This document shows positions 1 to 64,000 of a stretch of DNA of 64,000 bases, in pieces. Origin of the DNA: Girardia tigrina. Lineage: Eukaryota. The stretch spans positions 1-64,000 of the forward strand of contig MQRK01243259.1 in NCBI GenBank assembly GCA_001938485.1, given 5' to 3'. The translations under genes and the position numbers were made by a program. Every line of letters starts with the position of its first letter. The first letter of the stretch is position 1. The notes under the pieces are model-generated. The model was not told the origin of the DNA. It saw nothing but the letters and a program-made list of their open reading frames with translations, and ran no database searches.

Positions 1-129
1 TTTTTAATTTTTTAAAATATTTAATAAACAAATTAACATAAAAATATTTTACCCTTTAAATTAAAAAAATAATAAACTATTCAGGCGAGATAAAAATTTA
101 AAATTAACCCCTCATAGTTACAATGTAGC

Positions 130-870
130 TTACAAATCTTTTGCAATTTGACCATCTTCTTGTCTTAATTTTCCAAAAAGGTTCTCAAATACCTTGTAGC
201 TTTGGAGAATCGTCATATCTTGTCTGCAAATTACTGTTGCATAAACCTCAATGATCTCCGGACTCTCAACCAAGTCCTTTACAACAAGATCATCATTCTC
301 TGTTAAACATTTTTCTTCCAAGTTCAGTTCAAGCAATGCCTGATCTGAGAATTTTCTTACTTCCAGGTATCTGGTCATCATCCTTAACAAACTGTTCCAT
401 TTTGTTTTTGTGTTGAAAATAAGAGTTAATTCCTTGTTGTAATCTCTTATACAATTCTGTTGCAATAAATCGTTTTTTAAAGGAATTTTTCTAAACATTT
501 TTTTTGCAAAATTCCTTGAGTGTTTGATGACAACACTAATATTACTTTACTATTGTCTTTACTTTGTTCCAGTGTATACATCGGTATTTAATCCAATCTT
601 GCTAAGACAACATCAGCTGACTCCTTCTTTTGTAAGTAAGACGAAATCTTCAGCTGCTTTGCCCACTGTTTTTCACTATCATTCTTCTCGATGATGACTT
701 TTTTCTTTCTTTCCTAAGTGGTAAATGAAGTTAGTTGTCCCTTGTTTTGGATTGAAGGTTGCTGAGCAATATTTACACTTTACAATAGATTCATCATAAA
801 TTTCCCCAAGAACTTGTTTCCAAAATTCTGATTGCTTTCGTTTTACTTCTCTCCACTCGGTTGATGCCAT
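130..870 (-). mobile_element. Degraded hAT-superfamily transposase remnant (BED zinc finger plus core fragment)
   Basis: ORF 679-870 has a BED-finger pattern (FW..VKCKYC...GTTNFIYHL). ORF 130-498 has a hAT-like 'TKWNSLLRMMTRYL' motif. Broken by stops and frameshifts. Confidence 0.75.
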
Positions 871-876
871 TTAATA

Positions 877-1200
877 TTTAAAAACTTTCAACAAAGTTGA
901 TGAGTCACTTGATTGGACAATTATGCAGCAATTTTAAAAAAAATATTGGGAAAGAGTCTCGTGTGAGGCATTAATAATTAAAGCGGTTAATCCTGCAATT
1001 AATGTCCAATCAAGTGACTAGTCAACTTCGTTGAAAGTTTTGGCGTGAAACAGTAATTGCACGATTGATTGCGTTATCATCATTTTAACACATATAAGCT
1101 TAACAGGTACAATCAGAATCTTCTGATGAGGACGGATATTCCATCGACATATATTGCATCAATAAAAAAATTTATTTTAAAATGGCGTCTTCTAATTTTT
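877..1200 (+). mobile_element. 5'-truncated Penelope-like element 3' end with inverted partial repeat and degenerate hammerhead
   Basis: Encodes YWERVSCEALIIKAVNPAINVQ, the GIY-YIG C-terminus, homologous to 20140-20210. About 880-930 is an inverted copy of about 993-1042. ctgatga-g-gacgg..ccatc-gaca at about 1123-1155. Confidence 0.75.
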
Positions 1201-2679
1201 AAAAAACAACTGCCATTGTTCTTTTAAATTTATCAGTAGTACCAAATATTACTTACGCAAATCATTGAATATGAAGAAATGTCACCACTCACCGACAATA
1301 ATAACAATATTATTATAATAAATATAGGTACGAAATATGTGTCGTTGTATTTTTTAAATTATGATCTATTGTAAAAAAAATTTTGTAAATTTTTGTTTTT
1401 GACTACTGTATGTAAAATTTGAGATTAAGAAGAAACAACAAAAATATTCTCTAATGATAAATGAATTTTTGACTTCGCTAAAGTAGTACTTGCATATAAC
1501 TGAGATGTCATTACATATACGTCCAAAACTAAATGTTAGCATAATCAAATAGAAAGGAGTAAATTTAAACTTGGCAAATAAGAGAATAATTTAAGGATAA
1601 AATAATCTATTTTTTATTGTGCATAATTTTTTCTAGTATTTTAATTAGTCTAAAAAGTCTAAATTAGTCTTTTAAGTAGTCTAAAGTAAGTTAAATACAA
1701 TAGAATTAATTTAAGTCTTATGTATACAATCTTTCCTTATTAAACACAATGAGAATAAAATAATCGTTGACTGTTATATTAACAATCTTTTTTTAGCACT
1801 TTTAAAAAATTATTTGGCTAAAGCTATTTAAAAAATGATTATTGTATATGTTTCAAGGTTTTATTATAATAACAATTATAATTTAATATTTTTCAATTAT
1901 TTTTTATGGAATTATTTTTTATTTATTTTTATTTATTCGATATATTATGGGACAATAATGTTGATTTTCTAAGGAAGTCTTGGACTGGGCAACTTCTTAT
2001 TGATAAGTATATCAACAAATCAATACTTGACACTCACCTTCGATCAAAGATTCATCGATCTTGAACTCAAAGACGTTTTTGTTTGATTTATTGACGAACA
2101 ATGCTAAGGTCTCAGCCAACTTTAAACTTGTCGCACCATCAATCGTTTTGGCTGAGGTAATCATATATTTCACGATACATTAGTACCAATCGATAATAGA
2201 TTTAGGAGACGTGAGAACAACAGTAGCTAGCATTGCATCATTCACACTAAGCCTCGATAGCGTCTTGTGTACCTCAGCCGTTTTCTATGCCATTTTGTTG
2301 ATCAGATTGTGGAGAAGCTCGTAAAATCTGGGGTCCATCTTCATGAACCCCTTGATCTCCTTGGTATGCACGTGTAAAGCATGAATCTGCCGTACCTTAA
2401 CCAAGTACCTGACGAGCACCGTCACGTAGTGTCGCTCTACTTCAAACACCTGTTCAATTTGCTAGGAATGGCTCGAGCAAACCAATCAGCAAGCCAAATA
2501 ATACGCTATTCTTCGATGAATTTCGGGATATCCAGCTTTCAAAGTTACTTCCTCTCTCTGTATCTCCAAATATTGTCTCTCGATATCTCCAAATAAAGTA
2601 TTTTCATAGACGAAAAATTCGAATTTTTAACGCTTGCAATTCGACTAGATTTTTATCAAACGCAACGATTAATAATGTA

Positions 2680-3650
2680 AGTAGAAGAAAATGGGCATTC
2701 GGTCCCAAGACTCCCCCCGGGGGGTCACCGTAACCATGGAAAAGGTCGCAACGACCATAGCAGTGGTCATGGTTACCATGGTAACGGTCGAGGTTACCAT
2801 AACAACTTGTGCGGTTCACTTGACAACGTTTCTGATTGGTTCCCGGTAACCTAGCAACGGTCGCGATCACCCAAAAACGTTTCTGATTGGTCGGTGATCC
2901 ACTAGCAACGGTCATGATCACCAAAGCAACAGTTCAGCTTTCCATAGCAACGGTTCTGATTGCCCAGGACAGGCTTTTGATTAGTTCCAAAGTTATTAGT
3001 AACGGTTTCCATTTCCTTGACAACGGTTCCGATCACCTTAACAATGCTTCTCATTGGTTTCTGATACCTTGACAACGGTTCAGATCACCTCAACAACCAA
3101 TCAAATAACTGAAATCCTTGACAACCGTCACTGTTACCTTAAAAATCATCGAAAACACCTTAGAATCACGTTGGCAACCATCGAAATCACGTTAACAACT
3201 ATCGAAAACACCTGAAATTACCTTGACAACCGTCATCGTGACCCTAAAATCACCCAATTCACCTCAACAGACAATCAAATTACGTTGAAAATCATCAAAA
3301 ACACATTATAAACCATAATCGTTACCTTAAACCCATGAAAATCATCTTAAATATCATCAAAAACATGTAAAAACCATCAAAATTACACGAAAATGTGTAA
3401 ATCATTACTGCAGTATGTTGCACTGTGTTAATCAATACTTGCACTAAGCCAAGTCAGGCTGCACATGTGCTAATCAATACTTGCACATGTGCATGTGTGC
3501 AAATTAAAATCCATCAAATTTACCATATCAGTGCCTATGTATGCTGCACTGTGCTAATCAATAATGCATATGTGCTAATCAATGCTGCTCATGTGCAACT
3601 GTGCAAAATCTATAAGTTCACAATTTTGTAGAGTGCAATATATTCATGTT
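2680..3650 (+). repeat. Solo copy of Polinton-like terminal repeat: C6G6 palindrome, 21-bp X-box array, tgcac-rich repeats
   Basis: Colinear homology with 20985-21500, including ccccccgggggg, GTTACCATGGTAAC at 2772-2785, ctgattgg at 2832 and 2883, then gtgctaatc/gcacatgtgc repeats. Confidence 0.75.
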
Positions 3651-3869
3651 TTTAAATAATTTAGTTGAAAGTGGAGTAGAATACCCACAGTGAGGTAGTA
3701 TGCCCATAGGGTACAGGATTATTTGCTATCATCACAATTATCGTTACAAAACCCGATTATTTGCTGTTAGAATTGACTCAAAAGAAAAAAGAAGATATAA
3801 ATCTCTCTACAAGTTTTGATATATAACGATAACATGGAGAGAGATATATAATGATAACATCTACATTTA

Positions 3870-4900
3870 CTTCCTATTGTAGCACACTGATCACTTTTCC
3901 CTTTGATCGTGCATCCTCGTTTCCCTGCTCGTCTCTGAATTTAATATTATTCGTGAAGTAATCTCTTCTTGTAACATCTTCCCTTCTATTTGTTCTTTCG
4001 GACATTCTGTCCAATTCGTAATTTCTTTCTCCTAATTTAGCCACTGAATATTTTCTATTTGTCTTTGAACTTTGCTCTCCATACATACGAATAATTTCTC
4101 CTGTCATCTCTCCCAGTCTTTCTGTTGTCCCGTTTCCATTGCTACCGTACATTGAATCTATTTGGATTTTCATAGCATTGTGTTCTTACGTGCCCATTTT
4201 TATTACAGTGGTTGCCCCTGATGTTTGGGCATTCTCTTCTCACATGAACTTCTTCGTGGCATACCCGACAATAAATTTTTCTCGTTTTGAAATATCTCTT
4301 TCTTTATTCTATTATTCTTTCTTCGTTTTGTGGTCTTGGCTGTATTTCTTATGTTCGACCGTTCTCTATTCGTTGTCTCTTTTTGTGGTGTACGCGTCCA
4401 CCCTTATATCTTTACTCTTTGATTCGAATTCGTATATTTTCTTTTGTATACATTCGATATCCTCAGCTTTCGAGATACCTCTCAAAGCTATTTCTCTCTT
4501 CACTTCTCTATCATCTACAGCGTTAGCATATACTAAGTCTGATATCTCTTTTTTACCTAATTTCTTTTCTACTAGTTTTCCAACTAGTTCGTCTATTTTC
4601 CGGAATACGTTGAGGAGTCGTTTGATCCAACTTCTATTTTAACAAGTTCCCTCATTATCTCCAGAATGTTCTTTTCTCTGGTAAATGCAGATCTCATGTT
4701 TGTTTCCCATGTATCTCCCTGTGCATTTTCGTATTTGTTTATTGCTTCCGGAGTCATAAATGCTGTCTTTTCGGTTTTCTTTACATTTATTTATATCACA
4801 ATTTGAATTGCCATTAGAACAATTCTCCGTAAAACTTGCGTAGCTCGTCATCGTTCTTGATTGATATTCTTTAATAATGTTCTTTAATGTCTTATTATTC
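3870..4900 (-). mobile_element. LTR-retrotransposon gag remnant (probably Gypsy)
   Basis: Minus strand about 4165-4280 reads KIYCRVCHEEVHVRRECPNIRGNHCNKNGHVRTQCYENP, two CCHC-type knuckles, one degenerate. Purine-rich flanking ORF pieces. Confidence 0.65.
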
Positions 4901-5124
4901 AAACAAATTTAAATTACAATTTAATTATTATTATAAAAATAATTTAATCTTTAAATTATAATTTAATTATTACAAAAATAATTTATACTTTAAATTTGAA
5001 ATAATTTTTATTTATTTTAAGAAAATATTATTTATGAAATATTACTTTAATTTTAAAGTGATTATTTAAATTTTAATAATTGATTAAACAACCTGACGTT
5101 TTATATATTTAAAACATCAATCTT

Positions 5125-5210
5125 CCATCTGGGTGGGAGAAATACAATCCTAAAACAACATACCAAACAACACACAATAAACACCATTCAAAAATATTTC
5201 TCACAGATGT
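5125..5210. repeat. Conserved-end non-coding module, copy 1
   Basis: CCATCTGGGTGGGAGA...CAACATAC...AAATATTTCTCACA; homologous to 19299 and 34572. Confidence 0.7.
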
Positions 5211-6799
5211 AATTTTTTTACATTAATTGACTTACAAATTTTGTTTTTTATTTCATTGTAAATACTGTGTTCTGAAATATTGTATTTAATTATTGCTTGT
5301 TTAAAACTATTTAATAAATTACTTTGAATTAGCCTAAGATTTTCACTAGAATTAATCGTATTCAATAATTTATAAAAAAAGTAAATAAAAAAAATACAAA
5401 TTCACTATTTATTGTAATATTTGTATTTTTTTATTAATAATGATATTTTTCTGATTCTTTTTTGAGCTTGTTTTTTTAACTTTTGAATTTATTGATTTGA
5501 ATATTGCATTTATTGAATCACACATTTTTATATTTTTAAATCTATTTTTTAATGGATTTTAAACATCGGAATTTATTTTATACGATTTTCTTAATAATTA
5601 TATTAATATTTTACACCGAATAATATTGTAAAACAAAATATAAAACGATAATCACGCATGATCAGTCTGAATAACAAATGGGCAAAGCACGAAATACTCG
5701 AGAATCAAATAATCAGACACTGCGTTTCTGCTACCACCGGCCGGTCATCGAGGCAACCTGGGGATAAGACGGAGAAGGCATTATAATCTGATCTACAACT
5801 ATCTATTTATTTAATATTTCATGGAATACAATCATATATAAATATAAATAACATTATTTTATTTTAAAAAAGCATGACTTTGATAACTCGTTTACATAAA
5901 ATAACTACAATATATTGATTTTTTTTGTAAAATACAGTTTTTGGACTAATATTATTTGATTTTCAAAAATATATTTAAATAAATTATTTTCATACTTTCA
6001 ATTTTATGTATTTTTTAATAAGTTGGTCAATTTTGTTTCAATTTTAATTTGATGCAAAGGTCTTTAAGTTTATATTTTTTTAAAAATTGTAAAAGTTCTG
6101 CAATTCATTTTATCTCAATTATTTTGAAAATTATTTCAATCTTCAAATGGACTACTATAATTAATATATAATTATAAATCAGTACACGACTCTACTGTTA
6201 ATTATAAAGATCAACGTATCTTTTCTTTAGTTTAATGTCATGTAATTTAATTAATTTTTACTTAATTAATTCTCCTCTGCCTTCTTGAAATGAATATGTA
6301 AATCAACTTACATCCTTTAATTACTTTCTCAATAAAATATATTCCACACAAAAAATCATCCTTAATGAATACTAACATTATATTATACAATCCATGAAAA
6401 TAATATTTTGATGCTTTAAAACAAATATTTTAAAAGCCAAAGCGAAAGAAGAGGGAAAATTCCTAATCCTTCAGGATTAGACCTGATAAATATCACTATA
6501 TAAATAGGAAAAACGCAATTATAAATAGACTAAATAATACAATAAATGTTTTAAGACTTTTATAGATTTCGGTAAGATTAAAAATGAGTTTTGAGATCCA
6601 TTTCAAAGTGTTTGTCAGAGAGATTTAGCGTTCCGAAAGAATCATATCTTAAAAAGTATTATTTTGTAACTTAAATCAAATATTGTCTACAATTTATACG
6701 ATCAAGTGAGAAACTTAGACAATAACGTACTAGTATTTCTTTGGAAAATAAAATAAAGTTTATTTTATAAATTTAATAAATGAGATTTTATATAAGTAT

Positions 6800-6910
6800 T
6801 ATAATTAGAGTGCTGAATTTAATGATCTTAAAAATCAAAAATGACTCTATTTTATTTCCTCTCTTTCCGGGTGAGATACAGTCACTGGCAATTAACAGTG
6901 ACTTAACATC
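6800..6910 (-). repeat. Fold-back/MITE family end, copy 1
   Basis: Reverse complement of the tatctcacccggaaagagag...aaattcagcactctaat end seen at 8615-8695 and 14205-14285. Confidence 0.65.
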
Positions 6911-8469
6911 GTTCGTTTGAAAAATCCAAATGAAAATTGGAAATCTAAAAATAAATATCCAATTAAAAATCATAAAAAACGTTTAAACAGATAATAAAAA
7001 TAACTCACAGCATTGAAGAATAGTTTATATTATAGAAAAGAATGTTCTACCCCTCATACACACAAAACACACATACAATACATACATACAGAGACAAAAA
7101 CACACCTCATACNNNNNNNNNNNNNNNNNNNNNNNNNNNNNNNNNNNNNNNNNNNNNNNNNNNNNNNNNNNNNNNNNNNNNNNNNNNNNNNNNNNNNNNN
7201 NNNNNNNNNNNNNNNNNNNNNNNNNNNNNNNNNNNNNNNNNNNNNNNNNNNNNNNNNNNNNNNNNNNNNNNNNNNNNNNNNNNNNNNNNNNNNNNNNNNN
7301 NNNNNNNNNNNNNNNNNNNNNNNNNNNNNNNNNNNNNNNNNNNNNNNNNNNNNNNNNNNNNNNNNNNNNNNNNNNNNNNNNNNNNNNNNNNNNNNNNNNN
7401 NNNNNNNNNNNNNNNNNNNNNNNNNNNNNNNNNNNNNNNNNNNNNNNNNNNNNNNNNNNNNNNNNNNNNNNNNNNNNNNNNNNNNNNNNNNNNNNNNNNN
7501 NNNNNNNNNNNNNNNNNNNNNNNNNNNNNNNNNNNNNNNNNNNNNNNNNNNNNNNNNNNNNNNNNNNNNNNNNNNNNNNNNNNNNNNNNNNNNNNNNNNN
7601 NNNNNNNNNNNNNNNNNNNNNNNNNNNNNNNNNNNNNNNNNNNNNNNNNNNNNNNNNNNNNNNNNNNNNNNNNNNNNNNNNNNNNNNNNNNNNNNNNNNN
7701 NNNNNNNNNNNNNNNNNNNNNNNNNNNNNNNNNNNNNNNNNNNNNNNNNNNNNNNNNNNNNNNNNNNNNNNNNNNNNNNNNNNNNNNNNNNNNNNNNNNN
7801 NNNNNNNNNNNNNNNNNNNNNNNNNNNNNNNNNNNNNNNNNNNNNNNNNNNNNNNNNNNNNNNNNNNNNNNNNNNNNNNNNNNNNNNNNNNNNNNNNNNN
7901 NNNNNNNNNNNNNNNNNNNNNNNNNNNNNNNNNNNNNNNNNNNNNNNNNNNNNNNNNNNNNNNNNNNNNNNNNNNNNNNNNNNNNNNNNNNNNNNNNNNN
8001 NNNNNNNNNNNNNNNNNNNNNNNNNNNNNNNNNNNNNNNNNNNNNNNNNNNNNNNNNNNNNNNNNNNNNCCAATTGAGGCATTTTTCGCAAAAATGAAGC
8101 GGGAAGTCAGGACTGCAATAACAAACCATCCAGGCCTCCTGACACTAAGCCATCACCAAAGGCTGGTCGTTTTGCAGGAGAAAATCGATGCTGTGGCAGC
8201 AAACGAAAGCAACAAAGATATGTCCAATTACTTCCATCATCCGAAGAAATTCTTTGTTGACTGCATTCTGAAGAACGATATCCACGGTGATTGAATGCAG
8301 AAACATCTTAATTTTTGTTCTGTAAATGTTCTTAAATGTTCTGTNNNNNNNNNNNNNNAAAAAATCTTACTCTTTTAAATTTAACAAATAAATTTATCAG
8401 CCTAATTTAGAAAAAATCAGAATCCGCCATTTTCTCTTAAATGCTGGTTAACTACAGTTAACCACATGA

Positions 8470-8695
8470 CACTGTATTATTTTGTTCTTCCCCTCTGCCA
8501 ATAGAGTCACCACCGTCACCAATCCGCCGCAGTCACACCACTGCGCAACCCACTCTGTTATTAATGATTATTTTTATTATGGCGACTCTATTGGCAGAGG
8601 GGAGAACAAAATAATATCTCACCCGGAAAGAGAGAAAATAAAATAAAGTCATTTTTTTGATTTTTAAGGTCATTAAATTCCGTACCCTACTAATC
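8470..8695 (+). repeat. Fold-back/MITE family, copy 2
   Basis: Inverted repeat at about 8475-8510 / 8581-8616 followed by the shared family end. Confidence 0.65.
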
Positions 8696-8699
8696 AATT

Positions 8700-10280
8700 T
8701 AAAACTTATAAATTTCGTCAAGCTGATGATGAACAATTTCTTTTGCATGATTCTGGAGAAGGTGATCCTAATCGAATTGTAATTTTCGGAAGAGCTTCTT
8801 ATGGCATATAGTCTAATTTGATGAAGAAAATTTGTATAGATGGAAGTTTTCGTATTGCTCCTCTGCTTTTTACTCAAGTATATTTGATTATGTCTGTAAG
8901 AGGCGAATTTATCTTACCAGTGCCTTATACACTTCTTCCTGATGAAACTGATAATACTTACAATCGTATGTTTGAAGCTATTAAACATATATGGCCGAAT
9001 TTCGAACTCAACTCAATATAAACAGATTATGAAAAAGCAGTATTAAATGCAATTGAAAACGTCTTTGCTGAAGTAAGTATTTTTGGATGCTTTTTTTTCA
9101 TTTGGTACAAAATATTAAAAAAAGATGAGAAGAAAAGGAAGAACTCAAAGATATAATAATAATTCAGAATTTTCACTGGCTTTAAGAAAAATTACCGCCT
9201 TAGCTTATGTCCCAATAATGTAATTAGACAACGCTTTTGAATTTCTTACAGAAAATTCGACCGCGGAACTGCAAATAATACTTCAATATTTTGAAGATAC
9301 GTATTTCGGTTGTTTCAATCGAAGAGGAGTTCGTCAACGCACATTATTTCCACCTGAAATTCGGAATGTGTATGAATGAACACTTAATGGTTATGACACA
9401 ACAAATAACTATATAGAAGCATGCCATAGAAAAATTCAAATTGAATATGGCGCAGATCACCCAACAATTTGGAAATTTATAGATGGAATTCGCCGCATTC
9501 AATCAGGACGAGATCATGCATATGAAAGATATGTTATGGGTGAATTGCCACCAAATAAGAGAAGATAATATTGGCTGTGTGTTGAGAGAATTTTGTCAAT
9601 AGTACGAGAAGAAAACAATCGAACTTGAGATGAGTATCTAAGAGGCATTGCCAATAATTTTTAATGGAATAAAAATACAAAAATTTTACTTTGCTTTTCA
9701 TTATTACTTTTTATTGTTATGTAGCTTTTTTAAATATTAATAAAAATTCTGACAAGTATAAAAAAAGTCATTTTTAATTTATTTACTACTACATAATTTT
9801 TCATAAATAATTTTTATGCCGAATTTGTGAAATGGCCGAATTCATGAAATCGGCAAAAATTTTGTAAAATTCGTGAATTAGGCGAAAAATTGCCGAAAAT
9901 TATCAATATAAAATTAAATTTGATATTTTTAAATTAGATATAAATTAAATTTGAAAAAAATCTTAATTTATTATACCAAAAAGACTCCAAATGTAAAATT
10001 TTTATTCATAGTTATTTAAAATTCTTCCTTTGTGGTAAGCTGAATTGCAAACGTTTATTGTTAAAACCTTATTTTCATATTAAATTGATTTTTCCATATT
10101 AAATTGATAATTTTTCATTTTAAATACCTATTTTTCATAATAAATTGATTTTTTTTCCATATTAAATTGATGATTTTTCATATTATAATAATATTTTTTT
10201 TCATAAATGAATTAAAATTTTTTATTCGGCAAAAAATGCGTAATTCACGAATTCGACAATTATACAAATTCGACGTAACA
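8700..10280 (+). mobile_element. MULE/Mutator transposase pseudogene with 3' terminal repeats
   Basis: IDGSFRIAPLLFTQVY, TDYEKAVLNAI, GCFFHLVQN, TNNYIEACHRK and HPTIWKFI motifs across frameshifts. Ends in gccgaattcgtgaa-like repeats and ...ttcgacgtaaca. Confidence 0.85.
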
Positions 10281-10729
10281 GATACATACTACTGCTAAAA
10301 TTTTATAAATAAAATTGCCAAGGACCAAAACGGCTGGGACAAAAACAGTGAGAGACCAAAACGGAGGTACCAAAACAGTATGTACCCCAACCAGACATGA
10401 CGAAACACTTATACTTTGTAATCTCTTATTGCGCGTTAGCCATCCGGCTTATTTTGATCAATTAAGGGATGTCTAGACCGATAATTGATACTTATTACTG
10501 CACTTCCGCAATAAACGACTGTCTTTACCCATATAAACGTCTATGAGAAGACAGTGTGAACCACCAGTTCGCTACCCTGGAGGTGACCATGTTTGAACCC
10601 ACATACAATTATCCTAAGAACGACTGAAGTTTTGAAAGTAGAAATCTGCTGCCTTCACTTTACTTCTTCTGTATTCAGGGAATGACTTATCACTACCAGA
10701 CCTGTTACACGAACTTTCTTTATTGTTAT

Positions 10730-13301
10730 CGTGGCGTCGATCTTGGGGGGCGAAGGGGCGGCCGCCCCCCAATATTAATTGTAGGTGGCGAAAGAATCTT
10801 TAAATCTCATATAGAGTTTGATATTATCGGTAGTAAAGATTAATACATTGATAGGAATGATATAATGCTTACCATTAAAATAAAAGCAGTTGATGAACCA
10901 AGAAAATACATTACTGTTGACATTACAATATTAACACCGAGCAATTACCTCTTTCATTGCTTATTTAAAGATATGACCTTGTTTCTCAATAATACAAAGA
11001 TTGAGGACACTAATGATAGTTATTATCAAAAGGCTATCATTGAGACTACATTTAATTTAAGTTCAGATACGAAGATTGCGTTTCTCAAGTACATGGGGTA
11101 TGGTGAGGCAACTGAAAGAGTCAAATCCCCCCCCCCAATAATTTGCATAACTTTTTCGAATTATCACTCATTTTACCATTTTAAATTTAAGCTTTTCCCG
11201 TTTGGTACAGCATATCGGTACTGTTTTGTAATTTAGTTAAGTCGATAAAATTTGCAAATTAAATGAAAAGAGAACGAATTATTGTTGGAAATTAAAAATT
11301 TGACTTAATAAAATCTGTAATTGTACATATAAAAAAATTGTGATTTTAAAGGAAAAGTTTTTTGTGAAATTATTATTATTATTATACGTAAAATTGTATT
11401 TTATTAAAAATTATTATTATCTGAAAGTAAAATTACATTTTTGTTTGAACTCTAATTTGACTTCGTTGATGTTGTAAAAAGTTTTAAAAGTTGTGACTTT
11501 GGTAAAAAAATACTTTTTGTGAAATTTTTAAAGAGTTCATCAACTTCTGTTCTTGTGATTTATAACTCTAATCTATTATGATGCAAATTAGTAATTTTCA
11601 AAACTATTCTGATACCATCATACATTTTGAATAAACTTAAATTTATTTTTTTTATCAATTTATTTTATCGACACTTTTTTCAAGAGTGCTACAACCGGTC
11701 ATTCGACTCCCATCACTGACTGCTATCCAACCCCAACAACAGGGGACACCCATGACGGCCACGAGATGATATCGAGTTGTTCTTCAAGTCAGTCAACTGA
11801 TAAATTTGAGATTGTCGCAGAACTTCCTCTGAAAAAGACAAAGGCGATCCACTTAGTCTACGCAGAGAACCTAATCAAACAAGTACTGCTACTTTCACTG
11901 TCTCGGAGAAGAAATGGCGATTTTTTTCTGCTTAGCATAAACTTTTTACCTGGCTGGAATTGGATGAAGAAGTTGAAGCTGCCTTCTGCCACCAATGCAG
12001 ACAACTGCACCAACAAGGAGTCAGTAGTTATGTCAAAAGCGAGGCGGCATTTACTACCAAGGTCTTCACAAATTGGAAAAAGGCAACCCAGCGTTTTGGG
12101 AATTATGCGAGGAGTCTTTCGCACTGTCAATCTGCCTACAAGTTCTCGAATCTCTTGAAAGGTAGCAATATTTTCAACCAATTGAATATTCAAAATGAAG
12201 CTGAAAGAAAGAGGGTCAAAGAATGCTTAATGCAGGTGTTTTTCTCACTTCTGTTTCTTGAGCGACAAGGCCTCAATATTCGTGGACATGAAGATGTGAA
12301 CGGCAATTTCAAGCAGTTATTAAAGCTCCAATGTGGTGACTCAAGTGATTTACTTCTCTGGTTAAATAGAAAGAGCACATGGACATCAGTAGAAATCCAG
12401 GAAGAAATTCTACAGAGCATGTCCCTTACCATTATTCTCTATTTCGCAAAATAAAGAAAGGAAAGAAAATATTTAAGCATCATTGCTGATTAAACAGCAG
12501 ACTTCAGCAGTTAGGAGAAGCTGACGGTCTGCCTTCAAACAGTAAATGATAACTTTGATTTGGAAGAAACGTTTTTTGGAACGTACTCACTTGATCGTTT
12601 TGATAGCCCAACAATTTCCAGGTCCATTGAAGATATTTTATTTCGACTGAATTTGGAAATGAAGGATCATGGATTGCCTTTTGGATCGTGTATGTCATCA
12701 TTATGCGGAAGAATTGGACAAGCAGCGATTGGCCGCCAAGCTCCTTGGGTTAAAGCACCTTCGACCTGCTGGAAAGGAAAACATCACTACCATCCCCATG
12801 TAGATCATGATACGAATTAGTAGCACCCAAGTGACGCATATGATTCCGAGGGTGGTCCCTTTCATAAAAATTTATTTGGTCTGCCCAGCCACAACTGCAA
12901 CCGGCGAGTTACTTTAAGCCAGCTGAAGCTTCTCAAAACTCGCGTGAGAAGCACTATGCTCCAAGAGAGAACGAATCACCTTCTCGTCCCGAGGAGGTTT
13001 ACAACCTACAATTGAAGAAGTTGATTTATGAATTTATTCAGAAAAAGGATCTTCGTCGCAAGACGTTTGTTATAATTACTTGAAAATTTTGTGGACGAAG
13101 AATAAATTGTTAGTATTTGGATTTTGTTTTTTTACATTATGTCATGTGTCTACAGCACAGTTACTGGGAACCAGTAGGTAAATTAGTACCGTATAATTTT
13201 GTAAGCACGAGGATGTCAATTAGTGAAATTGATCAAACTAAAAATGCGATCTGCACATCTCGCCCTTACCCCTCAATAATGAAATCATATCGACGCCACT
13301 G
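10730..13301 (+). mobile_element. Internally deleted hAT element (TTF-zinc finger/DUF4371-type transposase)
   Basis: TIRs gtggcgtcgat / atcgacgccactg. ORF 11960-12454 has AFCHQC..FTNWKKA..H, RQGLNIRGHE..GNF and TSVEIQEEI. C-terminal remnant near 12900-13070. Confidence 0.85.
10801..11126 (+). pseudogene. Polinton major capsid gene fragment captured inside hAT subterminal region
   Basis: Near-identical to the reverse complement of about 23880-24198 (PSNYLFHCLFKDMTLFLNNTKIEDTNDSYYQKAIIETTFN). Confidence 0.9.
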
Positions 13302-14089
13302 TCCCAGTGTATACTACAGTATGCTCTCAAAACTCAATCTATTGGTTCCAATTTCATTGTATGTGATGCCGAAAGAGTTTATTTATTATTGAAGTGTAAA
13401 ATTTCTATCCAACAAGTTTTAAGTCTTTCAGAGAAGGAAAATTGAGCAATTATGTTTAAAGAAAGTAAAGCAACTCTAATTTCTGCTAAAATCCTTGATT
13501 TCTAAAGACCTTCAGTTCAATAATGGATTCTGTTTATTACAGATTAATAAGTATTTATCTCATATTCAAGTTTCTGGAATAGCTTTTATTTTGTTTGAAA
13601 TTTGTTATTTTTATATTTAATAAAATTATAAGGAATAATAGGCGATACCTAAAATGTTTTGTGGAAGAAAGAACCAAAATAACAGCTCAAAAAGAATTAT
13701 AAGGATCGTAGGAGTCACTCACTAACATTTTATCATGTTAAAAAAATTTGAATGATTGAAAACAGAAATTACTCACTGATTGGTTATCGTCAAATAGTCG
13801 TATTTTCATAGATTTTTATCAATGTATCTCAGTCAATCGAATTAACGAAATTAAAATATCAATTCAGTGAGCAATCCAGAGACAAAAATTAAAAATTCAA
13901 TATTACATTTGTTAAAAACATTTTCATTAGCCTTTTTATTATTATCACATTTAGAGTCATTACAACTCTCGCAAGATCTTTCACTGTTTGACATCGCTCT
14001 AATTGATCTTTTTAATTCTATTTTTAATCTTGATTATTCGAACAATTTTTCTTAATCTTTTAAATATTCAATTTCTTTTCACTCATATT

Positions 14090-14285
14090 CAGTCACATCA
14101 CTGCTCCACCCCCTCTGTTATCATTGATTAATAATAATAATAATAATAATAATAATTATTATTATTATTATTATTATTGATAACAGAGTGTGTGGCGCAG
14201 TGGTAATATCTCACTCGAAAAGAGAGGAAATAAAATAGAGTCATTTTTTTTATTTTTAAGGTCATTAAATTTCGTGCTCTAGTTA
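14090..14285 (+). repeat. Fold-back/MITE family, copy 3, with (AAT)n(ATT)n-centred hairpin
   Basis: cactgctccaccccctctgttatca ... tgataacagagtgtgtggcgcagtg around an inverted microsatellite, then the shared family end. Confidence 0.7.
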
Positions 14286-14527
14286 TAATAATGTTTATCC
14301 CTCATATATATTAATAATAATATATAGTAATAATCACCATATATTTAGATAAACCAATCGCCAGTTTGAATTTATTTGTTATGTTGAATGTTTGTGTGTC
14401 ATTAAGTGAAATGTGAGTTTTTGATTGTGTTTTTTTATAATTGAAAGCGAATGTATGTGCACGAATGTTAAATGTTGTTTGTGTGTTTGGGTGAGAGAAG
14501 ATGGATTTCTCTTCACCATAATTACAA

Positions 14528-16211
14528 TTTTTTTTCTCTGTGAGCAAAAGTGCCCGGTTGGTACATAAATAAATTCGCCGCATGCATCGGCCCTAAGGCA
14601 TCCTCTGCACCGGCCCTGGTTTCCACAGTTTCACTAGCGACCTCCCCCCGCACCCATCACTTGGGTGAACGTCTCCGCCAAGCCCGACACTTTTGCTCAC
14701 ACACCTGATCTTAACAATCCATCCTCAAAAATCAAGTCCTCTTCCCATGATGAGTTGTCTTCATCCTCAGATGGATCTCCAATCCTCGACCTATATAGAT
14801 TGGAGACATGCTCATCTTCAGATGGATCATGATCCTCAATGTCTATGACTCCCCCCTGTTGCACTCCTACTCTATAGCTATAAGATTGTACAAGTGCTTC
14901 CATGGCGGCCGGATCAAATTATTCTACCCCCTCAGGAACAGCATGTTCATATTCCATCTCTTCCATTGCTAACATGCCTTCCTGAGGTTCTTCTATTTCC
15001 TGTATATTAATCTTACTTATTCTCTGGATTCCGCTTTGAACTATTCCATGACGGCGATAAGGCCATTGTGCTGTGGAGTATTTCACATTCGATACTGAGC
15101 AACCAATTGCAATCTGTCTTATCACCTTTGGCGGGATCTTTAGAGTTGTCAGTATACCAGTGCTCCTTTTCGGCCACGTCCCTAGGCACCCTACCTGGAG
15201 GGTGAGCACTGTCACTGTCGTGTTTGGCATTGCAGCCGTGCAAGCAACAGTAAGAACCTCGTAATGATCGAGATTCTTTTGGTTGCTATTCTCCCTTTTC
15301 TTCTTCGTGTCATATGGACACTTGACATCTATCAGGTATAACATCTTAGATCCTTGGATGTATATCTGAAGATCAACTCGGTATTGTGAAGGAGCATATC
15401 GACACTCAACATTTATGTCGACTTTGCAGTCCAAATACTGAATGATTTGCTCCCTCACACAATAAAGGACCGAGTTGTGCGTATAATTCCAGAACCCTTC
15501 GCTGTATTTACATCCTGTAAGTACATGGACCAAAATTTCCTCATTATGAGGGCACCTACGAAAGTGTCCCCTGTTCTTAGTGATATCCTGTCGGTAGTTA
15601 ACAGGCACTGTGTAAGTCATTGCTTTGTGGTAAAAGTACCACTCGCTATAATTCAGCCTCCCCCCATAAACAGCGCTGTGGAAGCTGATTGTGGATTGCA
15701 AGCTTCTTGCAATCCGTCCAGCGCTGCTTTGTATGTTCCATTTGTGTGTCCAAGATTTCTCTACCAATCTTCTTATTGTCTTGGACACACTGGACTTCAA
15801 GAGGGGGGTGAGGAGCATATTATCACTCGTTTCGTCTCTCATAACTTCAATTTCGCCATTGAGCAGTCTTCTCTCCCACACCAGTGACTGATGCAGGTGC
15901 AGACATATGCCCTGTTCATTCTGCACTAGACTACCCGAAATCTGGTTTCTTAATCTTATAAATGGCGAACTTGATTTTCGCCCACCAGTTTTTGATCTTC
16001 CCCGACTGCATCCCAGCGTTTAGCCAGCGTATTGCTGCCTTAATCGACAAGAGACGTGTCTTTTGGGGGCCTGTCGCTCCACGCTGAAGGGAGAAGACTG
16101 CACCATCCATCGTTGTCGTATCACTACACGCAATCATTTGTAAACTGTGGACCAGTGACTGTATCAAATATTCGTCAAGTAACGATTTGATACAGACAAT
16201 TACAATTTTTA
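14528..16211 (-). mobile_element. 5'-truncated non-LTR retrotransposon with restriction-like endonuclease (NeSL/R2/R4-type)
   Basis: ORF 14919-15926 has a degenerate CCHC (RRCPHNEEILVHVLTGC), HN, RVDL and IDVKCPYD motifs. Poly(A) at about 14528-14536. 13-bp TSD accataattacaa at 14515-14527 and 16212-16224. Confidence 0.88.
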
Positions 16212-16224
16212 ACCATAATTACAA

Positions 16225-16673
16225 CCCAAGGAGCTTGGCGGCCAATCGACGCTTGTCCAATTCTTCCACATAATGATGGAATACACGATCCAAAAGGCAG
16301 TGCACGATACATAGTGTTTCCCTCTCCAGCTGTCCATAATAATTTTCTCCGTAGCTATCAAGACTGATATTGCCTAGTTCTCTATTCCCTCCTTCAGTTT
16401 ACACAGAATGCTATCGAGCGCCTCGAAATAAACCAATCAGTAATAGTCCTTTGTAGTTGAAAAGTGATGTTGTTTACTGTGATGTTAATGTATTTTTTTA
16501 AACCAAAGTCACAACTTTTTGACCTTTTTACAACTTCAACAAAGCCAAATTAAAGCGTTCAAACAAAAAAGCAATTTTCGTTTTACATAATAATAATTTT
16601 TAATAAAATACAGTTTTACAAATAATAATAATACTTTCACAAAAACTTTTCCTATAAAATCACAATTTTATAC

Positions 16674-16724
<51 letters not shown>

Positions 16725-17069
16725 NNNNNNNNNNNNNNNNNNNNNNNNNNNNNNNNNNNNNNNNNNNNNNNNNNTATATATATATATATATATACAATTA
16801 CATTTTCTATTAAGTCAAATTTTTTATTTCCATCAATAAATCGCACGCTCTTTTCATTTAATTTGCAAATGCTACCGACTAAACCAAATTACAAAACAGT
16901 ACCGAATATGCTGTACTAACGGGAAAGGCCTATATTTAAAATGATAAAATGAGTGATAATTTCAAAAGGTTATGCAAATTATTGGAGGGGGGGGGCAAAA
17001 GATACTCTCGCCCCTAAAATTAATATTATGGGAGACCTCCCATTCTCCCCCCTTAAATCGATGCCACTG
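16225..17069 (-). mobile_element. Second, heavily deleted copy of the 10730-13301 hAT family
   Basis: TIR atcgatgccactg ending at 17069. Subterminal homology to 10730-11560. 16225-16300 matches 12675-12750. A (TA)n tract lies inside. Confidence 0.8.
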
Positions 17070-19298
17070 TTAAGAGTTATTATTGTTTATGTATAACTTA
17101 AAATTTGTAATTTGATTAGGGAATTGTTGTTTTACGTAAATTTTAAAGTTTATTTTTTTAAACTTTGAGGCTAGTTCTTTTTTTGAAACATTTACTTCCT
17201 AAAAAAGAATCAAACAAATATCACCGATTTAAAAAATCCAGAAATGTGGGACAGTACTTTCGACCATTACGACAATTCTCTGAGGAAATTCAGGGACTAC
17301 CAAAACATTACTCGTAATATTAATTTTTAATCAGTCAGAATCAGTGATATGTAGAATATTGAGGAATAGGATTTTGAATATACACCAAAAAAATTTAAGT
17401 TGAAAAGTAAATGCATTTAATCAGTTATATAGAGGTTAGTTAAAATAACTGCATGACTTTCAATCATGAAATTCAATTTTGACCTGTGAAAACTGTATTT
17501 CCTTACTTACAAATATGTACTTTAATGTATTTACATACATATTTAATCTTTCAATTATCTTAGAGGTACATACTGTTTGAAAAGGAGCTTTGGTCATGTG
17601 TCCCTAGGCAATAAGTTTAGTGACCAAGCACCAAAATTAATACGACAATATTGACATCAACTGAGCACTAAAACGTTAATACAGAAAATATTATCGATAT
17701 TAAAATAAAACTTAAAATGTTATCATTAAATTATAATAACACAAAACATTGTCATAAATTATTATCATAATAAATTGTCATACTTATTCTGAATTAGTTA
17801 TATAATAATAAAAATTAGATAAAATTGTTTTATTTGCTCCTTTTGACCATCTGATAACAAAAATTTCAGAAAAAATGCAACCAGTTCTTTAACGTAAGGA
17901 TGAATTTTTATCACATTAAGACTTTACTAGAAATTATTATCATATTATATCGTGTCTATAGGGAGCCATTCTGTGCCTTGCCAGATATCTTTACAGTCAA
18001 TATAACTGTACGTGTCATCTTTTTGTTCTGATTAAGTTGTCCAACCAAGGACTGCTTTTTATATCGCTAGAAATAATAAACCTATGGAAAATATGACTCG
18101 TTTGGTGCTTTTGAAACTTTAATATATTTTTAAAATCCCCTTCTAAAGTATTAAGAACACCAATATGGTTTTTCGCACATTTATTTTCATAACAATTTGA
18201 ATTGTCTTTGGGACTATCCTCAGCCAAGCTCTCATAATTAGACATCTCACAAAATTGATAACTTTTTATGAATGTTTCGTTAATGAATAATTATTCGAAC
18301 AAATTTTCATTTTAAATCATTTTCAGATTTTATTTTACCAAGTTTTTATAAACTTCACTTGTTGTCGATTTGTCGGTTTTTCATTCTGTCCTGGGAAAAT
18401 CTTTCAACTCAAATTTGACCAATTCCTCGACTAGCTATCGGGTTGAAATTTTCAGAGTAGATCAAAACTCGAAGACAATACATGAAAAAAATATTTCAAG
18501 TTGATCGGATATGTCTAAATTGTCATTTTGGCAAAAAACAGTTTGTATGGAGACAATTTATATGGGTAAATTTTGTATAATAAAATGATTTGAATCTTTG
18601 TTTTGATCAAATTTGAATCTCCGTTGTTGTTAATTAATAATTATTAATAGCTCATATTAGATTATATCTTACGATATAAATTAATTATAATTCATCATTT
18701 TTATTTTATCAATTCTAGTTAACGCTAATATCGGTCAATTTAAATATATAGGAATTGAAGAAGAACATCAATAAATGGTGTTGTTGAAAGTATGGGGATT
18801 TTAATAGTTTATGTAAACAGTTGATATCTAAATTATTTAAATATTTCGTAAAAAATTGTGTATTTTGTGTTTGTTTAGTGAGAAAAAAGTGATTAAATAT
18901 TTTAAAATAGATAACTGAAATTTTAAGGACAATATAATGGAAAAAATGATCCTAAAAATTCTAAACAGTGCAAAAAATAAGAAACAAAAGTGTAAAAAAC
19001 GTGGTAATATAAAAAGCTCTTTTTATACACGTAATTATTTATAAATTCTGCTTATATAATTTTAAAATAATTTGATCTAAAAATTAATTTAATTTTGAAA
19101 TGATTTTATTTAACGAAAAAGATTTATCATTGAATTTAAAAATAAGTTTAAAATTATTTACTTTAATAAAATTATTTAATATTCAAATTTTAAATGATTT
19201 ATTATTTTTAAAGTTTTTTTAAATATCTTATGTGGAAATTTAAAATGCAAACTATACTCGATTAACTATTCATCGCGAACATCCAAAATATCAATTTT

Positions 19299-19385
19299 CC
19301 ATCTGGGTGGGAGAAGCACATTTCCAAATACTAATGTCAACATACAAATTCAACATACCAACAGATTTAAAATATTCCACACATA
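19299..19385. repeat. Conserved-end non-coding module, copy 2
   Basis: CCATCTGGGTGGGAGA...CAACATAC...AAATATTCCACACA. Confidence 0.7.
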
Positions 19386-19713
19386 AAGAAAGCGCTTTTC
19401 GTGCCTATTCGAAGATAGAGAAGATCAAGGCTACTTGGTGAATTGTAAAAATTTTGTTTCCTATTTTTTTACTATTACTATTAATATTTAAAGATGTAAA
19501 CTTTATAAAGTGATTTCAATCACGTATTAAAAGGTTATTTTTAAGATAACTTCGCAAATTGATAATGTTTTACATATTACTTTAAATATTTTAATTTGCT
19601 TTCCTAAAAAAGTTTTGTCAAAAGAGTAATATGATTAAAATTGCTCTAACATTATCAAAAATATGACTTTATTTATTAATAACACCACTCATCCATTAAA
19701 GAATATATTTCAA

Positions 19714-19752
19714 GACAATATATTTCGACGGATCTACCGTCATCTTCAGGTC
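19714..19752 (-). ncRNA. Minimal type I hammerhead ribozyme (Penelope-associated)
   Basis: gac-CUGAAGA-u-gacgg-uagau-ccguc-GAAA-uaua-UU-guc. Confidence 0.7.
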
Positions 19753-20317
19753 ACTAATTAATAATCAATTCACCCGTATATAAATACAAATTGTACCTTA
19801 TTCTGAAGGATTTAAAAACTTTAAAAATGCATTGTTAAAAGCATCTAACAATAAATTAAATTTAAAAATTACATCACGATCTTATAAAATTCAAAATATG
19901 TTCAGTAATAATCAGTAATAATCTATTACACCTTTAACACTTTGTTCTGATATTGTTTATGAATATAAATGTAATGGGTGCGATGCCACATACATTGGAG
20001 AGACTGCCCGTCATCTCTGTAAACGAATTCAAGAACATGGTCGAAAAGAGAGTAAGAGTAATATTGCAGAACATAGGAAAAATGTAAATGTGATGTTAAT
20101 TTTGATAATTTCAAAATTCTGTGTAAGTATTTTGACATTTATTGGGAGAGAGTGTCGTGTGAAGCATTGTTAATTAGGTCACGTTGCCCTAAAATCAATG
20201 TTCAATCGACAGTCTCAATCAGCTTATTGAGAATTTTTGATTAGCATGATTTCACGCAATCGATTACATAATCATCATTTTTGTATTTATATACAGGTGA
20301 ATTGATTATTAATTGGT

Positions 20318-20355
20318 GACCTGAAGATGACGGTAGTTCCGTCGAAATATATTTT
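20318..20355 (+). ncRNA. Minimal hammerhead ribozyme core, stem I 3' arm lost
   Basis: gac-CUGAAGA-u-gacgg-uaguu-ccguc-GAAA-uaua-uu. Confidence 0.55.
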
Positions 20356-20984
20356 TAAATGGATGAGTGTTGTTATTAAAAGAAAATTTTCTTTCGGATT
20401 TCGTTATATTTATTAAATTTTATTTTTTGAATATTGTTTGGCATGCAATAGGTCGGTGGGCCTCACGCTGCACTACTTAATTGTGCGGAGTTTCACCGGC
20501 TCCAGGAAGTCCCTTCAGTTATTCCTGAAGACGCACGGTGCGGTCACCTCAGTGTCCGTGATGGGGGGGTTACTCTTCCAAGAGATAAGTGCCGGGGGTT
20601 TGACGGTTCCACTCTGGGTCGCAGACTGACAATCCACGGCCGGGTCAATGGTGACCGATAATTTCGATTACCGAAGAGTCCCTTGGATTGGGCCAAAGAA
20701 TGTATTGCGTGTGCTCTATCCTATGTGTGAGAGAACACATGTACATTTGACTTGTGCCCACACTTATTCCGCAAGAAACCGACCGAAGTGAATTCGATAA
20801 CACGGTGTTCGAACTCTCGGTAGTAACAACAAACATTGCTTTAGTTACAATGCATCTCGAGAGCAAATTAAATACGGCGATAAAATTGTTTTCAATTTAA
20901 ATTCAAACTGTGTAATTCCATTTATTTATTTAAATAAATTACATTTATTTATTTAAACGGGAACTCTCCCTCAATCAATAATTA

Positions 20985-21500
20985 ACCCCCCGGGGGGGTC
21001 CAGTCACCCGTTACCATAGTAACGGTCTCAGTTACCATATCAACGGTCTCGGTTACTATAGCAACGGTTCCAGCTCACTTTGAAACGCTTCTGATTGGTT
21101 CCCGGTACCCTAGCAACGGTCGCGATTACCTAAAAACACTTCTGATTGGTCGGTGGTTCCATAGCAACGGTTGCGATCACTCTAGCAACGGTTCCTATCA
21201 CCCTAGCCCTAGACAGCAACGGTTCCGGTTCACTTGGTAACGATAATCAAGGTCTTAGTTACCATAGCAACGGTAACCAAGGGACGTTTCTCATTAGCAA
21301 CGGATACAGTGATTCAAGGCGGTTGTAACCATGGTAACGGTTACCGTATCCATAGCAGCCGTCATCCTTTCCTTAGCAACCGAAGAAAAAAGTGCTAATA
21401 GATCACTGCACAGTGCCCAGATGTGCTAATCGATAGTGCACATTGTGCCGCACATTTTTATAGTGCTTTTGAAGTTGCACATCTGCAAAAGTGCAAAAAT
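20985..21500 (+). promoter_or_regulatory. Terminal repeat with 21-bp-phased RFX X-box/MYB-like motifs and inverted CCAAT boxes
   Basis: GTTACCATAGTAAC 21010, GTTACCATATCAAC 21031, GTTACTATAGCAAC 21052, GTTACCATAGCAAC 21258 and GTAACCATGGTAAC 21325, each running into AACGGT. CTGATTGG at 21091 and 21142. Regulatory function is inferred. Confidence 0.55.
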
Positions 21501-22131
21501 CAATACATGAAATTTTTTAAAAGTACTAGTGTCAAAAATCGATATCATGTGTTTGATGCACATTTTGATTTTCTATCTGAATGTGCTTTTAGAAATTTCA
21601 TATATTGATTAATTTTCTCTAAAATTAGCATAATGTGCAAATTTACACGAAATGCACATCGATTTTAGAGGTACAAGGAAGCAAAATATCAAAAAAATGC
21701 TGATGCACTTGAATAGTAACCCATATACATTCAGATGCCATAGCAACATTTTCAAAAAAGTGCTGAAATATTGATTTTTTCGAACATTTCTGAAATTCTC
21801 AAAAAAGTGCTCAAAAAACTATTTTTCGTATATATATGAAACCAATGTGTTGTATGTATGTTGTTTACCATCAAACAATATCTCATGAATCGCCTAATGT
21901 ACCTAATCATAAATCACAAGTACCTTGGTTTTCGTAACCAAGATACAACCTTTTAATATAATATATAAAAACCTATGAAACTTATGGATATTAATACCTA
22001 AAACATGCATGGATATTCTACACCAGAAGAATCATTATATTCATTTTTTTATTTATTTGAAGTAACATATTAAAACAAACAATAACTTTAAAAAACATTT
22101 ATTTCTTTGAAATATAATTTTGACACAACGC

Positions 22132-22627
22132 TTAACACCTTTTATAAGCACAATGTGAACCATGTTCACGATATATACATGTAATGTCTTTTGGTATCGC
22201 TTTTAGTTTGTCACATTTATATATACATATTCTCAGATCAGGAAATATAGACTTTATCAACTTTTCCTTTCGTCCATCATCATTATCCTTGACATAGAAC
22301 AATGCTTCAGTTAAATTACATCGTGATCGAATGTATCGCATTAAACAATCCTGACAAAACTTGAAATTGTGTTCTACCCACGTCAATTTATGATGATGTA
22401 ATGTTAAATAAGCATTTGTTCTTTGTGCTTTGTTTAAACAGCAATGTATTTTAGTCTAGAAATTACACCCAAACATTATATTACATTTGCAACACTAATT
22501 TAACTTACTGAAATACATAATGCAATGTATTAAACATATCGTCAACAGACATTATACACAACTCTTTAATCATATCCTCATCATTATCATCCACAAATCT
22601 TTCAAAATAAATAAAGAAGACAGGCAT
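22132..22627 (-). pseudogene. Polinton accessory protein (exonuclease-like N-terminus, C-terminal Cys/His cluster)
   Basis: MPVFFIYFE/RFVDDNDEDMIKELCIM...HYVF, then FYVKD..EK..., C..L.....C..REHGSHCA. Recognised by recall as a Polinton-associated family. Frameshifted. Confidence 0.55.
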
Positions 22628-22665
22628 TTTTCAACAAAAGCAATTTATTAACATAATAACTTTTT

Positions 22666-23005
22666 TTATAACAATTGGCGTTTAAGCCAGTCTATACAAT
22701 AATTTCCACAAAGAAATGTTTAGCGGATTTTGATACATTACATCATTATATATGTCAGGTTGTTGCATTCGTTCCAATTTTGTTATCAACGTTGATGGGC
22801 AATACATCCCAAGTGGATCGAATACTCGTATAAGATCTGAAGTCACATGTACTGCAATCCAGTGTTCTCCTAGTAAATTAGCAGTCTGAGTATTAATTAC
22901 ATATCCTCCATCGAGTAGATAATCTGGAACTTTTATCCAGCGAATATACTCCACGGAATTGACGATATCCTTTCAGTGCTTTTTCAATCTGATATGTACT
23001 ATATA
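22666..23005 (-). pseudogene. Adenain-like cysteine protease (Polinton PRO)
   Basis: TYQIEKALKGYRQFRGVYSLD / VINTQ..GEHWIAV...FDPLG...YQ / LCGNYC. The His, Asp, Gln and Cys catalytic residues are spread over two frameshifts. Confidence 0.85.
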
Positions 23006-23087
23006 TGTAAATATAAAAGGTTTAGACACAACTTACTTCATATATTATTTCTGTTCGTAATTGCTGTTTTCAGTTCTAATGCTGTGT

Positions 23088-24308
23088 TTATACAATAACT
23101 GTACCATCTTTTCGTATTTATATCTCACTATCAAATACTCCATATACATACGTTGTAATTGAATTATATAATGCCTTATGGAATCTTAAATACAATTTTA
23201 AATTGCCTGTTCGTGGCATTTGCATTTGATCAACATCAAAATCAGGTGCCAAGTCAAATGTAAAGCAGGGGTATTTTGTTTTGAAATCAACCATAGTGAT
23301 TTCATTATTCATATTTTTCTTCACGAGTACCATATTCAATATTATAGACTTGTAGTATGCTTCAGTAAAATCATTCTTTTCAAAGTCAATTTTATATGAA
23401 TCTCTAAAATCAATTCCTCGATATAGGGTTAGGGAGCTAATATTACAGTTGTCAAATGCAGAGCAATATGTTTCGTAATCTACACGAACTTTTTTACTAT
23501 CTTAAAATGTTACCAATACAAATTTTGCTAAACGTTCATCACTAAACAGATTGTCCTTGTATTCACCACGTGATCCTTTACGAATTGAAAACTGAACAAT
23601 TTTTGTTTTTCGAATGGAATATATAGCATTTTGATTATCAAGACCCATAATATGATTCTGTTGTGCGAACACGCCGTATTAATAACTTTGCACTTTCAAT
23701 ATATATTTTAGGCTTAATCTCTGTTTCAGTACCAGTCTTTTCATATTGAAAGATAACTTTACTTTCATTTCGATGAATCTTGATTGTTATATTGACATTT
23801 GGTATGAGATATTTTGGCTGCTCAAAAAAGTCCAGATTTAACGATCCGCATAATGTCATCAAGGCTGATTTCTTCAACCATTTGACTCTTTCAGTTGCCT
23901 CACCATACCTCATGTACTTGAGAAACGTAATCTTCGTATCTGAACTTAAATTAAATGTAGTCTCAATGATAGCCTTTTGATAATAACTATCATTAGTGTC
24001 CTCAATCTTTGTATTATTGAGAAACAAGGTCATATCTTTAAATAAGCAATGAAAGAGGTAATTGCTCGGTGTTAATTTTGTAATGTCTTTTCCTGATTCA
24101 TCAACTGCTTTTATTTTAATGGTAAGCATTTATATAAGCAATTCATATCAATGTATTCCTCTTTACTACCGATAATATCAAACTCTATATGAGATTTATT
24201 ATACCCACTAATACTATCTTTGGGGTAAATATCTTCAAAAGCATATGATTCTATAACAACTTGTGGTGGAGCTGAACTACATATGTCCAATTGCGATTTA
24301 GCACTCAT
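23088..24308 (-). pseudogene. Polinton/adintovirus major capsid protein
   Basis: MSAKSQLDIC..PPQVVIE...IEFDI...EYID, HCLFKD..LFLN, LNLDFFEQPKYLIPNVNITIKIHRN, DNLF, FTFDLAPD, GNLKLYLRF, YGVFD. About 400 codons with stops and frameshifts. Confidence 0.88.
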
Positions 24309-24309
24309 T

Positions 24310-24490
24310 CTGATAATATCGTTTTCATACGTTTTGTTTCTTTGTTTATATCTAAGCCTTTTTTCTTTTCTTCCTCCACCACCTTGATCCATTATTGAAA
24401 CGGCTTCACGAAAAGCACCTTTAGCATTGTACTTAATTTCTGCCAATATCTCAGCAGCAGCTTCCTTTAATGCTTCAACAGGTTTTTTAA
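24310..24490 (-). pseudogene. C-terminal part of basic GxG core-like protein upstream of the capsid gene
   Basis: ..MDQGGGGRKEKRLRYKQRNKTYENDII abutting the capsid start. 5' end replaced by a terminal-repeat fragment. Confidence 0.5.
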
Positions 24491-24599
24491 TTGCTGATGA
24501 GAAACGTCCCTTGGTTACCGTTGCTATGTACATATGAGAGTGTGCATGCGCACTGAAGGCAAGTAGAAGTGTTATAATGTGATTTTATGTTTAGTAATT

Positions 24600-27148
24600 A
24601 TTAGACGTTCTTGGAACATCGTCGGAATTATTACTATGAGATATTTCTGACATCAAAACTTTTACTATTCCACACAAAAAATGTTTAAATTTAATATTTA
24701 AACAAACTTATTATTTTTCTTTTGAGAAACAATTTGTTTTATAAATCTTAAACCGATATAAATAAAAATACTTAAATATTCATATTTGATTTTTTTCATT
24801 ACTTTTATAAATCAATTTTAAATTACGATAACATTTTAACACATTTAATCGTTTCTATAATTATATTAATTTTTTTAAAATCGTTCCACATATAAAAATT
24901 ATACATTTTAATTTTTATATTATATTAAAAACTCTCAAAAATTGTTATTATTTGCAATTTAATTGATCTTCTTAATTTTAGTAATTTTAATTTTTAAAAC
25001 GTTACATATTTAATTATATAAAAATTTTCATTTGTATATATTTAATATAACCTCCTTTCAAAAATTTTCATAGCATTTTTAATTCCTAACATTCCCCTTT
25101 TTCTTTCAAATTGTTGAACTTTTCGACATTTCTTACTATTTGTTTTTTCACTTTATCCTCAAGTTTATAATTCCTCTCATGTATTTTGTCTATTATGGTG
25201 TATGGTCCCTCATATCTGTCATCATCTTTATTTCTTATCCTTTTTTTACAAGGTGTGGACCTTATTTCCGATATTGAAATTTCATTCTGTTTTTCCGTCT
25301 GGATACTTGATGTTTTCGTCTGACGTGTTCATTTTATTGCTAACCACTTCAGTCTATCTATTTTTCTATTTAAAATTACTTCAGCCGGACTTCTTCCAAT
25401 TGTTTTCTGGCGTGTTGTATTTAATGTGAATTCCAACTTTGGCAGCAAATCAGCCCAACTTGTCTCTTTTCTTTTTTTTAAACTTACTTGGATATACTAT
25501 CATATCGTTTGGAATTGTCTATCCACTATATCATTGGTGTTATGGTGGTACGGACTAGAGAAAACTAACTGAATACCTTGTTTTCTCATTAATTCTTGTA
25601 CTTTCTGTGATTCAAAAAAATCCTCATGTATTTCCTTAGGAGCACCAAATTTTAATATCCATTTTGTTAAAATCGTTTGTATAATCGTCTGTTCATCTTG
25701 TCTTTTGATGGCTGTTAAAATAATATATTTGCTAAAATGATCAATCATGGCCATTATATATTTTTCTTTTCTTATTGTTTCTCTCCATGGGCCACATATA
25801 TCGATGTATACTTTCTCAAACGGTTCAGATGATGTTATCTTGATTGTCTCTTCTTTAGTCTACGACGTATCTGCTTTTGTTTTTTGACATTCTTTACAAG
25901 TTCCAACTACTTCTTTCACTGTTTTGCATTCCTCTTCCATCTCAAATTTATCCTTTAAATAATGGTAAACTTTTTCCGCTTCTGCATGACATAACAATCT
26001 ATGTGTCTGTGCGATTAATTCACTTATTTTCTCTTTGGGTATATATTCTCTGTGTGCTTCATTTGCCTGCCTTCTTGTTATAACCGCTATTAATCGTGTT
26101 TTAAATCTGTCTGATTTTGCGTCTTCATGTTACATTTGACAATGGGCACATGTGTCACATTTGCTTCGAGACAGCATATCTGCATTTCCATGTATTTCAC
26201 CTTTTCTGTATACCATCTCTATATCCAAACTACTGAGATAATTGATCCATGTCTGAAACTAGGCTGTTATTGGTTTTTTTGTATGTAACATAAAAGTGAC
26301 GGCTTAATGATCTGTCCTTAGTTTAAATCTTTTCCCCTATAAATGATTAAAATGTTGACAAAAATAATAAATGGCCAAAAGTTCTTTCCTTGTTATACAA
26401 TATCCTTTTGCAAGAGCTCCCATCGAATGTGAGCCATAAGCTATTACATGTTCTATTTCGGATTCGCCAACTTGTGACAGTACTGCTCCTATACTATCAA
26501 AACGGGTATCCGTATCCAAAATAAACTCTTTATTGAAGTTCGAGAATGCTAAAATCGGGGCTGTTATGAGGGATTTCTTCATATCGTTAAAAGCTAGTTC
26601 ACATGAGTCCACCCATACTAGTTTATCTTAATTCGATCCACATAACCCTTCTAGCGCCCTGGCCTTTTTGGGGTACCCATTTATGAATCACCTATAGTAG
26701 TTAAATATTCCCAGAAAACTTCTCAAATTTTTCATGCAGTTTGGTCTCTGGAATCCTTCAATTGCTTTAATTTTATCTGGATCCGTGTGAATACCTTCTC
26801 TTTTTACTACATTTCCTAAGAATTTTACCTCATCCTTTAAAAATTTGCATTTAGATGGTTTTATTCTTAAATTAGCTTTCTCAATTTGTTGGAAAACTTC
26901 ACCCAATACTTTATAATGTTCTTCTATGGTCTGAGTTGCTATCAATATATCATCCATATATACTGACGTTCTTTTCAACTCTCAAAAAATTGTTATTATT
27001 TGCAATTTAATTGATCTTAATTTTAGTAGTTTTATTTTTTAAAACTTTATTTTTTATTTTTTATATTTAATGATGTAAAAATTTTCATTTGTACATATTT
27101 AATATAACCTTCTTTCAAAACTTTTCATAGCATTTTTAATTCCTAACA
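24600..27148 (-). mobile_element. Gypsy LTR retrotransposon with large internal deletion
   Basis: RT (YMDDIL), RNase H (FILDTD..IGAVLSQ, ELLAI) and integrase (IDHFSKY, SPYHH) fragments. LTR starts TGTTAGGAATT at 27148 and 25091. Polypurine tract at 25092-25105. Direct repeat about 24930-25091 / 26978-27148. Left boundary approximate. Confidence 0.88.
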
Positions 27149-28689
27149 GTAATTGTTTGAATAATTCGAAATAAGCGAGAGATTTGAATCGGTCTCAGTA
27201 TTTTTGGGTTAAATAAAATTTTTTATTATTGACCTTATTTTAGTCACTACAAAAAGCATTATTGAAATTCAGAATCCAAAATAATTAAAATAATAAAATA
27301 TATTTTTACATGAACCTATCATCTGAAAGATATAAAAAGGATCGACTAATAATACAAAACTAGAAAATGAGAACAAAGATAGTAGCAAAGATAGTTTATT
27401 GTCGCCTCTTTTGCAATTAAAAGACGTTATTTATTTTTTAACGCTCAGTAAATGTTTACATAATATTAAAAATCGTTTTGGTATTTAAGAAAAATAAAAA
27501 AAATATAAGTTGATGTAAGCTTTATAATATTTCAAAAGATATATGCTTTCAAATTTGATAAAAAATATATTCATGGTTTACTTTTTAACCCTTTAATTTA
27601 TACATTAATTAATTTTTTAAAACTAAATTAAGTCTTATTACTGTTTTCAACACTTAGAATAAATTGATAAGTTTTTTATTTTAATTAATTTTTTAGCGAC
27701 TTTCAGTTTGATGATCGATGGTCGTTCTATGGCCTATTTTTAATGTAATCTTCTTCAGTTTCTTCTAAAATTTTATAATCAAGACTCTTTTTCTGTTATG
27801 CCTATCAGATAAAGGGGTTAATTGTTTCACAGTTCATTGAAGTTATTAGTTTTCTGCTTAAAATTTTCGTGAGTGTATCATTAATAACAAATTACTCTTA
27901 TTTTATTTAACAAAAAAAATTGAGAAAAAATAATTTTAATTTTTGTTATTTGATATTTGAAAATTAATATCAAAGTAATTATTTTTGAAATGTGGAATAA
28001 ACTGTAAATCAAAGTTTATTAAATTTTAAAATTTTTTAAAAAATCAAAAAAGATTAAAATCAAAACTCTGAACACAATCTTGAAATTCTGTTTGAGGTAT
28101 TAATTTTGGTGGAATATCGACCATCTTTAGTCTCAAATTAACATTAGTGTAATACAGTGATAGTCAACCTGGTCCATACCGCCCTTTAGTGGGCGTGGGA
28201 TTTTTTTTATGTTAGTTCAAATATTATTGTTTTTAAAAGCAAATATGTTGTTGAAATTATTATTTAAGAACAATTTTATTTATAAAGCATATTCCATTTT
28301 TCAGCTCTTCAGATATAAGTTGCGTTTTGATGTACACAGATTTGAACCCATAAAAATACTTAAATAATGCGTTCAGATTATTTGTTCTTGTATTTACTGT
28401 CCAACTTATTGTTGGTGCAGGTGGTTTTGCTTCTTTGTATTTATATAAATATGTATTTTTACTAAAAATCACACTAAGGAGTTAAAAGCACATCGTTTGC
28501 TATTATATTTTTACACGATTACTTAAAATCCTTTTACATTGCTGCAGTTCGATAGAATAAATAATTTACAGAAACTTAATATGAATTGTACTACGAATTT
28601 TGTTTTTGCCTTATGTCATTAGATGGTGCTGTCCAGGGCATTAAGATTATCTCTTAAAGTTTTTACATATTTTAGAGGAACTGAGGAAT

Positions 28690-29140
28690 TGGTCTAAAAA
28701 CAAATTGTTTTTAGTCTCTCTGCACAATCAACATATTTTTTTCCTTGCTGGTTACTGTTCACTAACAAATTTTAAAATAAATCCGTTTAAAATAAATTTG
28801 TCTAACATTAAGATCGTTTAGTGAATGTTCATTTTTTATTGCAGTGATAAACTTCCTATATATTTGATGATAACCGGATACTTGGAAAAGAAAGCGACGA
28901 TGCCGTATCTCAATATAATTGTTTGTCTTAAACAATCCTTCAAAAATACTTTCATGGGAGTTCCACTTCTTGATCTCGAAAGTGGGAGACCGTTATCCTT
29001 ATCGTAATGTTAGACATATTTATTTTAAACGGATTTATTTTAATCGACTTTAATTGGAGAAACAGTTTTTGTTAGGTTAATTTATTTTTTAGACCAATTT
29101 TTTAGACCAATATGTTTTAGATCAATTTGGTTTTAAACGA
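28690..29140. repeat. Fold-back MITE-like element
   Basis: Inverted repeat at about 28775-28815 / 29000-29042, with ttttagaccaat-type repeats at the ends. Confidence 0.55.
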
Positions 29141-29149
29141 CCTAAACCC

Positions 29150-29500
29150 AATTTTAGAGCCCTACTCTTGGCCGGTGTTTGATGAAAGAGTGCCGTTTGG
29201 TGACTCAGAAGTCTTGCAAATGACAAAAAGTTAGGATTAAACGATCGAAATGTTGTACATCAATTTAGAGAAATCAAAGAAACCAACAAAAGAATTCAAA
29301 AATAGAACTTTGTCTTCTCTACTTATCCTGCATCTTCTGTGGAGTTCGAGAGAGGATTTTCTTCCATGAAAACCGAAAAAGCAGGATTCACTTTAGACGA
29401 CAAACATATAATACTTGATGTTTATTAAGTTAAATGGACCTCAATTATGGTTCTTTGATCCAGCTCCATTCGGAAAATGGCTGAAAGTGTGTTATGGTCA
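29150..29500 (+). mobile_element. hAT transposase C-terminal dimerisation-domain fragment
   Basis: STYPASSVEFERGFSSMK...LMFIKLNGP. Confidence 0.65.
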
Positions 29501-30750
29501 ATCTATATCATTGAAACCAGTAAAGTCTGCATCTTCTAATACAAAGCGAAGGCGAGGTATTCATTCTATGACTATTCCATGAATTATCATTTCATATCAA
29601 CTCATAAAACATAATGATACTGGAAAAATGAATTGTCTCACATTGAATTACTTATGGGGTTTTCTTAAGCGTTGATTCTTGACTTGATTCCGGAATCGAT
29701 TCCTAAACTAGATTCCACTTAATTCCTGGAATCAAGTGAGACGTGTTCCTTACAACCCTTTTCTTAGTAACGTTGATAAAAAACAGCTGATACCAGGTGT
29801 TCTACTTATTATTATTTATGTTGACAATTTATATGTGCATTTGATAAAACCTAAAATTCTATTATTAAATCTTTAAAAAGTTATGTCTTTAAAATAAAAT
29901 ACAACTTCTTTGGAAGCATATACACACATATGTTTGATATTTTTAATGTATTGATCAATTCGTATGATTTCTAAAAATTGAAATTGATTTGTGAAAGTAA
30001 TTGAAAGCTACTACTTCCGTGTAGCTCTTTCCTTTATCTTTCACTCCAACATTATTTTGTAGGAAATGAAACTTAAATTGGAAAATATGACAATAAAAAT
30101 TACTGACTGCTAAAAATTTGTAAAAATAACGCACAACAATGGAATCTAATTTTGGAATCAAGCGTTCCTAAACTAGCATGGAATCATTTCTGGAATCGCT
30201 TTTAGATTCCAGTTTATGAATATGGCTTTAGTGAGTTGGTAAGTCGGAAAGATATTTCGCTTTTTGAAAAATCGACATGTGTCAATTTTATCATTTGACA
30301 TATACATATAAATCTTAAAAAACTACCACCCCTTCAAACCAAAGCGGTAATACGCACAGTTCTTTCTATAAAAACTGATTATACAGTAGAATATCAACCG
30401 TAAAGGACATAGCAATGAGACCATCTTTTTCATACCAATTCTATAAAAATTTCAAAATTAGCATAGCAAAAAATAAGCAAAAATGAACAACTAGTCGAGA
30501 TTCATCAGTAAGACTCAAATTACTAAGGTAATCCATAAAATTTTTAATCACCCTAAGTACTCAAAATACTTGTAATTAAAAAGTAGAATATGATTGTTTA
30601 TAGTATCTATAAGGTCTAAAATGCTTCTTTCTAAGGTTGGGCTGATTACAGAAATTTTTATCATTCAATATTAGAAAGTTGAGGTGATTTCTGACCGCCT
30701 TACCTCTAAAAGAGTATTTCGAGCAATGCATAATTAGAAGTTTTATAAAA

Positions 30751-30751
<1 letters not shown>

Positions 30752-30794
<43 letters not shown>

Positions 30795-31479
30795 TGTCTA
30801 AAAAGTTTGTTGGTTTGTTTGTTTGTTTGTTTGTCGGTCACGCTTTTCAATGTGCAATTGAGGACGAACTAGAATGAATCCAGTTAAGATCGTGGTTAAT
30901 CTGGATAGCCCGCATCAGTACAATTTTGCCGGTGTAGCGCCTTTGCCAAATGACGCCCGGAAGCCTATGAAATCGATCGAAAACCGTACAAGTCGTTAAA
31001 TGGTTAAATTAACACCGATTTCGAATAATGGCAATTTTGACGATTCCTACACGGAATTTCGTGAAAATTCTTATTAAAATAACACTAAAATACTAATTCA
31101 TTTGATAAATGACGATTTCTATCACTTATTTGCTAATTATATTTCTAAAAATCAATTCAGGTTAAATTTGCAAAATTTCGTTATCACGGTTTGTCGGTCA
31201 TGCTCAAATTTTACTATATATATGCTGATAAAATAAGAAATATTGGAGGAAAAGTAAGTGAATCCGCGTAAAGTTGAGATAGTTCTGCATATTCCGCATC
31301 AAGACGCTTCCGCCTTTCCCGAAAGGCCCTGGGAGCCGATTTATTTGACTGACTAATAAATTAACACAGAATTCAAAACAATTAATAATAAAATATAATA
31401 ATTACGATTTAAAAATTAAAACAGAAACTTTCAAAGTCGCAAATTCAGTTCACCAGTCATATGACGGGTATCTTTCTAG
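30752..31479 (+). mobile_element. Non-autonomous Helitron
   Basis: 5' (TA)n and (GTTT)n. 3' hairpin ccagtcatatgacggg followed by CTAG|T. Partial inverted copy at about 41718-41925. Confidence 0.75.
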
Positions 31480-31999
31480 TCTTATTAAGATTTTGCTTTG
31501 TACCAAACATATGGAATCGTGCCAGTCGTTTTGGTACAAACAAAACTCTATAGACATTCATACTGCCTAATGATTATTTGAATAAAAATGTAAAGCCAAA
31601 ACCAATTACTTCTTGGTAAATGTTAATTTAAAAGAACTTTTAAAATAAATAAATAATATCCAGAGCTGGAAATAATTGCAATTCATCTCTCCAAATGTCA
31701 TAAACACTTCTTGCAAGGAAGCCGAGAGTTAAAAGACTGCATGAATTTATCAATTTTCGGAGATGACTCCAAAATCACTTAGTATACAGGCTACAAAACT
31801 GATAATCTGAAAATGAAACTAATTAAGCCTATCAATTCATAAAATCGTTATATAAACTGCGAAGATCAGTTTTGGTGTCCCAATTTTGAATCGATTGTTT
31901 TAGTTTCATGTCTTTAATCAGTATAATCTCAAGTTTAAATTCATTTGGCTCTTAGTCTTTCTAAGTGACTTAATCATGTTGTTTGTCAAAATTTAAATA

Positions 32000-34121
32000 C
32001 AGGGCGTCCCGCAGGATATGCCTTCGCTAATTCTGATGTTAAATTGAAGTTTAGCGTCTATATATTGTATAGTGGCAAATGATTTTTTTTAAAAAATCTA
32101 GCATCATATAACAAATTACTTAACAAATTTTTCAAAAAATTTTGGAAAAACAAGTTAAATAATGACTCATTTTATAGATTATTCAATTTTAAACAACTTT
32201 TTTGAAGTCCACATATGCGCTAAAATGAACAGTAACAAAGTTATTCAATAAATTATAAGTTTTAAAAATTTTGATCCCTAGAGTCCATATTGTTTCTTTA
32301 GAGTATGTTTTAGTTTCGACAGTGCTCAAGTTTCATCGTTATTCATCTGTATTCTACAGAACAACGACGTTTTATGGTTTTATTTTATCGGGATACGAAT
32401 TCACCATCAGAAGCGATTAAATTATTCAAGAAAAAGTTTTAAAATCACCAAAATATAGATCCAAAGACATTTAAAATGTTAGTAAAGGCATTTAAAATGA
32501 ATTAAAGTATTTTTATCATTATTTTAGAGTATTTGACAAATTTATGACTACTGGTAGCGTAATGGACCATAAAGAAGGGATTCAAACGAAGAAAAATACG
32601 GATATTGCCGAAGAAAATGTTAAGAAAGTTGAGGAATTGATCAAGCAAAGCCCTTCAACATCGATTAGAATGGAAAGCAAGCAACTGAACATCAGCTAAT
32701 CACCGGTACAAAGAATTATCAAAATCGAAACATGTCCAATAGTTGTATTAAAAAAGCTTTGATCAAATTATATTTTCGAAATACTAAACTTGCGTTCACA
32801 AGACTCAATATTATACACAACGAAGCTGTGAATCTTATGAATCGCGTCTTATGGGGCTGAAGTTCAAAAACTCGCAGTTTAAACCGCTCGAATTCGTACG
32901 CTTCCCCGACCGTAAAGTAAGTCGTCTACAAACGATTTAATGCCAACACGTAAATCANNNNNNNNNNNNNNNNNNNNNNNNNNNNNNNNNNNNNNNNNNN
33001 NNNNNNNNNNNNNNNNNNNNNNNNNNNNNNNNNNNNNNNNNNNNNNNNNNNNNNNNNNNNNNNNNNNNNNNNNNNNNNNNNNNNNNNNNNNNNNNNNNNN
33101 NNNNNNNNNNNNNNNNNNNNNNNNNNNNNNNNNNNNNNNNNNNNNNNNNNNNNNNNNNNNNNNNNNNNNNNNNNNNNNNNNNNNNNNNNNNNNNNNNNNN
33201 NNNNNNNNNNNNNNNNNNNNNNNNNNNNNNNNNNNNNNNNNNNNNNNNNNNNNNNNNNNNNNNNNNNNNNNNNNNNNNNNNNNNNNNNNNNNNNNNNNNN
33301 NNNNNNNNNNNNNNNNNNNNNNNNNCAAAATTGTAGAATTTGGGGATCAGAAAGTCCACATTATTTAATTATTAAATCCTTGCATCCGAAATGATTATCT
33401 GTCTGGTGTGGTATATCTTCAGAAATGATTATTGGACCGGTTATCTTTTCTGAAAATATTAAATCAACGGTTTATTTAAACATTCTTCAAGAACAAATGG
33501 TACCTTATTTGTATGATTTTGGAAAAATAAGCGACTTTTATTTCATGCAAGATGGTGCTAAACCGCATAAAACATGCGATGTATGTTATTATCTTTCAGA
33601 ACATTTCGACGCTCGAATAATTGCATTGGATTCAGAGAAATTTACTGGTAAAGGAATATGTTGGCCTCCTTATTCACCTGATTTGAATCCATGCGATTAT
33701 TTTCTTTGGGGATTCATAAAGGATGGTATTTATAGAACTCCGGTGGTTAATTTGGAAGATTTAAAAAATCGAATTGAAGCCAGGATTCGAGAGATCATTC
33801 CTGAAATGTTAAAAAGAGTTGTAAACAACTTTGAGCAACGATTATGAAATGTAATTGTTTCATAAGGATCTCACTTTGAAAATCTTTTATATTAATAAAT
33901 ATTGTTTTTTTATTGAATAACTTTATTACTGTTCATTTTATGGCATATGTTTACTTCAAAAAAGTTGTTTAAAATTGAATAATCTATAAAATAAGTCATT
34001 ATTTAACTTGTTCTTCCAAAAATTTTTGAAAAATTTGTTACATAATTTTTTATATAATGCTAGATTTGTAAAAAAAAATTATTAGTCAATATACAATATA
34101 AAGACCCTGTGGGACACCCTG
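32000..34121 (+). mobile_element. Tc1/mariner (rosa-like) element with long TIRs, interrupted by insertions and a gap
   Basis: TA-CAGGGCGTCCC ... GGGACACCCTG-TA. Long imperfect TIRs. FMQDGAKPH...WPPYSPDLNPCDYFLWG. Confidence 0.9.
32724..32812 (+). mobile_element. Short Penelope-like 3' tail inserted in the Tc1/mariner element
   Basis: Near-identical to about 37516-37605 (atcgaaacatgtccaatagttgtat...agactcaata). Confidence 0.8.
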
Positions 34122-34571
34122 TAAAAAGATGTGAGATAATTTTCTTGAATATTTATAATGAAACTCAAAAATGTAAATAAAATCATTTAAATTAAAACTT
34201 TGTGTTAAGAGAACTCACACATTTGACAGAACATTTATTACATTCACATTTCTTATCATCTGTATGATGATCAACAGTATTGCTTTCCCTTAGATCCATC
34301 AATCAATTTTTCAATATCTCCCATTATAATCTGAACTATACTTGATAAGATTATTTTATTTAAAAATATTTAATTTAAATTTGATTTGCTGAAATAAAAT
34401 ATTTTTATAGTCATTTTTAACCATTAATTTGATTTTAATTATTTAAAAATTTACAAAAATAAAATCATTAAAATTATTTAAAACTTGCAATAATAAAAAC
34501 TAAAAATTTGAATATTAAATCTAAATTTAAATAAATTAGTTTCAGATTATAAGAATTAAAATATTGATAAT

Positions 34572-34668
34572 CCATCTGGTTAGGAGAGGCACAATCCCAA
34601 ATCAACATACAACATTTGAACATGCAAAAACTACACAAAAACATCCACACACCAAATATTCCTCACAC
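34572..34668. repeat. Conserved-end non-coding module, copy 3
   Basis: CCATCTGGTTAGGAGA...CAACATAC...AAATATTCCTCACA. Confidence 0.65.
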
Positions 34669-35984
34669 TTTGAAATAAAAATTTTATATAAACATTAAAT
34701 ATAATATAAATTAATTTCTGTTTTGTAAATCAAATATGAATATCTATTATTTTTTTATAAAAAAATTAAAATAACAAATTTTTCAAAAAATATAAAGCAT
34801 AATTTTATAAATGATTAATTATTTATTTTTTTCCAGAAGAAATAACACTTACTGAAATTCATTTATTTTTCATTTTCAATTTAAATTAAGCTTCTGGGAA
34901 TTGAAATCATTATTTTAATAATTAACAAAATTTTTGTTCATTTTAAAAGAATAATGTTATTGAACTTTTAAAAGTAATTTTCAATTTTGTTTAGAACCTT
35001 TAAATCAAATAAAAAATTAATAATTATAATGTATATATTATTGTATTTGTTCTTTAAATTTAAGTATAAATATCCTTTGGATTATATTAAAATCAATAAT
35101 TAATATAATGAAAAGAATTGGCAATTTTCCGAGAATTCAAAGTAAGAAAAACAAGAATTAAATAAGTTTGCAACCAACCAACGTTTCTTCGTGAAAAGTA
35201 ATACCTCTGGCAGGTAAGCAAGAAATACAATACCGTCAATTGCCACAGTGGATTCCAAAGTACATGTTGGCCATGATCATTTTATATTTTAAATGCAATG
35301 ATAAAAGCCCCAGGAAGTGTGCCTTCTGGATAAAATTGTCACCATTGGATGTGCATTTACGCCAAATTACGTTTTGTTTTGTTTTCGGTACTATAAATCT
35401 TACATGTACAAACTACCCGAGCTTCAACCTACTTTCGGAAAACATGTAGTATGTTCCTACTGCTGCGCGAGAGAGTTATCTTCAAAAATCAGAATGCAGT
35501 TACCGATATTCAAAGTGCGTGTCAAGGGTCATGCAGTAAGAATGCTAGTGGACATGATCTAACCAACAACCATAATGACATCTAATCACCTCAAAACGCG
35601 TGAAGTTATTATTTGAAAGTGAAACATGGGGTCTGGGTGGAAATTGAAGTGAGCGGACATCGGAATTGAAGTGCACAAATTTCTTTATAAATACTAACTG
35701 CAAAATCTGGAATCGACTTTATATCACCTTTTCTTAATTTTGAGATATGAAACTAGCAGTTTATTCTTATTCTTTGATTACTAAAATTTTACTAAACAGA
35801 ATTATTTACTAAAATTATGGATTTTTAGTAAACTAAGGGACTTTTACTAAAATAAGAGAATTTTACTATTTCTAGGGATTTGTGACTGAAATAAGGGAAA
35901 TTTATATAAAAATAAGGGATTTTTTACTGATGTTTTTGTCCAATCCGTCGCCACTTTCCAATCACGAATTTTGGCCCTGAAGAG

Positions 35985-36311
35985 GGCCGTATGTCTTTCG
36001 CCATTCTTAGAAGCACTTAAGGAACCTCCGATGAAATAATCGGGTTGAAAGAATTTCCCAAGGTTCGAATTCAGTACATAATCGAGAGTGGTACTATTCA
36101 ATTCAACCATGACACATTTTCAACCATTGGGACACATTTTCCATGAATTCCAGAAGTAAAGTAAACGTAAATTATCGGTAATTGCAAATCACTGTCGCCT
36201 TCGTAAACACCAGTGATCGGTTTGATTATGTGTTTATTAGTGATTATTTTCAAAAATATCGTTCCAATATTGTTTGCACAACTTTGAAATATTGTCATCA
36301 ATTCATACCAT
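35985..36311 (-). pseudogene. Divergent beta-tubulin-like N-terminal fragment
   Basis: SCANNIGTIFLKIITNKHIIKPITGVYEGDSDLQL..IYVYF....GKCVP / VELNSTTLDYVLNSNLGKFFQPDYFI aligns to beta-tubulin [41 protein letters not shown]...GKYVP...[26 protein letters not shown]. One frameshift; truncated. Confidence 0.8.
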
Positions 36312-36517
36312 GGTTCTTAAATGGCTCCACATGTCTTGATAAAATATTCCACATTAAAAACATAGCCAAAAGGCAAAGTTATCTGTCCGTTTAAATTACA
36401 CATTCAATCTCCAAAATAAAGAAAAATCGATTTTGCTATATATATCTTTATTCGCTCTCACAAAATACAAAAACGGATTCGTTTAAACAACGAATTTAAC
36501 TTCCATATATATATATA

Positions 36518-37605
36518 TCGAAAATATAATTTGATTAAAGCTTTTTTTATTCTTGTTTTAATTGTTTTTTAACTCGTGCATCTGTACATAATTTGTCTAA
36601 TGTTACCCTAATGTTGTGTTCTATTAGCTTGTTTGTATACATATTGTCCTTCAAGAAAATACTGAAGAATACAAACAAATCATTAAAATTCCATATTCCG
36701 AAGGATATAGAGCGTTTAAGAAGAGTATTTGTAGAACAATAAGTAGTGCTAAAGTAGTTTCTGTCACATCCAAAGTTCAAAGTTTCCTCTCAAACAAATC
36801 GAAAACAGTTTGTGATTTGCAAGCTAATCTGGTATATAAATTTAATTGTCACGGGTGCAAAACTCGTACATCGGAGAGCAGGGATCAGCTGTGCGGCCAG
36901 TGGGCATACTTCTACGTAGTATCCCTGAGAAACTAGATGAAGGGTTTGATTCCGTCTCTAGGCTAAAGTGCCCGAANNNNNNNNNNNNNNNNNNNNNNNN
37001 NNNNNNNNNNNNNNNNNNNNNNNNNNNNNNNNNNNNNNNNNNNNNNNNNNNNNNNNNNNNNNNNNNNNNNNNNNNNNNNNNNNNNNNNNNNNNNNNNNNN
37101 NNNNNNNNNNNNNNNNNNNNNNNNNNNNNNNNNNNNNNNNNNNNNNNNNNNNNNNNNNNNNNNNNNNNNNNNNNNNNNNNNNNNNNNNNNNNNNNNNNNN
37201 NNNNNNNNNNNNNNNNNNNNNNNNNNNNNNNNNNNNNNNNNNNNNNNNNNATTACGAACGACAGTTTTGTGAATCTCTACTAATAAGACACTACAACCCA
37301 TCAATTAACATTCAGAATGGGCAAAGTAAGGTTATTTCAATACTTAAAATTTTTAATTAAAATATTATTGCCATTATTACCCAATAATATTTTCATAAAT
37401 AAAAATGTTTAATTTTTTCGTTACCTTTTAAAGTAAATTATATTTATTAAAATTGGGAAAAATTGTATTATTCAAACAATTCAATAGAAAATTGCTGATG
37501 ATGATGTATATAAACATCGAAACATGTCCAATAGTTGTATAAAAAAAGCTTTCATCAAATTATATTTTCGAAATACTAAACTTGCGTTCACAAGACTCAA
37601 TAATA
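36518..37605 (+). mobile_element. Penelope-like element 3' portion with partial inverted repeat
   Basis: LVYKFNCHGCK..YIGE and ESLLIRHYNPSINIQ (GIY-YIG). 36518-36550 is inverted relative to 37539-37571. Confidence 0.85.
37491..37532 (+). ncRNA. Minimal type I hammerhead ribozyme
   Basis: auug-CUGAUGA-u-gaugu-auauaa-acauc-GAAA-caug-UC-caau. Intact core, palindromic CAUG in place of stem III, predicted cleavage after GUC (37528). Confidence 0.8.
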
Positions 37606-37625
37606 TATATATATATATATATATA

Positions 37626-38584
37626 TAGTGCTTTTTTTGTGACGGTACGCGCCGGTACAGCGTACCGGCACCTTTTTCAAGTGATGAAAAATAAAAAAAT
37701 ATTTTTTTCGTTTTTTAATGTATATTTTTAAATTTTTATATTATTCCTATTTCATAATAATAATTTTATGATAAATCGGAATTTTAAATTTTAAAATTGC
37801 ATCTATAACACTTAAACACATTAAAAAAGTAATGTAAAAAATTGTCTACCTTAGTATAATATAATATGCGCATCGTACCGATTAGTACGTACTGCGTATA
37901 ACTCATACTAAGATCGTGTTCGTTATTAACGCCGAGCAAGTTATTTAGCCGTCAAAAATTATATATCCACATTGAAAACGCATCCGTCACCTGAAAAGAG
38001 CTTAGGCAGCCACATTATTTATAAACACGCGCGTAATGTGACGTCATTATTATTAATAAGTTCACGCTTGTTTTTAAACGCAATGAATAGAAATTTTAAA
38101 ATAAAACAAATTTAAATTTAAAACATTAAAATAGCAAATTTAAAAATTTATAATTAATTGATTTATAAAATTATATTTAATTAATTTATCCCACTTTAAA
38201 AATGAAGAGGATTATTGATTTCTTTTCGGCTTCGCATTCAAGCAATTTTCCGGCAAATAAAAAAATCAGACTGAATGAAGAAATAACGACAGAAGGTGTC
38301 ACAGAAGAAACCCGCTTAATTTTTTCTTTTTGAAAAATACAATTAACAAAATTAGTTTTTTTATGGTCCGAAAACGAGCTCCTTTTCAAGCCAAATGCCT
38401 GAAAATGTGTTGGCGGCTGGGGCTTCGCCCGAGAACCCTTAATCGCAAGCAGCTTAGCGTCTTCGACGCTCGCGCTCAGGTGCCTTCGGCACTCTCGTTC
38501 GTCCACTTCAAAAATAGCATCCCTGAATGGCAGAACAGAAATGTGGTCACCCTAGTACCGGCATCTATTTTTTTACAAAAAAAG

Positions 38585-38589
<5 letters not shown>
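37626..38589. mobile_element. Non-autonomous DNA transposon (hAT-like) inserted in a (TA)n tract
   Basis: Perfect 15-bp TIRs tagtgctttttttgt / acaaaaaaagcacta, with gtaccggca subterminal motifs. Confidence 0.8.
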
Positions 38590-38618
<29 letters not shown>

Positions 38619-40879
38619 CTAATTCTACATGTAACACATATATACATATCTATATATATACTTTTTTATTAAACATTTTTTTACTTATCTAAATTTTTTT
38701 TATTTTACAATTTTAATGAAACATTTGAACTCATTCTGAAACATACTAAATTATGGGACTTTTTACTAATTAATGGGAAATTTGTAAATTTAAGGGAAAT
38801 TTTATTATTTTATATTTTATTATTTGTCCACTTATGTGGTAAGAGAAAAAAATGAATGCCAAATTATATAAATAGAAGAAGAAAGAGTTATGGTTGAATG
38901 TGAGAGTTACCGACAACCAACGAATCCTCTAATTGTATTAGTTCAAGAAGCATAACTGGATTAACATGAGTCTATCTCTAGCCAGTCCGCGGAGAGTTAA
39001 GTGTACGCAGAAAAACTCTAGACAGACAAAATCATAGATTTTAGACCTAAAGTGAGCATACCTGTACATCAGGGTGGATCAAACATAATGGTACTATCAA
39101 GTTTTACAGAACCAGGGTCAGTCCTGGTATCTCACTCGACTAGGTTTTTATTTAGTATCACACGAAAGATCACACGGAGAATTCTTGACACGCACTTTAA
39201 ATATCGTGTTCGGAAACATACCACGTTGATATCGTAAAAGATAACACAAACACATTCATCGGTTTGCGACAGTGCTCAATCGTTTCGGTCTTGTTGTAAA
39301 AGAAAATATTAATAAAAACTATTAATGAAAGTTTTCCTATAATTAATGTTGTAACTCATTTAAAAGGTTTGTAGGAGTTCAATTCAATTTATTAACATTA
39401 AATTATTTTATTATCGTTGTTAGAATTTAAGGGAGCTCATATAAATTTGGTAATTTCAATATTTAAAATCCATCAAATTAATTTTCAAAATATTAAAAAA
39501 TATTTTATAAATTAAAATATAGTGTAAAGAATTGTAGAGAAAATATATGTTTTATAAATTAAAATATCGGAAAATTAAAGGGTTGAAAATATTTTAAATT
39601 AATGTCTAAAATGAGAATTTCCTTATTTATAGATTAGTATAAAAGTGTAAATATATAAAAAGAAATATTTTAAAATAATAAATATCAAAATGAAAATTTT
39701 GGTAAAAGATTTTTTTCTGAAAATGAAAATTTTATAAGAATTAAAATGGAAAAGTTTAGTTTAAGATTTTTTTGTTAAAACGAAGATTTTTTAAATGAAA
39801 GTTTTATAAGGTTTTGAAAAAAAAGATGTACCGAAAACGGTTGGAAAAATTTCGATGAATTTTTTTGTAGTTGATGCTTTCAATATAAATGTTCAAAATA
39901 ACAGATCAAAAATAAATAATATTATTAATAAAAAATTTTTTTATAAAAACAACCACGTTTTTCAAGCATTACCAATGCACTAAAAAGAGGAAAATAATTT
40001 TTTTCTAGAAATGTGAGAAATTTTATACCTAANNNNNNNNNNNNNNNNNNNNNNNNNNNNNNNNNNNNNNNNNNNNNNNNNNGCCCCACGTTTTTGGTTA
40101 GGTATAAAATTTCTCACATGTCTAGAAAAAAATTATTTTCCTCTTTTTAGTGCATTGGTAATGCTTGAAAAACGTGGTTGCTTTTATAAAAAATTTTTTT
40201 AATAATAATATTATTTAACTATTTTTAGTTATCATTTAGGAAATTTTTTTCAAAATTTTTTTTATCAAATTGTATTGTCATCGGAAGCAAGCCTGTATAG
40301 AACTTCATTCACGAAAATAAACGAAAAGATTGCTATTTAATACCGTGTATAAATTTGTAGATAATCATAAGTGGTTTTTTGCAAAAAAAATAGAAAAAAT
40401 TATTTTTTTTCAAAATTTTTTTTATCAAATTGTATTGTCATCGGAAGCAAGTCTGTATAAAAAAATTCAGCTCAATTGGATGACTGAAAACGGTCGAAAA
40501 ATCAATCGCAAGATTTGTTCCAGACAAACAGACAAACAGACAAGAAAGCAAGCTAATAAAAACGTGGTAAAAAATGAAACTATTTTACAATTAAGACATA
40601 ATAAGTTTGTTGAGAAAAATATATTCCAATAGGTATAATAGTATGTTAACGTTTAAAATTAATTGTAATTATTATAATTTATTATTTATTGTTTCGAATA
40701 TAATTTATTGCTAAAAACTTTCAATACATCACGTTTGGCCTCCAATAAACATTTAATCATTTTGTATAAATATTTTTTATATCATTTATACCAATTCTAA
40801 TCGATAACACACAAAAACGATTCCGACACGAATATATATAATATTTAAAAATTCAAAATAATTTTCTAGAATTAAATTA

Positions 40880-41570
40880 AAATCATTTATTAAAAAATTA
40901 TTAAATATTACTAAAAAAAACTTTAAATAAATAATTTTTTTCGAAACAAAACTTAAGAATTATTTAAAAATTATAAAATATTTACTGAAAGAAATTATTT
41001 AAAAAATTTATTCTTTTCAAATTTTCAATATTCTTAAACTGGTGAGGACCCATCAACAAATACATCCAAAATAATAATAAAATAATCAAAAATATAAAAT
41101 AAAAACTACAGGGTGCAACACCAAATATTTCGGAGAATACTTCCAAGGAATGACAATTTTATGATGGATTAAATCTTACTTTTGTATTTTTCTTCTCGTA
41201 TCGTATTGTAAAAGCTTGTGTTCTTTTCTATATTTTAATCTAAATATATTTGTCTTTTATTTGGTGTAGCCAATTGTAGTTTTTCTTTTATATTTTTGAT
41301 TATTTTATAATTATTTATTTTATGTATTATTTTGGGAGTATTTTTTGATGAGTCCCCACCAGTTTAAGAATATTGTTGGGTACTCATTTATGCACAATAT
41401 TTAATTCTGCTATTTAAATAATATTTAATAAATTATTTTAATTTTAAAAAAATATTAACATTTTTTTCAGTAAATATTTTATAATTTTTAAATAATTCTT
41501 AAATGTTGTTTCAAAAAATCCTTTATTTAATTTTTTTCAATTATATTTAATATTTTTTTAATGATTTTAA
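40880..41570. repeat. AT-rich fold-back element
   Basis: About 40880-41130 is an imperfect inverted copy of about 41260-41570 (aatattcttaaactggtgaggac / gtccccaccagtttaagaatatt). Confidence 0.75.
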
Positions 41571-41924
41571 TCAACTTAAATTGAATCAAATTATTTTAAC
41601 ATCGATATCGGTCCGTCGCTAATTTTCCTCAAGATTCGTTAGGAGATAATTTAAATTAATTAAATAAAATTCATAATAATATTCGAAATAGGCCCCACCT
41701 AATAACAATGCTGGCACTTTTTGAAATCGGTGTTAATTTAACCATTTAACGACTTGTACGTCAAAACGTCTTTCCGCCAAGGCGCTACACTGACAGAATT
41801 GTATTGATGCAGGCAATTCAGATTGAACACGTCCTTAAATGGATTTACTCTTCACTTTGGTTCGTCCGCAATATCACATTGAAAAGTGTGACCAACAATA
41901 TATATATATATATATATATATTTG

Positions 41925-42290
41925 TAATCATGGAATTTAGAAACCATTTTTCGAAGGCTTTTTACTGAATAAATTTTCTTCAAACTTTGCACACTTACTA
42001 ATTCTCGATGACAATAAATAATAATGTGAAAATTCGATCAAACAAAACCTTTTTAAGGTCTCGAAATTGGGAAAAACGGTCCCATCAGAGTTCCTGAACA
42101 ACATTAATTGAAAAAGATCATATATAAATTAGAAATTAGAAATAGTTTATATTAATTTTTAAATTTTTTATAATTTTTTTTTGAAATTATTTATTTTAAT
42201 TAAAACTTTGTTGGTAAAGTAGAGTTCTGTCAGCATAAAGAATGGATATAAAAATTAAATTTTTTGTCTTACTAGTTTATCTAATCTACT
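41925..42290 (+). repeat. Dispersed repeat (further copies at about 46510-46860 and 54135-54430)
   Basis: Shared ttttcttcaaactttgcacacttact...aagaatggatataaaaattaaattttttg sequence. Confidence 0.75.
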
Positions 42291-43422
42291 AAATTTAAAA
42301 GGGGTTACGGAGTATTTTTAATTCATATATAGTAAAATACAAGACGATAAAGTTTTGAACCTTTTCAAAAGAAACAGTTACCCCTACTCATCAGTCTTTT
42401 TTGTTAAAAATGAAAATTTTAAAATAAATAATAATTCATATAAAATCTTATTTAAAGTACATATTTTTTTAGATATTATAAAAGTCATTTCGTTTAAATC
42501 TATATTTATTTGTTTTATATTTATTATTTTTTAATTTAATTGTTTTTGTCCCTTTGAAAATTTTTTTTTATTATTCTAATATTTCATTTATTTCCTGACA
42601 GTTTTATTGGCTTTAAACATCTGTTATGGTTTTTTGTCAACAGTCTCAATTTAAAAAAAATCATAAATATTTAATTCAGCATTCCTCATTAAATACTAAA
42701 TAGATAAAATTAAAAAAAATAATAATTTTGTGTTATATAAAGGTAAAAAGAGTTGAAGAGAAATTCTTTAAAGTTTTTTCATACAAAATAATTGAAAGAT
42801 GGTTTTAAAAATTTTACAAAATTATCTAAATAGTTTAAGATTAAAATTATTCTAAATAAAATATTCCAATACTTCAAACACAACCTCTTCGTGTATGACA
42901 AGGAATTCTGACAGTTGATCAAAAAATAGTTTTTTTATACTTACTTTACATGGATCCAGGGTGGATCATCCAGCTATCCGGAAGAAAATTAGAAAATTAT
43001 TACAATTTTTTTAAAAATGAAATTTTTTTTTAAATTTGATAAATAGCGTAACAGTCCATTTGCCATATAAATGAATTGTAAACTGAAATTTACTGGTAAC
43101 TGAGGTTGATTTAATGGCTAACTATGTTCCTTTTTTTAATAAAAGATTATTAAAATTGATTGTCGTCTGTGTTTTCATAAAAGATTGATTGTTTCAGTTT
43201 CATGTCTTAAATCATCAGAATCACAAATATTTCGATGTGACTTTTGTCTCATAATACAAGTTTATTGTCACGGTTTCCTTTTCGGACATAAAATCTCTTT
43301 ACGGAGTATCATAATTTTTATGAGAGTTCGTTCTTTCTATTAATTTTTCTTCTAATTAGCATTAATCGGCTTCGAATCTAATTTATAGACATATTTAAAA
43401 TAATACTACTGAAAAGCTGTAA

Positions 43423-45758
43423 CAGTTTTCCTAGACAACATAGTTCGATTCTTACTCAGTTTTGGTATCATGTTCTTGGGCTCACAAAAATTTCAGTACC
43501 TTGTGGTGGCTTGAAACGATTCAATACATTTTTAACTCATTTATCATTGTGGACCGAAATCGACGCCGCCACGTCTCAAACCGCGGTGCACTAGTCGACG
43601 GAGTGAGCCGGTGTCGTGTGCGGGGATCGACCATCGGGATCCTATCAGCTCGAGCGGTATTCACTACTTCGAACCCGGCAATGTACAACGGAGATTTGGC
43701 ATTAACCGGCCGGGGTATCAATCCGAAACAACCTGCCTACCGCGAAGCTTACAATACATGGGATGTTTAAACTGCAATAACTTTTATAGCAAAACAACAT
43801 GAAAAAATGGTTTTAAATAACAAAAAAGCATTTATTTAAATTTAATAATATTCAACAGAATAACCATCAACATCAATACAATGTTTAAGGCGTCCATGAA
43901 AAGACTTAATGGCATTTTGGCACATTTCACCATCTATTTTCTCCGCTTCTTGACAAATAAAATTTTTAAGTACCTGAATTGTTTCTGGTTTTCTCTTATA
44001 CACTTTATTCTTCAAAAAATCAAGTGGTGTCAAATCAGGTGACCTGACTGGCCAAACATGTGGACCAAATCGTCCGAGCCAACGTTGTGGAAACGCTCAT
44101 CCAGAAATTGTCACACAATCATTGAATAATTGGCAGGTGCTCCATCTTGGTGGAATACAGCTTTCCGTTTGCATGTTCTTGATAACGATGGCATAAAGCA
44201 ACTTTTTAACATATCCAGGTAAAGTGCCGCTGTTATGTTTCCTTCAATAAAAAAGGGTCCATAAACACGAGTTGAAGACAACCCCATCCAAACATTAACT
44301 GTTTCACTAGCCTGTGACCTCTGATATGCTTCAGTTGGTATTTCAGTGCCCCAAATGTGACAGTTATGTCTGTTTACAACGTCGTTAAGATGGAAAGTTG
44401 ACTCATCAGAGAATATCAGGTTACTAAGAAAATTTTCATCTACATCTATCGATTGAATTAACGTTTCACACATAAAACGTCTAAGAAAGCAATCTTATTC
44501 ATTCAAAAGTTGCGTGGCTTGAATTTTTTAGTAGAACATTTTTAAGTCATTTTGTAATACTTTTTGAACAGTCCCATAAGAGCAATTCAGAATTGACAAT
44601 GACTTCCTGATAGAAGGCTAGGGTTCTTGCTCAAAATGTTCTGCTATCTCATATTTCTTTTCATCATCAATTGGTGGTCTTCCAGATTTTGGGGCATTCC
44701 TGTTTCTTCAAACTTTTTGAAGATGCTTCTAATACTTTTTTCGGTTGGAATATTTTTCCATTTAAGTCGTTGAAGTTTTCTTCTTACTAAAGTCACTGAC
44801 TCATGCTTCGCAAATAAAATAACACTTTTTATACGCTGATTTACATCAATTTTGAATCTTACGCTTAAAACAATAGCAACAATTAACGGATAACATCAAA
44901 TAGTAGGTGGACATGAAATAGTAGGTGTAATGAAGTTTTCAAAAAATTTTCCACCTACTATTAAAATAGTAGGTGGAATCAAATAGTAGGTGTATCGTTT
45001 TTAAAGCAATTTATAAAAAAAATATTTTTAAAAATGAAAAAAGAACTTTATAAAAATTAAAAAATGTGTCATAAAATCGATGTGGGCTGATGGCAGAAAA
45101 TCGAAGCCAGTTGTATTATATAAAGGTAAACAGACGAACGACTTTAAGATAAATGGGAATATTTATAGTGTAGCACAAGATAAAGCATGGGTTANNNNNN
45201 NNNNNNNNNNNNNNNNNNNNNNNNNNNNNNNNNNNNNNNNNNNNNNNNNNNNNNNNNNNNNNNNNNNNNNNNNNNNNNNNNNNAGACAAGTTCAAAACAA
45301 AAGCACCAAATAGTAGGTGTAAACCAATATTGGGCGCCTTTTCAATTTTTTTCCATCTACTATTAAAATAGTAGGTGTCCTACTATTTCATGTTATCCGT
45401 TAATACATTTAAAAAAATATACTTTTAATTAAATTTTAAAGAATAAGCTTCAAGATGCCTTTATAATTAAAACGAAATACATTATAATTCAAGTTATTGC
45501 AAAATAAATTTTATAATGCATATTAAACATTGAAGAAGGAGCCATGGTGCAAATAAATCTCTTATCTTAAATAAAGTTTCTTTGAAAACACTTTTTTGAG
45601 TTTATCATTTTAATATTTGAAATTTTAATGTACATGTATCACCAATTTGACATGAAAGGGTTTAGCAAATGGTATCAAACTACATATTCTTAAAGTGTTC
45701 AAAGCGTTCTTGCAATAACTCAGGGGACACTAGATTGAGTAGATTTTCTAGGAAACTG
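43423..45758 (-). mobile_element. Tc1/mariner DD41D (rosa-type) element, pseudogenised, with nested insertions
   Basis: FSDESTFHL..VNRHN, FHQDGAPA...WPVRSPDLTPLDF. Short TIRs cagttttcctaga / tctaggaaactg. Confidence 0.8.
44884..45402 (+). mobile_element. pogo/Tigger-like element (gapped) nested in the DD41D element
   Basis: TIRs taacggataacatcaaatagtagg / cctactatttcatgttatccgtta. ADGRKSKPVVLYKGK...QDKAWV. Confidence 0.75.
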
Positions 45759-45924
45759 GAATAAAGTCCGTCACTTAAAAGGCATTAGCTTACCTAATTT
45801 TGGTGCGAAGGCTGTGAGGAGTCGTGACCCTACAGTCGATGGTGAGATAGCATTACCATGATAGTCGATTGAATTGAAATGTTTTTCTATTTTTTTATTA
45901 GCTTACTTTTTATATAGGTATATA

Positions 45925-46500
45925 CACCGCCCTACCAAAAGTCACCGACCACCGGTGTGTTCGCAGTAATGAGAGATTATGAGAATTTTTAAACGAATGA
46001 TATATTTACAAAAAATAGAATGTATAATATTAATGAATTTTTAATTCTTTGTACAGTGGTCCTTTGCATTTTATAACCTCTTTCACTCTATCTGGCATCG
46101 AGTTGACGACACTAGCTAGGAAGTCCAGAGGAATATTGCGCCACTCTTCCTGAAGGTATTCTGCTAGGACAGCAAGAGAAGACGGTAGAGGGCGTCTTCG
46201 ACGGATTCGCTTCTCCAACTCCTCCCAAAGTTTNNNNNNNNNNNNNNNNNNNNNNNNNNNNNNNNNNNNNNNNNNNNNNNNNNNNNNNNNNNNNNNNNNN
46301 NNNNNNNNNNNNNNNNNNNNNNNNNNNNNNNNNNNNNNNNNNNNNNNNNNNNNNNNNNNNNNNNNNNNNNNNNNNNNNNNNNNNNNNNNNATTAATATTA
46401 TACATTCTATTTTTTGTAAATATATCATTCGTTTAAAAATTCTCATAATCTCTCATTACTGCGAACACACCGGTGGTCGGTGACTTTTGGTAGGGCGGTG
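45925..46500 (-). mobile_element. Tc1-type element with about 110-bp perfect TIRs (gapped)
   Basis: TA-CACCGCCCTACCAAAAGT ... GTAGGGCGGTG-TA. LWEELEKRI...LQEEWRNIP...SMPDRVKEVIKCKG. Confidence 0.85.
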
Positions 46501-47539
46501 TATATACATGTATCCAAGGAATTTAGAAACCTGTTTTTGAAGGTTTTTTACTCAATCGATTTTCTTCAAACTTTGTACACTTACTCATTTTTGATGACAA
46601 TAAATGATTATGTAAAACTATGATGGAAAAAAACTTTTTAAGGTCCCAAAATGGCAAAAAAATGGAAAATTAGGATTTCCCGAACAATATTAATTGCAAG
46701 ATATCTACTTATAAAAATATAAGTAGTTTATATTGATTTTTAATGTGAGTTTTAATTAAAACTTTTTAAATATTAAAAACTTTGTTGGCAAAGTAGAGTT
46801 ATGTCTGAATAAAGAATGGATATAAAAATTAAATTTTTTGATTTACTATTTTATTAATTTTGGTTATGTCATGTTGCAATGAAACATCGCTTAATACAGG
46901 TGGAGCAGTATGCTGTCAATCACCAGTTGGGAGAGAGGTATAAAGCGTCCCAGACCCCTTAAAAAGCCTCGAAATGAGTACCTTTATAAGATATGAGATT
47001 TACGTGCAACAACTAGGGAAACATTTGAATGGAAAAACTCAAACTGTTATTCATTAATATTTGACAGTCTTTTCAATATAAGAGCCATTTAAATTCACAC
47101 ATATTTTAGTCAGCGTTACGTTAGAGAATACACTTTCGAAGAAATCCGAGGACTGAAAGCAGAAAACTCACCATTTTTTCCCTTAAATGTTTAGTATTTG
47201 CCAATATAGCCATGTAAATATTTCTTTTATACAAAGTACATATGTTTCGGATTTTTTATAAAAAAATTTTTTATAAAGAAAATTTTTAAAAAGAAATGAA
47301 AATTATTATTAGTTGCAAAACAAGTTGATTTCTTTTTTAATATTTCTTTTGATTTCTGAAAGTTCTTTTGTTTTTATATTGCACAGTTTTTATTTAATTA
47401 AATTGTTGCTTAGCAAATTGTGAATGAAAATAAAGAAATTGTGAAGTTTTCGTTTTTTTTTGATTTGAGATTTTGAAAAGTTTGTCTGAATTGCTGCTTG
47501 AATTGTGATTGGGATTTCGAAAAATAAACGCATTCGGAA

Positions 47540-47845
47540 ATGGCAGATGACCAAATTTAGTGATATCGAATGCGACACCGATCAACGTTTTCAAAGCACT
47601 AATTTTCTCGTTATCCGGAGTGTCTGCAGACCGGCAGAAAATAATAATGGAATGGGATCTAAGGAAAAGATGGAAAAACGATAATGACGATTGGCACGAG
47701 AAAAGAGATTTTTCGATTGTCTGTTCGATTTTCGGGAAATCGTCCAAGGGTATGAAAGAAAGTCATTTCGTTAAAGCTGTAGAAATTTTACAAGGATTGA
47801 GGAGCTTCGGTATAACGTGTTATCTCAACTCAACTCTGTCATTAG
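47540..47845 (+). pseudogene. USP14/Ubp6-like deubiquitinase N-terminal fragment (Ubl domain plus Cys box)
   Basis: VFKALIFSLSGVSADRQKII..NDDW and GLRSFGITCYLNSTL resemble USP14 VFKAQLFALTGVQPARQKVM..DDDW and GLTNLGNTCYMNATV. Shortened linker; no visible rest of the catalytic domain. Confidence 0.7.
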
Positions 47846-48267
47846 ACATTAAACTTATGATAATAAAGATACAATAAAAATTTAATCAATTGATAAAATA
47901 TTATTTCCTTCCTACACAGGTCACGGGTGTTCCTTGTACCTGAGTCTAAAAATTAAATCTTTGAAATCAAATGAAAAATAAATTAAAAAATTCAAAATTT
48001 ATAGTAATGAGACTCAAAAAACTAAATATCATTTCCGGTGAAATTTAAAAATTTAAACTATTTTGTTAATAATTTTTATTATTTATTTCACTAAAAAAAT
48101 ATATATATAAATAATATTTTCTTGCAAAATTAAGTTTCCTTTAGTGTTATTGGTTGATAATAATTATATTTTCTTAAATACGATTAGTTGACGAAATTAA
48201 AGGAAAATATCATTTTATATTATATTTATGTGATTCTAGTAATATTTTTAAGCTTCTTAACCGTATA

Positions 48268-49521
48268 ATGATTCCTCAGTGTTCCCCTGACGATCAATAC
48301 TCATTTTTAAAAACAAATTTTGTAAAATACTTTGTTTCCTGGAGTTTTGCCCTACTTAGTTTAGCAGGGATATTCGGAAGTATACTTTGTATTATAGTTA
48401 TAATAAAACACCGAGTTTTTGTACATGGTACTCGGTACTGGTTTATTTATTTATCCATGAGTGATATTCTAATGTTGGCATTTCCCGCGATGGATTTATA
48501 TCTTTATTGTATGATTGGAAATTATTATATAATTATATTATCGAAATTGAGTGTTTTTGGTTGTGAACTTCGAAATTGTGCGATAAACTTTTTTGCTTGG
48601 ACTGCAAACGTTCTTCAAGCTGGTTTATCTATTGAAAGAACAATCAGTGTTGTTAATCCAATGCGCTCAAGAATAATTTTTACAACAGGACGAACGAAAC
48701 TTATTATTGGAATTCTAATATCTATCAGCTTCATTTCGTCATCTTTTATCAATTTTCTGACATTTAAACGTGTTAACGGAACGTGTACACGTCCGACCCA
48801 CCCCAATGCGTCTATTGATGTCACTCGTATTGTGTATTCAATAGATCTTATAATATTTAGAGCCATACCCTTTTTAGTGATGCTTATTTCTTCAATTGTT
48901 ATTATAATCCTTATGAAGTATCATGGTCGAAAACGTGAACGCATCGGCCACCAACCCGGAAATTTTAATTCAAAATCGCAATTAAAGAATAGAGAATTTA
49001 AAATGTCTGTAATATTAATTTCCATGAATATGGCGACTTTGATAACGAACCCTTTATTTTTGATATTCGAACTAGTCGATGGTGCGGGATCAGAAGGTCA
49101 AACCTATGGAAAGCTAACGAACAATTATTGCATCTCAGATTTTTTAATCCTTCTTTTCAATTTTTTGATTTATTTCAATAATCAAACGAATTGGATATTC
49201 TACGTCCTCATCGGAGCGAAATTCCAACATTATTTTCTTTTAATTTTGTCCAATTTATTTCCATTTTTCAAAAAAGAAAGCGAAGATTCAAACAGTTTAC
49301 CCTACGAGTCGACGGCAGTGGCCGATAAAAAACTACTGAAAAATTCGGATTTCCTAATTCCCAACAAAATCCAAAATCTGAATTTGGAAAGGAAATTCTC
49401 TTGTTTATGTTGGAAAATTAAAAAACGTAATTTACATTACAATAAGGAAAATTTAGGAGAATCAAATATGAATCAAGAAAACGAAACAGAAATCGTTGCT
49501 TTGATACATACGACTCTTTAG
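48268..49521 (+). CDS. Intronless rhodopsin-class (family A) orphan GPCR, peptide-receptor-like, 417 aa
   Basis: Seven hydrophobic segments. TM2 LSMSD, TM3 GC...SIERT followed by VVNPMR, TM5 IPF, TM6 NP, TM7 NWIFY..GAKF. Uninterrupted ORF with aataaa downstream. Confidence 0.92.
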   Translation: MIPQCSPDDQYSFLKTNFVKYFVSWSFALLSLAGIFGSILCIIVIIKHRVFVHGTRYWFIYLSMSDILMLAFPAMDLYLYCMIGNYYIIILSKLSVFGCELRNCAINFFAWTANVLQAGLSIERTISVVNPMRSRIIFTTGRTKLIIGILISISFISSSFINFLTFKRVNGTCTRPTHPNASIDVTRIVYSIDLIIFRAIPFLVMLISSIVIIILMKYHGRKRERIGHQPGNFNSKSQLKNREFKMSVILISMNMATLITNPLFLIFELVDGAGSEGQTYGKLTNNYCISDFLILLFNFLIYFNNQTNWIFYVLIGAKFQHYFLLILSNLFPFFKKESEDSNSLPYESTAVADKKLLKNSDFLIPNKIQNLNLERKFSCLCWKIKKRNLHYNKENLGESNMNQENETEIVALIHTTL

Positions 49522-49889
49522 AGTTTCGAATACGAAAGCAAAATATTTTTATTTTAATAATGGAAACAATTTTATTTGATTTTAAAGAATAAAATTGAAA
49601 GATTTTATTGTTAATTTCTAATATTATTTATTTTTTTAATTAAATAATTTGATTACTTTATTGACATCAATTATAAATAAAAATAATAATTTAATCGTAT
49701 CATTTTATATATTTTTAAATTAAAACTAAATTATTAAAGAATATCTTTCAAAAGATAACATAAATTCCTTTTAAATAAAAGTGATTGTCGAAATGTCACG
49801 AAATAAATTACGTAAAATTATTTGAAAGAAAGTGATTGAAAAGTTGTTGTATCATTGATCTAGGATCACAAGATCTTAGAAAAACCATC

Positions 49890-50075
49890 TTTTGGCAATT
49901 CGAAAGCAATTTATTTTAGACTCTTGCAAAACGTCTTGGATTCACAGACGCCCATACGACTTCGTATCACCCACAATCGAACGGTCTGGTCGAGTGTTTC
50001 CATCGAACCATGTAGATTTCCTTATGTTGTTTAGGCACCTCTTCAAACTGGCATGATTCATTTCCACTCTGATCA
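49890..50075 (+). mobile_element. Gypsy integrase fragment
   Basis: QFESNLF..LAKRLG...TTSYHPQSNGLVECFHRTM. Confidence 0.75.
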
Positions 50076-50099
50076 CTTCTTACTGGGATAGTGAGTTCT

Positions 50100-51400
50100 C
50101 ATTTTCCAGGTGATATTCGAATTTCCTCTTATTTATGGAGTAATCTGTTCTTGCTATTTCTTCTCTTCTATCCGTTTTTATCCGAAATTCTGTCCCAATT
50201 TTCATAGTGGTCTTCTACTTCTATTCCTCACCATCTCGTTTAGCCTTGATAGAACATAAAATTATATAATGCACTGGAGAAATTAGAGCTTCACATTTGG
50301 TTGCCTAATTAGGATCTCTGTGCCATAAATCAATTGCATTTCCAATGAGCTTCTTTGTGGTGGTAATATAATTCATATAATATCTAAAGGTTTTCTTATT
50401 TTTTTTAATTTTTGCAAAAAGAGCAGCATTTACAACCCTCAGTTATTATTTGCACTAAAACATTGTATTATTTTATCTATTAATGCCCATCCGGAGGTTG
50501 TGAAGTCCTCCCCGTTGCTACTAACATACTGATTCTGTTTCTTTGCTGTGAACTGCTTGGAAACAACCGGCAAAATTCATTTCTAATTTATATCTGAAAA
50601 TAATATAATTAAAAACTAAATGAAATAGATAAATTTTATAAGAACGAATAATTCAGTCATTATGCAAGTCAGTTATGTATATTCGTACTTTAATCATTGC
50701 CGTACATTCAACAACACAATTATTCGCCAAAAACATTTCCATGTTTTCTTCTCAATCTTGGAAAATCTTTGGTTTATCTGCAATCTACATTATTTCTTTA
50801 GGTTTTTATATCTTTTTTCATTTGTCTCTTTGGATCGAAATTCGACATCTTAGGAAACTTGTTTATTTGTGTCATGTTCTTTTCCGTTCCGTCGTTATTC
50901 GATTCCTAAAGCTCTTAGCAGTTCTTTATTAATTTTTATACTGGTCATTACAATAAAATATATATTTCTCCGTGTTTCTTTAATTTCTACCTCTATCGAT
51001 ATTTTACTGATATAATCTCGTTGATTTTGGACGGCACAATGTGATTCAATGTCTGATTTTTTTAAATTTCACGTTCATTCATATCTTGAAATCTTCCTTC
51101 TAATTACATTTATTATTGACTGTGTCTATTAAATATTCATCCTAGGTCATTTATATATCATGTACAACTGTTTCCGGCCTTGTTCTCAAACATTTCTTTC
51201 TTTATAAATTTTAGTACATTTTCCTTTTTTCATTTCTTCAACATTATTCTCATTATTTATCACTACGTCTATAGTGTTTGATATGTTACTTCTACTATAA
51301 ATAATAATACTCGGGGAGTGATTGATTTTTTTAACTTTATTGCACCGAGGGGCTCTACTTCTGTCAAGGTGTCGCCTTTTGTGAGTTCACTTCCGGCTAC
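50100..51400 (-). mobile_element. Probable degraded retrotransposon gag-region remnant
   Basis: Pyrimidine-rich + strand with broken coding-like stretches resembling 3870-4900. No decisive motif. Confidence 0.35.
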
Positions 51401-53344
51401 CAATTCCTCAAATTATTCTTGCATATTAGATATGAGGAGGTAATTAATTTTTGGTACGCTGATCAAAATTTAAATAGTTTTAAAAAAGATAATTTTGATT
51501 TAAAATCAAATTGAAAATTTAAGGTGTTTACTATTGCAGAAATAAATTAAATTAATGCAAATACATCTATAAATTAATGCAAAATTTTGAAAGAATTTTG
51601 TTAATCTTCATATCTCTAAAGTGCGCTTGTCAACCTTTATAGTATCATGACCCTTTTAATACAATTTCCATTGTTGTAACGACACTCAAACTAAAAATTA
51701 TTTTGTCAATAGGCCTGAAGTAACTTTACTATTGCTACTCAATACTGTTAGCAATCGTAATGTAAATATAAAAAATGTAAAAATAAAAAATGTAAAAATA
51801 AAAAAAATAAAAAAACAAATAAAAATCTGATATGCGAAAAAGATTACAATAACATGCTAAACAGTTGACACATTTGAATACAAACAAAAACATATTTCTT
51901 TAATGGTCTTGGGCGAGCCCTGGTAAATCGTCATTCGACCTTCGACGGGGTTGCAATCCACAGGTTTAGAGCTGCTGGTCTAGATGGACAGGCTAAATTC
52001 AAATTTCTAGATATGGACATTCACGAAAAATATAGGGATATAACATAATTAAAAATGTAAAAACAAATTTAGTAATATTATTTTTAATAATTATTATTAC
52101 TTTTATAAATACTATTATTATTTTGACTTTTGAAAAAAAGTATCCTTATTATTGCCATAATATTATTATTACTTTATTGCTGGTATTATTTTCATTATTA
52201 TAGCTATTATTAATATTACTATCTTCAATTATTTAAAATTAATATCATTTTATAATTAATTATTATTATAATTATTTTTATCATTAATATAAATTATTAT
52301 AATTATTATATTTCCCTTTAGTCGAATTTTTCCTTCTTCCTCAGGGACCCATTCATTGTGGAGGTGCTCCTGTTTTGGAGGGTAAAGGTCGTCATGCACG
52401 TTAATATTATTTTATTACTATTATTATTGTCAAAAAAAATAAAAATTATTTTACTATTATTTTTATATTTTATTTTTGTTATTAGTATTATTATCATTTA
52501 TTATTAATTATTTATATAATTCAATTATTCATTATGAGGGGTTAATTTTAAATTTTTATCTCGCCTGAATAGTTTATTATTTTTTTAATTTAAAGGGTAA
52601 AATATTTTTATGTTAATTTGCTTATTAAATATTTTAAAAAATTAAAAATTATATAATAAAATAAAATCATAAAATCGAAGAATTCAGATAGTTGGAAGAA
52701 CCTTCTGAACTCAAAGACGAATTTCTGGTCGACATTATTAAACTCAAGAGAGTTAAAAGGTCAATTTTATCAAATACCCAACACCCATATATGGAGGATA
52801 TATAGAGGACAAAATCAAACAGAATTCGGATGATAACAAAAATGAAACGATAATTAAAAGGCATATAGACTGAAACAACAAAGACCCTTCTATTGAAAAT
52901 AAGAAAGTAGTGTATCATCAATGTTTATTTACCACATTTACAGAGGATATAAAGCAGAAACGTACATACATCTACACTAAGTTTCTGAGAATACATCGGT
53001 AGGAAATTTTATAAGAGCAACAAATGACTGCTGACTAGCTTTGGGTTCCCTGGAAGAACAATACAAGTATTATTCTTGGAATTATAAAAAAAACAAATAA
53101 AAATTTTTTTAGTCTCTTCACATGTATTATTACCAAATAATTTTTTACTTCAGTCAAAATTTGGAGTAAAATTTCGTATCAATCGATAGAGATGCATTAT
53201 TATATAAAATGTTTATATAAAAATTATGTTTAAGGAAATTTTAAAAAAATTTTGTTTAATAAAATTCGAAAATAATAAAAAAAATTTAGCAAAAATTCAT
53301 TAAAAATTAATACATAATATTTTATTCCTTTTTATTGATTTTCA

Positions 53345-54080
53345 ATTCTTCTTCTTTTCTTTTTAACCTTAGCCGTTTGGGCATGGGTGAACCCAATTAT
53401 AAACAAGCCTTTGCCTTATCTCTATTTGTAACTTCTTTTCTCAGACATTATATACTCAATCCACTCCATTCTTTTTAATCGTCTATAAATTGTCTCTTTA
53501 GTCTTCCTCTTGGTCTTTCTCCTTCCACTCTTCCCTCAATCATAACCTTTGCTAGTGCTTGTTTTCTTATTTGATTTTCGTAGAATTTCAGCTTCCTTCT
53601 CTTGAAGGTCTCTTCGATTGATTCCGGTGATTTACCTAGTATTTCTGTCACTCTCCTCCAGAAAAAGTCGTTTGTCTTCTTTTCTTTCCACATGATCTTC
53701 AGCATTCTCCTGTAGCACTTCATTTCAAACGCTTTAAGTCTATCCATACTCTTCTGATTTATTGTCCAACTCTCGCATCCATAGAGGAGTGTTATTGATC
53801 TTTATTTTGCTCTGAGATGGATTTCTTTGAGGTTAAACACTGTGCTATGCTTGTTCCAATACCAATCCGGCTTCTGATTTCTTCTTCGCTTCCCCTATTC
53901 TATGGGATAGTAGAGCCTAAGTATTTGAAACTCTTAACTTGTTCCAGTTTCTCCCCTTTAATGTCGATCTCCAGTTTAATCTCGTTGTTATGGTTTCCTG
54001 AAACCATTACTTTGCTTTTTTGTCTGCTGATTTCCATTCCGAATTTCTTTGACGCTTTGTTTAATATATTCAATAAATCT
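53345..54080 (-). mobile_element. RTE-clade LINE 3' fragment
   Basis: FKYLGS, LLYGCESWT, RLKAFEMKCYRRMLKI.W and IEGRVEGERPRGR motifs, with a (GAA)n-like tail. Confidence 0.85.
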
Positions 54081-56594
54081 TTGTTAAAATAAAGTGTTTT
54101 TATTCATTCTTTTTATTATCTTACTTTCTATATTTTTGAAAGCTTTTTAGTCAATCAATTTTCTTTAAACTTTGCACACTTACTCATTTTTCATGAAAAT
54201 AAATGATTATGTGAAAATTTAATTAAAAAAAACTTTTTAAGGTCCTAAAATGGGAAAAAACGGAAAATTCGGAATTCCAGAACAATATTAATTGAAAAAG
54301 ATCTACTTATAAATTCTAAGTAATTTATATTAATTTTTTATTGTGTTTTTATTTAAATTACTTTTTATTTAATTAAATTTGTTGGCCAAGTAAAGAATGA
54401 ATATAAAAATTTAATTTTTTGATTAACAAGTTAATTATTTGTCGTATAACGTGTCTTCAATTCATTTAAAATCATTATTATTATAATCAATCTCTATGGA
54501 TTGACAAAAAATTTTACTCAACATTCGGATTTACATAATTATAGTTTGTTTCATAAGATGTTAGTAGTTGGTTTTGATGCCTTCCTTTTATTCTAAACTT
54601 TCAATTGTTGCAGAAATTTATAATTTATATAGTATTATATATACATAACCCAAACAGCTTTCTTGGCTCTATTATTTTAAAAGACACAAACTCTCTAAAC
54701 TATTGAATCCAAATTTCTACAAATCTGAAACCTAAACGTTTATTGTCCAAATTTACATATCACGCTAAGTCTATTGGTCTCGCTGAAATACTTTTTTTTA
54801 CTAAAACATAATTTCTTTTGACATCTTAAAATATGTATAAAGTATCTTATAATCGACTTTGCGTGTTATTAATTTACCGATTAGATAGGGAAAAAGATAT
54901 CAGAAACTCGAAATAACAAAATTTTTATTTAGGAAATAGGGGAAAATAATAAGGGACCGAAAATTATTTTTAACTTAACATTTTTTATAAAGAAAATCTT
55001 AAAAAAAATTAAAGTTAATTTAATAATTTTAATTTAAAATGAGTAGAAAAATATGAAATATTTATTAACCATGAATCCAAATTCTTTTTTCTATCTCAGT
55101 TAAACCGTTTTTTTTATTTAAATAAATTTTAAAATAAATTATATATTTTCATTATTATATTTAGAATTTCCCATGCAAATGAATATTAATGACACAGTCA
55201 ATAGTTTTAAAAACAAAAGTGTTTTAGGTTAGCTTATATTGATATCTATTATATTATATTTTAGAGAGAAATAATTTTTTATTATATTCATCAACTGACC
55301 CTAAATGCATCAAAAGATCATTGAACATATAATTTGAAAAGATTTTATTTCCTATGATCCTTCTGCTTTTGATATATACAGAAATAAAGATTTTATTTAT
55401 ATTTTATAATATTTGTATATTGTATATTTATTTATAATAATTTCAAAAAATATTATAAAAATTAATTTTTTTTCCTTTAAAAAATAATTTGAAATTTCTT
55501 CTTTTTTTAATTGTTTTGTTTTGTAAAATTCAAAGTTAATTTAATTAAAAATTAGCAAAAAAATAATTGTTTTAAATTAATAAAGAAATTTGAAAAAAAA
55601 TTTTTTAATTACATCGCTAAATTGATAAAAACAAAAAAATTATTTTTCTTAGACTGTCACAACCCAATTAATTAATGTCGCACTCAGCTATACGAAAAGA
55701 TTTTTGAACATCATTTTTAAAAAGAAGAATGAATAAAACTAAATATTTTTAATTAATTTAATCATAATCACTTTTTATATGTAAAGCTGGGCCAAAAGTC
55801 ACGCACCATAGCATTTATAACAATTTTGATAATAATAAACGTTATTTTATAAAAACAAAGCTCAAATATTTGAGGTGCTGGGCCCCAGACCGAGCAATGG
55901 TGAACGGCATCTCTTTATCGCGCGAAAATTTGCTGGGCGATGAAGTCGAAAGATCAGTTGAGTAGGCCCCATGAACGTTTGGGCTCGATTGGCCAAAGGT
56001 CGGCGCATAGATAAAGTTCGAATTCTTGTCCCATCTCTCATATTCTATTGCATATTCTATTGCCGCTGGACAGGGAAGTTAGGGTGACCGGCTCGTCGGC
56101 CGGTGACCCGAATGTACAGCCAGTAGGAACGCCTAGATCTGTGGAGGTGTGCTGTAACATCCCGCATAAAAAATAATAGGTAAAAGCAGACATGAACAGA
56201 AGTCGATTGAGCAATCATTTATTTTAAATTCACGTTCAACAATTATATATTTCAAATTTTTATATGATGATTATAAAATGTAATATGCCTTTAATTAATA
56301 CTTTATTTTAACAAACGAACAGAAGGAACTAATAGAGTTAATAAAATGTTTGCTGAAGACTTAGGATAACGTTAAATGAGTTTAAGATGTGAAACTAAGG
56401 GATGAAATCGTTATGAATAGGAAATATTTTGCTTTTTTGCATGTATTGCGAAAAACGTTTTAGTCTTAAAATAACTCTAAGTTTTTAAACTGAAATACTG
56501 ATTTTTAATTAATTATTTATAACTTGCAAATGATGTATTGAAGAACAGTGGCATAGCCAGGAATTTCAAAAGGGGAAATTTGAACAACGAAAAT

Positions 56595-56700
56595 CAAAGA
56601 ACGGCCATATTTGGTACGCTGACTTCACCGAGGGCGACTTTACCACGGACGTCTTTACCACGGGTGACTTTACAGTGGGCGACTTTACCGCGGAAAATTT
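56595..56700 (+). repeat. 15-bp tandem repeat (gcgactttaccgcgg-like), DNA-transposon subterminal type
   Basis: About five degenerate units, downstream of a hAT-like end cagtggcatagccagg at about 56566. Confidence 0.55.
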
Positions 56701-56955
56701 ACAACAAAATTGTCAATAAGTGAACAATATCATCTAAAATATGAATAAAAATTTTTTGTTATGATAAAACAATGAATCATACACGGGTTTAATTTTAAAA
56801 CATAAATGGAGAGAAAATTTCAGATCGACATGACATTTAATTATTCTTTTTAATATAATGTGAAAACTGGAATTAAATAAAACAATTAACAGATAGACAA
56901 ACTGTATTTTGAATTATTCAGAAAACTGGCGAATTAACAATTTAAACAAAAATAA

Positions 56956-58250
56956 TTAAATCACACTCTCCCTCGCCTTCAAGGCACAAACACAGACGCT
57001 GTCCGTGCAGTGCAAGGTTCCACTTTTCTTTATTGCCTTCACCCCTGCGCAAACGTAGTCCTCGAAATTTGCTGGTCGGACAACTGTTCGTTGCGGCCTC
57101 GGTTTGATCATCTCGTCAGCCGGGAGCTGGTCGCTCTCACAGTCGTCCCTTGCTCGGTCCCACGGCTGTTCGTCTTCATTGTCTGAACTGTCACTGAGAT
57201 AACCCGTGTTCGTCATTGAAGGGGCAATTTGCAGCTCTGAAAGTTTCTCCGCTCGCTCTATCGTCCCGCCCAGGGGCACACGCCTGACGTGTGACATGTG
57301 GTATGGAATGCCGTCGATCTCTACTTGATTAGGTTGGCCAATCCTGCTCACTACTGAACGTCTCCACTGAGTCGTGCATGACGCGTTCACCGGTTTCACG
57401 AATACTTCATCTCCCACTCGTATTCCTCCCGTTTTCACGACTTTGTCGTCATTTTGGGGCCGTACGGCATAGTCAATCGGTAGCGGCAGTCGCCGGCGTT
57501 GTGCAAATACAGTGGACGCCGGTATCACGCCCGTCGAATTTGGAGTTGCATTGTACCACGCAACCTTGTCGTGGATTGGCTTCTTGCTCCGCACCGCCAT
57601 GCGCTTGATGGTCCGATGACAGCGTTCAACGACTCCATTCCACTGGGTCGGTTTGCGCACCGAAATCGCGATTCGATTCCAATTTCTGACAGCAGTTTCT
57701 GAATTACCGCTCCTCGATGTGTCGTGAAATTATCCAATAGAAGCTCTTGTGGTGGCCCAAACTCGTTGAACACCGCTCTTAGAGCCGTACAAAGATCTCC
57801 GTCGCTTTCTGATGCAATTTTTCTCCAAATCGCGAACCGCCCTGTCCCGCAGTCGATTAGCGTCATGTATTTCTCCTCTGAGGTGTGTGTCACGTCCATG
57901 GCAAGCCGCTGCCATATCTTTTTTACGTCAAGCTCACCCCTCTCCCACCTGACCGGTGCTGAATCGATTGATGCGCACTGATGGTATTCTTTTACCACTT
58001 CTCGCAGTTGCTTTTCGGTCACGCACCCTGGGCCCCACAGTTTCCTCGCCAGGAATGACATTCGTTTCACCCCAAAATGGTGGATTTCGTGAAGCGTTTT
58101 TAGACCGTCTATTGGCTCCTGTTCTTCATCGACCGTCACTGCATCCACGTCCATTTTTTCTTTTACTGCGGTAAGCGATTCGCTGGGAACTCGAGTCAGA
58201 CGGTCTGCCTGAATTTCTGCTGAGCCAATTGATTCAGTTTGATTCAACAT
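56956..58250 (-). mobile_element. Gypsy integrase region, frameshifted
   Basis: H..HHFGVKR, WQRLAMDVTH, LIDCGTGRFAIW, ELLLDN, NGVVERCHRTIKRM, YNATP. Confidence 0.85.
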
Positions 58251-59809
58251 TAGCAGTTTGATTCGTAATTCTCTGCAGGTGAAACTGCCTTTCCAGGATT
58301 CTTAACCAACCTTGTGGTGTTCCATCTTTGTCCAAAAATTTTGGAGGCGGTTAGCGCGGCAATGAAATAGCGTTGATATCTTGCCCTTGTGTCGGGGTGT
58401 CATTCACCCCCCGGTAAAATGTCCTTGACAGTTATTTGTGCCCGTCTGGGGAGGATGTACTCGATCCATGTGAACTGGGGAGTCGGCGACCGTGAGTATG
58501 TGATAAAAGTGTTATCACTTCGTTGATTCGTGAAGTGGGTGTAATTTGTAAGTGATATTCTCCAGATGAACTATATAATGTGATGGTTATGTGATTATTA
58601 AAAATTTGTGGCCATCATGTTGTGTTGAATGTGTGTGTGAATGATGTTATGCTAGTGTTTACAATCCTTAAGCCCCAACAAAAAACAAAAACACTCGGTT
58701 ACAAATAAAAATTTGATTTTTTGATGAAAACTATTAAAATAATTATTGAAAACGTTATTAAAATTCGAATTAATTACGTAATGTTTATAAAATGTATTGA
58801 AATCATAAATCCCAAAAGGTTTATTATTCGACAATGAGATATCAGAATCTATCAGACCTACCTGAATTTCCACTGTGGCGATGTCTGTCACGCGTACCGC
58901 GTTTACTGTCTTCGCTCGGTAACCCGTGAGTTAATGAGAAGGGGTGTGGCTTCTGAACAGCGAGGAACGATTGAATTGGAATGGATCTCGAAAACGGATG
59001 GTTCGCTCGTCCGCGGATCTCGTTGGTGTTGCAGCGGTGTCCGAGGCGGACCGGAGAATGATAATTGCAGGCAGTAATTGCAAGATTGCTCAAACGATAT
59101 GTTATAGGAAAATACAACTTCCGTGAAAATTTGAGCTCCAAAGCATCATGGGAAGTTGGTTAAATTTGTAAAATGAGGCTGGAAACGAAAGCAAGTATAT
59201 AGAAAGAAGGGAATGAGTCCAATACATAAACTGAAATTTTGTTCGAATAATTGTTTTAAACGATTCATTATCAAAAATTTAATCAAATTGTCTAGATGTT
59301 GAATTACGAAAGTTATACTGAGAATTGTCAAAAGACAATTCAAACAGACATAAAAATAAAAGTGTGGAAAATCATATTGATTTTCTTAATAAGAAGCATT
59401 GGGTGAACGAAATGCAAATAGAGATCGCTTTATATTAATCACAAAATTAAACTTTTATTTATCAGTAATCCTTAATATATTTATAATAAAATATTTATAA
59501 AATAATGTTTCATGTGAACTAACATTTACTGAGAACTTGTGAATAGAATGTGTTTTAAAAATTTCTTTTTAATTTTACTGAAAGTGTACAAATACACAAT
59601 TTAATAAATTCTTCTTAATTAATTGTTCTTCAATTTTTACTCTCATTAAAAAACTGTGAAAAATATTTTCTTAAAAACTTTCTCAATGTTTTTCTAAATA
59701 AATAATTTAATACAAAATTTTTAATTTAAAAGAACTAATTTATTTTAAAAATATTTTATAATTAAAAATGATTTATTTAAGTTTAGATTTTTGTAATATT
59801 ATCTTTATA

Positions 59810-60221
59810 TTAGGTTGAGTAATAAGTTCCCGCCGTTTTTTGAATTTTTAATCAATTTAATATATAAATCAAATTTTTTGATGTTTTATTTGAAAGCTAT
59901 TGTTTTGCTCTAAAAAATGGTATATTTTGTTTTTTTATTCAGATTAATTTTTGTCGATTTTTAAATCATTGAAATGGAGTGTCAATTCGACAAAAATGAG
60001 CATTTCCGACACCATCTATTGTTTGCGTATAATCGAGGCGTCAAAGCCGCAGACGCTGCCAGAGAGCTTTGTGCTATGTACGGAGAAGGTGCTATATCTG
60101 ATAGAACCGCTCGGGATAGAACCGCGGAGATTATATTTGTGATTAATTTGTAGTAACTTTTTTGTTATAAAATAAAATTTTAATTTTTCAAAAAACGGCG
60201 GGAACTTATTCCGCAACCGAA
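59810..60221 (+). mobile_element. Internally deleted mariner
   Basis: TIRs ttaggttgagtaataagttcccgccgtttt / aaaacggcgggaacttattccgcaaccgaa with TA flanks. N-terminal HTH coding remnant (EHFRHHLLFAYNRGVKAADAARELCAMYG). Confidence 0.85.
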
Positions 60222-60783
60222 TATTTTTGTCTATTGATTATTGGAAAATAGAAAATTGTATAACTATAAAATTAATAATTAATTTTTGTTTTCTTTTAAT
60301 AAATTTAATAGTTCAAATAATAAGTAATTGGATCTGGATGTTTGAGAGGAATGTCTGTGCTTATTATCAAAAATATTTTCCAATTATTATTTTTTTAAAA
60401 ATTATTCTAGTTTCTGATATCATAAAAATAATAAATGTCATATGTAAATCTTAATAATTAATGAGTTAAAAAATATAATTATTATATTCTTGAAATGTTA
60501 GGTTTTGATTTAAAAGAATGAAACTCTGACATCGAAAACTAATCAAAATTAATCGACTGAAGAAAATACCTATCAAAAATGACAGGAAAAATATTTTAAT
60601 AATTTTATAAAATTATATTTATTACCAAAATCAATTAATATAAATTAAGAAATTTTAAATACTTAATGTTTGCTGATTTCTTATTTAAGTATTAAGATAA
60701 TAATAATAATAATTATTATTACTATTAATAATAATATAATTTTTATTATTATTAATAATAATATATTATGCTCCTCTTAACTA

Positions 60784-61915
60784 TTGGGTTGGCCAAAAAG
60801 TCATTGTGTTTTTGAGTACGTCTTAATAAAAAGCTTGAAAATGTAAAACGATGTGATAAAATTTAAATTCAATTATATATTCTGAAACCTTAGTTTTCAG
60901 AATATGTTTATACAAAATATTAATTGATTTTGTTTTAATTTATTACTTTACCGTCAATTCGAAATGGAAAATCAAAATGAGCATATTCGTCATGTTTTGT
61001 TGCATTATTTTCGCAAAGGGAAAACCGTCGCGCAAGCTCATAAGAAGATATGTTTTGCATATTGTAGTGTCTCCTTAAAACTTCGACATTGTCAATGAAA
61101 AATTTCATCTGAAAGATGCACCACGCTCAGGTCGACCAGTTTAGGTTGATGGCGACAAAATAACAGCACTGGTCAAATCTAATCCACATATGACGATAAG
61201 AGAAGTTGCAGAGACTCTGGAAATATCAATATCAATTGTTGGAAGTCATTTAAAGAAACTTGGATTCGTCAGTAAACTTGATATGCCGTTACCACATGAA
61301 CTGAAAGAAATTCTTTTGGTGAAACGTATAGACATTTGCGATTCCATTTTGAAGACAGAACAAAGTGATCCATTTTTAGAGCGCTTGATTATGGATGACG
61401 AAAAATGGATTGTTTACAACAATGTGGAACGCTGACGATCATGGACAAAACGTGGTGAGCCTGCAAAAACGATCCCAAAAGCAGAAATTTACCAAAAGAA
61501 GGTTATGCTTTCCGTCTGGTGGGATTTTAAAGGAATTGTGTTTTTTGAACTCCTTCCGAGGAACGAAACCTTGAATTCAGATAGATATTGGGGTCAGCTG
61601 GAGAAATTGGCTCATTCAATTCAACATGAACGTCCTGAATTGGCAAATCGAAAAGGAGTTGTAATTCAGCATGATAACGCAAGACCGCATACAAGTTTGA
61701 ACACTCGCCAGAAACTCTTATCACTAGGTTGGGAGGTTTTGCCGCACCCACCGTATTCTCCAGACTTGGCCCCATCGGATTTTCACTTATTTAGATCACT
61801 GCAGAATTCATTAAACAGAAAAACATTCGCCAGTGATGATGACATCAAATCGTTCCTAGACGGTTTTTTGCTGACAAAGACAAAGGTTTTTATGAATCAG
61901 GAATAATGAACCCAA
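60784..61915 (+). mobile_element. mariner (DD34D) transposon pseudogene
   Basis: ttgggttggccaaaaagt TIR. DEKWIVYNN, MLSVWWD, QHDNARPH and HPPYSPDLAPSDFHLF motifs. Stops present; 3' TIR mostly deleted. Confidence 0.92.
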
Positions 61916-62199
61916 TATATTCTTTACAATACGTACGTCAATTTTGTTTACTAAATCACCTTGATTATGGTTTAGGATGCTTTATCAATAATGTTTTAAC
62001 AACAATCTTTGCATAATTTGTCTTAAGATAATTTAAGATTGTTTTAAAATTTGTATCAATTTTGTCTTTCGTGAAATTTATTAGTATTCATCTAAATCGA
62101 ACTATTTCAGTTACTATATGCTTGTTATTCATCAAAATCACGTTGAGGTTATAAAATATATATTATTAAAAGAAATTATAAATTTTTTATCATAACTCT

Positions 62200-63060
62200 C
62201 CTCATTCTTTGAACCCCTCTAACATTTCAACCGTTCAATGCTTCTTCATTCATCGCTCTTTCACATCATGTGGAAATTTGATTTCTACCTGATGTGGTGA
62301 AATAAACATTTTGATCTTGTATGGGATTTCATATTGAAAATCGTTCTTATTCCTTTTGTTAGGATCCTTCCTGACCAGTACCATCTCCCCTCCTTGAAAT
62401 ATCTTTCGCTTCGGATCGAATTTTTATAGGTTTTCAGTTTTACCGTTGTCAATCCACAAGTTATCCTGGCTTCTGCAATAGTCATTTCTCTCGTTTTAAA
62501 GTGGGAACCAACTGCGAAATGGATGTTCATTTTCCGTCCAAAAAAAATTTCAAAGGGTGATAATTTTGTTGAGTCTTGAGTGGTTGTATTTAAGCTACAT
62601 TTGATTTGTGGCAATATTTATACCAATGTTTCTCTATACACTTCACTTTCAGTGAAGTGACAATCATATATCCAACTATTCGAATCACCCGTACTACCAA
62701 ACACTGAACCAAACTTTGAGACTCATATATGCGTTCTGAAATTGTCTTCTCCTGTCAGTCTGAATACTTGACGACTTTCCAAACATGTAAATCCAATTTT
62801 GCAGAATGCATTTAAATATGGTATGCTCATCCTGATTAGAAATGGCATTTTAAACTCCCCAATTTACTGTATCTATCTATAATGACCACTAGATATCTTT
62901 TGTTGAACTCAACTTTATCCACGCTGGCGATGTCTACCACTATTTGCTCTGGGAAATCGTCACCAATCTGTAACAATAGTGTTTTTTTTCGTACTTGTTT
63001 GATCAATTTTTCTCTTCGCACATACGGCACATTTGTTAATACATTGCCGTATAGTTTCGT
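62200..63060 (-). mobile_element. Gypsy integrase remnant
   Basis: PEQIVVDI, YLVVIIDRYSK and LNTTTQDSTKLSPFEIFFGR motifs. Confidence 0.75.
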
Positions 63061-64000
63061 ATATTAAGTGCCAGTAGAAATTATGCTACATGTATTTAGA
63101 CATCTTTTTAATTCCAAGATGACATAGATCGACATGTATATTTTTAATAAATTTGCATATGTATCTATTAAAAACAAGCTAACTGAAAAATAAAGTGATT
63201 CAATGAACCGCTTTGAATTAATATAAGAATAATAAAGATAACGATTATTTTGCAAAAAGTATATTAACGTCAAAAAATATTACTATTGTTGGGTTCTTGA
63301 TCAAAATTATAACTCATTAACATCAAATTTTATTTCTATCACAAATAGCAATTATGCAAACAATTTTTTTCAAGGAACCTTTCTTTGTTTTCTTTATGAC
63401 CCGATTTTTATATAAAAATATGGAATTATAAATACTGATAAGCTATTTTAAAATTGAAAATTTTTATTCTCTTTATTTTGAAAATTTACATTCCACTATT
63501 TTGCAATTTAATTTAATTTAAAACCAACATAATTTATTGTAGTTATATTTTTACTAAATTAACAAAATGATTTATTATTATTTTAGAATTAGTTTAATGT
63601 TATTTTCTTTTATTTATGAAACGTTTTTTTAATTAATAAAGATTTTAACGTCTCATTTATTATCAATATTTCAGTTTAAATTTTTTTATTACCTAAAATT
63701 ATTTTAAATACAAAAATATACAATTTGTTTTAAACACAATTTAAATACAAAAAATAATTTACAGTATTTTACAGTAATTTACAAATTTTTATTATTATTA
63801 CGATACGTTAATGATAAAAGTCTTAATTATTTTTTTACGAAACTGTTTAGAATTAAGTATTTGTCAAATCTTTAATTTGCAGAATTTCAAACTGACTTTA
63901 AAATTTAAAATTATCTGTTTTTTTATTTACATCTCTGTTAATAAAGTTCATTATTTTATTTTTTAGAATAACTTTTAAAATTTGTACAAACATAATTATC

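Follow-up and report, generated by a model that had tools for sequence, protein, structure and literature searches.

The question raised by this locus is what a dense array of repeated motifs represents at the edge of Polinton genes in Girardia tigrina, and which proteins would bind it. The array lies on contig MQRK01243259.1, in a window of 64 kb (positions 1-64,000, forward strand), which is the whole stretch of DNA that was analysed. The initial annotation described positions 20985-21500 as the end of a Polinton, formed by a tandem array of 21-bp period in which each unit is an X-box palindrome overlapping a MYB site, with two CCAAT boxes, and proposed that RFX, MYB and NF-Y activate the element in the male germ line or in ciliated cells. 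The array with its repeated RFX-like and NF-Y-like motifs is real, and that first description is confirmed in part. The reading preferred here, with a probability of about 0.5, is that the array forms the outer part of a likely terminal inverted repeat (TIR), and that its half X-boxes and CCAAT boxes, set in helical phase, are predicted sites for the host factors RFX and NF-Y and would act like an enhancer. The features are listed below; the array at 20985-21500 is called copy A and a diverged second array copy B.

2680..3650, + strand: second, diverged terminal zone (copy B; 78.6% identity over 182 bp), with zones I and II, 17 unit positions and 3 X-Y-like modules
20969..21900, no strand: high-copy terminal zone, putative TIR, about 0.93 kb, from contig depth, both limits approximate
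20986..20998, no strand: palindromic C6G7 run bordering the array on its outer side, one of only two such runs in the window
21008..21385, + strand: Zone I, 15 unit positions set on a grid of about 10.4 bp, conserved core CC(A/T)TRGYAACGGT
21059..21100, + strand: X-Y-like module 1, a half-site, 25 nt and CTGATTGG (AACCAATCAG on the - strand)
21111..21151, + strand: X-Y-like module 2, a half-site, 24 nt and CTGATTGG (GACCAATCAG on the - strand)
21390..21710, no strand: Zone II, GTGCTAAT and TGCACA repeats, the deepest part of the zone in runs X1-X3
21734..21747, + strand: isolated X-box with one mismatch to GTTRCCATRGYAAC
22132..22455, - strand: open frame of 107 aa, no Pfam match, depth about that of the Polinton body
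22682..22972, - strand: adenain-type maturation protease fragment (ESM Atlas 0.94-0.96 to Preplasmiviricota clusters)
23118..24308, - strand: major capsid protein gene, broken, readable as three pieces
24491..24528, - strand: 38-bp inverted copy of 21263-21300 (37 of 38 identical), at the site where the Polinton genes stop

Composition of the array

YAACGGT occurs nine times within 20985-21500, always on the + strand (20 times in the whole window, with 7 in copy B), and two CTGATTGG boxes are present at 21091 and 21142, 51 bp apart, as had been stated. Full X-boxes (GTNRCCNNRGYAAC) are found at 21010, 21258 and 21325 in copy A and once in copy B, four in total. Nine YAACGGT, three X-boxes or two CTGATTGG boxes were each reached by none of 2000 dinucleotide shuffles; such shuffles ignore tandem duplication, so the result reflects repetition and not selection. 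The bare CCAAT pentamer is not enriched, two or more being present in 680 of the 2000 shuffles.

The description of each unit as an X-box palindrome does not hold. Two intact half-sites per unit, the mark of a palindromic RFX1-3 array, are found at 2 of the 15 unit positions of copy A and at 1 of the 17 of copy B. In copy A the left half has at most one mismatch in 6 units and is decayed in the other 9, and the right half, RGYAAC, is exact at 11 positions and is followed by GGT, which gives a one-sided X-box. RFX5 and RFX7 are reported to use an X-box with one half-site, unlike the palindrome of RFX1-3, and RFX7 peaks to carry CCAAT boxes (PMC8287911). The array unit appears closer to this X-box with one half-site (RFX5/RFX7) than to the RFX1-3 palindrome of cilia genes, and the suggested link to cilia and spermatocytes is weakened by this one-sidedness. 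The MYB sites have no independent support, since every exact YAACGG (10 of the 15 unit positions in copy A) shares its YAAC with an X-box half-site position; the GG of YAACGG is identical between the two copies at 11 of 16 positions.

The 21-bp period stands in part: spacings of 21 bp do occur, but they do not run evenly through the array. Within the array of copy A, 21010-21068 and 21162-21207 are the only tandem repeats reported by Tandem Repeats Finder, and the 12 gaps between its 13 profile-scored anchors measure 21, 21, 52, 51, 21, 31, 21, 30, 30, 37, 21 and 21 bp. Zone I units are 21 bp long, or 30/31 bp where 9-10 bp have been added, and all units of the array share one orientation. All five occurrences of GTGCTAAT in the window sit in Zone II or in the matching zone of copy B. 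These GTGCTAAT/TGCACA zones (21390-21710; 3400-3640) have spacings of 21, 42 and 105 bp in copy B, and the motif zone has the highest summed depth of the whole stretch.

Several other interpretations of the array were rejected. It is not a coding repeat, because the 31- and 52-bp gaps shift the frame. A hairpin or racket structure was discarded, since 24 of 100 shuffles folded as well as the single strand 20980-21390 (z -0.70), and so was a structured RNA, for which three Rfam matches were obtained, all far below the gathering score.

The terminal zone and its neighbours

The repeated sequence is larger than 20985-21500, the interval first given. The flank is single-copy up to about 20960 in the contigs of two DNA runs, and unique flank contigs (20364-20840 and 20812-20992) have a depth of 186-217 in X1. 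At least 29 letters up to and including 20997 are shared with a multi-copy contig, which puts the start of the repeated part no further right than 20969; the high-copy zone reaches about 21900. Summed contig depth, which is not equal to copy number, is about 490 over 20461-20782 and in the millions from bin 20944-21104 until about 21900, and drops about 8-fold in X1 between bins 21749-21909 and 21910-22070. Over the Polinton genes it is about 0.5-0.7 million, and the zone is deeper than the genes by 6-25-fold in X1, 12-40-fold in X2 and 7-30-fold in X3, not by 2-fold. The depth profile of one run, guessed to be RNA, mirrors the DNA profile; run X21, from another organism, gave 25 reads, almost none of them on the array. 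The small-share runs X5-X20 contributed to none of these figures.

The genes beside the zone are on the - strand and read towards the array, the capsid pieces first and then the protease fragment. One of the Preplasmiviricota clusters matching the protease carries PF00770 (Peptidase_C5) on 14% of its members, and the fragment also gave a weak match to the ASFV protease S273R (E 0.52). The capsid pieces had no match in Pfam or PDB sequence searches, so the capsid call rests on ESM Atlas leads and gene order. A natural protein of 413 aa is 93% identical to the middle capsid piece and 78% identical to the N-terminal piece; it has an ESM Atlas score of 0.98 to a cluster in which 24% of the members carry PF21738 (double jelly roll), a recognition below the threshold of the tool. 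On this sequence evidence two hallmarks of a Polinton/Maverick, a double jelly-roll capsid protein and an adenovirus-type cysteine protease, appear to be present. The protein-primed DNA polymerase B, retroviral-type integrase and packaging ATPase of Polintons were not found in this element copy, which is cut at about 24490-24530 and followed by Gypsy-type RT/RNaseH/integrase pieces.

Further traces of the capsid gene were observed. An isolated fragment of the same gene lies on the + strand at 10801-11126 (99% over 208 bp to 23880-24087); it has four codons absent from the 23880-24087 copy and no adjoining terminal zone. Intact capsid relatives of 87-93% identity are present in JGI/ENA/Logan assemblies on contigs of 1-4 kb, as is a 46%-identical capsid group on contigs of 9-16 kb. 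Upstream of the capsid gene, at 24320-24490, a remnant frame with QGGGG and an arginine/lysine-rich end is fused to the 38-bp inverted piece; its end presumably resembles that of adenain-processed core proteins.

Copy B has its array at 2710-3650, with the C-G run at 2713, the same place as in copy A; the C6G6-7 palindromes at the outer edges of the two copies (20986-20998 and 2713-2724) are the only ones in the window. No Polinton gene was recognised in the readable 3.4 kb behind copy B, where a gag-like remnant lies. Pattern scans for the array gave 2 and 1 loci in viral contigs and 2 loci in metagenome contigs, the four inspected being isolated matches without an array, and capsid-protein scans of the viral contigs gave no match.

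The claimed Polinton end is upheld to the extent that the array edges a high-copy zone contiguous with Polinton genes. Like Polinton/Maverick TIRs, the zone has protease and capsid neighbours, an inverted partner fragment and a fitting size, its 0.93 kb or so falling within the 46-1447 bp given for Maverick TIRs (PMC8097293). Unlike in those TIRs, neither a full TIR pair nor a 6-bp target-site duplication (TSD) nor a 5'-AG end was seen for copy A in the window, a TSD being unreadable without the other element end. The inverted piece at 24491-24528 is, from its sequence and place, a possible remnant of the other TIR.

It is quite unlikely that the zone is a separate and far more abundant non-autonomous element, or a dispersed repeat, that abuts a Polinton fragment. 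Such a repeat would agree with a zone depth 6-40 times that of the genes, with the gag-like remnant in place of Polinton genes behind copy B, with the lack of a canonical terminus in copy A and with the finding that no contig bridges array and genes among the 24 pieces shown of about 189,750. Summed depth is however not copy number, and between array and genes it never falls back to the single-copy level, unlike on the flank side. At 21912 there are two groups of loose ends (115 and 119 records) whose sequence is similar to the adjoining part of the window, an indication that other copies have this junction too. The 38-bp inverted partner at the far end of the genes also argues against a separate repeat, as does AGTAG at 2680, where copy B begins; it is close to (AGT)2, the Maverick end motif (PMC8097293), with a chance of about 2-3% by density in 40 bp. 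The likeliest reading is that the terminal zone is a TIR common to many gene-less or diverged derivatives.

Two further proposals on the outer end were discarded. A piggyBac-type TTAA/CCC end is contradicted by other copies, which share sequence to the left of TTAA, and by copy B, which has no TTAA. Loss of a few terminal bases from copy A is unsupported, since the homology between the outer 40 bp or so of copies A and B is non-significant (603 of 2808 random segments score as well).

Spacing and phase of the sites

In the arrays of both copies, 5 of 5 CT[GC]ATTGG boxes sit 24-25 nt past a CAAC half-site on the same strand; the window has 9 such boxes, and the 4 outside the arrays are without this spacing (shuffle mean 0.02). 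A one-mismatch CCAAT box at 2956-2963 in copy B, 25 nt past a half-site, is outside the count of five. The X-Y module of MHC class II genes (RFX5/NF-Y) has, like the array, a one-sided X-box ending in TAGCAAC and then CTGATTGG on the same strand. By hand count on reporter primers for the mouse H2-E class II promoter, the X-Y interval is 24 nt in the same order and orientation (PMC4374748), against 24-25 nt in the array, and the distance between RFX5 and NF-Y is described as conserved and functionally essential (PMC4889920). Unlike the MHC class II module, the array is multimerised on a 21-bp lattice in an invertebrate mobile element, and its binding is predicted. CIITA and the MHC are not known outside vertebrates. 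The spacing match was noticed after the fact, and the chance of a single match is about 5-7% (hand reckoning: 2-3 of 21 phases, 1 of 2 strands). The five modules probably descend from one ancestral 51-bp unit, so that the match is worth about one event.

In both copies together, 14 of 27 gaps are 21 bp, and the other 13 include no multiple of 21. Eleven of these 13 deviate by no more than 1.6 bp from a multiple of 10.4 bp (expected share 0.31), the off-phase gaps being one of 37 bp in copy A and one of 49 bp in copy B. The best-fit period is 10.35 bp in copy B (R 0.92) and 10.45 bp in copy A (R 0.60), and the fit at 21 bp is poorer (R 0.34 and 0.44). Many gaps are descendants of one 51/52-bp unit, a 21-bp unit joined to one of 30/31 bp, in which the CCAAT box is present as a cassette of about 10 bp. 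When duplicated gaps are merged to independent events, p is 0.013 (5 of 6), 0.035 (4 of 5) or 0.09 (3 of 4), with period and tolerance picked after the data were seen. Helical phasing of the units, at a merged p of about 0.01-0.09, is suggestive and not proven. Nucleosome-type dinucleotide periodicity is absent in copy A and weak in copy B. As for the annotated RFX and NF-Y sites, the geometry, with indels that keep phase and an X-Y spacing of 24-25 nt, lends support to an RFX-like/NF-Y-like architecture at the level of sequence.

Neutral, minisatellite-like growth would account for the array by slippage of one 21-bp and one 51-bp unit, motif likeness and phase being due to descent from few events. 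Many gaps do copy one 51/52-bp unit, a match to a short consensus motif is easily obtained, and the left half-site is decayed in 9 of 15 units. The difference in conservation between motifs and spacers is also non-significant: between copies A and B, the claimed motifs are identical at 103 of 128 positions and the remainder at 66 of 91 (Fisher p=0.11, from two copies), and the right half, GG and CCAAT alone at 64 of 80 against 105 of 139 (p=0.28). This explanation is nevertheless considered unlikely. Copy A contains three or four unrelated insertions of 9-10 bp that keep phase, and the two copies, 22% apart, both keep the C-G run, both CCAAT boxes (16 of 16 bases identical) and zone II. Conservation within the unit is uneven: across 29 units, the core has about 0.6-2.0 bits and three spacer columns have 0.07-0.25 bits, a contrast that is partly circular because the anchors were chosen on YAACGG. 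A stronger decay of the units beside a CCAAT box (p=0.0004) was dropped as biased, 3 of the 5 having been placed by position and the others by score.

Candidate binders and known systems

If host factors are the binders, the 21-bp unit would have grown through local duplication, and insertions of 9-10 bp, the CCAAT cassette among them, would have been retained because they leave the sites on one helical face. RFX would occupy the half-sites and NF-Y the CCAAT boxes, with cooperative binding as in the MHC class II X-Y module, and the bound factors would open the chromatin and lead to early transcription of the element. The same platform may also aid protein-primed replication, like host factors at adenovirus ends. 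The excess depth of the zone over the genes would be due to many gene-less or diverged derivatives that keep this end. RFX1 sites occur in the enhancers of HBV and polyomavirus, and the ITR of adenovirus has host-factor sites for NFI and Oct-1. The auxiliary origin of adenovirus spans about 50 bp, against about 400 bp for the array. NF-I is described as a host factor of the adenovirus ITR (PMC6410123).

Planarian Polintons are reported to be silenced by piRNA, with H3K4me3 and RNA levels rising as cells differentiate into epidermis and neurons (PMC8532177). Cilia modules have been connected with a planarian Rfx orthologue, and open chromatin of neurons with NFY motifs (PMC12660999), NF-YB is required in spermatogonial stem cells (PMC11802806), and MYBL1, RFX2 and NFY are listed among meiotic regulators (PMC4983049). 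These data fit loosely, concern other loci than this repeat and would favour neither germ line nor soma. By analogy with them, ciliated or neuronal differentiation would fit as well as the male germ line proposed at first.

A live but rather unlikely alternative to host RFX and NF-Y is that the phased repeats are bound by a protein of the element (its packaging ATPase, its integrase or a replication protein) and act as a signal for packaging or for replication, the RFX likeness being incidental or secondary. The adenovirus packaging domain, in a related virus group, is similar to the array in having repeats 21 bp apart a few hundred bases from the end: its A-repeats are binding sites of the ATPase IVa2, work in pairs with a spacing of 21 bp (two turns) and are located at 220-400 bp from the genome end (PMC5033970). 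The array has the same 21-bp spacing about 40-420 bp from the edge, with all units one way; Polintons encode a packaging ATPase (PMC10748475), and retention of the array in gene-less derivatives would fit a cis signal needed for mobility. The units are however unlike the TTTG-N8-CG of adenovirus, and chance would hardly produce four full X-boxes together with complete RRCCAATSAG boxes whose distance is fixed. The adenovirus domain also differs in lying outside the ITR at one end only and in binding viral IVa2/22K (PMC5033970), and this copy of the element has no ATPase, polymerase or integrase gene. If the array binds an element protein instead of RFX and NF-Y, it is a candidate for a Polinton packaging or replication signal.

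Other mobile elements carry comparable host-factor sites in their terminal repeats. LTR enhancers of mouse ERVK RLTR10B are bound by A-MYB in testis (bioRxiv 10.1101/2020.03.11.987230), and NF-Y modules are described in LTR12/ERV1 (PMC4889920). Like the array, these are terminal repeats in many copies with sites for germline or pioneer-type host factors; they differ in being retroviral LTRs with shown binding, whereas the array belongs to a DNA virus-like element, its sites are predicted and its MYB motif is inseparable from the X-box. Mavericks were reported as expanded in Dugesia (bioRxiv 10.64898/2025.12.11.693146). The accounts of Polinton/Maverick TIRs in the relevant parts of PMC8097293 and PMC10748475 give length, end motif and TSD, and no internal phased motif array. 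No Polinton TIR with such a phased X-box/CCAAT array was found in the literature, Repbase entries, supplements and subscription papers being outside the scope of the search. The kind of element is known (Polinton); what appears to be undescribed is the presence, in its end region, of a phased X-box/CCAAT array with X-Y geometry.

The TIRs of animal Polintons have been described by length and end motif only, and a phased array of RFX/NF-Y-like sites would be a rare clue to the manner and place of their activation, one that can be examined directly in animals amenable to RNAi and ATAC-seq. From its depth, the zone may rank among the commonest motif-bearing repeats of the genome, and could for this reason bias motif analyses or supply enhancers. 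A wider proposal, which is regarded as doubtful, is that the terminal repeat of a flatworm Polinton family acquired, in an evolution independent of vertebrate MHC genes, a multimerised RFX-NF-Y enhanceosome whose phase is kept by selection; the enhanceosome would time activation to RFX-active cells (sperm lineage or ciliated), and derivatives would have scattered thousands of modules through the host genome.

Other features of the window were also recorded. At 19717-20353, a GIY-YIG fragment (E 2.7e-4, below the cut-off) lies between 74-bp inverted arms of 96% identity and is likely the end of a Penelope-like element. The Gypsy-type RT, RNase H and integrase pieces are on the - strand at 24900-27150, between direct repeats at 25006-25091 and 27063-27148 (94%), and no gag or protease was seen between the right repeat and the RT. 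An intact single-exon gene for a rhodopsin-family GPCR of 417 aa is present at 48268-49521, its nearest named matches (36-42%) being from a monogenean and a trematode.

Follow-up and report, generated by a model that had tools for sequence, protein, structure and literature searches.

In the relevant passages of the literature, vertebrate Mavericks are largely decayed, with 96% of copies degraded, and their intact copies are reported to be intronless, with the end motifs AGT/AG/AC (PMC8097293); Maverick-like elements of dinoflagellates are known to contain introns (PMC11957031). Planarian Polintons have been named among the targets of piRNAs and SMEDWI-2, and are described as desilenced during differentiation (PMC8532177). 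On adintovirus maps, ‘MAEL’ occurs four times as a gene label (2021 Supplementary Fig. S2, PMC8502044), and the searched part of that supplement contains no flatworm name. The family described below may already be catalogued among the planarian Polintons.

We analysed 64,000 nt of the Girardia tigrina genome (contig MQRK01243259.1, positions 1–64,000), hereafter the window. On its minus strand, 22,092–24,489 aligns with positions 1018–3436 of a metagenomic contig, L001, in a single alignment of 2,440 nt at 83.4% nucleotide identity. L001 carries, in order, a gene judged penton-like from its position and similarity (5′ end cut off), the genes of a basic GxG protein of 130 aa and of a 413-aa protein, then a protease and a nuclease-like gene, and the window holds a GxG remnant, the major capsid protein (MCP) gene, an adenain protease gene and the nuclease-like gene, colinear on the minus strand. 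We consider it very probable that this stretch is what remains, truncated and broken by mutation, of one copy of a Polinton/Maverick (adintovirus) capsid module, the whole history proposed below included. An earlier note on this DNA had reported a minus-strand cluster of GxG, capsid, protease and exonuclease-like genes, which the L001 alignment and gene order bear out, and had read it as the relic of a capsid-encoding Polinton/adintovirus family, a reading backed by the double jelly-roll fold, the adenain match and the gene order of complete relatives. The span it gave, 20,985–24,560, was too wide: viral homology is confined to 22,092–24,489, and 20,985 to about 22,050 is a repeat.

The earlier note had also found pPolB, integrase and ATPase absent from this copy, and tblastn with 12 queries, accessory genes included (E 0.1), agrees, as pPolB, ATPase and penton had no match in the 64-kb window. 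The only match was that of the integrase query at 25,218–25,790, which we rejected as a Polinton integrase, since it belongs to the remains of a Gypsy-type pol gene with RT, RNase H, rve and SH3 domains. This relic spans 24,930–27,148, between direct repeats of ~170 nt that are 86% identical. PLA2X, GasderminX and Cupiennin genes, sought without profiles, were not identified in the module copy.

The MCP gene (23,088–24,308, minus strand) was assigned by its match to an intact 413-aa relative, P0001, and by the fold of that relative. P0001 is matched end to end by window positions 24,308–23,091, in three frames and at 78–93% identity; the gene is interrupted by frame breaks near 24,130–24,140 and 23,650 and by an in-frame stop near 23,500. 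The AlphaFold2 model of P0001 (118 aligned sequences, pLDDT 94.6) has the double jelly-roll that had been expected of this gene, and it resembles the double jelly-roll capsids of an iridovirus, PBCV-1, Sputnik and mavirus (Foldseek best E 4.8e-16, TM ~0.6). The capsid family is large: a search with the MCP profile recovers 7,363 proteins at E 0.001.

Nucleotide identity also reveals another, separate piece of this capsid gene, covering residues ~38–145, on the plus strand at 10,801–11,126. It is 92% identical to 23,880–24,198 and, without gaps, 86.8% identical to L001, and is possibly a captured piece. The surrounding interval, 10,720–12,820, has a short G/C-rich palindrome before the fragment and, after it, a C-run and sequence that recurs in inverted orientation at 16,495–16,993. 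ORF pieces that also follow the fragment resemble what we take to be a hAT-type transposase.

Next to the MCP gene lies what is left of the small basic GxG gene, its 3′ half (24,310–24,489, minus strand), recognised by tblastn of relatives, family conservation and gene position, which is that of the PW slot between the minor and major capsid genes. The 5′ half is absent: the window gene begins mid-gene and lacks the N-terminal Gly motifs that 13 relatives conserve, and there are additional breaks near 24,350–24,370. In the 157-aa GxG ORF, the initial residues are encoded by a 38-nt piece of the repeat discussed below. The basic GxG gene proposed earlier is therefore present beside the capsid gene, but only as its 3′ half. 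By analogy, its product was likely a DNA-binding core protein and a substrate of the protease.

Frame breaks or stops are present in all four genes of the module, and the window copy itself is likely inactive now. An excess of third-position changes could be taken to mean that the host has domesticated the capsid module and that it still works. The same excess is expected from the element's active phase, however, and with every gene broken we give domestication next to no chance.

For the two nearest clusters, public assemblies contain 20 MCPs of 413 aa without interruption. The contigs of the nearest family are no longer than 4.3 kb. Among 25 related loci with 43–47% MCP identity to P0001, which were drawn from few samples and are in part near duplicates, the integrase was found in 11, the ATPase in 7, pPolB in 5, and integrase together with pPolB in 2. 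The order in these loci is ATPase, small ORF, integrase, penton(s), GxG, MCP, protease, nuclease-like gene and pPolB. In two of them, L007 and L013 (~46% capsid identity), capsid genes stand beside integrase, ATPase and polymerase; the L007 integrase matches Pfam rve (1.3e-12), and the ATPase of related loci matches Pox_A32 (4.8e-6). Intact relatives had been thought possible, and uninterrupted MCPs do exist, but linkage was seen only at this level of capsid identity; for the nearest family, we infer the link to pPolB.

Complete-looking relatives (L007, 222–719 and 2,420–2,869; L012; L013, 2,175–2,621) carry extra genes beside the module. All three have a TATA-binding-protein-like gene (Pfam TBP 5e-18), and L007 has a ubiquitin-conjugating enzyme gene (1.7e-12). 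Tandem pairs of penton-like genes occur in L006, L007 (5,616–7,687) and L020. The first 400 nt of L008 (1–400) read like what we assume to be a bacterial membrane-enzyme gene, which suggests that this assembly is chimeric.

By homology, the parent element would have copied itself with a protein-primed polymerase and inserted by means of an rve integrase, and its double jelly-roll capsid would have been built from MCP and penton and matured by the adenain protease. The window copy likely arose from such a full element by deletions, with the polymerase lost on one side and the penton, integrase and ATPase on the other. Contigs from all four sequencing runs, none of which contains half of the sampled window words, differ from the window at the breaks near 22,720, 22,930 and 24,130, and contigs of runs X14 and X5 diverge from it at 24,428 into sequence matching the intact GxG gene of L001. 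Because the contigs differ at these points, the truncation and breaks appear to be particular to the window copy or to a subset of copies.

The adenain (peptidase C5-type) maturation protease gene lies at 22,666–23,041 on the minus strand, located by profile, alignment and intron signals, with frame breaks near 22,930 and 22,720. A profile of 13 sequences matches ASFV S273R and adenovirus proteases (E 1.5e-5 for the adenovirus protease) with H, D, Q and C aligned; in the window, H, D and Q share one frame and C lies in the next, past the break near 22,720. This match corroborates the proposal that an adenain protease with these four residues can be recovered across frameshifts. The missing start of the window gene coincides with a predicted GT-AG intron, which would follow a predicted first exon of 5 nt and whose donor is kept at 23,036. 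Among the 16 loci that reach past the capsid gene (~10 distinct sequences), 14 have an ATG, an exon of 5–8 nt and a phase-compatible predicted GT-AG intron of 37–47 nt, in contrast to the intronless vertebrate Mavericks; in the remaining two, an in-frame Met stands equally far from the first motif. A predicted intron conserved to this extent, where vertebrate Mavericks are reported to lack introns, is one lead from this locus.

The last gene (22,099–22,627, minus strand) was identified by tblastn of relatives, in two blocks, and by the fold of an intact relative, P0216. In the window its first acidic motif residue is not kept, a premature stop lies near 22,133, and a frame break stands beside the acceptor of a predicted GT-AG intron at 22,508–22,456, with which one apparent frame change of the gene coincides. 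This candidate intron (L001 3,029–3,071) appears to be lineage-specific, lying between blocks that intronless relatives match. It speaks against splicing that contigs of the two RNA-type runs cross both this intron and that of the protease unspliced, but they may represent DNA or unspliced RNA.

P0216 has a DnaQ/DEDD fold, for which both VIA-align and Foldseek ranked Maelstrom first, with a small margin over other DEDD proteins; the Atlas feature score for MAEL (0.85) is a lead only. The fold is common to the MAEL domain of Maelstrom (PDB 9NHC, 4YBG, 5AF0) and the exonuclease domain of arenavirus NP, and the family appears to match both in a conserved Glu in strand 2 and a Cys-His-Cys set near the last helix. 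In P0216 the conserved candidate residues of an ECHC zinc tetrad are E27 (strand 2), C125, H130 and C134; C139 is invariant too. At ~150 aa, compared with ~240–260 in the MAEL and NP domains, the family is shorter, and identity is 11–17%. Unlike Maelstrom it has no HMG box and no Pfam match, as PF13017 (MAEL) was matched by none of the 15 family members.

If the last gene encoded an ordinary active DEDDh 3′–5′ exonuclease with no special tie to Maelstrom, one would expect what is in fact seen in part: DnaQ-family nucleases score closely behind MAEL for P0216, and the Atlas structure neighbours of the family are RNase_T clusters (TM 0.72). Moreover, a zinc site and activity are combined in arenavirus NP (PMC4408791). 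Nevertheless, with motifs assigned from secondary structure, the second acidic DEDD position is Gln in 12/15 members, and the later motifs have Lys/Arg and non-Asp residues in 15/15. This incomplete set resembles that of metazoan MAEL, such as Bombyx MAEL with D122, N124, E137 and R306. We thus regard an active exonuclease as unlikely. Because the DnaQ fold, with Maelstrom first, is combined with an incomplete DEDD set, the product is likely an RNA-binding pseudonuclease, a zinc-stabilised protein of Maelstrom type. The label ‘exonuclease-like’ given to this gene earlier suits its fold, seen in the model of a relative, but probably not its activity. A small virus-borne Maelstrom-type protein is a further lead, as the host's Polintons are known piRNA targets and such a protein could be a counter-silencing factor or a clue to the origin of MAEL.

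On the 3′ side of the module stands an interspersed repeat of ~1 kb with subunits of ~21 bp (copy A, 20,985–22,050, right edge approximate), and a second copy (copy B, 2,713–3,650, right edge approximate) lies elsewhere in the window, with a C6-G6 start and no viral gene adjoining. The two are alike (78.6% over 182 nt, copy A against 2,754–2,935) and form period-21 arrays. The repeat begins sharply at a C6-G7 run, and C6-G runs occur in the window only at 20,987 and 2,714. Its first part (20,985–21,400) is rich in CCAAT and X-box-like motifs: a pattern that we take to represent the RFX X-box occurs 8 times in 416 nt, whereas 500 shuffles give 0.096, though the tandem units inflate the count. 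Past pPolB, contig L016 ends in ten G (7,473–7,482), and these agree in side and strand with the G-run that ends the window's repeat; the ten G may be an assembly artefact.

Copy A ends ~40–120 nt from one edge of viral homology, and exactly where homology ends at the other edge sits a 38-nt inverted copy (24,491–24,528) of repeat positions 21,263–21,300, with 37/38 identical. Because of this arrangement the repeats look like a terminal pair, and one ~1-kb arm with the 38-nt inverted piece constitutes the candidate terminal inverted repeats. The earlier call of a terminal repeat thus gains an adjoining repeat and an inverted piece at the far edge, but copy B stands alone, no second full arm or matching right end was found in the window, and no target-site duplication was found at either copy, the second end being missing. 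Nor is the repeat present in the related loci examined. The odds that it forms the terminus of the element itself we judge about even.

Almost as well placed is the reading in which the repeat is foreign to the Polinton, a high-copy element of MITE-like or piggyBac-like type that inserted beside the fragment or captured it, with the 38-nt piece as repair filler. It would account for copy B without viral genes, for a second arm of only 38 nt, and for a summed contig depth several-fold to 30-fold above that of the module in four runs, although this depth does not measure copy number. The C-run of copy A is preceded by TTAA, as would suit such an element, but that of copy B is not; a matching right end was not found in the window, and both edges of viral homology abut the repeat, in inverted orientation. 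The inverted repeat at both edges, together with the numerous related contigs that runs X1 and X2 contain over the module, could instead indicate a mobile, non-autonomous mini-Polinton (repeat, capsid module, repeat), moved in trans by full elements and existing in many copies that share their junctions. However, the left arm amounts to 38 nt, L001 and the X14 and X5 contigs run into an intact GxG gene rather than repeat, and a module–repeat joint was absent from the 15 joints listed out of 881; we hold this reading to be very unlikely.

The remainder of the window contains further relics. At 19,676–20,379 a GIY-YIG fragment (Pfam E 2.7e-4), presumably Penelope-like, is flanked by inverted repeats and has high depth in DNA runs. 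The segment at 20,364–20,840 is GC-richer, of low depth and without a long ORF; in X1 and X2 it is covered by a contig that differs from it once. A 366-codon open frame at 14,919–16,019 (minus strand) combines a Cys/His motif with one of restriction-like endonucleases; it has no Pfam match and resembles what we assume to be the 3′-terminal part of R2-type non-LTR elements. An intronless rhodopsin-family GPCR gene (7tm_1 6.4e-12) lies at 48,178–49,521 on the plus strand; two of its three matches are named, both flatworm proteins, and on this one host gene a flatworm is the likely host. ORF relics that appear by eye to be Tc1/mariner-like and LTR-integrase-like lie at 33,395–33,847, 44,111–44,494, 46,030–46,452, 61,436–61,906 and 56,956–58,301.

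The third lead is the abundant X-box-rich repeat, which may be both the element's terminus and its promoter. One could combine these leads and suppose that flatworm Polintons bear a minimal Maelstrom mimic against PIWI/piRNA silencing, that their ends are RFX X-box/CCAAT arrays that activate the elements in differentiating ciliated or sperm cells, and that these ends have spread alone as an abundant repeat. Taken as a whole, we think this conjunction quite unlikely.

In comparison with known systems, the locus itself adds another decayed Polinton to a group in which relics prevail. With adintoviruses and Polintons (Polintoviricetes), as portrayed in the relevant passages (PMC8502044, PMC11161782, 10.1101/2023.08.22.554363), it shares the double jelly-roll MCP and the adenain protease. 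The penton, rve integrase, packaging ATPase and pPolB of these elements are present in relatives of the family, whereas the window copy, unlike full adintoviruses, is a broken 2.4-kb fragment. The order integrase, minor capsid gene, small gene in the PW position, MCP and protease is that of vertebrate Mavericks as given in PMC8097293; the family differs from them in having these genes and the ATPase on one strand, and in a candidate end that is a C6-G run.
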